Below are positions 1 through 64,000 of a stretch of DNA of 64,000 bases, in pieces. Numbering within the stretch: position 1 is the stretch's first letter; each line of letters begins with the position of its first letter. The position numbers were made by a program, and so were the translations under genes. This DNA is from an uncultured virus (IMG/VR IMGVR_UViG_3300025009_000092) (lineage: Duplodnaviria > Heunggongvirae > Uroviricota > Caudoviricetes). The notes beneath the pieces were generated by a model. It was not told where the DNA came from. It did no database searches and worked only from the letters and a program-made list of their open reading frames with translations. The stretch lies in IMG/VR virus record IMGVR_UViG_3300025009_000092, one strand, 5' to 3'.

Positions 1-52
1 CGGTAATGGAGATGTTTAAATATTTCATCCAAGGTTCCATCCAGAAAAAGAA

Positions 53-216
53 ATGAAGATTTATTTAGCCGGGGTTCCGGGGGGGGCAGTCCCGGGTATT
101 GCAAAAGGGAGATTGAACTGATTGATAAAAATCTATTTAAAACCAGATTACATTCTTTTTATCATCTAAAAATCACGAATAATAGTATAATAAAGCAGAA
201 GAAAAAGAAGTCGTAA
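53..216 (+). pseudogene. MKIYLAG module A, frameshifted at a G8 tract (candidate phase-variable OFF state)
   Basis: ATG53 reads MKIYLAGVPGG into G8 (79-86) and stops at 119-121. One extra G gives ...GSPGYCKREIELIDKNLFKTRLHSFYHL...KKKS, ending TAA at 214-216, three bases before the next ATG. Confidence 0.75.
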
Positions 217-219
217 ACC

Positions 220-1252
220 ATGAAAATCAACTTTGCCGGCACCCCAGGAACGAGAGAGAGAGAGAGAGAGGAAATGGCAAAGCCTGATTAACAAGCGCCT
301 CCTCTCTTTCTGGGATATTTCTCAAAATCAATTTAACATACCATTTGCCTTCGAATTATCTATGGAAACTAAAGTCGACATCTTCCTTGACTCCGGCGCT
401 TTCTCCGCATTTACCCAGGGCGTAGAAATCGATATTAACGAGTATATCGAATTCATAAAAGCCCATAAGGATCACCTTGAGGTATATGCCAATCTTGATG
501 TTATTGGTTCCCCGGAAGGCACATGGCGGAATCAGCGGCGCATGGAGAAGGCCGGGGTCAATCCCCTCCCCTGTTTCCATTATGGCGAAGATCCCAAGTG
601 GCTGCAGATGTATTTATCCAGGGGCTACGACTATATTGCCCTTGGCGGCATGGTTCCTATCTCAACCCCTGATCTGAGAATATGGCTGGATGATATCTGG
701 AAAAATTACCTGACCGATAAAGACGGGATGCCGATTATCAAGGTGCATGGGTTTGGATTGACCAGCAACTCCTTGATGCGGCGATATCCCTGGTGGTCGG
801 TAGATAGTACGAGCTGGGTAATGACTGGCCGGATGGGCGGGGTATATGTCCCGAAATTCAAGGACGGCAAATACGACTATTCAGAAGACTGCTGGAAGGT
901 CCAGGTCAGCAATCGCAGCCCAAGTAAAAACGAGGCCGGCAAACACCTGGAATCCTTTTCCCCAATTGCCCGGCAGAATATTGAAAAGTATTTTACCGCC
1001 AAAGGATTCAAGGTTGGAGTATCCAAATTTAGGACGGTTGATGCCAAATACGAATTAAAAGAAGATGAGAAATGGAATGGCAAGGAGGCTGGCGGAAAGA
1101 GGGAGGTCGAAAAAATAATCGAGGGCGGTCTCTCCAATGATTACAAGCAGCGAGATGAACTGAATATTATCTACTTTCTGGATCTGGAAAAGAACTGGCG
1201 GGCCTGGCCGTGGCCGTTTCAACCAAAGGTATCGAGGAGTTTTTCGTTATAA
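220..1252 (+). CDS. dpdA: DpdA/TGT-like 7-deazaguanine DNA transglycosylase; its N-terminal module is out of frame at an (AG)9 tract
   Basis: TGT-barrel motifs FLDSGAFS, NLDVIG, PCFHYGE, IALGGMV, KVHGFG and SVDSTSW; queD/queE are in the same genome. ATG220 (MKINFAGTPG) joins the long ORF only if the AG tract (252-270) gains one unit or loses two. There is an in-frame internal ATG at 362. Confidence 0.7.
252..270. repeat. (GA)9G dinucleotide microsatellite
   Basis: gagagagagagagagagag read directly. Confidence 0.95.
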
Positions 1253-1476
1253 TGCGCATTTACCTTGCAACTTGGCTCCTGGAGATATCACAAGGAGAAT
1301 CCCTGACCAAAGCAAATGGCCGGCATTGCCTCTTGAGTTATTTTCACACCAAAGAAAAAGAAGCCGATTTTGATCAATACTGTAAAACCGGAACCAATAG
1401 AAACAATCAAAAAGATGAAAATATATCTGGCTGGCAACGGGGCGATGCCAAAAGAACAAAGAGAAAGTCTGTATAA
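1252..1476 (+). CDS. MKIYLAG-family module C (no tract, intact)
   Basis: MRIYLATW...RHCLLSYFH; the ATG overlaps the dpdA-like stop (TAATG). Confidence 0.7.
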   Translation: MRIYLATWLLEISQGESLTKANGRHCLLSYFHTKEKEADFDQYCKTGTNRNNQKDENISGWQRGDAKRTKRKSV

Positions 1477-1604
1477 TGGTTGCCCCCCCCCGATTGAAGA
1501 GGCGGCTTTTATCATTCTTTGAAGTCCAGCCCGGAAGATTTTGTCATTCTCAATGGAATTGGTTACATGAAAATATACTTAGCAAGCATCGCACCAGGCC
1601 ATGA
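1415..1604 (+). pseudogene. MKIYLAG module D, frameshifted at a C9 tract (candidate OFF state)
   Basis: MKIYLAGNGAMPKEQRESLYNGCPP runs into C9 (1483-1491). Removing one C gives RLKRRLLSFFEV...RP, ending TGA at 1602-1604. Confidence 0.75.
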
Positions 1605-1788
1605 GGGGGGGGCGGATCTTCCTGCTTTAAAAATCGATAAGCGCCTTTTATCATACCATCATATACTCGGGAATAACTTCGGTTCTACTATTGTATTTAA
1701 CGCCTTAATAGGAGAAGAGCATGCAGTTAAAAAGAACGGAATTGATAGCCGCCCTGGAAGAAGTAAAGCCAGGACTCGCCCAGCGTGA
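1567..1788 (+). CDS. MKIYLA module E with an in-frame G8 tract (candidate ON state)
   Basis: MKIYLASIAPGHEGGADLPALKIDKRLLSYHH; G8 at 1605-1612. Confidence 0.75.
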   Translation: MKIYLASIAPGHEGGADLPALKIDKRLLSYHHILGNNFGSTIVFNALIGEEHAVKKNGIDSRPGRSKARTRPA

Positions 1789-2740
1789 CATAATTGCGCA
1801 ATCAACCAGCTTTGTTTTTGCTGGGGATTCAATCACAACTTTCAATGATGAGATATCTGTCTGGAAGCCATTCAAATCCGGAATCGAGGGAGCCGTCCGG
1901 GCCAATGAATTGTATTCCCTCCTTTCCAAGATCAAGGACGAGGAAATCGAAATTGGTATTGTTGAAAACGAACTGATCATCAAAGGGAAGCGGAGCAAGG
2001 CCGGCATCAAACTGGAAGCCGAAATAATGCTTCCGCTGGATGAAGTCGATATCGAACATACCAAATTTACCAAGCTGCCGGATAACTTCCTGAAGGCCAT
2101 TTCCATTGCCAGTTACTGCGCCGCCAAGGATCTGAGTAAACCCCTTTTGACCTGTGTCTATATTGATGGCGAGGTCGTGACTGCTTCCGATGATTTCCGG
2201 ATCATTCAAGTCAATTTTGATGCAGAGGTCAAATCCGAACCAATTCTGTTGCCGGCATCGGTTGTCAAATTCTTGGTTAAGTATGATGTCAAGCGTCTGT
2301 CCCATTCCCCCGGCTGGATTCATTTCCATGCCAATGCCTGTCCGGGCTTTCTTGACGGGCTGATTTTTTCAGCCCGGGTCCTGGCTGGCAAATTCCCAGA
2401 GGTTGAGCAATTCCTTGAAGTCAAAGGAAAGGAACTCCATTTCCCGGCCGGCGTTTTGGAAATGCTGGATCGGGCCGGGGTATTTACGGCGGATTCAGCA
2501 AGCGGTGATTTCGTATCGGTGATAGTCGAAGACCGAACCATGATCATCAAAGGGAAAGGGGATTATGGTTGGTTGGAAGAAACGGCCAATTGTAAATACA
2601 AAGGGGAGAAAATCGAGTTTGATGTTGACCCTTCTTTCCTGATTGATATCCTCAAGAATTTGCGGAAGTGCATTGTCGGGAATGGGGCTTTGTTATTTGA
2701 AGGGGATAATTTCAGGCATGTAGTTGCGCTGGTTGGGTGA
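1721..2740 (+). CDS. dnaN: DNA polymerase III beta sliding clamp-like protein
   Basis: 339 aa with a clamp-like pattern (LLTCVYI, ASDDFRI, GKFP, FLIDILK); adjacent to dnaE and dnaX. Confidence 0.75.
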   Translation: MQLKRTELIAALEEVKPGLAQRDIIAQSTSFVFAGDSITTFNDEISVWKPFKSGIEGAVRANELYSLLSKIKDEEIEIGIVENELIIKGKRSKAGIKLEAEIMLPLDEVDIEHTKFTKLPDNFLKAISIASYCAAKDLSKPLLTCVYIDGEVVTASDDFRIIQVNFDAEVKSEPILLPASVVKFLVKYDVKRLSHSPGWIHFHANACPGFLDGLIFSARVLAGKFPEVEQFLEVKGKELHFPAGVLEMLDRAGVFTADSASGDFVSVIVEDRTMIIKGKGDYGWLEETANCKYKGEKIEFDVDPSFLIDILKNLRKCIVGNGALLFEGDNFRHVVALVG

Positions 2741-2743
2741 TAT

Positions 2744-4210
2744 ATGTTTTGTCACCTCCATCTCCACAATGAATACTCCGTCCTTGATGGGGTCGGGACT
2801 TCCAAACAATATGCCGCCCTGGCTAAAGAACTTGGACAAACTCATCTCGCAATATCAAACCATGGAAACATCGACGGCGCGATTGAACACCAGAAGCAAT
2901 GCCTTGAAGCCGGGATAAAGCCAATTATCGGAGCAGAGATGTATCTTGTTCCGGATATGACCCAGAAACAGAAAGGGGAAACTCGCTACCATATAACTCT
3001 ACTTGTCGAGAATCAAACCGGCTGGCGGAATCTTCTACAACTCCTGACCATTGCCAATATTGAAGGGTTCTACCACAGGCCCAGGATCGACCATAAAACC
3101 CTCCTGAAGCATATTGATGGCCTGGTAATCCTTTCGGCCTGCTCCATGTCTTATCTGCTCCTTGATGTCGAAAATTGGATGATCCTCGATTATATTGAGG
3201 CGCTTGGAAAGGATCGAGTTTTCCTGGAGGTCATGCCGCATGATATCCCCGAGCAGGTAAAAGTAAATAAATTGGCTTTGAAGATATCCAAAGAACTCGG
3301 GATTCAAATTGTAGCCACTAACGATGTTCATTATCCGACCAATGAGGCAACCAAACATCAAGAAGTACTCCTGGCCATCCAATCAAAAAGAACCTGGAAT
3401 GATCCAAACAGGTGGAAATTTAATTGTACCGGCCTCTTTCTCCGCTCAGAAAAAGAAATGGTCGAGGCCTTCCAGGATCAAGGTGTTTTGACTGACCACG
3501 AGATCCGGAAGGCAATCCGGATGACTGGCAAGGTCGCCAGGCTTTGTGAAAACTTTCGGATTGAACAGCAAGAAGTATATCTGCCAAGCATCAAGAAATC
3601 TTTTAATGATGAATCAGAATTATTGTTTCTTGAAAATATGGTTTACAAGGGATTGAAAAGAAGAATCCGCGGGCGAACTTTCGAGGAATTGAAGCCATAC
3701 AAAGAACGAATCGAAATGGAAATGAAACTGATCATCTCCAAGAAGTTCGTTCGCTACTTCCTCATCGTTTGGGATCTTATTCAATGGTGCCAAAAGAATA
3801 ATGTAATGACTGGACCAGGGAGGGGGAGTGCTGGTGGATGCCTTGTTGCTTACCTATTGTATATTACTGATTGTGATCCCCTCATCTATGGTACAGAGTT
3901 CTTTCGGTTTATAGATATAAGCCGGTGTTTTATTGGAGGCACAAAAGTATTAATCAATAATGGGGTTAAAAATATTGAAGAAGCAAAAATCGGAGATATT
4001 GTTATAAATAAATATGGGGAAGAAGATGAAATTGAAAAGATTAGAAAATTTAATGTAAAAGAAAAACTTTTGAAAATTTATTTTGAGGATAAATTTATTA
4101 TTTGCACTCAAGATCATAAATGGATAGTTAAGGATGAGAATGAAAATATAGTAGAAAAAATGGCGAAATATTTAAATCCCGATAAGGATAAACTAATAAG
4201 GATAAAATGA
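2744..4210 (+). CDS. dnaE: DNA polymerase III alpha, N-part (PHP domain plus start of the palm), fused to a split-intein N-half
   Basis: HLHLHNEYSVLDG, ATNDVHY, GPGRGSAGG; the intein begins CFIGGTKV at 3926 and has a block-B motif CTQDHKW. Confidence 0.92.
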   Translation: MFCHLHLHNEYSVLDGVGTSKQYAALAKELGQTHLAISNHGNIDGAIEHQKQCLEAGIKPIIGAEMYLVPDMTQKQKGETRYHITLLVENQTGWRNLLQLLTIANIEGFYHRPRIDHKTLLKHIDGLVILSACSMSYLLLDVENWMILDYIEALGKDRVFLEVMPHDIPEQVKVNKLALKISKELGIQIVATNDVHYPTNEATKHQEVLLAIQSKRTWNDPNRWKFNCTGLFLRSEKEMVEAFQDQGVLTDHEIRKAIRMTGKVARLCENFRIEQQEVYLPSIKKSFNDESELLFLENMVYKGLKRRIRGRTFEELKPYKERIEMEMKLIISKKFVRYFLIVWDLIQWCQKNNVMTGPGRGSAGGCLVAYLLYITDCDPLIYGTEFFRFIDISRCFIGGTKVLINNGVKNIEEAKIGDIVINKYGEEDEIEKIRKFNVKEKLLKIYFEDKFIICTQDHKWIVKDENENIVEKMAKYLNPDKDKLIRIK

Positions 4211-5049
4211 TGAGAAGGAGGAATCTTCTAAAATCAGGAATTTATTGCATAAAAAATATTATCACCAATAAAATTTATATTGGTAGTTCAATAAATTTAA
4301 AAAACAGAATAAATGAACATAAGCGTTATTTAAGCAAGAAAACTCATCATAGCAGCCACCTACAAAGATCGTGGGATAAATATAAAGAAGAAGCATTTGA
4401 ATTTAATATTATAGAAAGGGTTTGTAATGAAAAACTTTTAGAAAGGGAGCAATACTGGATTAATTTTTATAAGTCATCAAATAGAAAATTTGGTTATAAT
4501 ATTTGTCCGATTGCCGGAAATACCCTTGGGGTCAAAATGTCAGAGGAGGTCAAAAGGAAAACCTCCGAAAGAACCAAAGGGGAGAAAAATCCAATGTTCG
4601 GCAAAACACATACTCCAGAAGTTAGAAAAATATTATCTGATTTTCATACCGGATTAAAAGTAACTGATGAATTTAGAGAAAAAATGTCTATTGTAACAAA
4701 CGGAGAAAACAATGGAATGTATGGCCGAAATCACTCGGTAGAAGCAAAAGAATCAATAGCAACGAAACTAAAACAAAGAGGCGGTTATTTAGGGGAGAAA
4801 AATCCTAATTACGGCAAAAAGTGGTCGATAGAACAAAGAAAGGCGATGAGTGAAAGGTTGTTATCAGAAAAGACTATGGCCGGAGACAATAACCCGAACG
4901 TAAAAATAAAAAGTTATAATTATCCAAAAATTCTAAACAGAATTAGAAATAAAGGGAGAAAAGCAATTCCATTTTTAGCAAAACATTTTGGAGTTTGTCC
5001 AGCTACCATAGATAATATATTAAAGAAGGTGGATTGTGAAAACTATTGA
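4207..5049 (+). CDS. GIY-YIG homing endonuclease with NUMOD3-like repeats, located between the intein halves
   Basis: SGIYCIKNIITNKIYIGSS, REQYWI, GYNI, repeated GEKNPMFGKTH-type motifs; AT-rich. Confidence 0.9.
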   Translation: MMRRRNLLKSGIYCIKNIITNKIYIGSSINLKNRINEHKRYLSKKTHHSSHLQRSWDKYKEEAFEFNIIERVCNEKLLEREQYWINFYKSSNRKFGYNICPIAGNTLGVKMSEEVKRKTSERTKGEKNPMFGKTHTPEVRKILSDFHTGLKVTDEFREKMSIVTNGENNGMYGRNHSVEAKESIATKLKQRGGYLGEKNPNYGKKWSIEQRKAMSERLLSEKTMAGDNNPNVKIKSYNYPKILNRIRNKGRKAIPFLAKHFGVCPATIDNILKKVDCENY

Positions 5050-6679
5050 AATCAAAGAATCCATAAAAATTAAAAAAATAGAAGAGTTTGATTTTGAAGG
5101 GTTAGTCTATTCTTTAAAAGTTAAGAATGATCCGTCTTACTGTTTAGAAAACAAAATAATAACAAAAAATTGCGACCTTCCTGATATTGATATGGATTTT
5201 GAGGACATCCGCCGCGATGATGTTCGTAAATATCTTTCTGAAAAATATGGGGAGTATAATGTAGTTGGCCTTTCCAATTTCCTGACCATGAAAGGAAAGG
5301 GCGTACTTCGCGATGTAAGCCGCGTTTTCGATATCCCCTTATCAGAGGTCGACTTTGCCGCCAAGGCGATGGTAGAGGCCGAAGTAGGCCAGGAGATCGA
5401 GAAGTCTTTCAGTGAGGTTCCGGAGTGCCGGAGATTCGGTCAGAAATATCCAGAAGTGATTGAGGTTGCCCAATCCATCGAAGGACAGATCAGAGGCCAT
5501 GGTCAGCATGCGGCCGGCGTCTGTATTTCCGAAAAGGATCTCCGGGAAGGTCACAATTGCAATCTCGTTACCCGGGCCGGTACCATAGTGGCCAATTGGG
5601 ATATGAGGAATGCAGAGTATTGTGGTTTGATGAAACTGGATATCCTTGGACTTTCAGCCCTAACCATCTTGAATGAATGCCGACGGATGGTAAAACAGAA
5701 TCACGGGATTGATATCAATTATAAAAAAATTACCTTCGATGATCCAAAAGTCTTTGCCGAAATATCCGAGGGCAATACGGTCGGGGCCTTCCAGATTGGT
5801 TCAAATGGCCTGACCAATTATTGCAAGGAACTCGGGGTTGAAAATTTTCAAATGCTCTATGCAGTAACGGCCTTGTGGCGTCCTGGTCCCATGCAATCAG
5901 GGATGACCGAGTTATATTCCAAGCGGAAACGGGAAAAGGCCAAGGTCGAAAAGATTCATCCTATTTTTGATAAACTGACGGAGGAAACATTCGGGGTCAT
6001 TGTTTATCAGGAACAGGTCATGAAAGCGGTCAATCAATTGGCTGGCATCCCTATGTCAACTTGCAATAAGATCAGGAAGGTCATGGGCAAGAGTATGGGT
6101 CACGCCGCTTTCGATAAATATAAAGACGAGTTCCTGCAGGGTTGTAAAAATCAAGGAACGATCCCGGAAAAGAAGGCCATACAAATCTGGGATATGATGT
6201 CGAAATTCGGTGGTTACGGCTTCAATCTTTCTCATTCTGTAGAATATTCAATGATTACATATTGGGACATGTTTAGCAAAACATATTTCCCCAATGAGTT
6301 CCTTGCTTCCTGCCTGACCCTTGGAGATAAGACAAAAAACATTGAATATATCAGGGAAGCCAGGCGGCTTGGTTTGAAGATCAATCTGCCAAAAATTGGT
6401 ATTTCAGATGCGGTCAAATGGAATTGTGACAAGAAAGGTAATTTGTATGCCCCATTTATTTCCATTAATGGCGTCGGCGAAACCGTAGCTGAAAAGATTG
6501 CTGCAGCCAAACTCGGGGAGAAGCAGCGGAAAGGCTTTTTCTCATCGACCCCAAGTGAAAAGATCCCCGGCGTGAATAAAAACGTAACCGCAATCCTGAC
6601 CCAGATAAATGCATTTGATCCTGATTATGTGACAACAAGAGATGATCTGAAGAAGTTTAAATCACTATTTATTTTTTGA
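5036..6679 (+). CDS. dnaE: Split-intein C-half fused to DNA polymerase III alpha, C-part
   Basis: VYSLKVKNDPSY...IITKN|CDLPDIDMDF, then HAAGV, LMKLDILGL, VYQEQVM and YGFNLSH. Confidence 0.92.
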   Translation: MKTIEIKESIKIKKIEEFDFEGLVYSLKVKNDPSYCLENKIITKNCDLPDIDMDFEDIRRDDVRKYLSEKYGEYNVVGLSNFLTMKGKGVLRDVSRVFDIPLSEVDFAAKAMVEAEVGQEIEKSFSEVPECRRFGQKYPEVIEVAQSIEGQIRGHGQHAAGVCISEKDLREGHNCNLVTRAGTIVANWDMRNAEYCGLMKLDILGLSALTILNECRRMVKQNHGIDINYKKITFDDPKVFAEISEGNTVGAFQIGSNGLTNYCKELGVENFQMLYAVTALWRPGPMQSGMTELYSKRKREKAKVEKIHPIFDKLTEETFGVIVYQEQVMKAVNQLAGIPMSTCNKIRKVMGKSMGHAAFDKYKDEFLQGCKNQGTIPEKKAIQIWDMMSKFGGYGFNLSHSVEYSMITYWDMFSKTYFPNEFLASCLTLGDKTKNIEYIREARRLGLKINLPKIGISDAVKWNCDKKGNLYAPFISINGVGETVAEKIAAAKLGEKQRKGFFSSTPSEKIPGVNKNVTAILTQINAFDPDYVTTRDDLKKFKSLFIF

Positions 6680-6685
6680 GGAAAT

Positions 6686-6949
6686 ATGAGCCTTTTTTGG
6701 TCACTCCATTGCCGGGATTGCTTCAATTGCAAACAGAAAGTTATCAAGACCGTCGAATCCCTTGAAGAATTTACCAGCCGGAAAGATAATGAGATCCGGA
6801 AGGGATGGAAAGAAAAACTCCTGAAGAATGGCCATCTTGAATTCTATTGGTGTGGTTTGGAAAGAAATACCCGCCTGCGAACTTCGCCACCCGGGCGAGG
6901 GGCAGAAAAAAGAACCGAAACAGAATTTTGTTCATTTATGGATAATTAA
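6686..6949 (+). CDS. hypothetical protein, Cys-rich
   Basis: ORF with GAGG ribosome-binding site and CRDCFNC. Confidence 0.5.
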   Translation: MSLFWSLHCRDCFNCKQKVIKTVESLEEFTSRKDNEIRKGWKEKLLKNGHLEFYWCGLERNTRLRTSPPGRGAEKRTETEFCSFMDN

Positions 6950-6958
6950 GGAGAGATA

Positions 6959-7930
6959 ATGTCACTTGATACCAGATTTCGCCCGGCAACCCTGCAGCAG
7001 ATGGTCGGCAATAAAACCACCATTGCGGCCATTCAAGGCCTTTTTGATCGCCGGGAAAACTTCCCCCATGCCTTACTTATTTCAGGCCCGACTGGCTGCG
7101 GGAAAACAACCATTGGTAGAATCATAACCAATATGTTGGGGGCCAAGAGCGATGACTACCGGGAGATCGATTCGGCACAATTCAATGGAATCGATACTGT
7201 CCGAGAAATCAAGAATCAGATGCGCTTCAAGCCCAGGCATCCCGAAAGCACCTGCAGAGTCTGGCTTATAGATGAGTGCCATATGCTCGGGACTGGCGGA
7301 GCTAGCGAGAAGAATAAGGCGCAGAACGCCATCCTGAAAATGCTTGAGGATGCCCCCAGCCATGTTTACTTCATTCTCTGCACTACCGATCCGCAACGTT
7401 TATTACCAACCGTCAGGGGCCGCTGTACCAGCTTTGAGGTATCAACAATTGACCGGGACTTGATGGCCGGCCTTGTTAAGAAGACCGCCAGGCGGGAGAA
7501 GTCGCCGGTATCGGATGCGGTCGTGGAGATGATTGTCGAGAAGGCCGGTGGTCACCCCCGCAATGCCATGAAGCTGCTGGAAAAAGTAATTGGCTTGACC
7601 GAAGAGCAGGCGCAGGAGATTATTGATGAGGAAGAACGGTTTACTTCAGAAGGAATCGAATTGTGCCGGGAGCTCCTGAAGGCAAAAAGCCAAACCTCCT
7701 GGTCAAAGATTGCGAAGATCTTGAGTGGCTTGAAGAACCAGGACGAGGAAGGTATCCGGCGACTGGTATTGAGTTATTGCAATTCAATCCTTTTGAAACA
7801 GAATAGCCTCCATGCTTTCCTGACCATGGATGAGTTCTCCCAGCCGTTTTATGATACCGGCAAGGCGGGGTTGACCCTGGCTTGTTACAAAGCGGTTTTC
7901 AATGACGAACGAACAGATATTCCTTTTTAA
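6959..7930 (+). CDS. dnaX: DNA polymerase III clamp loader gamma/tau-like AAA+ ATPase
   Basis: RFRP, GPTGCGKTT, LIDECHML, AQNAILKMLE, TVRGRC. Confidence 0.88.
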   Translation: MSLDTRFRPATLQQMVGNKTTIAAIQGLFDRRENFPHALLISGPTGCGKTTIGRIITNMLGAKSDDYREIDSAQFNGIDTVREIKNQMRFKPRHPESTCRVWLIDECHMLGTGGASEKNKAQNAILKMLEDAPSHVYFILCTTDPQRLLPTVRGRCTSFEVSTIDRDLMAGLVKKTARREKSPVSDAVVEMIVEKAGGHPRNAMKLLEKVIGLTEEQAQEIIDEEERFTSEGIELCRELLKAKSQTSWSKIAKILSGLKNQDEEGIRRLVLSYCNSILLKQNSLHAFLTMDEFSQPFYDTGKAGLTLACYKAVFNDERTDIPF

Positions 7931-7941
7931 TCGGTCAATCA

Positions 7942-7991
7942 AAAATAAATCGGCAGAAAACCGATTGAAAAAAGTATAATAGGATAGAAGA
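7942..7991 (+). promoter_or_regulatory. promoter/operator, copy 1
   Basis: TATAAT at 7975-7980 preceded by the inverted repeat AATCGG-N7-CCGATT; a near-identical copy lies at 58602-58650. Confidence 0.7.
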
Positions 7992-7997
7992 TAAATT

Positions 7998-8151
7998 TGC
8001 TGGCGGAAGCTAGAAAGCATCTAGCGGTTGGTGTATGATAACGTGAGCCGCAGACCAATAATGAACGAACTTCGTTGTTGGTTTCATACCACCGATTGAA
8101 AAGCGGGTTAATTCAATAATTGCAGGTTCAAATCCTGTCCGCCGGCAACCA
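7998..8151 (+). ncRNA. tRNA-shaped RNA 1 with an elongated anticodon arm
   Basis: Acceptor TGCTGGCGG/CCGCCGGCA followed by ACCA; T-arm GCAGG-TTCAAAT-CCTGT; 6-bp D-like hairpin GCTAGA/TCTAGC. Confidence 0.65.
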
Positions 8152-8156
8152 AATAT

Positions 8157-8329
8157 GGAAATAGAAGTGGATGGTATCCACTCCCCCGCTAGCCCCGTGG
8201 GGAAAGAACAACGGCTCATCGCAGATAATTTGGAAATTCCGGAAACTCCAAATGGGACTGGGGTGGTGAGTGATAAATAACGGGGAGTTGAGCAGCAGTT
8301 CAGACCGGTTCGATTCCGGCCTATTTCCA
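8157..8329 (+). ncRNA. tRNA-shaped RNA 2 (tRNA-Sec-like scaffold) with an insertion of about 95 nt in the anticodon arm
   Basis: 8-bp acceptor GGAAATAG/CTATTTCC; D hairpin GTGGAT-GGT-ATCCAC; stem TCCCCCG...CGGGGAG; variable arm TGAGC/GTTCA; T-arm CCGG-TTCGATT-CCGG. Confidence 0.65.
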
Positions 8330-8352
8330 ACCTTCTTAAAAAGGAATCTAAA

Positions 8353-8931
8353 ATGGAAACGACAGAAAATGAAATAGCCGAAAAGTTTGGCCTTGATCCT
8401 GCCGAGCTGGAAATTGATTTCGACCAACTCGATGTTGAGTGGGGCAAGCAGAATTCGGTCCTTGATAAGTACCTCAAGGCCTCCGCTTATTGCGAGAAGT
8501 TGGTCAGGAAGGCAGAAGAGAAAATCAAGTTCTTGCGATCTACTCTTGTCCTGGAAGTTTCTCAAGATCCGGACGGGTGCCTGGGTAAAGGTCAAAAAGC
8601 CACCGGAGCGACCATCGAAGCCTATTATCGGACCAATGATGATTACTTGGAAGCCAAGACGGAATGGATCGAAGCGCAATATATTTGCGATCTCGTCAAC
8701 GGCCAGAAATCCAAGGCCTATAATCGAAAAACAATTCTTGAAGAGGCCACGAAGTTGAGTCTGGCCGGTTGGTTCTCGGCCCCATTGATTCCCCGGCCTC
8801 TCAAGGAATTGGTTCAAAAAATCGAGGAGGCAAAACTGAAAAGCACCGATGGCCTGGTAAGGGCCAAGGTTGATGAAAAGCGAGAACAAAGGAGGGCGCG
8901 GAGAAGTCGGCCACCCGTCGATGATGAATAA
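8353..8931 (+). CDS. UvsY-like recombination mediator (putative)
   Basis: Helical protein (LEIDFDQLDVEW...TIEAYY...Y.EAK) upstream of the SSB and RecA genes. Confidence 0.5.
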   Translation: METTENEIAEKFGLDPAELEIDFDQLDVEWGKQNSVLDKYLKASAYCEKLVRKAEEKIKFLRSTLVLEVSQDPDGCLGKGQKATGATIEAYYRTNDDYLEAKTEWIEAQYICDLVNGQKSKAYNRKTILEEATKLSLAGWFSAPLIPRPLKELVQKIEEAKLKSTDGLVRAKVDEKREQRRARRSRPPVDDE

Positions 8932-9110
8932 TATTACAGCTTTGGAATCAGTAGGGCTGGGGGTATTTATCTGGATAGTATTCCCCATCTGGTTTTATAT
9001 TGTCATTAAAATGGCTTCGACTGCTTGGTTCCGTGGCCAGTTCGATATTATAAAAGAAATGAATAGTTACACCAAAAGCAATCAAAACAACCATAAGGAG
9101 GTAAGTACAG

Positions 9111-10421
9111 ATGGCAAGGAAGGAAACAAAGCGTAAATATGGTTCGGCAGCGGACCGGGCAAAAGCAGCGGCCGCAGTAGCCGGACCGGGAGGTGGGGGC
9201 GGGACGATGTTCCAGAATATCCCGCAAGGAACTCAATTTTACAGCCCTGAGGAGGGCAAAGCCACACTCAGAATTCTACCTTATGTAGTCAGCGACCCGA
9301 AGCATCCGGATGGTGAAATGGCCCCGGCCGGCGATATCTGGTACAAGCGTCCATTCAAGCGCTTCCGGCAGATCGGCCTCGACAAGAAGCCCTACATCAG
9401 CCCGAAGTCAATCGGCAAACCATGTCCCATAATAGAGTATTATTCCGCCGCCAAGGCCGATCCCTCGATCCCCGATAAGGAAGCGGATCGAGCCAAGCCG
9501 CAGGACATGGTCATGTATAATGTGCAGGTATTGGACCCCAAGACCAAAAAATGGTCAGATCCAATGTTCTGGTTCTTCTCGTACGCCTGCTTTGAAAAGC
9601 CATTCAAGAAAGAGTTGATGGACCCCGACAATGAGGAATATCTGACCTTCATGGATCTGGAAGGTGGATTTGATATCCGGGTTCGCTGGGAGAAGGAGTC
9701 TTTTGCCGGCCATGATTTCCTGGCTGCTGGAAACATTTCATTCATTGAGCGGGATGATCTTCCGGAAGAAATATTGGATGAAGTGATCAATCTGGATGAA
9801 GTTCTTGTTGTCAAATCTTACAAGGAGCTGCAGAATATCTTCCTTGAGATTGATGAGGAAGAGGATGACAAGGATGACAAGGATGATGACCAGCCGGAAG
9901 AAAAGCCGGCCCGGAGAAAGAAATCAGCAGATGCCGAAGAGGAGCCGGAAGAGAAACCAGCTAGGGGTCGCCGGCAAAAATCAGAACCCGAGCCGGAGGA
10001 AGATGAAGAAAAACCGGCCAGACGGACCAGGGCGAGCAAACGGGAAGAGCCTGAGGAAGAACCAGAACCGGAAAGGCCTGCACGCCGGGGCCGCAAGGTT
10101 GAGCCGGAAGATGAATGCCCGCATGGTTTCGTCTTTGGGGATGATTTTGATACCAAGGGGAAATGCACCAAGTGCAAGGTCTTTGACTCTTGCGAAGCGG
10201 AGTTCGATTCTCAAAGCAAACCGGCTGAAAAGCGGTCAGAAAAGGAGAGTAAATCAACTGCCGGTGCCGGCCGGAAGGGGAAAGCAAAGGTCGATGATGA
10301 AGATGAATGTCCGAGCGGCCATAAATTCGGTACCGATTGCGACAATAAACCAGAATGTAATGATTGCCCGAAATGGGATGCTTGCATGGACCGCCAGGAG
10401 GAAATGGAAGCCGGAAATTAA
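9111..10421 (+). CDS. gp32-like single-stranded DNA-binding protein with an acidic/repetitive tail and two Cys4 motifs
   Basis: LRILPY, SPKSIGKPCPIIEY, DLEGGFDIRV; long E/D/K/P-rich tail. Confidence 0.7.
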   Translation: MARKETKRKYGSAADRAKAAAAVAGPGGGGGTMFQNIPQGTQFYSPEEGKATLRILPYVVSDPKHPDGEMAPAGDIWYKRPFKRFRQIGLDKKPYISPKSIGKPCPIIEYYSAAKADPSIPDKEADRAKPQDMVMYNVQVLDPKTKKWSDPMFWFFSYACFEKPFKKELMDPDNEEYLTFMDLEGGFDIRVRWEKESFAGHDFLAAGNISFIERDDLPEEILDEVINLDEVLVVKSYKELQNIFLEIDEEEDDKDDKDDDQPEEKPARRKKSADAEEEPEEKPARGRRQKSEPEPEEDEEKPARRTRASKREEPEEEPEPERPARRGRKVEPEDECPHGFVFGDDFDTKGKCTKCKVFDSCEAEFDSQSKPAEKRSEKESKSTAGAGRKGKAKVDDEDECPSGHKFGTDCDNKPECNDCPKWDACMDRQEEMEAGN

Positions 10422-10447
10422 CCGTTAACTTCAACAATCGGTAATAG

Positions 10448-10483
10448 AAAAGGGGCAGGGGAATTAACCTCTTGCCCCTTTTT
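10448..10483 (+). terminator. intrinsic terminator after the SSB gene
   Basis: AAAAGGGGCAGGGG...CCTCTTGCCCCTTTTT. Confidence 0.75.
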
Positions 10484-10500
10484 AAATAGGAATTCAAGTC

Positions 10501-10830
10501 ATGGCAGATAAAAAAATAAAACTCAATATTGGCAAACCAATCATTATTTCCGCTTCCGTTTCAAAAGAGCAATTGGAAATATTGGATCTTCTTTCCCTTC
10601 ATCATCAGACTACCCGCTCTGCCATGTTCGCTAAACTCATAATTGATCATTCTGATATTGATGCTTCAATCCGGGCAATTGCAGAAAGAGTTGTAGCCAA
10701 TTATTGTGAAACAAATGTCAATTTTGATGACTTTTTAAGGTCTGCCGGCATTTGGTTGGAACAGAAGAAAATATCTCAATACTATATTGAACGAATCATC
10801 CAAGAGGTCAGGAATCGTTATGCGGCGTAA
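10501..10830 (+). CDS. hypothetical protein, possibly a ribbon-helix-helix DNA-binding protein
   Basis: IISASVSKEQLEILDLLS...TRSAMFAKLI pattern. Confidence 0.4.
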   Translation: MADKKIKLNIGKPIIISASVSKEQLEILDLLSLHHQTTRSAMFAKLIIDHSDIDASIRAIAERVVANYCETNVNFDDFLRSAGIWLEQKKISQYYIERIIQEVRNRYAA

Positions 10831-11950
10831 TTCACCAAACGAAGGATACATCGAAGCAATCAAGGAAAATCTTGAAGAAGAAGTCCCGGTCCCGGAGAAA
10901 TATGATGGGGATATCTCCAGGGTGATTTCCACCGGGTCGACTCTTCTTGATTTGGAAATAATGGGCAAGCGGGTACGGGGCGGCGGGATTCCCGGTGGAA
11001 TATTGGTGGAAATCTATGGCCCCAATTCAGGTGGGAAAACCGTTTTGATGTCGGAGATTGCCGGCGGTATCCAGCGCCAGAAAGGGAAGGTCAAGTTTTT
11101 TGATGCGGAAGCCCGCCTGAGCAAAAAGTTTGCCGAGATATTTGATTTTACCGTTGATGATTGCGAGTTCGGGGTACCAAATCAGGTAGCCGATGTCTTC
11201 TTGCCCCTTATGACCTGGAACCCCGATGGCCCGCCTTGTATCGGCCAGTATAATCGCCGTCAGAAGAAATGCCGGGAGTGCGGGGATTCGGATACCTGCT
11301 CTGATTTTGACCTCGATAATCGACCAATTAACGGCGTATTCATCGATTCCTTTGCCCAACTCTGCGGAGAATTGGAGAAGGGCGATGAGGAAATCGATAA
11401 GCGGGGATCTGCCAGGGCAAAGGAGTTCAGCCAATGGATGAGGAAACTTGCCCCGAAGATTACGGCAAATAAATGGTTGATTGTCGGCAGCAATCAGATC
11501 CGGGATAATCAAAAAGCCAAGACCGATTTTGACCCGAAATACGTAACCCCTGGTGGTAATGCTGTTCCGCATGCCGCTTCCCTTCGTTTGGAGATTTCCC
11601 CTGCAGCCAGGCTCCGGGATGAAAAGACAATCAATGGCAAAAAGGTATATGTCGAGTATGGTCATTGCTCCAAAGTCAAAATCATCAAAAATACAGTTTC
11701 TGGTCAGAAGGGTTCGGCGGAGATACAGATTGTAGTTGACTACGGCATCGATGATATTACGGCCAATCTCCAATACCTGAAAAAGTTTACTCCAGGCTCA
11801 AAATACTGGACCGGGGATAATAGTCTGGAAGATGCCATTGAAATGATTGAGCAGGATGGTCTTGAATTGGAACTGAAAGAAGCGGTCATTGATTTGTGGG
11901 AAGAGATCCAAGATAAATTCAAGAAGGATCGGAAGCCGAAAAGGAGATAA
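10820..11950 (+). CDS. recA: RecA/UvsX-like recombinase with a Cys4 insertion
   Basis: ISTGSTLLD, EIYGPNSGGKT, FDAE, FIDS, NQIR, TPGGNA. Confidence 0.88.
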   Translation: MRRNSPNEGYIEAIKENLEEEVPVPEKYDGDISRVISTGSTLLDLEIMGKRVRGGGIPGGILVEIYGPNSGGKTVLMSEIAGGIQRQKGKVKFFDAEARLSKKFAEIFDFTVDDCEFGVPNQVADVFLPLMTWNPDGPPCIGQYNRRQKKCRECGDSDTCSDFDLDNRPINGVFIDSFAQLCGELEKGDEEIDKRGSARAKEFSQWMRKLAPKITANKWLIVGSNQIRDNQKAKTDFDPKYVTPGGNAVPHAASLRLEISPAARLRDEKTINGKKVYVEYGHCSKVKIIKNTVSGQKGSAEIQIVVDYGIDDITANLQYLKKFTPGSKYWTGDNSLEDAIEMIEQDGLELELKEAVIDLWEEIQDKFKKDRKPKRR

Positions 11951-12185
11951 TATGTCAAAGAAAATTGACTTCGAAATCCAATTCCTAAAAGAGATTGAGA
12001 AGTGCCGGAGAAAAGTCGATGCCTGTTCCGCCAATGGGATAATTGCCAAGGACTATGTTTTCAGTTTAAATGACATAATAATCCGGGCCGAGATCGCCAG
12101 CAAAGAAAGACACCATGAATCGATGTTATCCCTCTTCAATGAAATGAAAGCCCTCCGATCATGAAATATTAATGGAGAAATTATT

Positions 12186-12404
12186 ATGAGCAGTATAGTT
12201 AGCATTTTACATTCTCTTGATTTTATTTGCCCCCATTGTGAAGAATATAATGAAATATCTGATATTGAAGTCTCGGTAATAATCCACGGAACTGATTCTG
12301 GCCGACGGAAAGACGAATGCGTATTTAACCATGAATGTGAAAGTTGTAAGGGAAAATTTAAAATTACTCCTCATATGGATATTGGTGTAGAAAAAATAAA
12401 ATGA
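12186..12404 (+). CDS. small zinc-ribbon protein
   Basis: CPHC...CESC. Confidence 0.5.
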   Translation: MSSIVSILHSLDFICPHCEEYNEISDIEVSVIIHGTDSGRRKDECVFNHECESCKGKFKITPHMDIGVEKIK

Positions 12405-13231
12405 AATACCTTGCTTTTGATGTCAATTTCTTTTGTTGGCGGGGATTCCACTCAACCGGCAATATGCAATACAATGGAGTCGGGACCGGAGCTATTCAAT
12501 CCTTCCTGACGGCCATCTATTTCCATTGTAAAAAGTTTGGTATTTCATCCCCACTCTTTTGTTTTGATTCCCGCAAGAACTACCGGAAAGAAATATTCCC
12601 CGGGTATAAACATAGACCGCCTGCCAGCCATAAAGAAAAACTGGAACGGAACGAAATAGTCAAGCAGATAAGTACAATCAGAACCCTTGTCCTGCCGACT
12701 ATGGGATTCAAAAATATCTGCCAACAAACTGGAATTGAAGCGGATGATATTATGGCCAGGCTGGTCCGAGATAATCCCCACCAAGTAATCGTCCTGACCG
12801 GAGACGAGGATCTTTTGCAATTGGTCGATCAATGTACTTGGTATTCGCCAACGACAAAAACTTTAATGAATGAAAAAACCTTCCGGAAGAAATACGGCAT
12901 TGCCCCAAGAGATTGGCGGATTGTCAAGGCCCTGGCTGGTTGCTCTTCCGATAAGATTCCCGGCATTAGTATGGTCGGGGAGAAAACGGTTTTGAAATAC
13001 CTGAACGGAACCCTCAATAAAGATACAATTGTCAGCATGGTTATTGATGATGAAAAGCGAGCCATGAAAAAGAAAAATGGCATCCTCGTTAATTTACCAT
13101 TCCCGAAAACGCAATCGGTTGAGATCCAGAAGGATGAATTCAGCCCGGAAGGGTTTGGGGCTATCTGCGATCTGTTTGGCCTGGAGAAGTTGGCGGAGAA
13201 AGTCGATGATTGGGAGATGATGTTTAAATAA
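12401..13231 (+). CDS. 5'-3' exonuclease / flap endonuclease (T4 RNase H-like)
   Basis: FDSRKNYRKEIFPGYK, EADD, TGDEDLLQL, GCSSDKIPGI..VGEKT. Confidence 0.88.
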   Translation: MKYLAFDVNFFCWRGFHSTGNMQYNGVGTGAIQSFLTAIYFHCKKFGISSPLFCFDSRKNYRKEIFPGYKHRPPASHKEKLERNEIVKQISTIRTLVLPTMGFKNICQQTGIEADDIMARLVRDNPHQVIVLTGDEDLLQLVDQCTWYSPTTKTLMNEKTFRKKYGIAPRDWRIVKALAGCSSDKIPGISMVGEKTVLKYLNGTLNKDTIVSMVIDDEKRAMKKKNGILVNLPFPKTQSVEIQKDEFSPEGFGAICDLFGLEKLAEKVDDWEMMFK

Positions 13232-13490
13232 AAGGGGAAATTATGAGGGATAAATCTTTTTATCGTATAGTTATATCGCATCGAGCCGCTGTAAAAGCAC
13301 TTGAAGAAATTAATTGCGCTCTGACGGGAAATGAAAGGCCAAATTTTTATGGATATGGCTATGCCGATTATAAAGAAATTGGTGGATATGATCCCAGTAT
13401 TAGAAATATGGCCGATGATATCAGAAGTTTGGTAAAAGAAGTAGAAGAATATCGAAAATTAAAAGAGGCATTAATCCCACTTTTTAAAAG

Positions 13491-13970
13491 ATGATCAAGC
13501 AACTCAAACATTCGGAACTCCCGCAACTTCGCAACGATATTCTTCTTGACCAAGATGGCCGGTGCCCCATCTGCCGAAGACAAATAAATGAATATGAAAT
13601 TTGCTTGGATCATGAGCACAAAAAGAAAGTAAAAGGGACTGGCCAGATCCGGGGGGTTCTTTGTCGGGCCTGTAATACCTTCTTGGGGAAAATGGAAAAT
13701 AATTGCCGGCGATATGGAATTAGCCGAATGCGTCTGCCAAACTTCTTATCAAGGACGGCCGATTACCTGCGGGAAGACCACAAACCATTTATTCACCCAA
13801 GCGAAAAAGAAAAGTCCCCAAAATTGATGAAATCTTCGTATAATAGTCTGAAAGCAAATTATTCCGGGAAAGCAAAATTTCCTGAGTATCCAAAGTCGGG
13901 AATATTGACGGTTAAATTAAAAAGCCTTTTCCGGGAGTATGGGATCAGGCCAAAATTTTACGGGAAATAA
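13491..13970 (+). CDS. endonuclease VII-like Holliday junction resolvase
   Basis: QDGRCPIC, LDHEH, IRGVLCRACNTFLG. Confidence 0.85.
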   Translation: MIKQLKHSELPQLRNDILLDQDGRCPICRRQINEYEICLDHEHKKKVKGTGQIRGVLCRACNTFLGKMENNCRRYGISRMRLPNFLSRTADYLREDHKPFIHPSEKEKSPKLMKSSYNSLKANYSGKAKFPEYPKSGILTVKLKSLFREYGIRPKFYGK

Positions 13971-13971
13971 A

Positions 13972-14385
13972 ATGAACAGAAGACAATTCATAAAAACATC
14001 TATTCTAGTTTTGGGATGCTCATTGATTCAAAAACTGCCGGCCCCATTAATGCCAAGGGGATCGTGGGTTGACGATGCAATTACACTTTATCTGAGTACT
14101 CCAGATTCAGAGTTACTGGATTTTGAAATAGCCTTCAATGGCCAGCCAATCGAGACATATGTAATAAAGATGTTTCAAAATGGGGATAAATTCATCCATG
14201 AGATAAAGATTCCCAATATTTATAATTCTCCAGGAAGAATTACGACGACATATGAGGCGCAAATTGCTATGAATGAATCGGAACTTTCTCTTACCCCAGG
14301 AATCATTTCTTTGAAAAGAACAATCCCGGCCGGAAAATATATTGAACCAAAATCTCCACTCATTTTATCTGGTGAATCGGTATGA
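13972..14385 (+). CDS. hypothetical protein with a twin-arginine-like N-terminus
   Basis: MNRRQFIKTSILVLGCSL. Confidence 0.5.
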   Translation: MNRRQFIKTSILVLGCSLIQKLPAPLMPRGSWVDDAITLYLSTPDSELLDFEIAFNGQPIETYVIKMFQNGDKFIHEIKIPNIYNSPGRITTTYEAQIAMNESELSLTPGIISLKRTIPAGKYIEPKSPLILSGESV

Positions 14386-15416
14386 TCAAGTCACTCCGGA
14401 TAGAAAATCTTGAATCCCACAAAGATACCTTTTTTGAGTTCTCCCCCGGCTTGAATGTTTTTGTCGGGGAAACCGACCGGGGGAAATCAGGATCATTCCG
14501 AGCCTATAAATGGCTGACCCAGAATAATCCAGGTGGTGAGTGGATGAGGCCCCTGTACTGGGATGGTACAACGGCCGTCACTGGCGAGTTTATCAATCCC
14601 GGCTTTATCCTCAAGAGAGTCCGGGATAAGTCGGAAAACAGCTATGTACTCAATGAGGAGAAGCCAATCAATGCCGGGACTTCCGTTCCGGGCAATATAG
14701 CCACCCTGCTGGATCTGGATGATGTCAATTTGCAGACTCAGATTGAACGGGCTTTCCTCATGTTCGAAACTTCCGGGGAGCGAGGCCGCATACTCAATCG
14801 GATTGCCGGCCTGGATGAAATAGAACAAACTCTTTCCAATGCCAAGGAAGATGTAAACCGACTCGATAAATTATGGAAAGCCGAGAAAGCAACGGCAGAA
14901 GCCAAGGAAAAAGAGTTAGAAGAGTTTGCCGATATTGAGGATATGGAAGAGCGGGTCGGCCAGATTGATACCATGCAAAAGTTGCAAGCCTTCTCCGGCT
15001 CCAGGATTCAAAATCTGAAGAAATTGCGGGATAGCCTAAAAACGCTTGAGGATGCGATTATAGGCAAGGAAGGGTTACTTGCAGCCGAATCTACGCTTGA
15101 GGGTTTAAAAGCGAAATTACAGGCGGTACAGGCTGCGGAATCGCGGATTGCGAGGTTGAATAGAATCCTGACTTTGAATGCCGCTATAAAAAGGAAGGAA
15201 GCGGCGGAAAACTTTGATGGTATTGAGGATCGATTTGAAAAGATCAGGATCAGTACAGGGGCCTTGGAATTATCTTCCACCAGAGTAAAAAAACTGAAAA
15301 GATTATTGTCGGATTTTAGTATAATAGGTAAAGAGATTGTCGAGGTCGAGGAAAAGTTAAAAGACCTGCAGGCGAAGATTCCAAATATATGTAGCGAGTG
15401 TGGGAGGGAATTATGA
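14382..15416 (+). CDS. SbcC/Rad50-like ATPase, N-terminal half
   Basis: IKSLRIENLESH, Walker A GETDRGKS, coiled coil, terminal CSEC zinc hook. Confidence 0.8.
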   Translation: MIKSLRIENLESHKDTFFEFSPGLNVFVGETDRGKSGSFRAYKWLTQNNPGGEWMRPLYWDGTTAVTGEFINPGFILKRVRDKSENSYVLNEEKPINAGTSVPGNIATLLDLDDVNLQTQIERAFLMFETSGERGRILNRIAGLDEIEQTLSNAKEDVNRLDKLWKAEKATAEAKEKELEEFADIEDMEERVGQIDTMQKLQAFSGSRIQNLKKLRDSLKTLEDAIIGKEGLLAAESTLEGLKAKLQAVQAAESRIARLNRILTLNAAIKRKEAAENFDGIEDRFEKIRISTGALELSSTRVKKLKRLLSDFSIIGKEIVEVEEKLKDLQAKIPNICSECGREL

Positions 15417-15534
15417 CAAGTTTTCAAATCTTCTGGCAAAATAACTACAATCATGCGAAAACTTGTCTTAGAATGGGAGTTCCGATTGAATGGTTCTTTG
15501 AAAATATGAATAATTTACGCGAAATGAATCAATC

Positions 15535-16473
15535 ATGAGACGAAGCAATCATCCCAAAAAAGCCGACGCCATCCTGACCGCCGATATTGAACTGAGGGCC
15601 TTCCAACCGACCTGCCGGACAGATGATCACTGGGCGGCGCAGGAAAGGAAAATCAAATGGCTTTGCCAGTTGCAGATGGAGAATGATAATTGTCCTATCT
15701 TGGATGCTGGGGATCTTTTTGATAAGCGATATAAATCCAATCCGAGCCACGAATTGCTTGGTTGGGCAATGGAGAATTTGCCAGAGAGGTTTTATACCAT
15801 TCCTGGTAACCACGATCTGCCGGGGAAATCAATCGATAATTATTCCAATTCAGCAATGGCGGTTCTGCAAAGAGCCGGAGCTATAAAAGTGACATATCCA
15901 TGGAAAACAACTGTTGATGCGGAAATTCATCTTTTTGGTTATCCTTGGGGATTGGAAATAAAACAGCCGTTAATTCGACCCGTAATTGAAGAAAAATATA
16001 TCGCCCTCGTCCACGCCATGGTCTACGAAGAGTTTGAACCATTCCCCGGCTGTGTCGGTTATTCTGCCAAGGAAGTAATGGATCTGCTGCCGGACTTTGA
16101 TCTGATTGTTTGCGGCCATAATCACCAGACCTTTACCCGGGAAGAAGATGGGCGGGTTCTTGTCAATCCCGGTTCCTTGATGCGGAATGATGCCGACCAG
16201 ATTGATTTTAAGCCCAGTGTCTTTTTGTGGTTTGCAGATACCAATACAATTAAAAGAATTTACGTACCGATTGAGGAAGGGGTTATCAATCGAGATTATA
16301 TCGATATCAAGAAGGCCAAGGAAAACCGCCTGGATGCTTTTGTAGAGAAACTTGGTGAGCAGGTTGTATCAGGGATTAACTTCCATGATAACCTGGAGGC
16401 GGCGGTCAGCGACAGACTGATAACCCAGGGCGTCCGGGATAAGGTATGGAATTATTATGAGGGATTGAAATGA
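15535..16473 (+). CDS. SbcD/Mre11-like metallophosphoesterase nuclease
   Basis: AGDLFD, PGNHD, GHNH, NPGSL. Confidence 0.85.
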   Translation: MRRSNHPKKADAILTADIELRAFQPTCRTDDHWAAQERKIKWLCQLQMENDNCPILDAGDLFDKRYKSNPSHELLGWAMENLPERFYTIPGNHDLPGKSIDNYSNSAMAVLQRAGAIKVTYPWKTTVDAEIHLFGYPWGLEIKQPLIRPVIEEKYIALVHAMVYEEFEPFPGCVGYSAKEVMDLLPDFDLIVCGHNHQTFTREEDGRVLVNPGSLMRNDADQIDFKPSVFLWFADTNTIKRIYVPIEEGVINRDYIDIKKAKENRLDAFVEKLGEQVVSGINFHDNLEAAVSDRLITQGVRDKVWNYYEGLK

Positions 16474-16703
16474 GCGAACAAAAAATAGCTGACATGTTGA
16501 AAAAAGTCGCCAAGCGGAAAACCGAACTGGCCGAACTGCGTGGGGAGAAGACCCAGATCCAGAAGCAAATGGCGGCAGATGATTGTGAAACCGCTGAGGA
16601 TATTGAACGGGAAATCTCCAAGGAAGAACGGAAGATCAAAAAGATTAATACCGAAATCGAGGCTGCGGTTGAAAGTCTGGAAGCGGATTATGATTGGAGT
16701 TGA
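16470..16703 (+). CDS. short coiled-coil protein, possibly an SbcC fragment or partner
   Basis: heptad-rich 77 aa ORF coupled to the nuclease gene. Confidence 0.5.
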   Translation: MSEQKIADMLKKVAKRKTELAELRGEKTQIQKQMAADDCETAEDIEREISKEERKIKKINTEIEAAVESLEADYDWS

Positions 16704-16709
16704 TTAAAA

Positions 16710-17357
16710 ATGCAATATAAAGATTTTGAAAGACCTTTTTGCCTTTGTGGTTGCGGCGAAAAAGTAGGGAATGATGAAAATTCACATTGGAGAACATCTA
16801 AATCTTTGTTTAAACCAGGACATAATTCGAGGTTTGGAATTCCTTGGACGGCAAAAGAGAAAGAAGAATCGAAAAAATTAATATATAAAATCATCTATAT
16901 TGATAAGAAAAAAGCTATTTTTGTTGATGTAGAAAAATCAAGAAGAATTATTGAAAGAAAAAAGAAAAAATTAAACTATAAATACGAAGACCGATACCTA
17001 AAAACAAAAAGGGAAAATGGCAAAAGAAAATCAATAACAACGCCAATTGAAGAAATAATAGCTGCTCATTCTGCACTTCTTTTTAATAAAGATTCAAATA
17101 AATGCTGGTGTTGTCAATCTTCGGTTTATTTAGAAAAATGCCACATAAGAGCGGAAAGTGATGGCGGCAGTCTACATCCTGATAATTTAATTTTATTATG
17201 CGAAAGTTGCCATAATCTACAACATTTTTGGGCATATTCCCCAGAATGGAATAAAGAAAAACAATATGATTGGTTTAAATGGATGGATGAATGTCCGAAA
17301 TCGGTAAAATCATCTACTTTTTCAATATGGACGAATAAAATGTTTAATACTTTATGA
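16710..17357 (+). CDS. HNH endonuclease
   Basis: CLCGCG N-terminus; CWCC...CHI...GG...NLILLCESCH; AT-rich insert. Confidence 0.75.
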   Translation: MQYKDFERPFCLCGCGEKVGNDENSHWRTSKSLFKPGHNSRFGIPWTAKEKEESKKLIYKIIYIDKKKAIFVDVEKSRRIIERKKKKLNYKYEDRYLKTKRENGKRKSITTPIEEIIAAHSALLFNKDSNKCWCCQSSVYLEKCHIRAESDGGSLHPDNLILLCESCHNLQHFWAYSPEWNKEKQYDWFKWMDECPKSVKSSTFSIWTNKMFNTL

Positions 17358-17998
17358 ACCTGCAACCCTACAAAGACAAAATCCAGCAACTGAAAGGTCG
17401 CCGGCAAAAGATCCAGGAGGAACTTACCGCCTCCCAGACCGCCGCCAAGGTCCACCGCCGCGAACTCCGCAATGCGGAAAAGGCGCAGGTGATCATCCAG
17501 TTAACCGCCCAATCAACTCAAGATGAACTTCGGTATCAATTATCTGAGCTACCTAAACTGGCTCTGCAATCAGTCTTCGAAGACCCGTATGATTTCGAGG
17601 TATCTTTTGAAATTAAGCGAAGCAAGGTCGAGGTCGACTTCTGGTTTGTCCGGGAGGGGGCGAGAATTAACCCCAAAGACAATAGCGGGCTTGGTTCCGT
17701 CGATATTGCCGGCCTGGCCCTGCGCCCTGCTCTCTGGTCCCTTAGATCGCCCCGTAACCGCGCCAGTATCTGGCTTGATGAACCCTTCAAGCATCTCAAG
17801 GGGGCAGAGGCCAATCGGCGAGCCTTGGCTATGTTGTCGGAGATTTGCAAGCCAAGGCCGGAAAAGAATTGGCCGGGACTGCAGATTGTGATGATTGCCG
17901 ATGAGCGAGCCAGCCGGGAGGATCTGCTTGAAGTGGCGGATTGTATTTATGAATTTTCGATGCGGGGCCGGCAGACAATAGTCAAGAGGTTAAAATGA
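17354..17998 (+). CDS. SbcC/Rad50-like ATPase, C-terminal half
   Basis: coiled coil, degenerate ABC signature SGLG, Walker B WLDEPF. Confidence 0.78.
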   Translation: MNLQPYKDKIQQLKGRRQKIQEELTASQTAAKVHRRELRNAEKAQVIIQLTAQSTQDELRYQLSELPKLALQSVFEDPYDFEVSFEIKRSKVEVDFWFVREGARINPKDNSGLGSVDIAGLALRPALWSLRSPRNRASIWLDEPFKHLKGAEANRRALAMLSEICKPRPEKNWPGLQIVMIADERASREDLLEVADCIYEFSMRGRQTIVKRLK

Positions 17999-19286
17999 GA
18001 AAAGTAAATTCCTTACCCGAGAAACAGGATTTGAATAATATTCTCGATAAAATCCGGGAAGAGTTAAATGACTTGGAAGAGGCCAAAGGCCTTTTATCAG
18101 ACATTTATGAACAACTGGAAAATGACAATCAAATAAGTCATTATACCTGGACTCGACTTGTTTCATTTATGGAGAAGAAATGAAACGCTATATCATCAGA
18201 ATGTGGTCAGATAAAGTTGACCCAGTAATTGTCGAAGTGGATATCGTCAGGGAGAATGAAGATGTTATTTTTCTGGCCGGCAAACCGATATCCAAAGACA
18301 CCGATTACATTAAAGTCCGGGATACCTGGGAAGAGGCAAAGGCAGAACTGGTTAAACTGCAAGCAGCAATAGTTAAAAACCATTACCGGCAATGGAAAAG
18401 ATCAGAAAGATTATTGAGAAAAATAGAGGAACAGAAAAATGTTACGTGATTTATTCTTTATTGTTATTGGAATGAATATTGGGGTGGGGATAAGTTTGGT
18501 ATTATTTAAGGGATTCAGAGAAGAATTTATGGAATTTTTTAATATAGAAATATCAAAAATCATTGAGGCAAATAAACAAGAACCATATATAGCAGATATA
18601 AATACAGAGTCGTTGAAATATAATCCGAAATACGGGGACGATAGAATTTGTAAATGCGGTCATGTTTATTATAGACATTTCGATTGGGCAGATAATTATG
18701 CTGCTGTTGGTTGTAAATATTGTAATTGCTATGAGTTTATAGAGAAGTTATAAAATCCCTTTAAACTTCTTTTTTAATCTCTCAAACTCCTTCAACTCCT
18801 TCTTTTCTGTCTCAGCAAAAATATACCAGGCCTCAAGCTGCTTACTGTATTCTGGTTTAATATTCGCTACGCTATTCCAATTCACTGACACTTCAAGAAA
18901 CTCTTTGTATTCATCCCATCTTCCATCTATACTACCGAGATTCCCATGAAGGCGAACGTATGTACTTTTCGAAGGAGTATGCATATGTCGGTAGTCTATT
19001 TCGATCTTTCCAATAACTCCAATATGGTATAATGCCAACAAAGCTGGTGGGGGGGCTTGCATTAATTCTTCTCAATATAATGAAATTGCTTTCTGTTTAC
19101 ATATTTCAATAACCGATTTTACCCCTCTCCGGACGTCTTCTCTCTTATATGCCCATGCTGAAATATTTATCTTCCCGTTATAAACAGACCTGAATTTAGG
19201 GAGAAGTTTTTCACATTCTTTACAGTCCTTGCAAAGCGCTTTATTTATTTCCAGGGTCAATAGTTCATCAGCATTGTTCTTTCCCA

Positions 19287-19766
19287 TTATTCAAAAATCC
19301 CCCATGCCTGCCTGTAGAATTCATTCCAAGTCTGTCGATGTGGTTTCCCCGGCCTCCAGGCTTCGATGTATTGCTCCCAGGATCGCTCGTACTCGTCTTT
19401 TTGAGGTAGGGTATCTGGTAGTGTCCAAAGCAATAGACGAGCGAATGCCGTAGCCAAAACATCGTTATGTTCGATAGCCGAGTAACTTGTAGAAACACTT
19501 CTATCGTATTGGAGCCGATCAAGTACATTATTCATGATCATACTGGTTTGATAATGTTTTAAAACTCCTGCTACGCCACCCATTTGCTCAAACTGATAAA
19601 ATCCTCTTGCTGGTCCACCAACTTGTCGACGATAAGTGAATCTTGATTCTTGCATGCCTATTGTCAACAGCATGGCTATTGCGGCTGGAGAGTTCATTTG
19701 CTTTGGCAGTAAAGCCAGGCCAGGATAAATTACGACTTGTAAAACATCGGATAGTTTCATCGTCAT
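19287..19766 (-). CDS. endolysin (lysozyme-like fold)
   Basis: GMQESRF..RRQVGGPARGFYQFE...WRPGKP; located at the end of the late operon. Confidence 0.75.
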   Translation of the reverse strand: MTMKLSDVLQVVIYPGLALLPKQMNSPAAIAMLLTIGMQESRFTYRRQVGGPARGFYQFEQMGGVAGVLKHYQTSMIMNNVLDRLQYDRSVSTSYSAIEHNDVLATAFARLLLWTLPDTLPQKDEYERSWEQYIEAWRPGKPHRQTWNEFYRQAWGIFE

Positions 19767-20497
19767 ACCTTGTCAATAAAAACGCATTCCCCACCGCGTT
19801 TCAACCTATTTTCAACATCCGGGATTCTCATTACCCAGAATCCGTGCATTATTCTGTTCCATTGAGGCCAGGAGTTAGGACCACCCATTAGATCATCTCT
19901 CAAATTAACAAAAGTACCTATATGAGCATGGCCACCAATTGATCTTCCAACCGGATGACACAATCCTTTATGATCAGGATTGGACATCCCATCTGTCCAA
20001 TCAAAACCGAATATAGGACAACCATAATATCCGAGACCAATGATAACCTCTTCAATGGTTCTTGCGTTATACCAGCCTTTGATCAAGCCTCTTCTTTTGG
20101 CTTCTCGACAAAGCGCAATTAAACTGGTTCCCTTGCCCTGAATTGGATCTCCAGGCCTTTCGCTTCCGGGGAATTGGTCATGATCCTGAGTATCAAAATA
20201 GAAATTAAGCGCCCAGAGAGAACCAAGCGATTGTATGCCAGGTTCGTGTTCAAGAGCCCCAGTCATTGCCATACCACCACAGGCAGACCATTCATCTTGG
20301 TTAAGAATGGGGTCACCAAACTTTTTGACCCTTCTTTTGCTGATCAGTTCCCTCCTGCTAAGATCAATACCACCATCAGGTGGGGCTGCAGCATATAACG
20401 GATATAATGAAGCATTAGGATTTGCTTCTGGAATTAATCCACATCGATAATCAAGAGTTTCTGTTTTTCCATCTCTGAACAACATTATATCCACCAA
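19763..20497 (-). CDS. papain-like (C1) cysteine peptidase
   Basis: NQDEWSACGG, GGHA and PNSW catalytic motifs. Confidence 0.75.
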   Translation of the reverse strand: MVDIMLFRDGKTETLDYRCGLIPEANPNASLYPLYAAAPPDGGIDLSRRELISKRRVKKFGDPILNQDEWSACGGMAMTGALEHEPGIQSLGSLWALNFYFDTQDHDQFPGSERPGDPIQGKGTSLIALCREAKRRGLIKGWYNARTIEEVIIGLGYYGCPIFGFDWTDGMSNPDHKGLCHPVGRSIGGHAHIGTFVNLRDDLMGGPNSWPQWNRIMHGFWVMRIPDVENRLKRGGECVFIDKV

Positions 20498-20932
20498 TTA
20501 AGGTTTTTTGAGACTGTCTTTTTTGTCGAATTGAAGATATGTAAGAGTGGAAATATTTACGTTCATATCTGTTATTGATCGGAGTAAAGCTTCATATCTT
20601 TCTTCTGTTCTGGCCTGCCCAGTAACCAATAGATCAATTTGTTTGGAAAGGTTTTTGATATCAGCTGCTGTTGATCCGACATTGGATGTATACTGGGCTT
20701 TCATATCATCTTTTACTTCTTTGATGTATACAAAAGATCCACCAACAAATAATGTAACGAGAAGTGACCATCCAAAAATTCGATTTTGCCAGGTAAGTAT
20801 TTTTGGAATATTATCGGTTAATGCCTGCATATTTTTTCTCCGCTCTACCTCAATGCCATGTAAAGCACATTGCCCATCAATTCCAAAGTTACATTTCCCG
20901 CTTTCTTTCTCGTCCTCATGTTCTGACATCAA
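20498..20932 (-). CDS. membrane protein with coiled coil (lysis cassette)
   Basis: one transmembrane segment (IFGWSLLVTLFVGGSFVYI) followed by a coiled coil. Confidence 0.5.
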   Translation of the reverse strand: MMSEHEDEKESGKCNFGIDGQCALHGIEVERRKNMQALTDNIPKILTWQNRIFGWSLLVTLFVGGSFVYIKEVKDDMKAQYTSNVGSTAADIKNLSKQIDLLVTGQARTEERYEALLRSITDMNVNISTLTYLQFDKKDSLKKP

Positions 20933-20964
20933 CCCTCTCCTTTGATGATTGCGAATTTCATTAT

Positions 20965-21014
20965 AAATTTATATGGGTCTTTATTGTTGATTTGTTAAAG
21001 ACCCATATAAATTT
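20965..21014. repeat. 19-bp perfect inverted repeat with a 12-nt loop
   Basis: AAATTTATATGGGTCTTTA / TAAAGACCCATATAAATTT. Confidence 0.9.
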
Positions 21015-21027
21015 GATAAAATCTCTT

Positions 21028-21297
21028 TTATTCTTTCAGAACAGGTTCATCCTTAGGCTCAACAACTTCGGGCTTTTTGAATACACCGGTGAGATTGGCC
21101 AGTTTCACCATTGCGGAAACAAAGACCTCGATAGCTGGCCAGACTGAATCGATCTCCTTGAAAATCACACTGAGACTTTCCCGGATAGCCGTAATCTTTT
21201 CTTTTCCCCAACCAGAAGCCGGGATGAACTCCTCAATCTTTTGTACTGCCTCGATAATAGCCGGCACCATCTGCAAGAACATTAAGATGTACTTCAT
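21028..21297 (-). CDS. hypothetical protein in the lysis region
   Basis: ORF coupled to the upstream holin-like gene. Confidence 0.5.
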   Translation of the reverse strand: MKYILMFLQMVPAIIEAVQKIEEFIPASGWGKEKITAIRESLSVIFKEIDSVWPAIEVFVSAMVKLANLTGVFKKPEVVEPKDEPVLKE

Positions 21298-21614
21298 GGT
21301 TTTTTCTCCTCTAGGGTTCCAATAGTTAAGGCATCTGCCCCTTTCAGTTTTCTCGTAGTGACAATCGTCAGAACGATATTTACGGCATTTAAAAGCCCAG
21401 CAAGTGATCCAGAAACGATGATTATCACCTCATCATTTACCGGCAATTTAACATCAATGGCTTCCAACCCAAGAACAATTGCGGTTAGAATAAGAGCAAT
21501 TTGATTCGCAGTAATGGCAACATTCTTCCAGCCTGCTGGGTCCGAAACCTGCTGCCCAGCTTCCAAAGCCTCCTTGAATTGCCCTACGTTTTTTATCAGT
21601 GAGATCCATCTCAT
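21294..21614 (-). CDS. holin-like protein
   Basis: two hydrophobic segments and a basic C-terminus. Confidence 0.5.
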   Translation of the reverse strand: MRWISLIKNVGQFKEALEAGQQVSDPAGWKNVAITANQIALILTAIVLGLEAIDVKLPVNDEVIIIVSGSLAGLLNAVNIVLTIVTTRKLKGADALTIGTLEEKKP

Positions 21615-21920
21615 AATACGCTTCGTCTCCTATAATCAGCCTGATGTAATCATCCCCAGTCATTGCCCTAGGAACACATGAACAAAATAAAAATATTGTG
21701 AAACCAACAAAACAGAACTTCATTTTTGCTTCTTACCCTTCTTTTGAAATAACTGTTTTATTAGTTTCACCAACTTCTTCAGATCCACTTTTATCCCAAT
21801 TATCTTGTCTTTTGGTGGAGGCGGATAGTCGTTCATGAGTTTCCTCATTTGGATAATTGCAGACTGGGCATTTGGACCTGTCAATATGTAAATGCTGACA
21901 GGTCTTGCAAATATATGACA

Positions 21921-22547
21921 TTAGTTATCGGTTACTACGACCGGAGTATCAACGATATCTACGCCAGGGGCTACGGGATCAGCTACTGGAGTAGTTGCAT
22001 CAAAACTGCCGCTGGTAGTCGCTGTGCCTTCCTCACCGGTATTGGTTACATCGGTATTAGTCTCTGAGTTGGTCCTTGAATTAGTTACCGACACATCACC
22101 ACCTTCCGTATTGCTCGTTGTACTATTCCCGGCATTCTTGCCTATACTATCAACAATCTCGGTTGCAGCCCATGCCCCTGCTACCCACTTCACCGCATTC
22201 AACACTCCGCCTCCGAGAACCTGGACGCTCCTATTACGATTGTTGGAGTCAGCGATTAAGACATCGTTCAAGTTCGTCCCCCCACCGCAGGGGTCAATCT
22301 GCTTGCCAGTCAATGCCCCGACGAGTTGCGCGGTTGCCTTCTGCTGCTCGATCATGACAATGGCCATGTCGCTCAGTTTGGAGTAGTCCGGACCATTCAT
22401 CGCCAGAGATTGATAGCAGGCCGTACGAGAGTGTTCCTTGTTCAGTTCGACCTGGACAGCACCATCCGTAGCGGCAAACTGATGTGGAGCACACCCAGCC
22501 AATAATACAGACAATGAAACTAAAATTACTGCAGCAATTCTTTTCAT
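21921..22547 (-). CDS. lipoprotein
   Basis: signal peptide with lipobox LLAGC. Confidence 0.6.
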   Translation of the reverse strand: MKRIAAVILVSLSVLLAGCAPHQFAATDGAVQVELNKEHSRTACYQSLAMNGPDYSKLSDMAIVMIEQQKATAQLVGALTGKQIDPCGGGTNLNDVLIADSNNRNRSVQVLGGGVLNAVKWVAGAWAATEIVDSIGKNAGNSTTSNTEGGDVSVTNSRTNSETNTDVTNTGEEGTATTSGSFDATTPVADPVAPGVDIVDTPVVVTDN

Positions 22548-22559
22548 ACTGGTTCCTCC

Positions 22560-23081
22560 TTAAAAGTAATAAGTTATCCGAGATGGATGCCTACCATACG
22601 GTGAATGGGCAAATGTATTGGTTTTATCTTTGGAATTCTTTACAACAAAGCCATTATGGGGGCCGCTGCTGATTCGGTTTGCCCTACCTAATTGAACTCG
22701 GTATCCTTCTCGCGGTCGATCAGAAAACACAACGATAGCAGTGCCCCCTCTAAACATAGGGAAAGTACGGAATGCTTGACGATTACCATTCCGCACCCCA
22801 TATGTCCCAGTGCTCTTTACGCCTGCTGCAAATTCACCAGCACCAGAATAAGGAACTGGTTGCGCCTCTACCCAGTCAACTCCTTCGAGTTCCTCAGCAT
22901 CGATATCTAGCTCAATAGCTTTATCGGTATCATCTTGAGCAAATGGATCATACTTTGCAGTGATATCCCCTGGCCCAGTCTGCTTGTTATCATTATCACT
23001 AGAACAACTGGAAGTCATTGCAATGATAATTAAAGCAATCAGAGCAACCGCCAATATTGTTAAAATAGAACTGGTTTTCAT
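22560..23081 (-). CDS. putative lipoprotein
   Basis: hydrophobic N-terminus followed by TSSC. Confidence 0.5.
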   Translation of the reverse strand: MKTSSILTILAVALIALIIIAMTSSCSSDNDNKQTGPGDITAKYDPFAQDDTDKAIELDIDAEELEGVDWVEAQPVPYSGAGEFAAGVKSTGTYGVRNGNRQAFRTFPMFRGGTAIVVFSDRPREGYRVQLGRANRISSGPHNGFVVKNSKDKTNTFAHSPYGRHPSRITYYF

Positions 23082-23319
23082 TTGCTCACCTACACCATAA
23101 ATGTTTTTACTTCTTTTCCTTTGCCAATTGCCGAAATAATTATCTCATTTTGAACAATAACTCGATCGCCAGAATATCTCGGAATTGATCCTCTGGCCTG
23201 CAAAAGCCTTCCGGAATCATCAATCAGTTGATAAAGATCACCGGATATCCTTTTCTGAATAGTGGCAATAATACTTACCTGTTGTTCTGGAGAAAACAAC
23301 TTTATGAGAGTTTCTTTTT

Positions 23320-23634
23320 TCATCTCATTTCCCGCTCAATTGCTATGGAAGTGGTGGCCGAAAACTGCCTTCCATTTTCAGAGATATCAATCGTTATGGC
23401 ATATAGTTTTAACTTCCCTCGATACTGGCCAGACTCTTCGGTTACATTCATCAGTTTTCCAACCGGCATATAAGGAAGCAAAGTGCAATTCCCGCGCTCT
23501 ACACTGCGATTACTGCAGTGATAATCTATTTCCCTTGTACCTCTAGCTATGCCGGCCTGATCCGTCGTTAGAAGCGATTCTACGATGTCTGGGCCTTGAT
23601 TATTGCCTGGGGGTCTGGCAACTTGAATTCTCAT
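23320..23634 (-). CDS. tail-tip region protein
   Basis: coupled ORF in the tail operon. Confidence 0.45.
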   Translation of the reverse strand: MRIQVARPPGNNQGPDIVESLLTTDQAGIARGTREIDYHCSNRSVERGNCTLLPYMPVGKLMNVTEESGQYRGKLKLYAITIDISENGRQFSATTSIAIEREMR

Positions 23635-24179
23635 ACGGCCTCGACGGTAAAAACTATGGCTATAGGATATTGTGCCTCATCCAATTCGATATCCCAACTA
23701 TCTGCTACTTTCTGAAAGTCAGAAGTGGAAAGCGGAGGTGGCCTGAACTGATAAAGAGTGCAAGAAAACGAATATGTAATATCTCCAATACAAGGAGAGT
23801 TAGAGGCTTTCAGTCCACCTTCTGTTTTTGTTAATGAAGCCTCATTGCCATACCAAACTGCGCTTGGCGAACCATCTATTTCATAATTTACACTGACCGG
23901 AGTATCGTTATTGACAAATAACATCTCATCTGTTTTTGATCTTGATACCTGGCCCTGATTTACTACTTGGCCAGCGGTAGTCTTGATGGCGGTGACTTGT
24001 AATTTGGATCTATTGTAATGAGTCCGAAACCAAATAAAATCGTCTTTATAGAATTCAGTTTTTACTTCACTTTGATCATCGACATTCATTATCTCATCCA
24101 ACTCGATAATAAACTGACGATCTGATTCAGCTACAGATTCACCAAAATCTACAACTATTGTTGGTCCACCAGACTTCAT
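23631..24179 (-). CDS. tail-tip region protein
   Basis: coupled ORF in the tail operon. Confidence 0.5.
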   Translation of the reverse strand: MKSGGPTIVVDFGESVAESDRQFIIELDEIMNVDDQSEVKTEFYKDDFIWFRTHYNRSKLQVTAIKTTAGQVVNQGQVSRSKTDEMLFVNNDTPVSVNYEIDGSPSAVWYGNEASLTKTEGGLKASNSPCIGDITYSFSCTLYQFRPPPLSTSDFQKVADSWDIELDEAQYPIAIVFTVEAV

Positions 24180-26449
24180 ATTGCTATTGCCTCCGGAAAG
24201 AACTGAACCTTCTCTATCTCTGCATCACGAACTCTGAACTTCCAATATTTTGTATTGTAAACCACTTCGACTAACGAATTCTGGCTCAAGTCTGTAGATA
24301 CTGTTTTATCTTCGTTTATGGTAATTAATCCAAGTTCGGTTTCTTTATAGTCATGGGAAATCTTGCCGTAAAAAGGCTTCTGGGTCATTCCTTCGCCGGC
24401 AATTATCTCCACTATTTCTGTTATTTTTTCTGTGGTAATTCCTTCAGCAACTATTGATACCCAAGCTCCACCAGAAGTATGAAGAATAACCTGCTCCAAT
24501 GGATTCCAGGGAACCTGATAAACATAAATATCTTTGGTGTTCTCATCAATATCTACTTGTTCAAGAGTCAATCCGCTTTCATCAATTACTTTATCAGAAA
24601 TTAAGAATCTGTTATATCCTTCCCGAATATCAGAAGTCGAATCTACAGAAAAGAAGTTATCCATATCAGTTAAATAAAAATCCGGAGTTGCAGTTTCCCA
24701 TTCTGTTGTTGATATAGGATATTCCGGAAGGCAAATTAATTCACCAGCCGGAGATGATTGAAGTATTCCACCAACAGCATTAACAATCCTTCTGATTATG
24801 GATAATGGCGATTCATTGTTTGCTGTTAAAACCCCTGTTGGGATATACCAATCAATCAATTGCCAAACCACCGTAATTGATTTAATAGCAGCAAGGCCGG
24901 CAACAATTACAGAAGCTAATGCTCCAGTAAATTCTTGATCTATTGGCGTTGCATATGGGCTATCAAGAAGGATCGTTTTTGAAGCAAGAGGAATATAATA
25001 TTCAACTCTGCCCCCTTCTGGTCTTGATTGCCTTGGTCCCTCAACAAGTAAATGATATTCCGTTGAATCTATCGGAATAATAATTTCAGTTTCAATATGT
25101 TTGCAAAGAAGAAATTCATTTTGGTCTGCAAGATGGATTTCACCTTTTATTGCATATTCACCTTCATCAATTTCAATATTAATATGATGTGGGTTTAATG
25201 AATCGCCAATATCTGTAGTTGCAGAAAATAATGGCTCTTGTGCCTCTTCAGCGTCTGGTCCGGCAATAAAAATCTGTTCGAGTTTTTGTCGAAGTAAAGT
25301 GTATTCAGAAAGATCATAATTATATGACATTAAAACTCGTAAATCTCCTTCTGAAATAAAATACCTCATCTCCATAATGGCCAGTAAATCGCCAGGCAAA
25401 TTCCAACTCTCAACCAAACTTTGTCGCAGCTGCAGGGCATCACCGAAGAGTTGGGATAGTAAACGCCGCAGTAGATCGGCCGAGCCGTAATACTGCTCCA
25501 GGTAGGCCCGCACCACCGGCACGTTGCCATAGTGCTGGGCCAGGACGGCGAGCATACGCAGACTGTAGACCTGGATCAGGACGGCGACCTGGCGGTTGGT
25601 GATGTGGTAGGTCTGGTCGAGGATTGAGCGGACCAGACCTCCTATGAGGCTGTAGGGCTGGTCGAGGATGGCGCGGACGCTGGTAATATTGGGGATGGTC
25701 GGCGCAGCTGATTTATACGGATGATCCACAGGAAGGCCAGCCTGGAGGCCCCACCTCCAGGACAGATATCCCTCTATCTGTTGCCGATCATTGGTCGAAA
25801 GCGCTGAAAAAATTACTATAAACTCACAAATATACCCATCCCAAAACTGCTGAACTCCATTAGAGTCAGTCAGGTTCGCCCCAATTGCTAATGGATTAAG
25901 CGTAAATGTCGAAATGGTACTTGCATTGGTTCCAACACTATTTCCATTGCGGAATGCTTGTCCGGAAGAGGCAGAAGTAACCATCTCCAAAAGTTGTGGT
26001 GTAGTGGGAAATCCCGCACTTTCAGTGATATCAGCATTGGTTGATGCTGTTATCCCTCCCCGTCTGTAGATAATGCTGGTGTTATCAATCTTCGCCATAA
26101 ACACACCAGCACCGTTACCAGCTATGCGTTCGCCAAATGCTATTCGAGCCCCTGCACCTGCATCGTCATTTTTACAGACCAAAAAAACTGAATAACTGGT
26201 CTTGCTGGAAAAAATTGATGCAGCTAATCGCAGCACATCATTAGTGCCATCAAAATTAATGGCATTTAGGCCATTAACTGCTCCGGGTGCGACTGCTGGC
26301 CGATTCGTTGTGGTGGCCTGTGTGGCGTGGCGATTATTGCCGGATTTATCGGCCCACTGGCTGACACCGGTGGCGATAGTGATCGTACTGGCATCGCTGG
26401 CATCAAGCCACAGATCAGTAGTAATTTCCGATGGTGTCCAGAGAGCCAT
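24176..26449 (-). CDS. tail protein with an N-terminal LamG/concanavalin-like domain and a hub-like C-terminus
   Basis: LWLDASD...VSQWADKSGNNRHATQ...FDG...IEGYLSWRWG pattern; position in the tail operon. Confidence 0.6.
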   Translation of the reverse strand: MALWTPSEITTDLWLDASDASTITIATGVSQWADKSGNNRHATQATTTNRPAVAPGAVNGLNAINFDGTNDVLRLAASIFSSKTSYSVFLVCKNDDAGAGARIAFGERIAGNGAGVFMAKIDNTSIIYRRGGITASTNADITESAGFPTTPQLLEMVTSASSGQAFRNGNSVGTNASTISTFTLNPLAIGANLTDSNGVQQFWDGYICEFIVIFSALSTNDRQQIEGYLSWRWGLQAGLPVDHPYKSAAPTIPNITSVRAILDQPYSLIGGLVRSILDQTYHITNRQVAVLIQVYSLRMLAVLAQHYGNVPVVRAYLEQYYGSADLLRRLLSQLFGDALQLRQSLVESWNLPGDLLAIMEMRYFISEGDLRVLMSYNYDLSEYTLLRQKLEQIFIAGPDAEEAQEPLFSATTDIGDSLNPHHINIEIDEGEYAIKGEIHLADQNEFLLCKHIETEIIIPIDSTEYHLLVEGPRQSRPEGGRVEYYIPLASKTILLDSPYATPIDQEFTGALASVIVAGLAAIKSITVVWQLIDWYIPTGVLTANNESPLSIIRRIVNAVGGILQSSPAGELICLPEYPISTTEWETATPDFYLTDMDNFFSVDSTSDIREGYNRFLISDKVIDESGLTLEQVDIDENTKDIYVYQVPWNPLEQVILHTSGGAWVSIVAEGITTEKITEIVEIIAGEGMTQKPFYGKISHDYKETELGLITINEDKTVSTDLSQNSLVEVVYNTKYWKFRVRDAEIEKVQFFPEAIAI

Positions 26450-26814
26450 TATTTGTCACCTCGCACGATATACTCGGTATGGCCGCACATTCCAGCCCTC
26501 CACGGTTGATCGGTGGCCGGGCGGTTCTGGCACTGGATGGCGTGGGAGGCGCATGGATTGCGGTCGGCAGACGCAAGCGGCACAATGACCGCCGACCCAC
26601 CACAGACAGAGCAGGTGGTGATGTTATCTGGTCGGCGACGTTTGGTTGGGGTTATATGTAGTTCACCGGCGGGTATGTATCGGCTAATGGCGGTATCGAT
26701 GACTGTAATTGTTGCAGGGATAGTCTGCCCAGCGGCATTTGCCGCCTGTAACAGTGCCCTGGTGTTTTGCAGATCTCTGAGATTATAGACCTCAATATTT
26801 ATCAGCATATCCAT
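26449..26814 (-). CDS. hypothetical zinc-binding protein
   Basis: CSVCG...C...CGH; GC-rich. Confidence 0.45.
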   Translation of the reverse strand: MDMLINIEVYNLRDLQNTRALLQAANAAGQTIPATITVIDTAISRYIPAGELHITPTKRRRPDNITTCSVCGGSAVIVPLASADRNPCASHAIQCQNRPATDQPWRAGMCGHTEYIVRGDK

Positions 26815-28667
26815 TCATAAGCCTGAGTTAATACTACGTTTATCCATATACCTCGGGATGAATACCACGGCAGTGCAATGTATGTATAGTTGCTAAACCC
26901 AAGGTTTCCGGACTTAAAGTTGGGAAATCCTTCAGGCCATGTGGCAGAGATTGCCCCGCATATCCTGCCATCCAAGGAAGAATCATAGAATGCTCCCCCG
27001 GTTTTGTGATACCAAGGAATCGAACAGCTGGGGCTGTTGCTTTCAAGGGCACACCTCTCGATGGCCGCTTCCAGAGTTAAAAACGATGAATCTAACTGGC
27101 AGAACTCGACATAGTTCTGCACCACTTTATATTTTCCCTTAATGCCAGTTTTAACGCCGGTCGCACCTGGACTATCAAATGCATTTATAAAGGAGGACGC
27201 ATGTTGAAACGCGGGCGTTGAATCATCACCGTTAAGACCTCCAGCGGTCTGATATGCCAAACTCCATCTGCCGACCGTGGCTCGTATCCATCCAGATGCA
27301 ATTGAGCATCCATCTGTCACCTCAATAGGTGCAGAGCCGCAGGCCAGTGGGCCAGCATAAATTTTGATAAAAGGCACAGACGTATCAGCATTACGTAGTG
27401 AATGCCCATCAAAGGTAAAATCTATCCCTTGGACCGACCAATGATAGGGGGCGGTACCGCCGACAACAAAGACCCATCCATTAGTCCCAGGAGCTAAAAC
27501 TTCAACCGAATTTTCACTATCCCAAACAATCGTAGTAGTATCTTCACAGCAATTTTGTTGACGAATTACCGTCTCTTCATATCGAGTTCCGCACCCCTCT
27601 GGAGTAATTGGGCCAAGACCGATAAACTCAATTGGTCCAGGCCATTCTAAAGTCATTCTGTTGATAATTTCATCTGATAACTTTTTCCCACCTTCTAGCC
27701 TAAAGCTTCGTACTCTACAGCCATCATGTTGACCATCAACGCAACATTTCTCACTAAAGAACCAAGGTTCAGTAACCGGAGATCCGAATGGAGGAAGCGG
27801 AAAATAATCAATACAACCATATTGCTGAACAGGTTCTGGCGGTGGTTCTGGCTCGGGATCTTCGTCCGGTGGAACTCCGGTTGAAGTTAAATATCCACAT
27901 ACCTCTTCAAGCAATCCTTCGTCTACTTCAGGAGGATTTATATCCGCTCGATAAACATGATAATGATAAAAAGCCAAAATATTCGCACTCTGAGACTCGC
28001 CAAGTTCAGACCCAACATAATTTGGTACACCTGGAATTTCTACAGTAACAATATCGTAAAGAGTTCCAAACTCAGCACGAAGAGATCCTGTTACCTCAAC
28101 TCCCCAAAACAAAGTATTTCCTAATGCCTGTATTGGTGGTGGAGTAATCACGCCATTTTTACCAATTACCTGTCCCAACCAAGAAACCCTCAATCCGGTT
28201 TGAACCGGAAAGGGGAGAACAGTAAAAGATTCATTTTTTACGTTTTGATTAACGCTTACCTGCTCTGAAGAAAGAACTGTTTTAATGATTTTGCCAACAC
28301 TTAGCCGTAATGTATATGGAACATCAGGGTGGCTTCTAATAATCTTTAAATCAGTTTGATAAGTTCCGGACCTCAGCATTTCACAAGCCGACATATCAAC
28401 TTCTGTCTTCTCAGCTATCTTATCAAGAACCTCATCCATATCCTCGAAAGAATCCGAAGTAACAGGCTCATCTGGGACGACAGGTTCTTCATCCTGACTT
28501 TCTACACATAAAGTCGTATCAAAAAGGGCGTCAATGGTATCAGCAACAAAACCAACAGTTGCCCGCTCATCCTCAACTACCTGCTCGATAGTCAACCAAT
28601 ACTCATCTTCCGGAGTCAGTTCGGAAAGTGGTAATTGATATCTGAGAATTAAATTTTTGTAACTCAT
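26802..28667 (-). CDS. tail / receptor-binding-region protein (Cys-rich)
   Basis: 621 aa ORF in the tail operon. Confidence 0.5.
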   Translation of the reverse strand: MSYKNLILRYQLPLSELTPEDEYWLTIEQVVEDERATVGFVADTIDALFDTTLCVESQDEEPVVPDEPVTSDSFEDMDEVLDKIAEKTEVDMSACEMLRSGTYQTDLKIIRSHPDVPYTLRLSVGKIIKTVLSSEQVSVNQNVKNESFTVLPFPVQTGLRVSWLGQVIGKNGVITPPPIQALGNTLFWGVEVTGSLRAEFGTLYDIVTVEIPGVPNYVGSELGESQSANILAFYHYHVYRADINPPEVDEGLLEEVCGYLTSTGVPPDEDPEPEPPPEPVQQYGCIDYFPLPPFGSPVTEPWFFSEKCCVDGQHDGCRVRSFRLEGGKKLSDEIINRMTLEWPGPIEFIGLGPITPEGCGTRYEETVIRQQNCCEDTTTIVWDSENSVEVLAPGTNGWVFVVGGTAPYHWSVQGIDFTFDGHSLRNADTSVPFIKIYAGPLACGSAPIEVTDGCSIASGWIRATVGRWSLAYQTAGGLNGDDSTPAFQHASSFINAFDSPGATGVKTGIKGKYKVVQNYVEFCQLDSSFLTLEAAIERCALESNSPSCSIPWYHKTGGAFYDSSLDGRICGAISATWPEGFPNFKSGNLGFSNYTYIALPWYSSRGIWINVVLTQAYEWIC

Positions 28668-29611
28668 GGGGTCAGATCCTGGCAGAAGTTGAAAGGATCT
28701 TTTCCATCTATAATTGCCACAATGGTGTCTTCTTTACAGGTTGAATAATAAACTCGCCTGGTTGATACTTCTTCGCAGAGATGGACTAGAGTCTCATACA
28801 TATTGGGGCAAAATTCCAGAATATCTTTTACGCACTGGGGAATCTCAATTTCTAATTCTTCTGTTTGAGTAGCGCCATCTAAAGACAGCCAATCAGCAGT
28901 AATGGTGCTTTCCAGATTCTCTATTTTATAACTATTCAATTTAACAATTGGCGGTGGAGAAAATACAATTTTTCTGTCTTGAATTTGCTGAATTATATTG
29001 TTTTTCAAATCCTCTTCGGTTATTTCTTCCTGAGTCATGGGCTTGTTGAGGACAATCGTTAAAAGATAATAACCCCCAATGGCTTTTCCTTTAACTCGAA
29101 ATGCCCCAAATACTTCTGTAGAAAATTCAAGCCTCTTATTTGTTATGGTAATGCTCGGAGTGGGAATGCTATCACCATAAGAATTGAAAGTTGGTGTTTC
29201 CCATTCAACAGAAACATCCTCCATGTAATACGGAAGATCCCAGGTATTTGAGTTATTCACGAACCCGGAAAACTCTCTTGGTAAATTAACGATCTGAACT
29301 GGTCCAATAGTCCCCAATGAAGCAGCAAGGTTATAAAGCAAAGCAGGATCACTCGGCCAAGCATAAAAGCCCAAATAAACATAAATATCAGATCCAATAA
29401 ACTCAACAGGGCATCCAATCGGTTTGTAAGTTCTGGCCGACACACCAGTTGCTGCCAAAGTCCACATTTTGTAGATATCACGAATTGAGGCATAATAAGA
29501 GAGTTTTGACTCCAGTTTCTGTTCAAGTTTCACCCAAGGTTCTTGTTCACTATCGAGAAGCAAACTTGAATCTGGACTGATCCTTATCTGGAGGTTTTTT
29601 TCACTCATCAA
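28664..29611 (-). CDS. tail protein
   Basis: coupled ORF downstream of the tape measure gene. Confidence 0.5.
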   Translation of the reverse strand: MMSEKNLQIRISPDSSLLLDSEQEPWVKLEQKLESKLSYYASIRDIYKMWTLAATGVSARTYKPIGCPVEFIGSDIYVYLGFYAWPSDPALLYNLAASLGTIGPVQIVNLPREFSGFVNNSNTWDLPYYMEDVSVEWETPTFNSYGDSIPTPSITITNKRLEFSTEVFGAFRVKGKAIGGYYLLTIVLNKPMTQEEITEEDLKNNIIQQIQDRKIVFSPPPIVKLNSYKIENLESTITADWLSLDGATQTEELEIEIPQCVKDILEFCPNMYETLVHLCEEVSTRRVYYSTCKEDTIVAIIDGKDPFNFCQDLTP

Positions 29612-30369
29612 ATTGCCTCAAGGCCGGTACAATAATCAATATCAACATATTCATCTTCTGGCGGAACATGGTCCGGTGGTTGATCATCTGGAATTATATC
29701 AAGATCAGCATTCCCATAATTACACTCTCCGGTCTCAGATCCTTCCGGGATATCCATTTCCATATAAGTATTTCCACCATCCCAACAAGCATAAACAAAA
29801 GACTGAAGTTGATTCTCATTAGCATCCGGCCTGGGCTGAATATTTAAATTATAAGTATGCCGACAGACCTTATAGGTTATAATGAGTGTTCCATATACCT
29901 TTTCAGGAAGAGAAGCCCCATCGGTTGTAACGGTCGCTTCTGGATTTGGATTTACTATATCTCCATCAGAAGTATAAACTGGTCCTATCCACCCGGACGA
30001 AACGATCTCCAAAGCCGGGTATTTGAGCCCTAATTCTAATTCAAGATCGACTTGGATCTCTTCACTAAGCTCTAAAATTTGAACGCGCCTTGGCGATAAT
30101 GACCCCCAAGAACAGCCGATTATATAGTTGAGGTCTTCCCTCGATGGATATGCATATACATTGCCGTCAATAATCGTAGGGGGACAGTTCGGTTCGGGTT
30201 CATCCTCCTGGAAAAGAATCGAATTTATAGTTGCATACACTCCGAACTTCGTCACATACCCAAGGAGAGGTTCCCAGGGATCTTGCTCAAGCAAAACGAA
30301 ATCATCATTATTTCTATTTCGCCTTGGCTGAGCAATTGAAATCCGGAGTGTATGTTGCTTCGAAGCCAT
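29608..30369 (-). CDS. tail protein
   Basis: coupled ORF downstream of the tape measure gene. Confidence 0.5.
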   Translation of the reverse strand: MASKQHTLRISIAQPRRNRNNDDFVLLEQDPWEPLLGYVTKFGVYATINSILFQEDEPEPNCPPTIIDGNVYAYPSREDLNYIIGCSWGSLSPRRVQILELSEEIQVDLELELGLKYPALEIVSSGWIGPVYTSDGDIVNPNPEATVTTDGASLPEKVYGTLIITYKVCRHTYNLNIQPRPDANENQLQSFVYACWDGGNTYMEMDIPEGSETGECNYGNADLDIIPDDQPPDHVPPEDEYVDIDYCTGLEAI

Positions 30370-30370
30370 T

Positions 30371-31405
30371 TTATACGGCCTCTCCTACAATCACCTGAGT
30401 GGTTTTGTTATTGGCTAAACTGGCAGACCCAGCAGGGACAACTCGCTTCTGACCAATACCAATAGCAGCCGGATGAGTGGTAAAAGTGACGGTATCGCCA
30501 GCCTCCCAAGTTCCACCCCACGCCTCCAATTCAATGGTAAAATACGGTTTAGTAAATGTGGTATTGTTTGGAGCAAAATCACCACCAGTTGTTCCAGTTC
30601 CAATCGTCCCAGTTAATGAATCGCCAGTTAATGAATAATGAGTGGCATCAGTAAAGGTCAACGTCCAGTCCTCATCAACAGTCCCAATATTATCAAGGAT
30701 GATTGGATAAGTCGATGTATCAAGAGTCCCAGCAGTGCTCGTAACTACCGGAGTAGTTACAGAAGTTTCTATATCCGCTGTTGGTACAATCAGGCTTGAA
30801 ACCCTTGGAGAAGAAATAGTCGGAGTTCCAGCAGCAGTATAATTATTGGCAATTAACTCATCAACCGTAATTGTAATTTCAAGACCATCAACAGTCGGGG
30901 TTCCATTAATGGTCAAAACTTCTTCATTTCCGGTCAGAGCATCGGCAGTTGCTTTATCGGTGAGTTTGATCTTGTCACCATCAGCAAAAATCAAATCAGC
31001 ACCAGAAGCCAAAGCAGCATTTTTAACGACCACGACAATGGTCTGAGCACCAGCAGTAATATTCTCTGCAAGATAGGCAGTGCCGAATTTTCTTTCCGTA
31101 TCGGCACCAGTTGAATATCCAGTCAAATCCTCAATGGCATCCCTCTGCCCCATCAAAAACATAGTCACATAATCAGTAGCCGAAAGGGTTGGAGCATCGG
31201 TATAAACAGAAGGATCAATTAAAGTTCCATCGGCATCATCAGCAACTTTCCAGAACGTCTTCTTGTAATCGAAAAACCCAGCAGTCCTCTGAGCGCTGGT
31301 CACATGAGGGAAAACGTTCTGAACAACTCCGCTGGTAACCGGAGCAGCACCATCCATTCGGCCATTGGCTTTTTGTTTATAAACCTTTAGATCAGAATTC
31401 TGCAT
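30371..31405 (-). CDS. tail structural protein (beta- and Thr-rich)
   Basis: NVFPHVTSAQRTAG...KTFWKV; composition typical of virion proteins. Confidence 0.55.
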   Translation of the reverse strand: MQNSDLKVYKQKANGRMDGAAPVTSGVVQNVFPHVTSAQRTAGFFDYKKTFWKVADDADGTLIDPSVYTDAPTLSATDYVTMFLMGQRDAIEDLTGYSTGADTERKFGTAYLAENITAGAQTIVVVVKNAALASGADLIFADGDKIKLTDKATADALTGNEEVLTINGTPTVDGLEITITVDELIANNYTAAGTPTISSPRVSSLIVPTADIETSVTTPVVTSTAGTLDTSTYPIILDNIGTVDEDWTLTFTDATHYSLTGDSLTGTIGTGTTGGDFAPNNTTFTKPYFTIELEAWGGTWEAGDTVTFTTHPAAIGIGQKRVVPAGSASLANNKTTQVIVGEAV

Positions 31406-31785
31406 TATGCCCTCATCAATGTAATTGTTCCAATATATCTTTCGTTAGCCGTAAAAGTCGATTGCCACAGGGTTTTTTCAACAGCAAAGCCGTCAATCTT
31501 AATCTTTACATTTATTGTCTCTCCATGATAACTCAGGGAGATAGTTTCACCAGACTGCCGGAAGGCCTCAAGGGAGGTAAGTTGCGCCTGGGTAAAATAG
31601 CCCTTTCTGATATCGTCTTCCTCAATAGCCTCAAGAACTATTTCAGAAGTACCTGCAGGCCCACGCTGAGGAATAACCTTGCCACCAAGCGTTACTCTTT
31701 CGTTGCCAGAAACGATAGACTGATTGAATCTTCCTCTCCAGGAAACATGATCATTAAGCGATACACCACCAAGTGAAATGGACAT
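31405..31785 (-). CDS. distal tail-like protein
   Basis: small ORF immediately after the tape measure gene. Confidence 0.45.
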   Translation of the reverse strand: MSISLGGVSLNDHVSWRGRFNQSIVSGNERVTLGGKVIPQRGPAGTSEIVLEAIEEDDIRKGYFTQAQLTSLEAFRQSGETISLSYHGETINVKIKIDGFAVEKTLWQSTFTANERYIGTITLMRA

Positions 31786-34514
31786 TATGATCTCCTATGG
31801 AATTTCCGTTGAAGTTCGGAGAAAAGTCTATCCCCATTTCGATTATCTGCTCGTACTGTTATCGGTTCTGGACTGCCGGCAATAAAGTATTTTCTGATTG
31901 ACTCTGAAGTCGATTCCTGGGATACCTGTTGAATCGGTCCACCCATTGCAAAAGCCTGACGAGGAAATCCCGGCATTACAGGCCCACCCATCCGGAGTTT
32001 TGGGAGAAGATTCTGGACCACTGTTTTCCAGTCACCGGCGTTATAAGCAAGAGTCGTTCCAACACCGACTTCCCGCTGCCTTTCCTTCCGGATCATCACT
32101 TCCCCAGCTTCCCCCATAATCGGAATCTTATCCCCTCCGCCATATCCGGGGAAGTACTGCCCTGCAGCTGCATGTACCGCTTGTCCACCGAATCTAAGGG
32201 CCTGGATAGTCCCGCCGAGCATATAGCCTGCTACGGAGCCCCCTGCCGACTTCTCACTGATCTTTATTTTGGAGGCTTCTGTCTGGACTTTCTTTATCCC
32301 ATCCAACATCTTATCAATTGATGCTTCCGCTGCTTTAGTTGCCGATTCCCAAACACCTTCCCAACCCTTTCCAACTTCTTGTACTTTATCTACAATTTTC
32401 TTGGAGTCAGCGGTTTGCATTTTGACATTTTCAGTTGACCCCTTCTTTGCCGTATCAGAAACATTGGTCCATGTTTCCCCAATCTTTCTGACCTCAGTCT
32501 CTATACCGGCAGCAGCATCTTTCGGTACAGCCCATAAAGTTTCACTGACTTTGGTGGCCGTCTTATTGAGAGATTGATCTATATTTGTAAAAACAACATT
32601 GGCCGAATTGGCCCCATCCTTCCAGGCCTTATCAAAAGCAGCTCCCATAGCTGGAAAAGTCTGCATTGTTATTTCGTTTGATTTGGTTTTTACATCTTCA
32701 AAAAGTTGAGCAGCAACAGTAAAATTGCTTTCTTTAATTACAGAATTTGCGGCATCTATCTCAATCTGTTTGCTACCTTTTAAGGCCTCATCCCTGAGTT
32801 GGATCATTCGCTCAACGCCAGCAATGGCCTCAGCAACGCCCTGCTTTGTACTGACGAGGGTTTTATCCCCTTCCTTTACTTCTTTATTCAATTTGACAAA
32901 GCGCTCTTGTGCCATATCGGCATATTTAACAGCCTCGTCAAAATTCCCTGCCTTGGCCGCTTTCTCTGCAGCCTGCTCATATTCCTGAGCCTCTTTCTTG
33001 ATATCTTTCCAAGCAGAGAAATCATCCATCCCGGACTGTCGAAGTGAACGGATAAGTTCTTCACCAGACATTTGATTCTGGGCTATTTCATCGGAAATCT
33101 TCTTTATAGCATCAGCGTGTTTCTCGTATTCATCTTGGAGAGTCTTCAAGGATCTTGTCTGATTGTCTTTAAAAGACTTCAGGGAGTTTTCCATTGCTCT
33201 CTGAGCAATAGCGGCCTCACGAGGAGCAGACTTCCAAGGATCGGAAATACTCTCCTGAATAGCATCCTTGATCTTGGCATCGAGAATAGACTTCTCAAGT
33301 TCAGAAATTTTAGCCTTTACAATGCTGGCCTGCCTTTCCATCTCCCCAGGATCGGGAAAGAGCGACCAAGTAGCTTTTTGATTTTTTAGTCCAGCAATTT
33401 TTCTTTCGACTTTTTCAACTTCAGTAAGAATTCTGCCAGTATTAAAATCCCTCGTTCCAGCGGCTACATCAAGCAAGTTTTGAATGTTTTCGGCAAACCC
33501 TTTATAAGCCCTGGCCCCTTGCTGAATACTCCCAGTCTGCGTCTTTTCCAATTCATTATTAAGAGTCAAAACCCCTGCGGCTGCAATAGCCGCTTGAGGT
33601 CCAAACTTGGCAAGTACCCCACCAACAATAGCAAGCTGACCTATCCCTGGAGTCCCTAATGCATTTGAAAGGTCTTGAATCGCTTTCCCAAAAGCAATAG
33701 TTCCTTCCAGAACCGACTTTATATTTTCTCCCCAACCTTTTAAATTTGTTTCATTAAGAACGTTACCAAATTTTTTAAGTCCGTCTGTAATAGAATCGAC
33801 AAGAACTCCAAAAGCCGGTTGAAACAAAACTCCTAATTTGACTTTGATATCGTCAACATAACGTTGAAGTGACAACCACTTCTTCATTGGGGTTTCCATC
33901 GCCCCAGCATAAGCACCGGCTATTTTCGGCCCCTCAGCAAGTACCGAATTCATCCTGGCCGTTGCTTTTTCACTCTCTGTCAATTCGGCTGTTGTCTTAT
34001 GAAGAGATGCGGCCATTTCAACATAAGAGTTTTGAAAACTTACATTCAACCCGATAGTACGAAGGATCTCAATCTCGCCAGAGCGGATACCCATAATCAT
34101 CCGTTCAAATGCTTCTGACGAATTGATATTGCCGATTACCGCCGCATCCTGGGCTATCCTGGCAAGTTCAGAACTCTTGGAAAGATCAATCTGAGCCTGA
34201 GACATCTTGGTCAAAGTCTCGCGAGCAGAAGTCATGGAGATACCAGTCTTCCGCAACTCCTGCTCGTACTTGGCCATCTCCCGAGCTGAATACCCAGCAT
34301 TTTTGCCGACTACTTCCATCACCACACCAAGTGTGTCGAACCTGGCTGTGGCAAAGGTAACTTCTTTAATGGCGGCGCCGATAGCAGCAACAGAGGCTAT
34401 ACCAGCAAAGTATCCAGCGGCTCGTTTGGCAAAAGCGGCGATATTCGTTTCGGCTTTATTCAAGCCGGAAGTATCAGCCTCAATCCTGGTATACAATGAA
34501 CCAATATCGATCAT
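31785..34514 (-). CDS. tape measure protein
   Basis: 909 aa, Ala-rich and helical, begins IGSLYTRIEADTSGL, follows the chaperone pair. Confidence 0.85.
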   Translation of the reverse strand: MIDIGSLYTRIEADTSGLNKAETNIAAFAKRAAGYFAGIASVAAIGAAIKEVTFATARFDTLGVVMEVVGKNAGYSAREMAKYEQELRKTGISMTSARETLTKMSQAQIDLSKSSELARIAQDAAVIGNINSSEAFERMIMGIRSGEIEILRTIGLNVSFQNSYVEMAASLHKTTAELTESEKATARMNSVLAEGPKIAGAYAGAMETPMKKWLSLQRYVDDIKVKLGVLFQPAFGVLVDSITDGLKKFGNVLNETNLKGWGENIKSVLEGTIAFGKAIQDLSNALGTPGIGQLAIVGGVLAKFGPQAAIAAAGVLTLNNELEKTQTGSIQQGARAYKGFAENIQNLLDVAAGTRDFNTGRILTEVEKVERKIAGLKNQKATWSLFPDPGEMERQASIVKAKISELEKSILDAKIKDAIQESISDPWKSAPREAAIAQRAMENSLKSFKDNQTRSLKTLQDEYEKHADAIKKISDEIAQNQMSGEELIRSLRQSGMDDFSAWKDIKKEAQEYEQAAEKAAKAGNFDEAVKYADMAQERFVKLNKEVKEGDKTLVSTKQGVAEAIAGVERMIQLRDEALKGSKQIEIDAANSVIKESNFTVAAQLFEDVKTKSNEITMQTFPAMGAAFDKAWKDGANSANVVFTNIDQSLNKTATKVSETLWAVPKDAAAGIETEVRKIGETWTNVSDTAKKGSTENVKMQTADSKKIVDKVQEVGKGWEGVWESATKAAEASIDKMLDGIKKVQTEASKIKISEKSAGGSVAGYMLGGTIQALRFGGQAVHAAAGQYFPGYGGGDKIPIMGEAGEVMIRKERQREVGVGTTLAYNAGDWKTVVQNLLPKLRMGGPVMPGFPRQAFAMGGPIQQVSQESTSESIRKYFIAGSPEPITVRADNRNGDRLFSELQRKFHRRS

Positions 34515-35241
34515 TTCTTGCGCCTTTGTTTACTTTTTCTGCTACCAAATGCTGATTTCAATGCTGCCGCCATCTCTTCCGGGGTCTGCTTCTTTTTCTC
34601 AACTATTTTCGGTTCAATCAAAGGATTCGGGACAAAGTCTTCTGGCACCCAGTATCTTCTCTTCCCTGTATCCTCATCCTTGCCTTCTAATACTGAAAAA
34701 TTCCCTACCGTTGCGCAAATCATTCCAAACAACTTCGATTCGTGTACCGCCCCAAACGGTTCTAACTCCGCATATGCTATCCACTCCGCTACCTGACTTG
34801 CCGTTAAGTGTTGGAGTAGATAATCAGGGTGCGGGTATCCTAGTTCACGACAGAGTCGGAAGAGGAATCTTCGTTCGGAACGGGCTCGGAGTTTTTTGTT
34901 GTTGCCGCATCTGCCTCCTCATTCATTCCGGAAAGTCTCATACCAACATCAGAAAGACGACTGGTGGCCCTGGAAGACTTGCTCATCAGATCCGGAATAT
35001 CAAGATCCGAAAACATCAAGGTGCCATCTTCATTAACAACCGTTGCAATCAAGACCCTGAGCCTCATCCCACCGACTTCATTACTTTCCTTCTTGACCAC
35101 CCAGGCATCAAACCGATCTCTTGTAGCGGCATCCATCTCCTGGACCCAAACAGAACCGCCCCACTCAGGAACAGGCACCAATTCTCTCTTCAGTTCGGTG
35201 GCCTTCAGTACATCAAATTTACCCAATACTTTTTCGCTCAT
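34511..35241 (-). CDS. tail assembly chaperone G (34840-35241) and -1 frameshift product GT (ending at 34511)
   Basis: Slippery site A AAA AAC at 34891-34897 (minus strand); the -1 frame continues KLRARSERRFLFRLCRELG...EWIAY..LEPFG into ORF 34511-34732. Confidence 0.8.
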
Positions 35242-35284
35242 TCTTTCCCTCTTCTTGGTTATTTGTTGCTGGTTGAACTACTTT

Positions 35285-35704
35285 TTAGGTGGACTGGAAT
35301 CCACTCTGGCCGCTGACTTTGATCGTTACTGACATAGTAATCTTATCGTCCAATGGAATAGAATTGCCGATGTCGGTTACAAGGCCGGAGAACTCGAATG
35401 TACCAATTGATCCAGGGAAGACGATCTGATAATCAACGAGAGTTTCAATCTCGAAGTCATCATTCATGTCGTCATAACCATCCCGGGTAAAGTTCATATC
35501 CATTACTACCTGACCGCCATCCCTGAAGGCAGCAATGAACTCCCGATATCCACCAGTCGAATCCAGGCTGGTAACATCAATGACATTTCTTTTCTTGTCC
35601 GGCCCTTTGATACTGTTGATCTCTGCAATCGCTGCAAAAGTCGCGCTGCTCAACATGTTCGATCTTTTAAAAGTCGTACCTACACCAGATACCGCATTTG
35701 ACAT
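35285..35704 (-). CDS. major tail tube protein
   Basis: IAEINSIKGP....IDVTSLDSTGGYREFI...RDGG...TIKVSG. Confidence 0.85.
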   Translation of the reverse strand: MSNAVSGVGTTFKRSNMLSSATFAAIAEINSIKGPDKKRNVIDVTSLDSTGGYREFIAAFRDGGQVVMDMNFTRDGYDDMNDDFEIETLVDYQIVFPGSIGTFEFSGLVTDIGNSIPLDDKITMSVTIKVSGQSGFQST

Positions 35705-35728
35705 AATGTCCTCCTATTGTTTTAACTG

Positions 35729-36130
35729 TTACGCCCTTTTGATCCGCAGATTGCACGAAAAAATAGGTCTTCCTTGTGTATCATTCCCAACGTGAAATGG
35801 TTCTGTTAATTTCCAAATCAATATATAAAGTGTATTATTTATCGTCGTATTTGCTAAAGCGTGGAGTTCGGCCATAATTGCTTCCATCTTTGCCCAAGCA
35901 GTTTCGTATCCACCAACCTTTCCTCGAACCAATATCTGGATGGTTGGATTCCTGATATTGGTTGGATCTGGTGTCATCCCTGAAGTATCGAATATGGCCG
36001 TAGCCAATACTGATGTTTCCGGCAAAAGAGAGATAAAAAGATTTGTCCCGAAAGTAAAATCAAGCGTCGAGCTGGAATCGTCTGATTGACTCAGCAGATA
36101 ATCTTTTATATCTTTGGAAGGAGAGTTCAT
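35729..36130 (-). CDS. tail terminator / minor capsid-family protein
   Basis: PTIQILVRG...GNDTQGRPIFSCN; synteny. Confidence 0.65.
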   Translation of the reverse strand: MNSPSKDIKDYLLSQSDDSSSTLDFTFGTNLFISLLPETSVLATAIFDTSGMTPDPTNIRNPTIQILVRGKVGGYETAWAKMEAIMAELHALANTTINNTLYILIWKLTEPFHVGNDTQGRPIFSCNLRIKRA

Positions 36131-36131
36131 A

Positions 36132-36596
36132 TCATCTCAATTTTGCGTGCTTGACCAGGATCTGAAGAATACGATTTTTGTTTTTAAACAATGCCTTTTC
36201 AAGAAACTTATTCGAACCAGAATTAAAATTGTAATGTGACGGCATCTCGTGAACCCACAAAGCGTAATTGGCCGTATACCCTACAATCGCGTTAAATCTA
36301 TGCTTTCCTTTATTTACAATCCCTCTTCCTTCGGCTATCTGACTTGAGTGATCACTTGCCATTTTGCCGGCATCAGATCCGGTGAAGTTTGGGGTCGGAT
36401 TATCTTCTCGTTGATCTGTTACCAGAATGAATGCACTATTTCTGAGATTACCAAGATCAATCGGAGTTCCTTTAACGGAATCGTATTTTACTACCAGAGC
36501 AGCTTCGGTCAACCCTTCCTTGGTATGGAGTTCGATATCTGAAATGGCTTTGTTCAAATTCTTTAAAACCAGCGATAATCCTTTCAGTTCACTCAT
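36132..36596 (-). CDS. HK97 gp10-like tail completion protein
   Basis: TPIDLGNLRNS...YTANYALWVHE...KFLEKA. Confidence 0.75.
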   Translation of the reverse strand: MSELKGLSLVLKNLNKAISDIELHTKEGLTEAALVVKYDSVKGTPIDLGNLRNSAFILVTDQREDNPTPNFTGSDAGKMASDHSSQIAEGRGIVNKGKHRFNAIVGYTANYALWVHEMPSHYNFNSGSNKFLEKALFKNKNRILQILVKHAKLR

Positions 36597-36949
36597 ACCA
36601 AAAATGCTTTTCGTAAAAATTGATCTGCTTTGATTGTCGGGATCTTCTCAAAACCTTCGATGGTCAGTGCATCTTCTGTTTCTGGAGTTCCGCTACTATC
36701 GACATCCGCCAATAACATCAAGGCCATCCTACCTTTCATATCAAAATCCGTTTCAGAAAGAACAACAACCCTGGAAATGACTTCCTCAACTCCATTTCCA
36801 GCGCCTTGAGAAGTCAAAAACTTCTCTTGCTTTACAGTCCAGCGAACATCTACTTCAATCGGATCACCATAAGTATATCCACCATACCCATCCGGGGTTG
36901 GTGATCCCCAGTAAACCGCTTTCTGATTGAAAAACTTTCTGAGATTCAT
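36593..36949 (-). CDS. head closure protein
   Basis: DGYGG motif; synteny. Confidence 0.6.
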   Translation of the reverse strand: MNLRKFFNQKAVYWGSPTPDGYGGYTYGDPIEVDVRWTVKQEKFLTSQGAGNGVEEVISRVVVLSETDFDMKGRMALMLLADVDSSGTPETEDALTIEGFEKIPTIKADQFLRKAFLV

Positions 36950-37317
36950 CAGTGATACCCTATCATATTCAGGGAAGCGGATTTGCTATATCCATTTTTG
37001 GCTATCTTCCCAAGAGTTCCGGAAATATCCAGGAGAATTGCCATCTGGCCATAGCTGGTACCATTCAGCCCCATTCCCCACTGCCCCTGATAAGTTTCGC
37101 CAAGCGTATCTACTTTTACCGATTTGGTCCTCTGATCCTGTACGCTCAAGACGTGGGCGGAAAGATACCGTTCGATCTCCTTCAAGGTTTCATCGGTTAA
37201 ACCAGCCGTTTCCAGCCAGGAAGTTACCATCATATTTGCCGTATTGATAAAAACATCAATGTCAGTCAAAGTGGTATCAATAATAGCAAATACTTCAGCG
37301 TCAGTTACGCGAGGCAT
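36949..37317 (-). CDS. head-tail adaptor
   Basis: ERYLSAH...GLNGTSYGQ; synteny. Confidence 0.65.
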   Translation of the reverse strand: MPRVTDAEVFAIIDTTLTDIDVFINTANMMVTSWLETAGLTDETLKEIERYLSAHVLSVQDQRTKSVKVDTLGETYQGQWGMGLNGTSYGQMAILLDISGTLGKIAKNGYSKSASLNMIGYH

Positions 37318-37994
37318 TACTTGCCCTCCTCATTGAACCATTTCGGCTCGATAAAGGCTTTGACCATAGGCTCGTTGAATACCAAGCCAACACTCTCTAT
37401 CAACTGCCTAGCATAATCCCAATCTCCAGCACAAAGTCGGGAAGGCCAGAAGTCAAAGATATCCAGCTTAGCAGTATGCATTTCTGCAAATCTTTTTTCG
37501 TGCTGGTCTATCCAAGACTGCCAGCCAGCCTCATCCCGGTAAGCCCGCATGAATCTCGTTAATTGGCAGCTCCTGATGATATCCTTATGATTCCGATGAA
37601 TGATAATCCATTTAGCTTTTGGAAAGGCTTTATGCCACATATACCACATTCCAGCAGCCTTGGTACATTTGCAGAACCATTCACCACTTTTATATCCCTG
37701 AGACATCATAAGCCGCTGAACGATATCTCTCCAGTGATCTGCTTCCGGCTGGGAAACTTCAAATACCTGGCGATTGTTCGGAAGTGGCTTCTGGCCCATT
37801 GGGTCGGCGCCGATCTTTTTCAGGTACGGTTTAACAATATCATTCCGGAGATTGCAATTTTCAAACATCCCCTTCTGGGCATCAATACTGGGTCCATACA
37901 TCTCCCCGCCAAAAGCCCCACAGATATTGAGCATACCTGCCGTCATCGATGTTCCAGAACGGGCACAACCAACTACTAAAATCGGATCTTTCAT
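37317..37994 (-). CDS. sulfotransferase-family protein
   Basis: PILVVGCARSGTS (PAPS-binding loop) and FPKAKWIIIHRN..DIIRS. Confidence 0.7.
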   Translation of the reverse strand: MKDPILVVGCARSGTSMTAGMLNICGAFGGEMYGPSIDAQKGMFENCNLRNDIVKPYLKKIGADPMGQKPLPNNRQVFEVSQPEADHWRDIVQRLMMSQGYKSGEWFCKCTKAAGMWYMWHKAFPKAKWIIIHRNHKDIIRSCQLTRFMRAYRDEAGWQSWIDQHEKRFAEMHTAKLDIFDFWPSRLCAGDWDYARQLIESVGLVFNEPMVKAFIEPKWFNEEGK

Positions 37995-38638
37995 GCATGC
38001 TCCTTTACAATCTCTTGCCAAAGGGTTGGGACTTCAAACGGCCTGGGTTTACCATGGAAAACAAGCACCTTACAATTTGAAGATATTCCACCAGAACAAT
38101 GTCGCTTATATGAATAGATGCTCTCCGGGAAGGCGTCTTGTAATATCCTGGGGATGATTCGTTTCTCTTTCAATTTGGTATTCGTATAATCTTCTTCACC
38201 ACGAAGCTGCTTGGAAAATTTCTCATAATCAAATTGGTCATACAGCCATGACCAATCTCCATTCCAGGCCATAATTCCTGAGATAGTTCTGACTGGTGGT
38301 CTGAAAGAACGAATCATCCAAAAATCTTTTTCTGTAGAGTCAGTGGCCACCTTAAATAAGTCATCAATGTTACCACGGATCATTGTATCAATACCAGTTA
38401 CAACAGTCGGACCAATATTCCGAAAAACCTCAGGGACAGACCACCAACCTGGCCAGTTATTAATCAGGGGAATAGAGACGACGCCATCAATCTTTTCCTT
38501 GGAGTCTGTAAAACAAATGAAGTCGTAAGGAATCGTCGTATTTGCTTGTACCTGCGCTGCAAGGAGTCGGACGTGCTCTTCTATATAATCCCCCCCAAGC
38601 TTCAGTACACAAGCAAACACCGGCATTGTTGACTTCAT
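37991..38638 (-). CDS. glycosyltransferase-like protein (GT-A), paralog 2
   Basis: CVLKLGGDY...FICFTD...WPGWWS...GIDT...SGIMAW...VFHGKPRP. Confidence 0.65.
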   Translation of the reverse strand: MKSTMPVFACVLKLGGDYIEEHVRLLAAQVQANTTIPYDFICFTDSKEKIDGVVSIPLINNWPGWWSVPEVFRNIGPTVVTGIDTMIRGNIDDLFKVATDSTEKDFWMIRSFRPPVRTISGIMAWNGDWSWLYDQFDYEKFSKQLRGEEDYTNTKLKEKRIIPRILQDAFPESIYSYKRHCSGGISSNCKVLVFHGKPRPFEVPTLWQEIVKEHA

Positions 38639-39270
38639 TCCACTAACCTCCATAGATTCGTCCGCCAGGGCTTGGGATCGCCATGGAAAATGATGATTCC
38701 CGGATCTTTCACAAGGTTCTTCCGAATATGGAGTTTGTAATTACAAATCCCGGCAAAGTATTCTTGGATTGCTGTTAAATCGACCCCTTTGGTCAGCAAA
38801 GCATTTATCTGGTAATTTTCATCACCACGATGGAGTTTTGATTCCTTCTCAAAGTCAAACTCATCATACAGCCAGGACCAATCTCCATTCCATGCCTGCA
38901 TCCCATTGATAAATTCTCCCGGATGAAAGAACGAATCAAGCAAAAAGAAATCATCTTCCGGGATATGACAGACCATTTTCAAAAGGTCGTCAATGTTCTT
39001 CAGGATCATTGTATCCAGGCCAATAGCAATTGTCGGTCCTTGGTGTTTCCAAAGTTCGACGCAAGACCACCAGCCGGGATAATTCTTTTCAAGTTCAACC
39101 GTCTCTATTTCCGGAAGTTCATCAGCCTGATCTGTATAGCAAACAAAACGATAAGGAATCGTCGCATTGCGTTCAATCTGTCTTGCGAGTGCTCTCACAT
39201 GGCCTGGGTAATAATCACCGCCAGAGCGAAGGCAAACGACTATTGAAGGGATCTGATTAATCATAGCCAT
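38635..39270 (-). CDS. glycosyltransferase-like protein (GT-A), paralog 1
   Basis: CLRSGGDY...FVCYTD...YPGWWS...GLDT...IFHGDPKPW. Confidence 0.65.
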   Translation of the reverse strand: MAMINQIPSIVVCLRSGGDYYPGHVRALARQIERNATIPYRFVCYTDQADELPEIETVELEKNYPGWWSCVELWKHQGPTIAIGLDTMILKNIDDLLKMVCHIPEDDFFLLDSFFHPGEFINGMQAWNGDWSWLYDEFDFEKESKLHRGDENYQINALLTKGVDLTAIQEYFAGICNYKLHIRKNLVKDPGIIIFHGDPKPWRTNLWRLVE

Positions 39271-39758
39271 TCACTCTCCGGCACTGTACCAATCTTGACT
39301 GCTCGACTCTTACCATGAGGCGTTCCCCAAACTTCACCAGCCGGAATGTCTTTCGTTACAAAAGAATTGGCATGAATGAAAGCATTCTCGCCAATATTTA
39401 CGCCAGGGGCAATCACAGCACCAGCCCCAATCCGAGCTCCATTGCCGATAATAGCCCGCTCAATCTTTGGAACCGCTCTCCCCTGATTGGCAATGTTCTT
39501 CTCATTGGTCATTACTACTCCCGGACCGAAGAAAACATTGTCACCGATAGTGGCTTCTGCGGTGATATGGCATTGAGATTGAATCGTCGTATTGTTGCCG
39601 ATCTTGGTATCCCTTTCAATCACCACATTATGACCAACAATCGAGTTCTCGCCAATCTCCACATTGTCTCGAAGGACAACAAAATGGAAGACTTTAGTAG
39701 TCAGAGCTAACTTGACCCCTTGGTCAATTACAACGTATGGGCTGATAAATCCTGACAT
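39261..39758 (-). CDS. hexapeptide-repeat (left-handed beta-helix) acyltransferase
   Basis: IGENSIVG, IGNNTTI, IGDNVFFGPGVVMTN, VTKDIP. Confidence 0.85.
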   Translation of the reverse strand: MSGFISPYVVIDQGVKLALTTKVFHFVVLRDNVEIGENSIVGHNVVIERDTKIGNNTTIQSQCHITAEATIGDNVFFGPGVVMTNEKNIANQGRAVPKIERAIIGNGARIGAGAVIAPGVNIGENAFIHANSFVTKDIPAGEVWGTPHGKSRAVKIGTVPESEWL

Positions 39759-40390
39759 ATGGCCTCTAATGGTTTTCGTTCAAATGTTTCAAGAGCGCCG
39801 CCGACTGTTGCGTTTATAATCTTCAATCCAACCTGATTTGCATCCCTGGCTATTACTGGCCAGTACTTCATAAACTTTGGGTATGGGTCATGAAGTCTTC
39901 CTGCTTTTTTGTCGAACCTGACTTCATAGTCGTTATGCCAATGAGACTGCGTATCCTTTGGATCAGCCGGGTTCTGCATATCGAAGCCGAGTAGGACGAC
40001 AGTTTTTGCTCCAAGCCAGTAGGCAAAATTGATCGCCGAAGCCCCGGAGTTTCCATTCCAGGCAATACCATTTCTTCTCTTGATCTCAATTCCAGATGGT
40101 TTACTTCTGCCAACATATTTCACCCTAACTTTTCTCTGTCCTGGAAGAGTAGCTGCGCAAGTAGCAATCAGCCCTCCATACTCCGTTATCGCCGGTAAAT
40201 TCTCTTCGTACCAACCTTTGTCACCAAACCAGCAGGCATCAACCCAAGGCCCGAGTTTATATGCCTGATTCACTCCGATCACTCGGTGATTATGGATGAG
40301 TGATAAATCCTGTTTTAAAAGACTGACTCCACCACCGATAATGAAGACAGTCGACTCAGGCCAAATCCTTGGTATTTCCCAGAACGACAT
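39728..40390 (-). CDS. DUF115/Maf/Cst-like sugar-transferase-fold protein
   Basis: VFIIGGGVSL, IGVN, NSGASAI..A.WLGAK.VVLLGFDM, IINAT. Confidence 0.6.
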   Translation of the reverse strand: MSFWEIPRIWPESTVFIIGGGVSLLKQDLSLIHNHRVIGVNQAYKLGPWVDACWFGDKGWYEENLPAITEYGGLIATCAATLPGQRKVRVKYVGRSKPSGIEIKRRNGIAWNGNSGASAINFAYWLGAKTVVLLGFDMQNPADPKDTQSHWHNDYEVRFDKKAGRLHDPYPKFMKYWPVIARDANQVGLKIINATVGGALETFERKPLEAICQDLSAHTL

Positions 40391-40660
40391 ATCAATCTTT
40401 GACGTATCTTTCTTTTGGCATTGATTCTGCTACAACTTTATTATTGCAGGTTAATGTTATCGTACCTGCGCCCAGATGTCCAACACCAAACGGCATTTGA
40501 TGTATTGCGCAAACAGCCCCATAAAGAATATGCCGATCTGTACAAGTGTCTTTTTTAAGACAATCATTTGGTGGAGTCGATGGATGAAAATTACAACAAG
40601 GGGTTTCGAGTGAATATGACATTTTATTATCCTTTGTAACTAAATGGTTTATTTATTTAA

Positions 40661-41140
40661 TCAGCCACGGGCATCAAGGATTGCTTCTCGGAGTTGATCT
40701 TCACTTTCGTACTCTTCGAGGATCTCGATCCCTTCCTCTTCCATGATACCGATCAGAGCATCCCAGCCCAGAGTACCAAGGTCGACAATTTCAGTCTTGG
40801 GGATCTCCATCATCTTCCCCATGATCACCTCGGCATCCTTCTTTTTCATCGGGGCGTCATTCAGGGGTTTATCGGGATTGTCCGGATTGATAATATTATA
40901 CATTCCCCGCTGAACCCGGATCAGATGGAGTTCTTTCGGCGGGGCAATTGGTGCTTGGATCTTTACCGGTTCGGGAATCGGTTTGATCGCCGTCAAACAA
41001 TCATAATCTTTTTCGAAGGAACCAAGAAATCCCTCCGGTACTTCGACTGTATCTCCAGGCACAACCGAATATCTTTTCCCCTCATACTTAAAAGAGTGCC
41101 GGCCTGTTTTTGCTTTCTTTCTATATTTACAAAGGTTCAT
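40661..41140 (-). CDS. hypothetical protein downstream of the capsid gene
   Basis: ORF with a strong AGGAGG ribosome-binding site. Confidence 0.55.
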   Translation of the reverse strand: MNLCKYRKKAKTGRHSFKYEGKRYSVVPGDTVEVPEGFLGSFEKDYDCLTAIKPIPEPVKIQAPIAPPKELHLIRVQRGMYNIINPDNPDKPLNDAPMKKKDAEVIMGKMMEIPKTEIVDLGTLGWDALIGIMEEEGIEILEEYESEDQLREAILDARG

Positions 41141-41173
41141 AGAACCCCTCCTTGCTGGTTATCTTTGATGAAA

Positions 41174-41202
41174 TAGAATGGTGAGTTGCGCCCACCATTC
41201 TA
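41174..41202 (-). terminator. hairpin after the major capsid gene
   Basis: TAGAATGGTG/CACCATTCTA inverted repeat. Confidence 0.55.
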
Positions 41203-41232
41203 ATATCATTTTGCATTCACTGTGGGCGCGGA

Positions 41233-42306
41233 TTAAGCGTGCAGTACCGTTACACCACAGTTGCCATTCTGATCAGCCCGAATCTGCGGAACCATGATTG
41301 TCATAACCTTGTAATTGGTAGTCATGCCGCCACCTTCAGTCCACTCAACCGTAGTAAGAGGCAGACCTTCAACAATCCTGACAACATCAGAAGTCATCTG
41401 AACCAGGATAACGTTATCGGCGGTCAGTTTGTCAACGACTTTGACCTCAGTAATGCCGGCGATTTCCAAGATACGCTGACGAATGGTCTTATCGGATTCA
41501 GCCTTGTAATCGTCATCGAGAACAGTCTCATACGAAGTCGGCACATAGAGAACCCAGGGACCGTAGAAATGGGAGTCGATGGAAGCCTGTTTCATTTCCC
41601 GAACATCATCAAGAATCTGCTCACCAGTCTTACCGGAGGCGTCCCAATTTGCCGTCAAGGTGACGTCGTTGGCCTGGGGGTGGTCTAAGTACCCGTAAAT
41701 CGTTCCGCCGCCGTAAGCGTAAGAAGAAACGCCAGCAAACAGCATCTCCTCGATCTTCTCTGCCACAACCCGAGCCGCCATGGTGGCTGTGGTGGTATCC
41801 AGGGGTGTGCTGCCATTCCTGGAAGCCGTCAGGGTCCGGATATTGTACTGGAAATCCTTATGGACGATGGGCAGGGGCAAATACTTCAGGGTCGTTTCGG
41901 GCCGATCCCTCTTGCTCGGAGTAACCGCATCCATGGTCAGTTCAGCGGCAGTAAGCTCGGAGATGTCCTCATACTCAAGAACGGTTTTTCCAAGACCATT
42001 ACCAATCCGATATACCAGATTCCGGGAATACAGATCAGCTACACCAACAAGACGCTCCTGGGCAGCAAACATAACTGCGGAATCGAGTTCCTTCCACTCA
42101 TCTTTCCGGAGAGTGGCGGCGTTGACCCTGACTACCTGCGGCTGTCCGCCATTATAGACAACGGCATAGGGATTGCCATCAGTTCCAATCCAAGGTTTGA
42201 GCAGGCCAACAGACATTCCACCGGCCATCAGTTTCTGCGATACGGGGCCAGACCCGGCACCATTCTGAATAAATTCAATCCCAGCATTTCCATACGTTTT
42301 ATTCAT
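41233..42306 (-). CDS. major capsid protein (HK97 fold, encapsulin/linocin-like)
   Basis: LRKDEWKELDSAV, LPLPIVHKDF, IYGYLDHP, GPWVLYVP; follows protease and decoration genes. Confidence 0.85.
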   Translation of the reverse strand: MNKTYGNAGIEFIQNGAGSGPVSQKLMAGGMSVGLLKPWIGTDGNPYAVVYNGGQPQVVRVNAATLRKDEWKELDSAVMFAAQERLVGVADLYSRNLVYRIGNGLGKTVLEYEDISELTAAELTMDAVTPSKRDRPETTLKYLPLPIVHKDFQYNIRTLTASRNGSTPLDTTTATMAARVVAEKIEEMLFAGVSSYAYGGGTIYGYLDHPQANDVTLTANWDASGKTGEQILDDVREMKQASIDSHFYGPWVLYVPTSYETVLDDDYKAESDKTIRQRILEIAGITEVKVVDKLTADNVILVQMTSDVVRIVEGLPLTTVEWTEGGGMTTNYKVMTIMVPQIRADQNGNCGVTVLHA

Positions 42307-42366
42307 TGCTTCCTCCTACGAGTTTATCTCAAAAAACTTTTATGCCACCAACCAGGCAGCGAAATA

Positions 42367-42858
42367 TTACGCGATTTCTACGGGACAGCGACCAGTCGGA
42401 TCAGCAGCACTGGAACCGGACATATCAACAGCTGCCATTGCATAACCGACGATACAATTGTCGGCAATCGGGGTGGTATCAGCACTGGAATCATCCCATA
42501 CCGATTCAGTCGGAGCCGTGTATTTGGTCAGAGTCCCATCACCAGCAGACTGCAGAGGATCGCCGATAGCGATATTCTGGCCATTGGCAATAATTGCATT
42601 GATCTCAGCACCGCGCTCCATGACCTCGTACTGTACGCGAGTATTGGCAACATAGGCGTCATTAATCGACTTACCCTGCATATCGTCTTCGATAGCGAAA
42701 GCCTTCTGCGCATTTCCGGCGGCAGTTGCATGAACTCGCAGTTTCCCGGTGGCCATAACTTCAACCAGATGTCCCGGAGTGATAGCGGCGTTTGCCACTC
42801 GCTCTTTCCGGATTCCTCGTCCGATCAAGATGATCGTTTTTGCATTTGTAGCGGCCAT
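42367..42858 (-). CDS. head decoration / cement protein
   Basis: AAITPGHLVE...IAIGDPLQSAGDGTL; synteny. Confidence 0.65.
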   Translation of the reverse strand: MAATNAKTIILIGRGIRKERVANAAITPGHLVEVMATGKLRVHATAAGNAQKAFAIEDDMQGKSINDAYVANTRVQYEVMERGAEINAIIANGQNIAIGDPLQSAGDGTLTKYTAPTESVWDDSSADTTPIADNCIVGYAMAAVDMSGSSAADPTGRCPVEIA

Positions 42859-42915
42859 TTGTAGCCCTCCATTATATTTTTGTTATTCGATTACTACATC
42901 AATTTCAATTACTGA

Positions 42916-44160
42916 TTACTTCTTGCCAAGATTCTCCGAAAGAGTTACTGGGATATATGCTTCCTCAACATGACCGGTATTGGCAATCTGTGCCGCAGGA
43001 GCCTGGAGGGAATAGTTCGGGGCAGGAGCCGGAAGGAGATTGGAAATGGATTCGAGCATGCCCATATCCATGCCTTTGAGCTGATCCTCATTAAAAGTAT
43101 TCCGCTCATTGGCCGTGATCTTGGCAATCAGGGAGGCCCGCTTGGTATCAAGTTCTTTCATGCCGGCGTTGACCACGGAGCGGATCTCGGTGGGGACGGT
43201 TTCCAGCCAGCCAGCCAGGGTGGTCGGTGCTGCTTTGGTATTGTCGATGACTTTTTCCACGATCTTTTCAACCTCCTTGATAATTTCTTTCGGTTCGGCA
43301 TTGACCAATACCTTACTGAACTGAACTTCATTCAGGCCGGTCAACCATTCTCGGTCTTCCTCAGTAAAGGCATTGTCCTTATTTTCGATCATTTGATTGA
43401 CCGTCATTTCTTTACATTTTGCTTTGTCAGCGGGAGTGACCGCCTTCTCAGCGCACTTTGCCTTGTCGGCGGGCGTTGCTGTCTTTGCCATAGTTTCCTC
43501 CATAGCATTGATTTTGTCGGCGGTATCGCCATCATTAAACTTCGTTGAAAGACTGGTTATATCAATAACATTTTTTTCATTGGCCCTCAGCCCGCAACCA
43601 TCATCCCAGGAGCAGGCCCCGGTGGAATTGGGAAGCAGGGCCAAATGATCCGGGATCATATCGACTATACTAGCGCTGTACTGCTCGGAATTCCATTGCC
43701 CGGCCTGACCATCATCCATGGCTAAAAGTCCAGTAGACACCTCAAGTTTGCCGCCGTTCTCAATGAAGGAAAATAGGCTTGGAGACTTCTGGCTGACCAA
43801 GGTTGTATTGAGGAAGAGTTCGGCCTTGAGTTTACCTCCATCAAAAACCACATTGGCCACATACCCAACCTGCCATTCCTGCCGGATAGTTCCGTCGTGG
43901 TTGCAAAGGACGTGGGTGCCATCGGAAAGAACCGGGTGACCGACTGTAACCGGCATATTATTCCAGTGTGGGACCGATGCTTCCAGGACTTGAGGTGGAT
44001 AATAAACCGGATCAGTGCCGACCCCGTGGTGGACGCCTTCTGCCAGCATCACAACGGGATAGATTTGATATTCAACTGAACCAATTCTCCGTCGCTGCAG
44101 GACTTTCAGGCTCGGTCCTTTCTCAATTGCCTGAGCAACCATTAATTGCATTTCTTTCAT
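42916..44160 (-). CDS. prohead protease/scaffold (DUF2213-like), probably with a nested scaffold start at 43491
   Basis: WNNMPVTVGHP, LEVSTG, PDHLALL...GACS; internal GGAGGAAACT-ATG. Confidence 0.75.
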   Translation of the reverse strand: MKEMQLMVAQAIEKGPSLKVLQRRRIGSVEYQIYPVVMLAEGVHHGVGTDPVYYPPQVLEASVPHWNNMPVTVGHPVLSDGTHVLCNHDGTIRQEWQVGYVANVVFDGGKLKAELFLNTTLVSQKSPSLFSFIENGGKLEVSTGLLAMDDGQAGQWNSEQYSASIVDMIPDHLALLPNSTGACSWDDGCGLRANEKNVIDITSLSTKFNDGDTADKINAMEETMAKTATPADKAKCAEKAVTPADKAKCKEMTVNQMIENKDNAFTEEDREWLTGLNEVQFSKVLVNAEPKEIIKEVEKIVEKVIDNTKAAPTTLAGWLETVPTEIRSVVNAGMKELDTKRASLIAKITANERNTFNEDQLKGMDMGMLESISNLLPAPAPNYSLQAPAAQIANTGHVEEAYIPVTLSENLGKK

Positions 44161-44171
44161 TTTAGTCCTCT

Positions 44172-44435
44172 TTACTTATTTTCTTTCAAACATATTTCTA
44201 ATCTTCCTGGTTTTTCACATGTTCGTAAATCTTTTTTGTATTTTAGGCATACCCATTTATTTTTCTTTGGATTGTCAGTTTTATATAAATAAGGGTCACA
44301 GTATCTCCTGTCTTCTCCACCACAATATCCCTCTAGACATTTAGAACATTCCGAATCAATATCCTCCCCTTTTAATTCAAGATGAAGATAAGGGCATCCG
44401 ATACATTTTTTCTCATTTTTTAGTTTAATATTCAT
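44172..44435 (-). CDS. small Cys-rich protein downstream of the MuF-ART gene
   Basis: AT-rich 87 aa ORF with many cysteines. Confidence 0.45.
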   Translation of the reverse strand: MNIKLKNEKKCIGCPYLHLELKGEDIDSECSKCLEGYCGGEDRRYCDPYLYKTDNPKKNKWVCLKYKKDLRTCEKPGRLEICLKENK

Positions 44436-44438
44436 CAG

Positions 44439-45974
44439 CTATTCCTTTTTATTATCGATTGCAATTTTATCGAGTTCTTTTTGAAATTTCATTAATTCTT
44501 TTATATATGAAGTCCCATCTGATTTCAACTTTAACTTACGAACTCCATTTTCTAAAATTTCTGTAACCTCAAACTCACTCCCAGGAAGTAACATCAATTC
44601 TTTTATTCCCATTACTTCAGAATAAACTGCATGAGTTCCTTTTGGTAAAATTACTTCAAAAACACCACCATCTTTTCCATACGCCAAAGCTCTTTTTAAT
44701 TCAAAAGCGGTTGACCTAGTGCCAAGCGCAGAGAATTTATCACCAACTTGTATATTTTTAAATTGTTCGCCACCAAGGCCAAAAAATACTTTTTCTTTCT
44801 CTTTTAATTTATATGTATCAGAAGTTACAATATTATAAAGTTCTTCGAGTTTTGGCATTACTTCTTGTTTTTCGCCATCAGAAGCAAGCAATTTTAAAAA
44901 ATCCCGATATTTCGGATTTGCCAAATCCTTCGCTTTGCTTGACATTGCCAGTGGTAATTGGCTTGTATCTTCATATCCTGTTTGCCCGTTTTTTATTGAT
45001 CCGTCAACAATCACTTCATCCTCCGGAATATACGGTAAAGCCACACACCGACATTGTGGATGTGCCGGGATTATATACTCTGCATCATCAATCAAAAACA
45101 ACTTACCATTCATCGGGGAACACTTAGGACATACCCTATCATCCCCAGCAGTCAGCCACTCCACCTGAACATTGATCCCCAGAATGCCAGCAGCCTTGTA
45201 CTCACCAATATTGGCAGAGTGATGTGCCCGAATAACTTCAGTACGCGCCAGTACTTCCGCCCTTCGTCTTGCCGGGATCTTCCGGCCAAGGGAATCTATA
45301 ATCGATAAGTCAGCGCCAGTACCATCGCCTGTAATCGCTTTATTCAATAGTCGCGCAATTTCTCTTGGTCCTCGGCCGTCAGCCAGGCCCATTGCCAAGA
45401 CATCGGATACCACTGACTCCATCTCCGCAGTAATACCTTGAAGAGAGGAATACGCTCTTGTATAAATAAGACCAACACGATCAGCATGAACTGGGCCATT
45501 AAAAGCAGAAACGATTGGTTCTCCTCCGAGTTGTCCTTCATCGATTTCTATCCCCTTTTTTCTGAGTTCCTGCCTGGCCCTTCTGATCCCCTGTTGGTAT
45601 GCACTATCGATATATAATTTCATCCAGGTGGATCTAGCGGAGTTGGGATTGGAACTGATCAAATCAAAAGCCATCCTCAAACCCTGCTTCCCATCTGTAA
45701 AAAAATACTCCTCGTTCTTTGCTTTCAGCCACTTGACAAATGCTTCAACTTTTTGGTCATTCCTGGGGAAGTCGTATTGCTTGGAAGATAATCCACTGGC
45801 ATTTACGGTAACTCTTGTTTCCTCTATCAGACCAAAAACATCCAATTCTATTACTGCCTGGCGGATATCTATCATTAAACTGGCAAACCGATTGCGCATC
45901 TCAGCCACGAACTTATTACGGAGAGTAATAGTCCGAGTTGGGTCAATCGAGTTTGTAAGGAAGAGAGATATCAT
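44439..45974 (-). CDS. MuF / SPP1 gp7 minor head protein with an ADP-ribosyltransferase-like C-terminal domain
   Basis: RAEVLARTEV, WLTAGDDRVCPKC, PAHPQCRC; C-terminus TRSTAF...VFEVILPKG...KELMLLPGSEFEV. Confidence 0.75.
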   Translation of the reverse strand: MISLFLTNSIDPTRTITLRNKFVAEMRNRFASLMIDIRQAVIELDVFGLIEETRVTVNASGLSSKQYDFPRNDQKVEAFVKWLKAKNEEYFFTDGKQGLRMAFDLISSNPNSARSTWMKLYIDSAYQQGIRRARQELRKKGIEIDEGQLGGEPIVSAFNGPVHADRVGLIYTRAYSSLQGITAEMESVVSDVLAMGLADGRGPREIARLLNKAITGDGTGADLSIIDSLGRKIPARRRAEVLARTEVIRAHHSANIGEYKAAGILGINVQVEWLTAGDDRVCPKCSPMNGKLFLIDDAEYIIPAHPQCRCVALPYIPEDEVIVDGSIKNGQTGYEDTSQLPLAMSSKAKDLANPKYRDFLKLLASDGEKQEVMPKLEELYNIVTSDTYKLKEKEKVFFGLGGEQFKNIQVGDKFSALGTRSTAFELKRALAYGKDGGVFEVILPKGTHAVYSEVMGIKELMLLPGSEFEVTEILENGVRKLKLKSDGTSYIKELMKFQKELDKIAIDNKKE

Positions 45975-46183
45975 ATCAGTTTACTGTTGCGAATTCCATA
46001 AAGCAAAACTTCCGCCAATTACTCCAAATGTTCCATATAACCAATTTCTATATTCCTGCTGCTTTGGATCATCAGGCACCCATTCGGTATATGCAGCCAC
46101 AGATATAATTCGCCTCGGAGCAAATACCGGGAGTTTTGTTCTGATAATTGTATCGTCTGGGGTACTAAATGGATTCGGCATTG

Positions 46184-47605
46184 TTATTCCTCAATTATGT
46201 TATCTTCAAGATCATCATCCCCCTGGCCGTCATCAGCAACCATAGGAGGAATGTAGCTTTTCAACGCTGTCATTATCCGTTCTACTTTATCTTCTGCCAG
46301 CTCCATAATCTCCAGCAAATACTGTTCCAGAGGCATGGAAAGTTGAGCATCAGGAGAAGAGAGATACTTAGACAACCCTTCAGAACGAATTCTGCCTGTT
46401 TCTGCTTTATCTTTATCACTAGGGGCGGACAAATCGGGCCACTCAATATCATATCCGCCAGCCGGCACTTTCAGGATTCCAAAAGCATTCAACTTATCAA
46501 TCACCGGCCGCAATATGCAGGGTTCAACAAAAGTCTTTCTCCGGCCATCGCATTGATCATCCCAAGCTTCTGTATCTTGGCTGCTGGATAATTCCCCACG
46601 CTCTGAGCCCTCAAGAATTCTCTTCGGGATACCAGTGGCAATGGAAATCATCTTCAGCTGGAGTTCCCCATGTTGTGTAGGATCAGCGACGGCAGGGGCC
46701 AAGCTCTTTACATCCAAGCCCTGGAGTTTCATATAGCGTTCCAAGTTATGGACGTACTTCTGGATCTCTTCTTCCAGGGCAGCAGCGTCTTGGGGTTGGA
46801 TGGTGGTATCTTCTGCTGCCGTAAATGCCATACCGGGAAAGGCCCCTTGCCAGAACATCTCAGCCGAACCGCCAACAATCAACTCCATATTGAGCAGGCG
46901 ATTAAAGATACGTTCCAAACGGGGAAGACCAAGTACATTTGATTCAAGTAGATTGTCGACTATATGGACAACCCGGCTGTAATGAACCGTTGTCTCCAGA
47001 GTAGATGCTGTACCCGGGGTGTTGGCTATCCTCAATCCATAAGTAAGAGGCAGGCCAAACCTGGGGTCTTTCGGATCAGTTACATATTGCTTAATGGGGG
47101 CGTTTGCTTCGGTGAAAGGCTGGAGATACAGAAGTTCACTGGCACTTTCTACCGGCTGGCCAAGGTTCTCTGCCTGGTCATTAAACCCCATCAGCAAAAC
47201 ACCATACTGGCCAATGCCGGAAACCTTATCAGCACGAATCAGAATGTTATAAATACCCAGTCGCTTTTCTAACTCTTCCCAAGCCTCTTTGTAGGCATCT
47301 GACTTATCATCCGTGCCGCGTACAATTGGTAAACGACGCCAGCTCGCCTCAACAGGTTTTTCGATAACCTTACCGGCGATATCCTGCCGCCTGTAGCGGT
47401 GGTAGTAGTCCGAGAATTTGATCCCGTCGAGCCCAGGATAGCCGAGAGCGGTATATACATCCCTCAATCCTCCAAAAGTGGTGGTATTGCCGTAAGAGAG
47501 TCTTGAACCAACAATGCCAGATTGCAGTGCCCGATACAGAGCTACCCGACGGATCTGCTCTGACTTCTCATTGGCGGTCAATTTAACTGGTGAATTACGT
47601 CTCAT
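46184..47605 (-). CDS. portal protein (DUF1073-like)
   Basis: follows TerL; YRRQDIAGKVIE.P, VHYSRVVH, ATGIPKRILEGSERGELSS. Confidence 0.8.
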   Translation of the reverse strand: MRRNSPVKLTANEKSEQIRRVALYRALQSGIVGSRLSYGNTTTFGGLRDVYTALGYPGLDGIKFSDYYHRYRRQDIAGKVIEKPVEASWRRLPIVRGTDDKSDAYKEAWEELEKRLGIYNILIRADKVSGIGQYGVLLMGFNDQAENLGQPVESASELLYLQPFTEANAPIKQYVTDPKDPRFGLPLTYGLRIANTPGTASTLETTVHYSRVVHIVDNLLESNVLGLPRLERIFNRLLNMELIVGGSAEMFWQGAFPGMAFTAAEDTTIQPQDAAALEEEIQKYVHNLERYMKLQGLDVKSLAPAVADPTQHGELQLKMISIATGIPKRILEGSERGELSSSQDTEAWDDQCDGRRKTFVEPCILRPVIDKLNAFGILKVPAGGYDIEWPDLSAPSDKDKAETGRIRSEGLSKYLSSPDAQLSMPLEQYLLEIMELAEDKVERIMTALKSYIPPMVADDGQGDDDLEDNIIEE

Positions 47606-47820
47606 TGTATTTTAAGCCCCGCCCGAATGAAACAATCCTTCGCTTCAAGTAGTTTCCGAAACCCTTCTGCTTTCTCCGGGCCATCTGGTAGTTCATCCAT
47701 CATAATATCGGCCAGATCAGCAACTAGTCTGGCCGTCACCTGTAAAGACTCCGGTAAATGACCATACTGGAAATATTGATATACCGGATAAAGATGTTTC
47801 GCCGCTGGATTACTGGCCAT
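47602..47820 (-). CDS. small phage hypothetical protein
   Basis: FQYGHLP..LQ...PDGPEKAEGFRKLLEAKDCFIRA. Confidence 0.6.
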   Translation of the reverse strand: MASNPAAKHLYPVYQYFQYGHLPESLQVTARLVADLADIMMDELPDGPEKAEGFRKLLEAKDCFIRAGLKIQ

Positions 47821-47824
47821 TATA

Positions 47825-49213
47825 TCACCACGTCCCTACTCGTTTTGTATTAGTCAATTCATCAAAGGCATCGGCAGCCGCATCAACCTGATCCTTGAAT
47901 TTGCCTTCCGGAAAGTTTTCTGCCTCAAGCAAAAATGCTTCATTCCACGCGCCCTGTACCAGTTTTACATTGCCGGCCTGGGCTTGACTGGCCAATGGGG
48001 TGGCCCGGGTCTCTTTCGAGCCTGTAACCGGCAATGTCTTTATTGTATAACCGGCCAATTCTTTGACGAAGGCCTTTGCCTGGCTCTTACCGGCCTGACC
48101 AGGATCTTGCGGTAATCGAACCGGCACCAACTTACCATCCTGGCTGGCAATATTCTTGATGGAGTCGATTACTTTACTGGCATCAATTTGAAAACGAGTT
48201 GAATCTTCGATGTAATAAACCCCGGCAACCTTGGCCATCCTGATCCCAGCGGTATATGCCGGCCCGCCATCTTTCTTCGCCTTTCGGTCTTCCGGATCTC
48301 GATCAGTCCCGGCAAGATCCCATGCTCGAACTCTTTTTGCTCCGGCCGGCACTGCACTCACTATTTCAAAATCAGTCCGCTTGAAATAACTGCCGGCGGT
48401 TGGTCGTACATTCCAATTCCCCTCAAGAAGCTGCGCCCGTTCAACCCGGGGGAGAGCGTTCAGTTTTGCAAGATAGGTCGGATCTTTCTGGAGGAGAATC
48501 TTATTATCATTGATCGTTGAACGGATGAAGGTAAAGGAGAGCGGTTGAACGGGCGCATCAGCGGTACTGTATTTGTCGAGTAATTCTTGTTTTGAATCAC
48601 CCCATATAACTTCATCGCCAAGAAGAATAAACCAGCGAATTACACCTGATCTACTGGCAATAACAAAACCATCTGGACCAATCCACCAGTCAATGAACTT
48701 CCGGACCCATGAATCAGGATCAGGATTGCAGGTTCCTCGGATTCGGCCAGGGACACCAGACATGGACCGGTTCCGGGAAAGCATATACGAAAACTGCTTC
48801 CAGGTAAAGTGGCATATCTCATCAAAACCAATCAACGGGATCTGCGACCCTTGCCAGTCCAAGCGATTCTTCTCGTGCTCCATATGGGCAAAACTAATTG
48901 CCATCTTGGAGGGGAATCGGAAACACAATTCATTCTGATTCGGTTTGCCACCAATGGCCGGATACAACTCCGAGGCTTCATCCCACAACCCACCTTCTGA
49001 AGTAATCTGTTTGGTGGTCCGGCGGAAAATGACCGCACCGAATTTGGAATTGTTTACGTGATATAAGGGTTCCAGCAGAAGGGCGAATGATTTTCCCCCT
49101 CCGGCCGAACCACCATAAAAAACAACATCTGCCCAACACGCAAGAAACTGAGTCTGCGGCCCCTCCTGGGGTTTTATCTCAATTACTTCTTGTTGAGGCA
49201 TTGCTGCTGTCAT
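47825..49213 (-). CDS. terL: terminase large subunit
   Basis: PQEGPQ, YGGSAGGGKS, FDE, TCNP, RAWDLA, DQVDA. Confidence 0.92.
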   Translation of the reverse strand: MTAAMPQQEVIEIKPQEGPQTQFLACWADVVFYGGSAGGGKSFALLLEPLYHVNNSKFGAVIFRRTTKQITSEGGLWDEASELYPAIGGKPNQNELCFRFPSKMAISFAHMEHEKNRLDWQGSQIPLIGFDEICHFTWKQFSYMLSRNRSMSGVPGRIRGTCNPDPDSWVRKFIDWWIGPDGFVIASRSGVIRWFILLGDEVIWGDSKQELLDKYSTADAPVQPLSFTFIRSTINDNKILLQKDPTYLAKLNALPRVERAQLLEGNWNVRPTAGSYFKRTDFEIVSAVPAGAKRVRAWDLAGTDRDPEDRKAKKDGGPAYTAGIRMAKVAGVYYIEDSTRFQIDASKVIDSIKNIASQDGKLVPVRLPQDPGQAGKSQAKAFVKELAGYTIKTLPVTGSKETRATPLASQAQAGNVKLVQGAWNEAFLLEAENFPEGKFKDQVDAAADAFDELTNTKRVGTW

Positions 49214-50019
49214 CCAACCATTTCCTTCTGGGGGAGTATGATAACCGCAGAACCAATTGGGGTGTCGCCGGTGGTAATATCAATATCCTGGCGGTCATTC
49301 CATTGTTCGGCCTTGGGAAGCGTTTTGGTACGATTCCACAAAAAGAATTTGGCGCTGGCAACATCGGCCGGCATATGTTTCTTTACCAGTTTATGAAGTA
49401 TGATCTCCCGTATAGGATAACCTTCCTCATCCCGGACTATATTACCATCGATATCCTTCTTGAATTCTTGGCGATATTCCTTCTCTTCCAGGTTGTAGCC
49501 ACATGCCCGATGATAAAGGCTTTTCGCCACGTTTGCATTAGCTACTTCACGCCCCTCTATAATGGCATAATTAAATTCGTCATCATCGTCCCGCCATTTA
49601 TGTAACGTCTCAACCTCAATCCCCAACAGCCTGGCCAGCTTCTCATCCGTACAACCCAACAAACAATACGACAAAGCCAATGCCGGATGGGTATCCTTCT
49701 TATATATGGGCTCGACCCCTGCGTGCATCTGTTCTTGTATTGCTTTTATCTGCCTTTGGAGTTCATTTATCTTGTTATATCTCCGGGCGCATTTCCTTTT
49801 GACGGTGGAATCATTGGGATTTATCTTCAGGAGGGGAGTGGCCTTGATGGGGCCTTTGCCGGCGGGCTTATACTTGAGTGTTGGCTTCTGTATTGTGTTT
49901 TGGAGGCCTGGGGAGGATTGACGAACCATAATTTTGTACTTGTTGAGGTTGATATATATGGAGCGGGATTTCTGGGGTGGAAGATTTCTTGTTAATTTCC
50001 TTCCCCTTATATTTACCAT
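49210..50019 (-). CDS. terS: terminase small subunit (start uncertain)
   Basis: HTH LGCTDEKLARLLGI...W, VAKSLYHRACGY, AKFFLWNR; upstream of TerL. Confidence 0.75.
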   Translation of the reverse strand: MVNIRGRKLTRNLPPQKSRSIYINLNKYKIMVRQSSPGLQNTIQKPTLKYKPAGKGPIKATPLLKINPNDSTVKRKCARRYNKINELQRQIKAIQEQMHAGVEPIYKKDTHPALALSYCLLGCTDEKLARLLGIEVETLHKWRDDDDEFNYAIIEGREVANANVAKSLYHRACGYNLEEKEYRQEFKKDIDGNIVRDEEGYPIREIILHKLVKKHMPADVASAKFFLWNRTKTLPKAEQWNDRQDIDITTGDTPIGSAVIILPQKEMVG

Positions 50020-50153
50020 ATATATTAGATTTGCGAAGAATCAAAGGAGAATTAATTTTTTATATAATCTTAATAAATGCTTTATGATTATTGAAAAATA
50101 GATTATTATGGAGGTATAAGGCTTCAATATTATCGCTTAAAAGGAGAATAAAA

Positions 50154-50747
50154 ATGAAAAAGAGTTTAGTTGAATTACGAAGGGAATTAAAGCGCAAGTA
50201 CAAATATGATCCAGAGACCGGAATATTTACAAGAAGAGACGGAAAGGTCCATGCCAATAGACTGAAAGAAATATATGCCGATAAACCCGAGCGATGGAAA
50301 GGGGCTGGTAAATTAGTTTTAACCAAAAATGGCTTTGTAATTGACAACCAATATAATGGAGTCTATCTCAGCGGTAAAAGTTATAAAAACAATAGAGCGG
50401 CATTTTTATATATGAAGGGATACCTTCCAGAAGGTATCGTTGATCATATTGATCAAGTAAAAACAAACGATCGCTGGGATAATCTCCGCGAAGTATCCCA
50501 TTCATGCAATTTAAAAAATTCAAAACTCAGCAAAAAAAACAAAACTGGGGTGAAGGGGGTTTTCTATTCAGAAAAGGAAAAAAAATTCATTGTAAATATA
50601 TCAGGGAATAACAAAAACATCCGCCTCGGGAGTTTCAAAACCCTTTTGGAGGCTGCTGAGGCTCGGCATAAAGCAGAAATCGAATTTGGTTATCCAAATT
50701 GTGAAATGAATTCAACGGCTTTGCAATACATCAAAAAACACGAATAA
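50154..50747 (+). CDS. HNH-AP2-type homing endonuclease
   Basis: YDPETGIF, VDHIDQVKTNDRWDNLREV...N, TGVKGV, LGSFKTLLEAAEAR. Confidence 0.85.
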   Translation: MKKSLVELRRELKRKYKYDPETGIFTRRDGKVHANRLKEIYADKPERWKGAGKLVLTKNGFVIDNQYNGVYLSGKSYKNNRAAFLYMKGYLPEGIVDHIDQVKTNDRWDNLREVSHSCNLKNSKLSKKNKTGVKGVFYSEKEKKFIVNISGNNKNIRLGSFKTLLEAAEARHKAEIEFGYPNCEMNSTALQYIKKHE

Positions 50748-50771
50748 TTTATTAAGATTTTAGTTTTTTTC

Positions 50772-50800
50772 TTGACATCCTGTACAGGGCATATTATTAT
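50772..50800 (+). promoter_or_regulatory. sigma70-type early promoter
   Basis: TTGACA-N17-TATTAT with an upstream AT-rich tract. Confidence 0.8.
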
Positions 50801-50900
50801 AAGACATAAGATAAAGATTGAGAGGGAAAGGGGGAGGTTAATCGAGAACCCGATAGGCGGGGATGGTCCAGTTGAGGAGCGCCCCACCAGGAAGCGGATA

Positions 50901-50954
50901 TAGTGTCTTTGATTGTTTGATCAGACTGACGAGCCCATTCAGGGCGAAACACTA
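50901..50954 (+). ncRNA. hammerhead ribozyme (type III)
   Basis: TAGTG-TC^, stem I TTTGATT/GATCAGA, CTGACGA, stem II GCCC/GGGC, GAAA, CACTA. Confidence 0.85.
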
Positions 50955-51443
50955 AATGAGGAGATTGGCCATGAAGAAATGTTTATCCGATGCATTGGCT
51001 ATCGACGAGTTGCGAGTAACACTGGAAAACATATCACATGATGATGATAGGGATATGGAAGATTATAGTAGGGAAGAACTGGTAGCGGAGGCTAATTATG
51101 TTCTTTCTTGCTATTTTGAAGGTGGGCATATGTCAAATGATGAATTGAATTCAGATGATGGCGAAATCAGATCAAGCGCTAAAAAACAGGTAAAAATGTT
51201 ACAAAATTATATTAAAAAATATAGTTAAATAACAACCCCCAACCGAGCCCGGCGGAATCCGGCATTGGAGGATGGTATGAAATTGGAAATAGTCAAATAT
51301 GGGGACGAAAGAAATATCATCGTTAAATCCTGGAAAGAGGTAAAAGAACATTTACAAAGAACAAATCTCCCTCACTGCTTTGTTCTTTCTGAGATCAAAG
51401 GCCATAACTGCTCATTAACCAAAACTGGAAGATTACAAAGAGA

Positions 51444-51515
51444 TTAACCACTTCGAAACCGGCTCCGGCCGGTCATCCAGGGTTCGGCTCCTGGGTCTGA
51501 TGAGATAGCCGGTTA
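51444..51515 (+). ncRNA. hammerhead ribozyme (type II)
   Basis: C-GAAA, stem III CCGGC/GCCGG, TC^, stem I ATCCAGG/CCTGGGT, CTGATGA-G; distal TTAACC/GGTTAA pairing. Confidence 0.8.
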
Positions 51516-51788
51516 ACCAAATCAAAGGAGAATGTCATGAATATCGAACGGGTATATCTTTGCAACGAAGCATTCGGGACTGTAAAAAAGCAGGTTCATG
51601 CTTGGATTGATGGTCAATTCTATCGGATTTTTGGCGAGGGAGATAAAAGGGAAATAAGAAAAGTCATCTCCGCAACAAAACAGCCAAAATTAACCGGAAA
51701 GAAATTGATCAATAAAATTTTAGCCGCAGTCGATAGCAAACCCCTTCCTCCTGTTGCATGGTTTTGAACTTTAAAATAAGGACTCCCC

Positions 51789-52217
51789 ATGACCAGAATC
51801 AATATAGTCCCACCCGCCGAGCTTTGCGACCAACAGCTTATAGCTGAATGGCGCGAGCTAACCAGAATCCCCAATGGTATTGTTGCCGGGAAGTATGTAA
51901 TTGATTTGGAGCAGATCCCCAAACAATACACCGTCAGGACTGAAGATAATCCGGATGGCGGCAAAGGGCATATGAAATTCTTCTTCAATAAGTTAAAATT
52001 CCTGTATCGCCGGTATGAAGCAATCAGGGATGAGCTTGCCCAGCGGGGAATGCCGAGGCGGAGTATGTGGCCTGTTGGTGAATTTATGGTCTGGCCCACG
52101 ATTGATAATATTCTTTGGAACGATTACGAGCCGACCCCGGAAGCAATGACCCTGAACAGAAAACGGATTGCGGAGAAGTTCCCCAAGAAACCAAGATATG
52201 CAAGGGAAAGGTTATGA
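51789..52217 (+). CDS. denV: pyrimidine-dimer DNA glycosylase (T4 endonuclease V-like)
   Basis: MTRINIVPPAELCDQQLIAEWRELTRI...GKGHMKFFFNKL. Confidence 0.9.
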   Translation: MTRINIVPPAELCDQQLIAEWRELTRIPNGIVAGKYVIDLEQIPKQYTVRTEDNPDGGKGHMKFFFNKLKFLYRRYEAIRDELAQRGMPRRSMWPVGEFMVWPTIDNILWNDYEPTPEAMTLNRKRIAEKFPKKPRYARERL

Positions 52218-52671
52218 AGAAATATCCACCGGCCTGGAACTTAACGGCAATCGAACTTGAACTAGCCATTCTGCGTGGGCTTCCGGCCACAGACCTAGTT
52301 GAGCATTGGGAGCGGCTGCAGAAAATCCAAGCCGATCTAGCCCATTTGTTTAAATCAGTTACTTATCAACGGGCCGTAAATTTAGCGGCTCAATCCGATA
52401 TTATTGAGGAGGAAAATCATGAGTAATCGAGCAGGTTTTTGGTTTATGGTTGGATTCATTCTTGTTATAATAATTTCCTTCATCACCTATGCCCCGGAAA
52501 TTATGGGAGTCAAACAGAAACTCGAAAACAAGGCGGTGGGATATGGTCAGCTCAATTATTAAGATCGTTGTCGCCATCCTGTTTCTGATTCTTTTTGGAA
52601 TAGCCGGGGAAATGGATTATCAGGACCATGTTTCCCGGCAAGAACCAACAACCCAGTATTAGGAGATTGAA

Positions 52672-53187
52672 ATGACCCCCAATCACACCAACCAGCTCGT
52701 TGAAAAACATATTTCCCAAGTAAACAAACTCGCCTGGTCCTTTGCCAAAACAACTGGTCATGAATTTGATGACCTCAAGTCGGAAGGAACTATTGCAATG
52801 CTGAGGGCAATCAAGAAATTCAATCCAGATCATGGTTGCGAATTATCCACCTTAATTCATACCACCTGCCGGAATGCCATGGTTCAGTATTTGAAAACCC
52901 AGGGGAAGAAGTTCCCGGCAACGAATGAGGAAGTTGATGTAGCGGATCATAGGCCGAGTGGTCACCAGCGATATGAATTTCTTGAATCCCTCTCTTCCCT
53001 TGGGGCCGAGGCAAAACAGGTATTGCGGATCATTTTCGAGTCACCAAAGGAAATGACCAATATCACAGCGGGAAATTCTGCCGGCAATATCCGGAAGACC
53101 ATTGAACGGACCATGCGGGATATGGGATTCAAGGGCCGGGGGATCGAGCGGGCGTTTAATCAAATCAGATCAACTTTTCAGAATTAA
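52672..53187 (+). CDS. sigma-factor-like protein (region 2)
   Basis: FDDLKSEGTIAMLRAIKKFNPDHGCELSTL. Confidence 0.65.
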   Translation: MTPNHTNQLVEKHISQVNKLAWSFAKTTGHEFDDLKSEGTIAMLRAIKKFNPDHGCELSTLIHTTCRNAMVQYLKTQGKKFPATNEEVDVADHRPSGHQRYEFLESLSSLGAEAKQVLRIIFESPKEMTNITAGNSAGNIRKTIERTMRDMGFKGRGIERAFNQIRSTFQN

Positions 53188-53402
53188 GGTGGGGATATGG
53201 CAAAGCAAACCAAGGAAGAAAAGGTCATTGAATTTTTAAAATCAAGGGGACTTGTCGAGATCCTGCCTTCCAAATCCAGGAAATATCGACAATTTAAAAA
53301 GGCGGACGATTCGGTATATTCCTATTGGGTTGGCAGAAAAGGTGCCTGCAGAAAAGGAAAAGTTTCATCCCAGTCAATCCCCATAACCTTGACCTTATTG
53401 TA

Positions 53403-55310
53403 ATGCAACTCCGCCAACTCATAAAGACCGATCCGGACTATACTATTGCCGCGCTTCTCCATCTTTTTGGTGGAGATAAGGTTTTCAAATGTACTGAGCG
53501 GAAGATCCTTAAAATCCTGGCGCGGCAATATGAATCAACCGGTTTGCTCTCTGATCCGCAGCTGCAAGCTGCCGCCAGAATACTGCCGAAATACCATGAT
53601 AAGTTGGCCGGCTTGGAAGTTATTGCCTCTCCTGAAAAGAAAGAACTCCCCTCGCAATATGACAAAATCGCCTGGCTTGATGGTATCTCAATCCGCCTGA
53701 AAACCAATGACCGAGCCGATGCCATCCGCACCAAACAACTATTCAATCGACGATACCGGGCCAGCGATGATTCATATAGCTGTCAATTTACCCTTGATAA
53801 TCTTCTCCACCTCAAGGAATGGGGGTTCTCTTTCCATCGGGATCTGCGCCGGAAGCAACGAAAAGTCTGCCGCAAAGCATCGACTCTAACCAATAGAATT
53901 GAGACCCCCGGCCTGCCTGGAACCCTCCGCGAATACCAAAACGAAGGAGTAAATTTCATCCACGCAAAAGGCGGCCGGGCTTTACTCGGGGACGATATGG
54001 GTCTCGGCAAAACGGTCCAGGCTCTTGCATATTGTCATCTCATCAAAGAAACTCCGATCCTGATAGTCACAACTGGTGGATCAAAATTGAATTGGAGAAA
54101 TGAAGTAAACATCTGGCTCCCGGGAAGATCAATCTTTATTTGTAAGGGTCGGAAACCTGGTATCAAAAAGATCAAGGAGCAGGTTACAATAATCAATTAC
54201 GATATCCTCAAGGCCTGGGAACCGGTATTATTAGCTACGGATTTCAAGGTATTGATTGGTGATGAAATTCACTATATTAAAAACCCCAAGGCCAACCGTT
54301 CAAAGGCATTCAAGAGCCTTGGTACCTCAATTGAAAAATTCATTGCCATGTCCGGTACCCCTTTTGATAACCGGCCTATCGAGTTGTTTGCCGCCGTAAA
54401 TCTTCTTTCCCCCTGGCTCTTCCCTTCCTATTGGGATTATGCCAAGCGCTATTGTGGCGCTTATGAAGGAGATTGGGGATGGGTCGTAACCGGGGCCAGC
54501 CATATCCCAGAATTATATGAAAAGCTGCAGTATATAATGATCCGGAGAAATAAGGTCGATGTTCTCAAGGAACTCCCTGATAAGATCCGTTCGATCATCC
54601 CGATTGAATATGACGAAAAGATATACGCTGCCGGCATGAAAGAATTCAAAGCCTGGGCTGACCGAGACTGGAAAAGAGATGATGAAGGCCGGATGCAGAC
54701 CTTTGAATATAACCCGGCTGCAGCCATGGTCCAGATTGAAAAATTGAAGTTTGCCTGCGCGAAAAGTAAGATGCCGGCAGTTTATGAATGGATTGAGGAA
54801 TTTCTTGAAACGGATGATAAACTGGTGGTTTTTTGCGAACATCAAGAGATCCAGCAAATGCTATTGGAGCAATTCAAAAAGATTGCCGTCCACTCCAAGG
54901 TTAAAACTTCCGTTTATGAATTCCAGAAATGTGATGCCTGCGGGGTAGTTCAGGACAAGCACAAAAGTGATCCTACCGCCTGTGAACAATATACTCCGAA
55001 CCTGAAAGCAAGATTATTTATCGGCGGGAAGGATGCCATTGAAGCAATCACCCTTACTGCCGCCAGGGCGACTTGTACCGTCGAATTCTGGTGGACCTGG
55101 ACCAAGCACGCTCAGGCTGAAGACCGCGTGTACAGGATCGGTCAAGAGCATGATTCGGTGAATGCCTTTTATTTAATCGCTGACGGAACCATCGAAAATG
55201 ATATAATAAAGCTGCTGGATAAAAAGAGGAAGGTTTTCGATGGAGCTTTGGATGGAATTGAAACGGAAAAAGATGATTTATTGGCCGGTTTATTGAAAAA
55301 ATTAGTATAA
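53403..55310 (+). CDS. SNF2-family helicase
   Basis: LREYQNEGV, LLGDDMGLGKT, DEIH, SGTP, QAEDRVYRIGQ. Confidence 0.9.
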   Translation: MQLRQLIKTDPDYTIAALLHLFGGDKVFKCTERKILKILARQYESTGLLSDPQLQAAARILPKYHDKLAGLEVIASPEKKELPSQYDKIAWLDGISIRLKTNDRADAIRTKQLFNRRYRASDDSYSCQFTLDNLLHLKEWGFSFHRDLRRKQRKVCRKASTLTNRIETPGLPGTLREYQNEGVNFIHAKGGRALLGDDMGLGKTVQALAYCHLIKETPILIVTTGGSKLNWRNEVNIWLPGRSIFICKGRKPGIKKIKEQVTIINYDILKAWEPVLLATDFKVLIGDEIHYIKNPKANRSKAFKSLGTSIEKFIAMSGTPFDNRPIELFAAVNLLSPWLFPSYWDYAKRYCGAYEGDWGWVVTGASHIPELYEKLQYIMIRRNKVDVLKELPDKIRSIIPIEYDEKIYAAGMKEFKAWADRDWKRDDEGRMQTFEYNPAAAMVQIEKLKFACAKSKMPAVYEWIEEFLETDDKLVVFCEHQEIQQMLLEQFKKIAVHSKVKTSVYEFQKCDACGVVQDKHKSDPTACEQYTPNLKARLFIGGKDAIEAITLTAARATCTVEFWWTWTKHAQAEDRVYRIGQEHDSVNAFYLIADGTIENDIIKLLDKKRKVFDGALDGIETEKDDLLAGLLKKLV

Positions 55311-55316
55311 TAAAAT

Positions 55317-55667
55317 ATGAAACTTATAATAGCTGGAAGCAGAACAATTACCGATATAAAATGGATCAGAAAGGCAATCCATAAAAACAATATTTCCATA
55401 GATAATATTGAACAAATTGTAAGTGGAGGAGCGCGAGGTGTCGATTTATTAGGAGAAAAATTCGCTAATAAATTTTCAATCCCCGTAAAAAGATTTCCTG
55501 CAAACTGGATAAGATATGGAAATTCTGCTGGATATATAAGGAACTCAGAAATGGCAAAATATGCAGATTGTCTGCTTGCTATCTGGGATGGCCAATCAAA
55601 CGGAACAAAACATATGATAAATCTGATGAAAAAAGAAAACAAAACAGTTTTCATTTATATCCCATGA
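55317..55667 (+). CDS. SLOG/YspA-like (DUF2493) protein
   Basis: IIAGSR, VSGGARGVD, AGYIRNSEMA, WDGQSNGT. Confidence 0.8.
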   Translation: MKLIIAGSRTITDIKWIRKAIHKNNISIDNIEQIVSGGARGVDLLGEKFANKFSIPVKRFPANWIRYGNSAGYIRNSEMAKYADCLLAIWDGQSNGTKHMINLMKKENKTVFIYIP

Positions 55668-56605
55668 TTGATATCATCAAACTATACCGAGACTTCAATA
55701 TTGAATATCGGGATCATGGGCACAAGCATTGCCGCGCTGGTTGGGTGCAGATTGAGTGTCCACTATGTAATGGTAATGCGGGCTTCCATCTCGGTTATTG
55801 TATTGATTCTCGGAGTAAGTTTGCCGGCGCTTTTGTCTGCTGGCGTTGTGGTGGTCACCAATCGGCCAAAGTCCTGAAAGAAATCCTGCAGAAACCCATC
55901 ACGCAAATTAAAGAGATACTTCGCCAGTACCGCCTTTCAGGCGGGTCCGGCCCATCTATAGACGCCCAGATTAAACTCATCAAGTCCAGCTTCAAGTACC
56001 CCTCTGGTACCGGCCCTCTGCAAGAACATCATCGGAAATATCTCCAGAAACGCAAATTTGACCCAGATTATATTGAAAAGGAATGGGGGATTCTTGGGAC
56101 CGGACCTATTTCCTCCCTATCAATTGGAAGAGGGAAAGAACAGAAAATCATTGATTACAGTAACCGGATCATCATACCAATTGAATGGGATGATAAAGTA
56201 GTTTCTTTCCAGGGCAGACATATTACCGAACGACACAAAATGAAATACCTGGCCTGCCCGGAGGAACGGGAAATCATCAATCTCAAGACAATCTGTTATG
56301 GCCGGTCAGATGGGAAGCGAGCGGTTATTGTCGAGGGGGTGACGGATGTCTGGCGGTTGGGATTTGGTGCTTTGTCTTTATTTGGCATAAAATATACCCT
56401 GGCACAAGTGAAATTATTGAGTAAGTTTGAAATGCTTTTTATACTTTTTGATCCAGAAGATCAGGCCCAGGAGCAGGCCAGAAAACTGGAAGCAGCGTTA
56501 AATTTTCGTGGAGTCAAAACCAAGATTCTGGATGGATTTAGAACAGATCCAGGCAAGATGAAGCAGGTAGATGCTAATCATTTGATGGAGGATTTGGGAT
56601 TATGA
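55664..56605 (+). CDS. DNA primase (zinc finger plus Toprim domain)
   Basis: CPLC...CWRC, RIIIP, FQGR, IVEGVTD, LFD. Confidence 0.8.
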   Translation: MIDIIKLYRDFNIEYRDHGHKHCRAGWVQIECPLCNGNAGFHLGYCIDSRSKFAGAFVCWRCGGHQSAKVLKEILQKPITQIKEILRQYRLSGGSGPSIDAQIKLIKSSFKYPSGTGPLQEHHRKYLQKRKFDPDYIEKEWGILGTGPISSLSIGRGKEQKIIDYSNRIIIPIEWDDKVVSFQGRHITERHKMKYLACPEEREIINLKTICYGRSDGKRAVIVEGVTDVWRLGFGALSLFGIKYTLAQVKLLSKFEMLFILFDPEDQAQEQARKLEAALNFRGVKTKILDGFRTDPGKMKQVDANHLMEDLGL

Positions 56606-56890
56606 CTGACCAGATTGAAGAAAAACAGGAATCCAAAACGAGGGAGAAATGGACAATATCATCTTATTATGGCGGCAAGAAGGTTACGGTTTTGAAGTGC
56701 GATCACGGTTATGAAGAGGCGAAAAAGTACGCCGACCGGATTTATTTGGATCAGATATCCTATGAAAAGACAATGGCCGGGACATCGCCAAATAACCTTA
56801 ACCAGTTCATTTAATAGGAGAATATAAAAATTTAAATTAACCAAAAATAAAGATTTAAATTTTTATATAATTAAATTATATTATCCTATT

Positions 56891-56987
56891 AAGAAGGTCG
56901 CGCTTCTTATTCGGTTTGAATTGTTGATCCCCCTGGATTATGAGTAGGTAACCGACCTGCGCGACCTCATTTTCCAGGGGGATTTTT
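56891..56987 (+). ncRNA. structured leader upstream of the initiator gene (two hairpins with loop-bulge complementarity)
   Basis: AAGAAG-[GTCGCG]-CTTCTT; long hairpin ATCCCCCTGGA/TCCAGGGGGAT containing a CGCGAC bulge and followed by a T-run. Confidence 0.55.
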
Positions 56988-57006
56988 CATTTATGGAGAT
57001 TTGCGG

Positions 57007-57921
57007 ATGGAAGTTTTTGATCAAGATAAACCGAAAAGAAAAGTAAAGGGTATTTGGATTCCTATTGAAATTTGGGAGTGTAAAATCTTAACTCTGCAGC
57101 AAAAAGTATTCCTCGCCGAAATAGATAGTCTTGATCATGGGAATGGTTGTTATGCTAAGAATAAATGGTTCTCTAAACAATTTGGAATTTCTCAAGATCG
57201 AGCATCAAGGGTAATTGGAAGTTTGATTGATCTTGGATTGGTTTCTTCAAAACTTATTTATAAAACCAATTCAAAAGAAGTCGAAAAAAGATTGTTAAAA
57301 ATGATTGCCCCCCTCCCGGTAGAAATACCTATAGGCCCCGGTGAAAGTACCGATACCCCCCCCGGTAAAAACACCGAGGATATAATATATAAAAAAGATA
57401 ATATAGATAATAAAAGAATATATGGCAATGTTCCTGCGGAACAATTGCCGAATGATTCTAATGATAGAAGTCTTAAAGCATGGAGTGAAGTAATTTTAAA
57501 TAACCCCTCCAAAATTAATTTAAATAAAACCCTCCAAAGAAAAGCAACAAAAGTTCTTTCCAGACTTAATCAACTTGGTTCCAAACCAAGAGGGTTCCGG
57601 CCAGTCCCTGAAAATTTGAAATATATAATATCCCGCCTGAAGGATGGATTTTCCGTACAGGATTGTTTCCAAGTTCTTGAAACAAAAATCCATGATCCTT
57701 GGTTTGAAGAAAATCCAAAACTTTATAATCCAGAAACATTATTCCGCCCCAAAAACTTCGAAAAATACCTGAATGAAAAAGTACAGGACTATGAAAAGAA
57801 ACAACCAGGGGTAGCCAATGGCTCAGGCATCTCCGGCAATATTGATTATTCACTCAGGCCAGGAAGAGACAAAAAAATAAAAGTCGACAAAACCAATTGG
57901 GGGAAATACGATAATGAATGA
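57007..57921 (+). CDS. phage replication initiator (N-terminal HTH, conserved C-terminal domain)
   Basis: GCYAKNKWFSKQFGIS..RASRVI..L; C-terminal RLKDGFS...PETLFRPKNFEKYLNE. Confidence 0.8.
   Translation: MEVFDQDKPKRKVKGIWIPIEIWECKILTLQQKVFLAEIDSLDHGNGCYAKNKWFSKQFGISQDRASRVIGSLIDLGLVSSKLIYKTNSKEVEKRLLKMIAPLPVEIPIGPGESTDTPPGKNTEDIIYKKDNIDNKRIYGNVPAEQLPNDSNDRSLKAWSEVILNNPSKINLNKTLQRKATKVLSRLNQLGSKPRGFRPVPENLKYIISRLKDGFSVQDCFQVLETKIHDPWFEENPKLYNPETLFRPKNFEKYLNEKVQDYEKKQPGVANGSGISGNIDYSLRPGRDKKIKVDKTNWGKYDNE
57315..57375. repeat. three iteron-like repeats (putative origin)
   Basis: CCCGGTAGAAATACC, CCCGGTGAAAGTACC, CCCGGTAAAAACACC, followed by an AT-rich tract. Confidence 0.65.
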
Positions 57922-58603
57922 TTTTGAAGATAAATTCCAAGAAGAAGTCAAAAACCAAAAATGTCAATGCGGGGATAAAGTAAGTTTCGGCTGCAACGAT
58001 CAATGCCGGCTTTGCTACTATACCAATAAATTTCAATCCAAAAGTATCTTGACCCATCTTATCGATGCCGGCACCCCATCAAAAACGGCCCGTAGAGCGA
58101 TGAGGATAGCCCAGGACGCAGCTGAAAAGGAATGGTCGGTCCTTCCTATCTCTATCCAAGAAAACTTCAAACAGAGCCTATTCCTATCCGGAGAAGCCAG
58201 GCAGGGGAAAACGACCGCGGCGGTCTGCTCCATGCTCTATCATATGGAACAATACAATATGGTCAAGGAGCACCTGAATCCCAGAGCTACCTTTCTTTTT
58301 GAATCGTCTCCGCAGTTGATCCAGAATCTTCAGAAATCATTTAAACTCTCCGCCGGGGAAGAGCAGGCAATCATGGATAGATACAAGAATGTGGATTTTC
58401 TGATCTTGGATGATTTTGGAGTGGAGAAACCAACTGAGTGGGCTTTCACGGTAATGTATTTGATTCTGACCCATCGATACGAAGAGGATAAACAAACTAT
58501 TTTTACCAGTAATTTCAATATTGACCAGATTGCTAAACGCTATGGAGATGAGCGATTGACCCGCAGGATCATGGATTGGTGTAATATTTTTGAATTGGCG
58601 TAA
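57914..58603 (+). CDS. DnaC/IstB-like helicase loader
   Basis: GEARQGKT, LILDDFGVE, RYE...TIFTSN, RL.RRI. Confidence 0.85.
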   Translation: MNDFEDKFQEEVKNQKCQCGDKVSFGCNDQCRLCYYTNKFQSKSILTHLIDAGTPSKTARRAMRIAQDAAEKEWSVLPISIQENFKQSLFLSGEARQGKTTAAVCSMLYHMEQYNMVKEHLNPRATFLFESSPQLIQNLQKSFKLSAGEEQAIMDRYKNVDFLILDDFGVEKPTEWAFTVMYLILTHRYEEDKQTIFTSNFNIDQIAKRYGDERLTRRIMDWCNIFELA

Positions 58604-58650
58604 AATAAATCAGCAGAAAACTGATTGAAAAAGTATAATAGGATAGAAGA
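58602..58650 (+). promoter_or_regulatory. promoter/operator, copy 2
   Basis: near-identical to 7942-7991; AATCAG-N7-CTGATT and TATAAT. Confidence 0.7.
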
Positions 58651-58978
58651 AAGATCAAAAGTAATTGAAATTAACCAATATCTGGAAATTAAATGTTTCA
58701 TTTCTATCATATAGATTGGAGTGGCGAATGGGATTTTACGCGGGCTGTCTCAGCAGCTTGGCCGCGACCATTGCTCTCCGATAAACCAGGTCTGCTTGGC
58801 ATCCGCCCCGAAAAGCGGGCCAGACCACGCCAACAAGATTATGGCTAGCTTCAAGCGCCGGCCAGACTGAGACTGCCCATTTGCGGCGCAAACATAAGTA
58901 GCAAGATACTAGAATATAATCTTCTGAGGAGTACTCAAAGACCCCATACCTGTAAAGGATGGGGTTGAGGCAGTGAAT

Positions 58979-59183
58979 GAGCATGGTGGCGGAATGGCAG
59001 ACGCTAAACTATGGGGTCATGCGGGATCGGAGACAGAGCCTTGCTGTAAGACAAGTCAGGTAAACACTCGGGAAGCAAGGGCGGTCCAAAAACTTGATGA
59101 AAATATTAACCAATGTCCCACTGATGTGGTGCTGACTAACATCAAGCATATGCAAGCTGCAGGTTCAAGTCCTGCCCATGCTC
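58979..59183 (+). ncRNA. tRNA-shaped RNA 3 (Leu-type D-arm) with about 155 nt in place of the anticodon and variable arms
   Basis: GAGCATGG/CCATGCTC acceptor; TGGCGGAATGGCAGACGC D-arm; GCAGG-TTCAAGT-CCTGC T-arm. Confidence 0.7.
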
Positions 59184-59353
59184 GCAATTATTTATTTTGA
59201 GGACGAGTACAAGCCAATTCAATCTAGGATAGGAGGTAGCGCCATGTAGAGCCCCTAAAAAGGGCAAGCAAGAAATCACACAGGCGATAGCCAACTAAGC
59301 AACAGATCACAATCTGATCGGCCCAAAAAGAGCAGGCGCTCAGCAAAGGGCTT

Positions 59354-59381
59354 GCCCCATACCTTCCAAGGTTGGGGCTTT
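59354..59381 (+). terminator. intrinsic terminator closing the ncRNA region
   Basis: GCCCCA...TGGGGC-TTTT. Confidence 0.55.
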
Positions 59382-59770
59382 TGTGGTAAAAACAAAATCA
59401 CTTCAAAATTCATAAGGAGACCAAAGTGAAAGACGATGATTGTACCCCTCTTGATGGAATGGTATGGTGGGCAAAATGTTTTTGGTTCGTATATCTCACT
59501 TTGTCAACGACTATTATAGTTTGTGGAATAATTTATTTAAAACAACTTATCTGGGGATAAAATGAACGTAAATACGAATCATTTAGTGAATGTTGAATAT
59601 GATGCTCCAGCACCAGAAGGATATGATTTATTGCCAGGAGGATTGAATCGTGCTGCCCGGAGGAAATTGGGCAAAGATAATAGTGCTTATGTCAGCAAAA
59701 CCTCCGGTGGAAAATTATCTCGATGGGCAGCTAAACAAAGAAAAATCAAAAATGGAATAAACAAGAAATC

Positions 59771-60217
59771 ATGAAAATCTGTTCTGATAAATGCCCATTA
59801 GATGATTGTTGTGAAGGGGCTTGTTTTCATCCGGAGATGAGGATCGATGCCCCTGGTGAAATTGGAATGAATACCCCTGAACCTCCACCAATCAAAAATA
59901 ATCATCCAGCCGTCTGGGATCTGGTTCAAAAGGACATGGAAGAACGGGATGAGATTGGTAAGCAGAAGTATAATACCCGGCTGCAGCCTTTCAATGGCCG
60001 AGATCCTCTGGTGGATGCATATCAGGAAGTTCTGGATTTGGCGGTATATTTGCGCCAGGCTATTTATGAGCGGGACTACCCAAAATGTATGGTTTGCGGG
60101 AAACCAGCAACAAACTTTAGCAGGGATGTTCGAGAACTCCCGCCGGATGAAAGCGGATTTAAAACTATTGTTCCGGGTTTAATAAACGCCGGTTGTAATG
60201 ATCATCCTGTTGATTAA
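59771..60217 (+). CDS. phage protein, possible all-alpha nucleotide pyrophosphohydrolase
   Basis: R..IGKQKY...DAYQEVLDLAVY. Confidence 0.45.
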   Translation: MKICSDKCPLDDCCEGACFHPEMRIDAPGEIGMNTPEPPPIKNNHPAVWDLVQKDMEERDEIGKQKYNTRLQPFNGRDPLVDAYQEVLDLAVYLRQAIYERDYPKCMVCGKPATNFSRDVRELPPDESGFKTIVPGLINAGCNDHPVD

Positions 60218-60231
60218 AAAAAGGGAAAGCC

Positions 60232-61101
60232 ATGAAAATAATCAAACCAAGCGTTCAGTTTTTCGGAACAGTACCGACAGAATACAATGCCGCCCTCAAG
60301 TTCATTGAGATGGCCGGCAGAACTTGTTATAAGTCAGAAGACAAGATCACTGAAGATAGCGCAGAAGGATTTGTTAAGAAATTGATCAAGGCTGGGCATC
60401 TGGCTATGGTTGAACATTCGAATTTTGTAGTGAAAATACGTAATGTTGAGTGCGATTGGGAATCAATAGACTTACCAAATAAATATCTCAATGGCCTTGA
60501 AGATACGGTGACCGATTGCGCTTATGTTGGTGGTAATTTGACCGCTTGGTTCAATGCTGTAACTTTAGAAGGCTTCTCCCCAATATTTGACCCATTCTGC
60601 GAATTATATGATGAATTATTCAACTTAGGTTTTACCGAAGGCGGCACTGATCATTGGCAACCCTGCCCTCACGACGAAATTCCCAAAGAACTCCACAGAT
60701 ACAGTGCCAAGATCATCTGTGATCGCGGAGTCAGTCATGAGTTGGTGCGTCACCGACCTTGTTCTTTTGCACAAGAAAGTACTAGGTATGTGAATTACGG
60801 CGGCAAGGATATGGAATTTATTGAGCCGGCTTACCCTAGTGAGTGGAATTTTTCTGCATACAGAGCTTTTGATAGAGTCTGTAAAGATGCAGAATACTAC
60901 TACAACTTGCTACTTGATAATGGTCTCAACCCACAACAAGCCCGAGCAGTCCTGCCTAATGCTCTTAAGACCGAGATTGTGGTTACGGCCGATGCAGCCG
61001 AGTGGTCACATATCAGAAAGCTACGAACAGCTAAGTCGGCTCATCCTGATATGCAGCGAGTTATGAACATGATGCCTTGGGAGGAGTTTTTGAATGATTG
61101 A
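60232..61101 (+). CDS. thyX: FAD-dependent thymidylate synthase
   Basis: AGRTCYKS, GHLAMVEH, SHELVRHR..SFAQESTRY, ARAVLPN. Confidence 0.93.
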   Translation: MKIIKPSVQFFGTVPTEYNAALKFIEMAGRTCYKSEDKITEDSAEGFVKKLIKAGHLAMVEHSNFVVKIRNVECDWESIDLPNKYLNGLEDTVTDCAYVGGNLTAWFNAVTLEGFSPIFDPFCELYDELFNLGFTEGGTDHWQPCPHDEIPKELHRYSAKIICDRGVSHELVRHRPCSFAQESTRYVNYGGKDMEFIEPAYPSEWNFSAYRAFDRVCKDAEYYYNLLLDNGLNPQQARAVLPNALKTEIVVTADAAEWSHIRKLRTAKSAHPDMQRVMNMMPWEEFLND

Positions 61102-61711
61102 TCTGAAACAGAAAGAACTAAAGGAATGGCAAGAGCGAAACTTTCCCCGCTCCCGATATGAAGCAATGACCAAGGACCAACTTATTGATATGATCCTTGC
61201 CATGCAGTTTACCCTTGGAATGGCCGAAGAGGTTGGTGAAGTAGCGTACCATATCCTGAAAGGAATCCAGGCAATCAGGGGCGGGATTAATGGGTTCAAT
61301 ATTAATCAGATTGCCGATGGAGTAGTCGATTCTGGGGTATTTGGTCAGCAACTTCTTTCGCACTTTGGTGTTGATTCAGAAAAAGAAACTTCCAAGGTTA
61401 TCGATGAAGTGTTGAAGCGGGATTGGAAAGAAGATCCGAGCGGGGGAAATATGGGGGTGCCAATTCAACAAATTTCAAATGATAAATTGGTCGAAGTTTG
61501 TGATAAATGCTCCAGGGCTTGTTGTTGGTATGGGGAGTTTATGTGCGATGATGCGTATGGCGCTGGGACTAAAATATTAGCCATTTCTGAATTAAAAAAA
61601 CTGGAGAATGAAAATGAACATTATTGGTCGGATGAATATATGATCAAAATATTTGGTGAGCCGGCTCCGTTTGGATACAAGAAGGAAATGACCCGGCGTA
61701 TTCCGGTTTGA
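61094..61711 (+). CDS. MazG-like NTP pyrophosphohydrolase with a Cys-rich C-terminal extension
   Basis: LGMAEEVGEVA...IADGVVD. Confidence 0.7.
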   Translation: MIDLKQKELKEWQERNFPRSRYEAMTKDQLIDMILAMQFTLGMAEEVGEVAYHILKGIQAIRGGINGFNINQIADGVVDSGVFGQQLLSHFGVDSEKETSKVIDEVLKRDWKEDPSGGNMGVPIQQISNDKLVEVCDKCSRACCWYGEFMCDDAYGAGTKILAISELKKLENENEHYWSDEYMIKIFGEPAPFGYKKEMTRRIPV

Positions 61712-61714
61712 TTA

Positions 61715-63247
61715 ATGAGTTCCCAATTCATCGAACGCCGCATTGCCATCGGCCTCATTACCAACGACCAATACCTGCGGGAAATAGCCCCCGTATTTAA
61801 TGCCGATCTCCTCAAGGATGAAGCGGCAAAAAAGATTGCCTCCTGGTGCATCCGCTATTTCAATAAGCACGGAAAAGCACCCCTGGAAGATATCGGGATC
61901 ATCTTCGAATCATATACCAGGAGGGGGAAACTCAATCAGGAAGAATCGGAGGATATTGGTAGCATCCTTGACGACCTCAGTGATGAATATCAAACCCAGG
62001 CCGAGAACAACCCGGAGGTCCTGATTGACGAAACTTTCGCATACTTCGATGAAAACAGGCTAGTTCGCCTGGCGGATGATATCAAGGCCGAGGCCCAGCG
62101 GGGGAACCTGTTAGAGGCCAATGTACTGCTTGCTACTAATAAGCAAATTCAACGGGCGGTAAATATAAACCATGACTTCTTCGCCGATGATATTACCAGG
62201 ACGCAAAAAATATTTGAAGACATCCAGGAGCCAATTGTCGAATACCCTGGTAAGCTCGGGCAACTCTGGAACCGGCATTTCGTTCGTGGAGGTTTTGTTG
62301 GATTACTCGGCCCTGAAAAAACTGGAAAAACATGGTGGCTGGCAGACATTGGATTCCAGGCCCAACGAACCGGTAAAAAAGTAGCCTTCTTTGCGGCCGG
62401 GGATATGAACCGGGAGGAAATGGAACTCCGGAAATATATCTATATGGCCAGGAAATCCAACGAACTTGAATATTGCGGGCAATTGATGATCCCGGTGGTT
62501 GATTGTTTCTGGAATCAGAATGGTCAATGTCCGGCTGGTTGCGGTGAATCGCCAATCCGGGGAGATAAACCACCGGCCTTCAAGGATCTCCAACAAGTTT
62601 ATAGCGATGCTTTTGAACAATATGGAAGTGACCATACCCCATGCACCAAATGCCAGGGCAAAAAAGAATTCCTAGGTGCCCCATGGTTCAAGCTCCGAGA
62701 TAAAATAGTCCCCCTGAACTGGAAAGAGGCATATAATATTGAGCGAAAATTCCAAAAACGATTTCGTGGGGCTGGTTGGAACTTTGCCGATTATCCGGCT
62801 TATACCCTCAGTCCGAAAATGATTGATAATCAATTGGCCATCTGGCACGAAGGCGGCTTTACAGCCGATGTTGTGTTGATTGATTATCCGGATATCATGG
62901 CCCCAGACCTGGAAGACCAGCGAATGGATTTCCGGCAGAAAGAGAATATGAAGTGGTTGAAGATCCGGGCGTTGGCCCATAAGTGGCATTGCCTCGTTGT
63001 TTGCCCTACACAAGCCGATGGAGCCAGTTATGGCAAGGACTGGCTGGATCTCTCCAACTACAGCGAGGATAAGCGAAAGTACAGCCATACAACGGCCTTC
63101 TTTGGTCTCAATCAAACCGATGGGGAAGCCGAGTTGGGGCTATTCAGGATTAATCAATTAATTGTTCGAAGTGGAAAGCGAGGAAAGAAGTATGCAACTA
63201 TTTGCCAGCGGCTCGAAATGGGTCGGCCATTTCTAGGATCATATTAA
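61715..63247 (+). CDS. replicative DnaB-like (SF4) helicase with a Cys-rich insertion
   Basis: GPEKTGKT, VLIDYPD, PTQA, SEDKRK. Confidence 0.75.
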   Translation: MSSQFIERRIAIGLITNDQYLREIAPVFNADLLKDEAAKKIASWCIRYFNKHGKAPLEDIGIIFESYTRRGKLNQEESEDIGSILDDLSDEYQTQAENNPEVLIDETFAYFDENRLVRLADDIKAEAQRGNLLEANVLLATNKQIQRAVNINHDFFADDITRTQKIFEDIQEPIVEYPGKLGQLWNRHFVRGGFVGLLGPEKTGKTWWLADIGFQAQRTGKKVAFFAAGDMNREEMELRKYIYMARKSNELEYCGQLMIPVVDCFWNQNGQCPAGCGESPIRGDKPPAFKDLQQVYSDAFEQYGSDHTPCTKCQGKKEFLGAPWFKLRDKIVPLNWKEAYNIERKFQKRFRGAGWNFADYPAYTLSPKMIDNQLAIWHEGGFTADVVLIDYPDIMAPDLEDQRMDFRQKENMKWLKIRALAHKWHCLVVCPTQADGASYGKDWLDLSNYSEDKRKYSHTTAFFGLNQTDGEAELGLFRINQLIVRSGKRGKKYATICQRLEMGRPFLGSY

Positions 63248-63258
63248 AAGGAGAGGAT

Positions 63259-63633
63259 ATGTCAATCACAGTAACCAAGAAGTTTAGTTTTTGTTATGCT
63301 CACCACTTGCCGGAGTATGATGGAGACTGCTCCCGTGTTCATGGCCACAATAGTGCCGTTGAGGTCGAATTCACCAATGAGTATGGTCAGCTGCCAAGAC
63401 CATATCCGGGCATGGTAGTCGACTTCAAGGATATCAAGAAAATTGTCGGGCCGATTATTGATCAGCTTGATCATCGGTATTTGAATGATATTCTTGACCC
63501 CTTTAATCCCACCGCCGAGACCATTGCAAATTGGATTGCCGGCCGGATAATGGAGACCCCACTTGGTCCGGGATTGATCAGGGTGCAGGTTTCGGAAACT
63601 GACGATTCTTTTGCCACCTGGAGAAAAGCATGA
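63259..63633 (+). CDS. queD: 6-carboxy-5,6,7,8-tetrahydropterin synthase
   Basis: AHHL..Y.GDCSRVHGHN, GMVVDF, LDHRYLN, NPTAE, VSET. Confidence 0.93.
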   Translation: MSITVTKKFSFCYAHHLPEYDGDCSRVHGHNSAVEVEFTNEYGQLPRPYPGMVVDFKDIKKIVGPIIDQLDHRYLNDILDPFNPTAETIANWIAGRIMETPLGPGLIRVQVSETDDSFATWRKA

Positions 63634-64000
63634 AAACGAAGATTAATATCATGTCAATTTTCTTTTCAATCTCCGGAGAGGTCAATATCTGGCCGCAAGG
63701 AGCCCCGACCATATTCATTCGTTTTGCTGGTTGCAATTTGGCTTGCCACTATTGCGATACCAAACAATCAATCAATGCTGCCGGTACCCAGATGACTGTC
63801 GAAGAAATAGTCGAGCAGGTCAAATCTTTTGATTGTCAGCGGGTTTTGATCACCGGCGGGGAACCCCTATTACAAAAGAATGGTCTACAGGCATTAATCA
63901 GAGAACTTGATATCCAGGGATATGTGACTAGTGTTGAAACAAATGGATCTCTTCCCCTGGATATCCTTCCTGAGCATCCGGATTGCTGGGTGGTCGATAT
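63630..64000 (+). CDS. queE: 7-carboxy-7-deazaguanine synthase (radical SAM), truncated by the window end
   Basis: Manual translation gives FFSISGE...FIRFAGCNLACHYCDT...ITGGEPLLQ...ETNGS. Confidence 0.9.
   Translation, partial: MKTKINIMSIFFSISGEVNIWPQGAPTIFIRFAGCNLACHYCDTKQSINAAGTQMTVEEIVEQVKSFDCQRVLITGGEPLLQKNGLQALIRELDIQGYVTSVETNGSLPLDILPEHPDCWVVD

Follow-up and report, generated by a model that had tools for sequence, protein, structure and literature searches.

Positions 53-1788 of the window, by which we mean the whole 64,000-nt stretch of viral DNA analysed here, hold five paralogous mini-ORFs, found by sequence and motif inspection and assigned to types C, D, E, F and G, each of which is homologous to residues 1 to ~45-50 of canonical phage DpdA. 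The best reading of this array, and one that we consider on balance probable, is a DpdA split into a core and interchangeable quarter-barrel subunits that are phase-variable. DpdA puts preQ0-type 7-deazaguanines into DNA, and the marks made by DpdA with QueD and QueE are anti-restriction marks, while simple-sequence tracts are drivers of slipped-strand phase variation. The phage that carries the array is an uncultured groundwater virus from a clade of uncultured siphovirus-like phages, and its relatives, found on viral, metagenome and MAG contigs, share the module types of the window and have two more, types A and B, upstream. Because the MAG bins that contain relatives bear conflicting labels, we assign no host. 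The nearest virus record (G001) lacks the array region.

The module array and its DpdA-like core

The first-pass annotation had described five ORF starts with a shared motif, each followed by a second motif, and re-reading of the sequence bears out both sets of positions. The first motif reads MKIYLAG at ATG 53, MKINFAG at 220, MRIYLAT at 1252, MKIYLAG at 1415 and MKIYLAS at 1567, and the second reads RLHSFY at 145, RLLSFW at 296, CLLSYF at 1327, RLLSFF at 1503 and RLLSYH at 1642. A loose regular expression for the first motif finds 5 matches on the + strand of 1-1800 versus 1 (+) and 3 (-) across the remaining 62 kb, and one for the second finds 5 matches in the array versus 1 elsewhere in the 64,000-nt window. 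The tracts and frames described at the same time were also seen, namely G8, (AG)9, C9 and G8, each lying between the two motifs of its module, with a frame change needed to reach the second motif in the copies at 53, 220 and 1415; these three modules are OFF, the copy at 1567 is ON, and the copy at 1252 is tract-free. The features of the window are as follows.

53..216, + strand: module type C, free-standing, OFF, starting at ATG 53; in L017 and L021 its orthologue and the core form one in-frame fusion
79..86, + strand: G8 tract of module C, in the beta1-alpha1 loop, coding for PGG; G8 in the window and L002, G9 in L001
220..361, + strand: module type D, the N-terminal quarter (beta1-alpha1-beta2-alpha2) of the DpdA core, out of frame with the core
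252..269, + strand: (GA)9 tract of module D, equally (AG)9 at 253..270, coding for (Arg-Glu)n where helix alpha1 begins
362..1252, + strand: DpdA core, strands beta3-beta8 of a TGT-like barrel plus a clade-specific C-terminal part, with Met 362 at the alpha2/beta3 junction
1252..1476, + strand: module type E, free-standing, in frame and tract-free, its ATG overlapping the core stop codon (TAATG)
1415..1604, + strand: module type F, free-standing, OFF, with its ATG in frame 2 and its second half (LKRRLLSFFEVQPGRFCHSQWNWL...) in frame 3
1483..1491, + strand: C9 tract of module F, directly before strand beta2
1567..1788, + strand: module type G, free-standing, ON, 73 aa, its tail running into the clamp gene, which starts at 1721
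1605..1612, + strand: G8 tract of module G, in the beta1-alpha1 loop
63202-63630, + strand: QueD-like gene, a member of the preQ0 operon
63630-63998, + strand: start of a QueE-like gene, the operon continuing on L004

The first half of module C lies in frame 2 and meets a stop at 119-121, and its second half (SPGYCKRE...RLHSFYHL..., ending in KKKKS and a stop) lies in frame 1; one added G would join the two, and the G9 allele of L001 is a single 54-aa ORF. The halves of module F would be joined by the removal of one C, the C8 allele of L043 being one 62-aa ORF where the otherwise identical L041 has C9. Module D opens at ATG 220 in frame 1, with its KWQSLINKRLLSFWDISQNQFNIPFAFELS part in frame 2. 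This copy had been taken for the N-terminus of the DpdA-like ORF, an assignment confirmed by L014, in which an (AG)7 tract leaves module D and the core in frame as one 342-aa ORF. A Lys/Arg-rich tail closes many of the modules.

The array sits between the FolE/QueC/QueE/QueD genes and replisome genes, and it goes on upstream of the window on a 100%-identical contig (L004), whose position 3640 corresponds to window position 1. The upstream genes of L004 encode GTP cyclohydrolase I, QueC and a radical-SAM QueE, and the order of the operon is QueE, a 267-aa unknown protein, DUF6884, QueC, FolE and then, directly after FolE, a type B module with a C7 tract, followed by window position 1. The linkage to preQ0 synthesis genes, originally noted for QueD and QueE, extends to QueC and FolE, which flank the array as well. 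A promoter and terminator scan of 1-3000 gave 9 promoter-like sites versus 4.9 expected and zero + strand terminators within the array, figures that carry little information, and an Rfam search of L004 (8,888 nt, E<=1) returned two chance-level matches only, with no riboswitch or other RNA family.

That the enzyme is DpdA-like, as first annotated, is upheld by both profile and fold matches. The core (362-1249) matches phrog_887, 'queuine tRNA-ribosyltransferase', at E 2.5e-58, the match starting at profile position 35 for the long ORF versus 54 for the core alone. DpdA genes from 244 deposited phage records share ~50% identity with it, no deposited phage record covering at least 80% of the core, and among relatives it keeps 98-99% amino acid identity at ~90% nucleotide identity. 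The NCBIfam model NF041059 (bacterial DpdA equivalog, cut-off 200 bits) gives weak matches in 24 of 25 aligned members (best E 1.1e-5), L014 scoring 23.4 bits and so falling below the cut-off; to judge from these profile scores, the enzyme is related to bacterial DpdA but is not its equivalog. Pfam returned no family for the core or the modules, one member matching PF23859 DpdA at E 2.8e-4, and a PDB sequence search with the profile of alignment A4 gave only matches at E 0.25-0.85. The motif FLDSGAFS, which would hold the catalytic Asp, is invariant in the alignment, and its comparison with residues 83-99 of E. coli TGT (KGPILTDSGGFQVFSLG) is just a 17-column hhalign match with a probability of 1.5%. 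The Asp of SVDS, a putative counterpart of the TGT nucleophile, is also invariant in the alignment, and L041 has an intein placed exactly before this motif. An internal Met before the core motif was considered as a clade marker and rejected, since it occurs in 30 of 38 clade cores but also in 24 of 57 canonical ones, from a DKMR helix.

The proposal that the module is the start of the transglycosylase barrel agrees with both alignment and model. In alignment A4, the modules align to full-length DpdA N-termini, covering the segment MKLYLAG...LESYHY with which 19 canonical one-piece DpdAs begin. One-piece DpdAs hardly vary in the Ser-aromatic pair of beta2, and the two barrel strands hold the most conserved residues of all free types. 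The AlphaFold model of the in-frame relative L014 (pLDDT 87.3, pTM 0.85) places beta1-alpha1-beta2-alpha2 before the DSG strand, its elements running E2-5, H13-19, E24-28, H29-34 and H41-49, then the DSG-bearing E52-56, then six further beta-alpha units, with the module part being less confident (block means 62-84). Among solved structures, the best matches to this model are TGTs together with DpdA 7ui4, at Z 16.9-17.8 over 250-265 aligned residues; the Z score is 17.8 for human TGT 7nq4_A (rmsd 3.8 over 261 residues), ~17 for Z. mobilis TGTs and 16.9 for DpdA 7ui4 (rmsd 3.7 over 265 residues); residue 1 of the model corresponds to residue 40 of Z. mobilis TGT and to residue 4 of DpdA 7ui4. 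The AlphaFold model of module E has the same element order as the enzyme N-terminus, with pLDDT 82-89 over residues 1-50. A fold search with this free type E model found 0 of 48,161 chains at Z>=2, the fragment being too small to speak to fold, and the ESM Atlas gave one unnamed cluster at 0.76 for module E, with no structure.

Repeat tracts and their alleles

Expression of the modules is quite likely phase-variable, and the array has two hallmarks of contingency loci, in that repeats inside the reading frame are over-represented relative to the rest of the sequence and that tract lengths are polymorphic, with both in-frame and out-of-frame alleles. The 64,000-nt window contains in total four G/C runs of at least 8 and one dinucleotide repeat of at least 5 units, and four of these five long repeats fall in 53-1788 (binomial P = 2.6e-6). 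Under the phage's own codon usage (10,136 codons, 23 genes), the codons that spell out the four tracts would be chosen with probabilities of 0.016, 0.020, 0.030 and 0.00023. Across 29 representative loci, the motif-to-motif intervals hold 48 repeats in 9,292 nt versus 17 in 197,177 nt elsewhere (P = 2e-50), which amounts to 5.2 per kb within modules versus 0.086 per kb elsewhere, or ~60-fold. The kind of repeat varies within a type across phages, type B having C7-9 or (AG)6, type A none, (AG)5-6 or G8, and type C G8-9 or (AG)7.

Tract lengths vary between related phage contigs, and ON and OFF alleles are both present among them, in keeping with the switching first suggested for the array. Type B occurs with C7, C8 or C9, type C with G8 or G9, type D with 5, 7, 8 or 9 AG units, type F with C8 or C9 and type G with G6, G8 or G9; the predicted ON alleles G9, (AG)7 and C8 are known, and in-frame alleles occur for each tract-bearing type of the window (C, D, F and G). 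Module D has 9 units in the window and the L041 lineage, 8 in L001 and the L002 group, 7 in L014 (ON) and 5 in L003/L012, and when attached to the core this type is OFF in 8 of 10 alleles. Out-of-frame alleles of module G are G9 in L005 and G6 in L016/L018. Repeat-bearing modules are 16 ON and 26 OFF, and repeat-free modules are 19 ON and 1 OFF (Fisher P = 1.9e-5); type E is repeat-free in 11 of the 12 lineages scored.

The closest comparisons place length changes mostly in the tracts. L003 and L012 have 0 mismatches in 3,645 nt and 2 indels, both within tracts, and L041 and L043 have 0 mismatches in 3,241 nt and 2 indels, both in modules (a C tract and an A4/A5 run); taken together, 3 of the 4 indels lie in G/C tracts, and the C8/C9 difference of module F occurs in both pairs. 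Over 8 near-identical pairs, length differs in 6 of 21 G/C runs of at least 8, in 0 of 24 G/C runs of 5-6 and in 0 of 32 A/T runs of 6-7. Where contigs that are identical elsewhere differ by one base in a homopolymer, errors of sequencing or assembly could be the cause, and the (AG)n differences are those of more diverged lineages. Four contigs of one strain type (L002, L010, L011, L015) agree in the states of all four tracts, and (GA)9 is common to the window and the ~76% identical L041 lineage; the consensus lengths are therefore not changing rapidly. That a single population switches, and does so reversibly, is what we infer from these between-contig differences. Assembled Logan contigs of 4 runs have the C9 and G8 of the window and are fragmented, breaking at 243-334 near (GA)n; they show no tract-length alleles, an outcome that bears on neither switching nor expression. 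Two structural variants (1403->1567 and 1246->1564) coexist in the same runs.

Conservation, exchange and rival readings

Synonymous and nonsynonymous counts point to purifying selection on both sides of the tracts, in two different frames. The core has 72-77 synonymous versus 4-6 nonsynonymous changes, and, given as synonymous/nonsynonymous, the counts are 5/1, 4/0 and 7/0 for segment 272-361 in the core frame (versus L001-L003), 12/1, 11/1 and 12/1 for module E, 4/3 and 4/2 for the post-tract frame of module C (versus L001/L002), and 3/1, 5/0 and 4/0 for module G after its tract, with 16.5/6.5 versus L041. Module F after its tract appears relaxed in close comparisons (1/5 and 1/3). Values of pN/pS are 0.0-0.27 in the proposed frames and >1 in most other-frame comparisons with enough changes to score. 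In L001 and L002, ATG, GTG and TTG starts are absent before segment 272-361 in the core frame, and since it has no start in its own frame, this segment is readable there only via a frame change.

Judged by their sequences, the free modules are real genes. Module types are kept, mostly in the same order, down to ~55-65% core identity, and a search with the type E profile brings up 295 cluster representatives at E<=0.001, or 121 when the limit is E<=1e-10, which puts type E in a family of at least 295 clusters; among the 150 type E matches listed, 148 are 41-107 aa long. A tblastn search of module E against 50,697 phage records gave no match at E<=1. Content differs among close relatives, F being absent in L001/L002, E replaced in L002, and type A bearing a stop codon in L001.

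The array also has the attributes of a split enzyme, with pieces that have their own starts and stops, that jointly cover one fold and that occur fused in relatives. Type C is free in the window and core-fused in L017 and L021, type D is core-fused in the window lineage and free in L021 and L033, and 15 of 38 distinct clade cores have <25 open codons upstream, 13 of them clear of contig ends. Completion in trans is favoured because 13 relatives have core-only ORFs and because types fused in one genome are free in another; the odds that the free modules would complete the barrel in trans on a core made from ATG362 seem to us evenly balanced. Free modules also coexist with a core that already bears an in-frame module (L017, L021, L031), so completing a module-less core cannot be their sole role. 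Type E is probably the standing partner of the core.

The mechanism that we propose would operate as follows. DpdA would be encoded in pieces, one being a core of beta3-beta8, for which a Met start of its own is possible (window 362), and the others a tandem family of 45-75-aa mini-proteins, each equivalent to beta1-alpha1-beta2-alpha2 and falling into at least seven conserved types, A to G. The type directly before the core would serve as the core N-terminus when in frame, with the others free-standing. Slippage in phage DNA replication would alter tract length, modules would flip frame independently, and progeny would carry different module sets. An in-frame module would then complete the barrel by joining, in cis or in trans, a core that lacks one, and the holoenzymes formed with different modules may vary in activity, in substrate or in the sequence context of the target. 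The population could in this way spread its risk between classical restriction, which is blocked by modification, and defences that depend on modification. In its fullest form, a six-strand DpdA core completed in trans by any of up to seven quarter-barrel subunits, each gated by its repeat, with progeny differing in 7-deazaguanine motif, density or base, the scheme is a tentative one, and the putative step by which switching changes what gets modified is, taken singly, rather doubtful.

Among the rival readings, the one we regard as unlikely, and not as negligible, is that the free modules are phase-variable without completing a barrel, acting instead as regulators or competitors that, for example, bind the DpdA dimer interface, titrate the core as dominant negatives and so set the modification level, or target a host TGT or Dpd protein. 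Free modules alongside module-bearing cores in L017, L021 and L031 would fit such a role, as would the Lys/Arg-rich tails of many modules and the fact that the beta1-alpha1 loop-helix of bacterial TGT contributes to the dimer interface. Against it stand the 13 relatives that have a core and no attached module, a six-strand core being an incomplete barrel, and the conservation pattern, in which both barrel strands, including the beta2 Ser-aromatic pair, are best conserved in all free types; moreover, the same types alternate between fused and free, and type E overlaps the core stop codon, as is common in subunit genes. The least probable of the rivals, to our minds a very remote one, holds that the extra modules are functionless, decaying partial duplications of the dpdA 5' end. 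Variable module content (F missing, E replaced, the type A stop) and the relaxed post-tract part of F are what decay would produce, but pN/pS is low in the proposed frames, types and order are conserved, post-tract frames stay open, 19 of 20 repeat-free modules are intact, and the type E family has 295 clusters.

The two remaining rivals concern the tracts themselves. Constitutive readthrough by transcriptional slippage or ribosomal frameshifting, with tract length tuning amounts only, is improbable. Long homopolymers can make a polymerase slip, and the halves of OFF modules are conserved even where every sampled allele is OFF (type D), as readthrough would predict; yet the required shift differs by allele (for type D, the window, L019 and L027 need +1 and L001-L003 need -1), the sequences showed neither a conserved slippery heptamer nor a downstream structure, RNA polymerase is to our knowledge not known to slip on (GA)n, and in-frame alleles exist for C, D, F and G. 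Slightly less credible still is that the homopolymer lengths are sequencing or assembly errors, the modules being ordinary in-frame small genes in an array that is real but unswitchable. The single-base differences in the 0-mismatch contigs do all lie in 8-9-nt G/C runs or in A4/A5, where short-read consensus is weakest. Type D alleles, in contrast, step by whole dinucleotides (9, 8, 7, 5), with 8 of 10 out of frame, and OFF lengths recur in independent contigs, G8 of module C in the window, L002, L010, L011 and L015, and C9 of module F in the window, L016, L005 and L041. The tracts also need unlikely codon choices, and they are enriched 60-fold in modules, for which errors cannot account.

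Relation to known systems and significance

No paper found by our literature search brings DpdA together with repeats or phase variation, or describes it as split. Bacterial phasevarions (Type III mod) and Type I hsdS genes with repeats are systems in which tracts create ON/OFF or specificity variants in a clonal population. The array resembles these phase-variable R-M systems in having repeats near the 5' end or between the modules of DNA-modification genes. However, the bacterial cases are cellular methyltransferases in which the whole gene or a target-recognition domain is switched, whereas the array concerns a viral transglycosylase in which the switched unit is a barrel quarter present in many alternative copies. 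Separately encoded pieces have precedents in laboratory HisF half-barrels, the quarter-barrel hypothesis and the split archaeal arcTGT; as in the array, separate pieces make up a (beta-alpha)8 barrel or TGT enzyme, while the natural arcTGT split divides whole domains instead. We know of no 2+6 barrel split with a library of alternative 2-unit pieces, and a literature search on split barrels and TGTs gave nothing specific.

The canonical phage DpdA1 type (9g, CAjan, iggy and others; PMC6884629, PMC10516641, PMC10484667) shares with the array ~50% core identity, the TGT-like fold and the FolE/QueD/QueE/QueC setting. Unlike the array, canonical DpdA is a single ~300-aa ORF with one N-terminus and no repeats. 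The main-text passages of two Hutinet papers on DpdA, supplements aside, do not mention split, truncated or frameshifted DpdA, and passages of one study assign distinct target motifs to the DpdAs of different phages (PMC10484667). Within phages, the nearest parallel in mechanism is agt of phage T2, for which sections of a preprint describe A-tracts as a contingency locus between TgvAB and McrA/BC, where sub-populations escape a Type IV (modification-dependent) system and become sensitive to another (bioRxiv 10.1101/2025.10.21.683753; Gomez, Barrick, Waters). As in those sections, and as proposed for the array, the repeat lies inside a phage DNA-hypermodification gene and +/-1 indels switch modification. 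T2 agt is there one intact alpha-glucosyltransferase gene with A-runs and plain ON/OFF switching, whereas the array has 5-7 quarter-barrel paralogues round a split enzyme, with their own G/C or (AG)n tracts, is associated with 7-deazaguanine and is known from sequence alone. Campylobacter phages have poly-G tracts in receptor-binding genes (Sorensen et al. 2021, as cited in the discussion of bioRxiv 10.1101/2025.10.21.683753); there too, hypermutable G tracts lead to phenotypic sub-populations, but the tracts described lie in host-recognition genes and come without a module array.

If the split, phase-variable DpdA is real, phages would diversify DNA hypermodification stochastically, beyond on/off, giving a second and more elaborate contingency case after T2 agt and a phage-side counterpart of bacterial phasevarions. 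The interchangeable N-terminal quarters on one core would be a ready-made experiment on what determines DpdA target specificity, and a natural (beta-alpha)2 + (beta-alpha)6 split would bear on the quarter-barrel idea of TIM-barrel evolution and supply components for engineered split enzymes. Names can now be given to hundreds of 45-75-aa 'hypothetical proteins' beside dpdA in metagenomes, and dpdA genes that look frameshifted in viral contigs should not be dismissed as errors or pseudogenes.

The modular array and its genomic setting

The array described in the first-pass annotation is a real, unusual feature of the window, and its five starts, tracts and frame states were all reproduced. Within 53-1788, five plus-strand starts carry M-[KR]-I-[YN]-[LF]-A, each followed 25-30 codons later by a second motif, R/C-L-[LH]-S-[FY]-x, and in four of them a simple repeat lies between the two motifs. 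We call these segments, which are homologous to the first 45-50 residues of phage DpdA, modules, and refer to a module as ON when its two motifs share a frame across the tract and OFF when they do not.

53, + strand: start of module C; G8 tract at 79-86, frame shifts at the tract (OFF)
220, + strand: start of module D; (GA)9 tract at 252-269, frame shifts at the tract (OFF)
362-1249, + strand: DpdA core from Met-362, directly behind module D
1252, + strand: start of module E; no tract
1415, + strand: start of module F; C9 tract at 1483-1491, frame shifts at the tract (OFF)
1567, + strand: start of module G; G8 tract at 1605-1612, in frame (ON)
63202-63998: QueD-like and QueE-like genes, at the window's end

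The two motif expressions match 5 and 5 times in the array versus 4 and 1 times across the other 62 kb, both strands included, and the likeness of the starts is at the protein level, since synonymous positions differ among them. Clustering of the tracts is not a product of chance, because the entire 64 kb holds four G/C runs of at least 8 and one dinucleotide repeat of at least 5 units, five repeats in total, four of them in the array (P = 2.6e-6). Under the phage's own codon usage, the codon choices in the window's tracts have probabilities of 0.016, 0.020, 0.030 and 0.00023. The remaining G/C runs of at least 7 in the window number only three and are possible further switches: C8 (57356-57363), in frame within a replication-initiator-like gene (57001-57921); G7 (19049-19055), at the 5′ end of a small minus-strand ORF (18748-19062); and C7 (38590-38596), near the 5′ end of one (37991-38653) of two tandem minus-strand glycosyltransferase-like genes. 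Together with a gene of unknown function and a sialyltransferase-like gene, this pair forms a minus-strand group (37991-40387) set within the structural (head-tail) genes.

The window belongs to a siphovirus-like phage that encodes terminase, portal, capsid and tape measure as well as a Pol III-type replisome of its own. The array lies within a preQ0-synthesis operon and ahead of the clamp gene, as indicated by the QueD/QueE genes at the window's end together with the gene order of L004, a contig identical to the window over 1-1800 that extends upstream. There, the order is QueE, a 267-aa unknown, DUF6884, QueC, GTP cyclohydrolase I, module B (C7) and window position 1, with the ATG of module B overlapping the FolE stop. 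No Rfam family was found within the array, and a terminator scan found no plus-strand terminator inside it. The 267-aa ORF, in which Pfam found no family, and the DUF6884 protein (E 1.8e-34) occupy L004:760-1964 between QueE and QueC and are deazaguanine cluster members with no assigned role. Elsewhere in the window, the Pol III alpha gene occurs as two ORFs (2744-4210 and 5036-6679), the first ending in a weak Hint/intein-like segment, with a GIY-YIG/NUMOD3 homing-endonuclease ORF (4207-5049) between them.

The module within the DpdA barrel

The core, ORF 362-1249, matches PHROG 887 (annotated as queuine tRNA-ribosyltransferase; the phage DpdA family) with E 2.5e-58, and has no match in Pfam. 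The PHROG match begins at profile position 54 for this ORF and at position 35 for the longer frame from 233, so the profile includes the module. The core shares ~50% identity with the DpdA genes of 244 deposited phages, e.g., Escherichia, Mycobacterium and Pseudomonas phages, and in none of the 244 does the match cover at least 80% of it. One-piece relatives begin with MKLYLAG, ~30 aa, LESYHY, ~15 aa and VFLDSGAFS, and the window modules align onto precisely this N-terminus. We built an AlphaFold model on L014, a 98%-identical relative in which (AG)7 brings module D and the core into one reading frame of 342 aa (pLDDT 87.3, pTM 0.85). The model contains a strand (2-5), a helix (13-19), a strand (24-28) and two helices (29-34 and 41-49), followed by a strand bearing the DSG motif (52-56) and six more beta-alpha units. 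Its closest solved structures are tRNA-guanine transglycosylases (TGTs) and the bacterial DNA preQ0 insertase DpdA (7nq4_A, Z 17.8, rmsd 3.8, 261 aligned; Z. mobilis TGTs, Z ~17; 7ui4, DpdA, Z 16.9, rmsd 3.7, 265 aligned), with residue 1 structurally matched to TGT residue 40 and DpdA residue 4. From these elements and this starting point, the module is the barrel's first quarter (beta1-alpha1-beta2-alpha2); model and one-piece alignment thus agree with the earlier proposal that it is the start of the transglycosylase barrel. Met-362 falls at the alpha2/beta3 junction, and the tracts encode the beta1-alpha1 loop (C, G), the start of alpha1 as Arg-Glu repeats (D) or the alpha1-beta2 loop (B, F). 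In bacterial TGT, the beta1-alpha1 loop-helix is at the dimer interface, and residues of beta1 and beta2 line the substrate pocket. Free module E, modelled from a 145-sequence alignment, reaches pLDDT 82-89 across residues 1-50 and keeps the element order of the enzyme N-terminus; a fold search with this model alone matched no solved chain, as might be expected of so short a fragment (50 residues). In an 81%-identity lineage (L041:2501-4348, also L005 and L043), the core carries an in-frame ~320-aa insertion with intein hallmarks, beginning with Cys after ...RYPWF and ending ...YVTGN before Ser, directly preceding the invariant SVDSTSW motif; Pfam found no family in the L041 insertion.

Substitution patterns indicate that module function is maintained. 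Against L001-L003, related loci, the core shows 72-77 synonymous and 4-6 non-synonymous changes. Synonymous/non-synonymous counts are 5/1, 4/0 and 7/0 for segment 272-361 (past the D tract and before Met-362, in the core frame), 12/1, 11/1 and 12/1 for module E, 4/3 and 4/2 for C post-tract, 2/0, 3/0 and 4/0 for F pre-tract, and 3/1, 5/0 and 4/0 for G post-tract (16.5/6.5 against a 76%-identical lineage). F post-tract is mixed, with 1/5 and 1/3 in close and 9/7 and 7/5 in distant comparisons. Alternative frames show an excess of non-synonymous change in most comparisons that could be scored. Since L001 and L002 have no ATG, GTG or TTG start in the core frame upstream of the tract, the conserved segment 272-361 is translatable only from ATG-220 after a frame change.

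Repeat tracts and frame states among relatives

Protein-guided scans yielded 7 viral-contig loci, 80 metagenome loci kept of 142 confirmed, and 32 MAG-binned loci; L004 (= window), L008 (= L001) and L009 (= L002) were left out of counts as duplicates. At least seven module types recur, with order largely kept, in phages whose cores are just ~55-65% identical.

Module types, with repeats seen across phages, tract length needed for ON, and alleles
A: MKIYLASGYSVM...RRLISFHD; no repeat, (AG)5-6 or G8
B: MKIYLAGNTPDR...RRLMAYHY; C7-9 or (AG)6; ON needs C8; L004 C7 OFF, L002 C8 ON, L001 C9 OFF
C: MKIYLAGVPGGG...RLHSFYHL; G8-9, in L021 an interrupted G run plus (AG)7; ON needs G9; L001 G9, 54-aa ORF
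D: MKINFAGTPGTRERE...RLLSFWD; ON needs (GA)7 or (GA)10; L014 (AG)7, 342-aa DpdA; 9, 8 and 5 units out of frame
E: MKIYLATWLLE...RLLSYFHT
F: MKIYLAGNGAMP...RLLSFFE; ON needs C8; L043 C8, 62-aa ORF
G: MKIYLASTAPGHEGG...RLLSYHH; ON needs G8; G8 ON, G9 (L005) and G6 (L016, L018) OFF

The same module type bears different repeats in different phages, so what recurs is the presence of a repeat and no particular one. Counting G/C runs of at least 7 and dinucleotide repeats of at least 5 units in 29 representative loci, we found 48 in the motif-to-motif intervals of modules (9,292 nt) versus 17 in the other 197,177 nt, a density of 5.2/kb versus 0.086/kb (P = 2e-50, which overstates independence because the representatives are related); several of the "outside" repeats actually lie in modules missed by the motif expressions, e.g., the (GA)10 module at L017:2204. 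Across lineages, repeat-bearing modules are 16 ON and 26 OFF, near the one-in-three expectation for free-running frames, versus 19 ON and 1 OFF for repeat-free modules (Fisher P = 1.9e-5). This balance is the signature of a contingency locus, and neither of decay nor of ordinary genes.

Frame arithmetic gives specific ON lengths, which the alleles of relatives confirm, and the earlier expectation that related contigs would differ in ON/OFF state was borne out by alleles of both states for C, D, F and G. Of 10 type D alleles, 8 are OFF, and (GA)9 is common to the window and the 76%-identical lineage. L003 and L012 show no mismatch across 3,645 nt and are separated by two indels, G8/G9 and C8/C9; L041 and L043, likewise free of mismatches across 3,241 nt, are told apart by C9/C8 and by an A5/A4 run inside module G. 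Such one-base homopolymer differences could be consensus errors. Among eight near-identical pairs, length differences affect 6 of 21 G/C runs of at least 8, 0 of 24 G/C runs of 5-6, 0 of 32 A/T runs of 6-7 and 3 of 159 A/T runs of 5, and the dinucleotide (AG)n differences lie between more diverged lineages than the one-base ones. Among the relatives, one strain type is represented by four contigs whose four tracts are in identical states. Assembled contigs from four runs carry the window's C9 and G8 and break around (GA)n, and they show module F present in some coexisting strains and absent from others. Contigs from the same sequencing runs also contain the joins 1403->1567 (module F gone, as in L001) and 1246->1564 (E/F replaced, as in L002), so a single sample holds strains that differ in module set; the ends of the deletions fall within the repeated ATGAAAATATA module starts, which suggests that modules recombine with one another.

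Split and fused arrangements and the proposed switch

Among 38 distinct cores of a long-C-terminus clade, 15 have fewer than 25 open codons ahead of the FLDSGAFS strand, and 13 of these 15 are clear of contig ends; such cores have an ORF to themselves, and free modules lie next to them. In L013/L020 (core 99% identical), module D is absent and the end of a type A module overlaps the core start as ATGA. Type C is free in the window and the in-frame core N-terminus in L017 and L021; type D, attached to the core in the window lineage, is free in L021 and L033. Module E overlaps the core stop, as TAATG in the window and GTGA in L001-L003; ~0.6 kb separates the two in L013:1504-2085, L016:933-1528 and L017:3391-3993. 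Across all free types, conservation is highest in the two barrel strands, including a beta2 Ser-aromatic pair nearly invariant in one-piece DpdAs. Together, the core-only ORFs, fused/free swaps, stop overlap and conserved strands favour modules acting jointly with the core, whether in cis or in trans. Free modules are also present where the core already has an in-frame module (L017, L021, L031).

A type E profile matched 295 of 1.84 billion cluster representatives at E<=0.001 and 121 at E<=1e-10, and among the 150 matches listed, 148 are 41-107 aa, most aligned from residue 1, which points to the free-standing modules as a large, unannotated small-protein family. A few of the listed matches are two-module tandem fusions (P0003, P0004, P0044 and P0147; e.g., F-like plus E-like in 99 aa), and in P0016 an E-type module precedes, within one protein, a longer C-terminal portion (~165 aa). 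A tblastn search of 50,697 deposited phage records with module E found no free-standing module.

Repeat-driven contingency loci in DNA-modification genes are a known kind, in bacteria and, from the available text of one 2025 preprint, in phage T2. We found no published description of a DpdA split inside the barrel, of an alternative quarter-barrel mini-protein family, or of a separate repeat switch on each such mini-protein; the available text of PMC6884629 and PMC10516641 mentions no split, truncated or frameshifted DpdA, and their supplementary DpdA homologue tables might bear on this. The first-pass annotation had proposed that stochastically switched modules complement or tune the core. 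Phase variation of the modules is probable from the length alleles and repeat enrichment, and the mechanism overall is plausible and partly supported. Replication slippage would flip each module independently, a module-less core would be completed by an in-frame module, module identity may alter activity, sequence context or substrate, and the outcome would be a hedge between modification-blocked restriction and defences targeting modified DNA. The hedging step draws on T2 agt, in which, in the available text, +/-1 length changes of A-runs switch glucosylation and reversion is ~1000-fold more frequent for an SSR frameshift mutant than for a point mutant (bioRxiv 10.1101/2025.10.21.683753), and on the differing target motifs of phage DpdAs, GA versus GA/GGC/GGT in the accessible portion of the source (PMC10484667).
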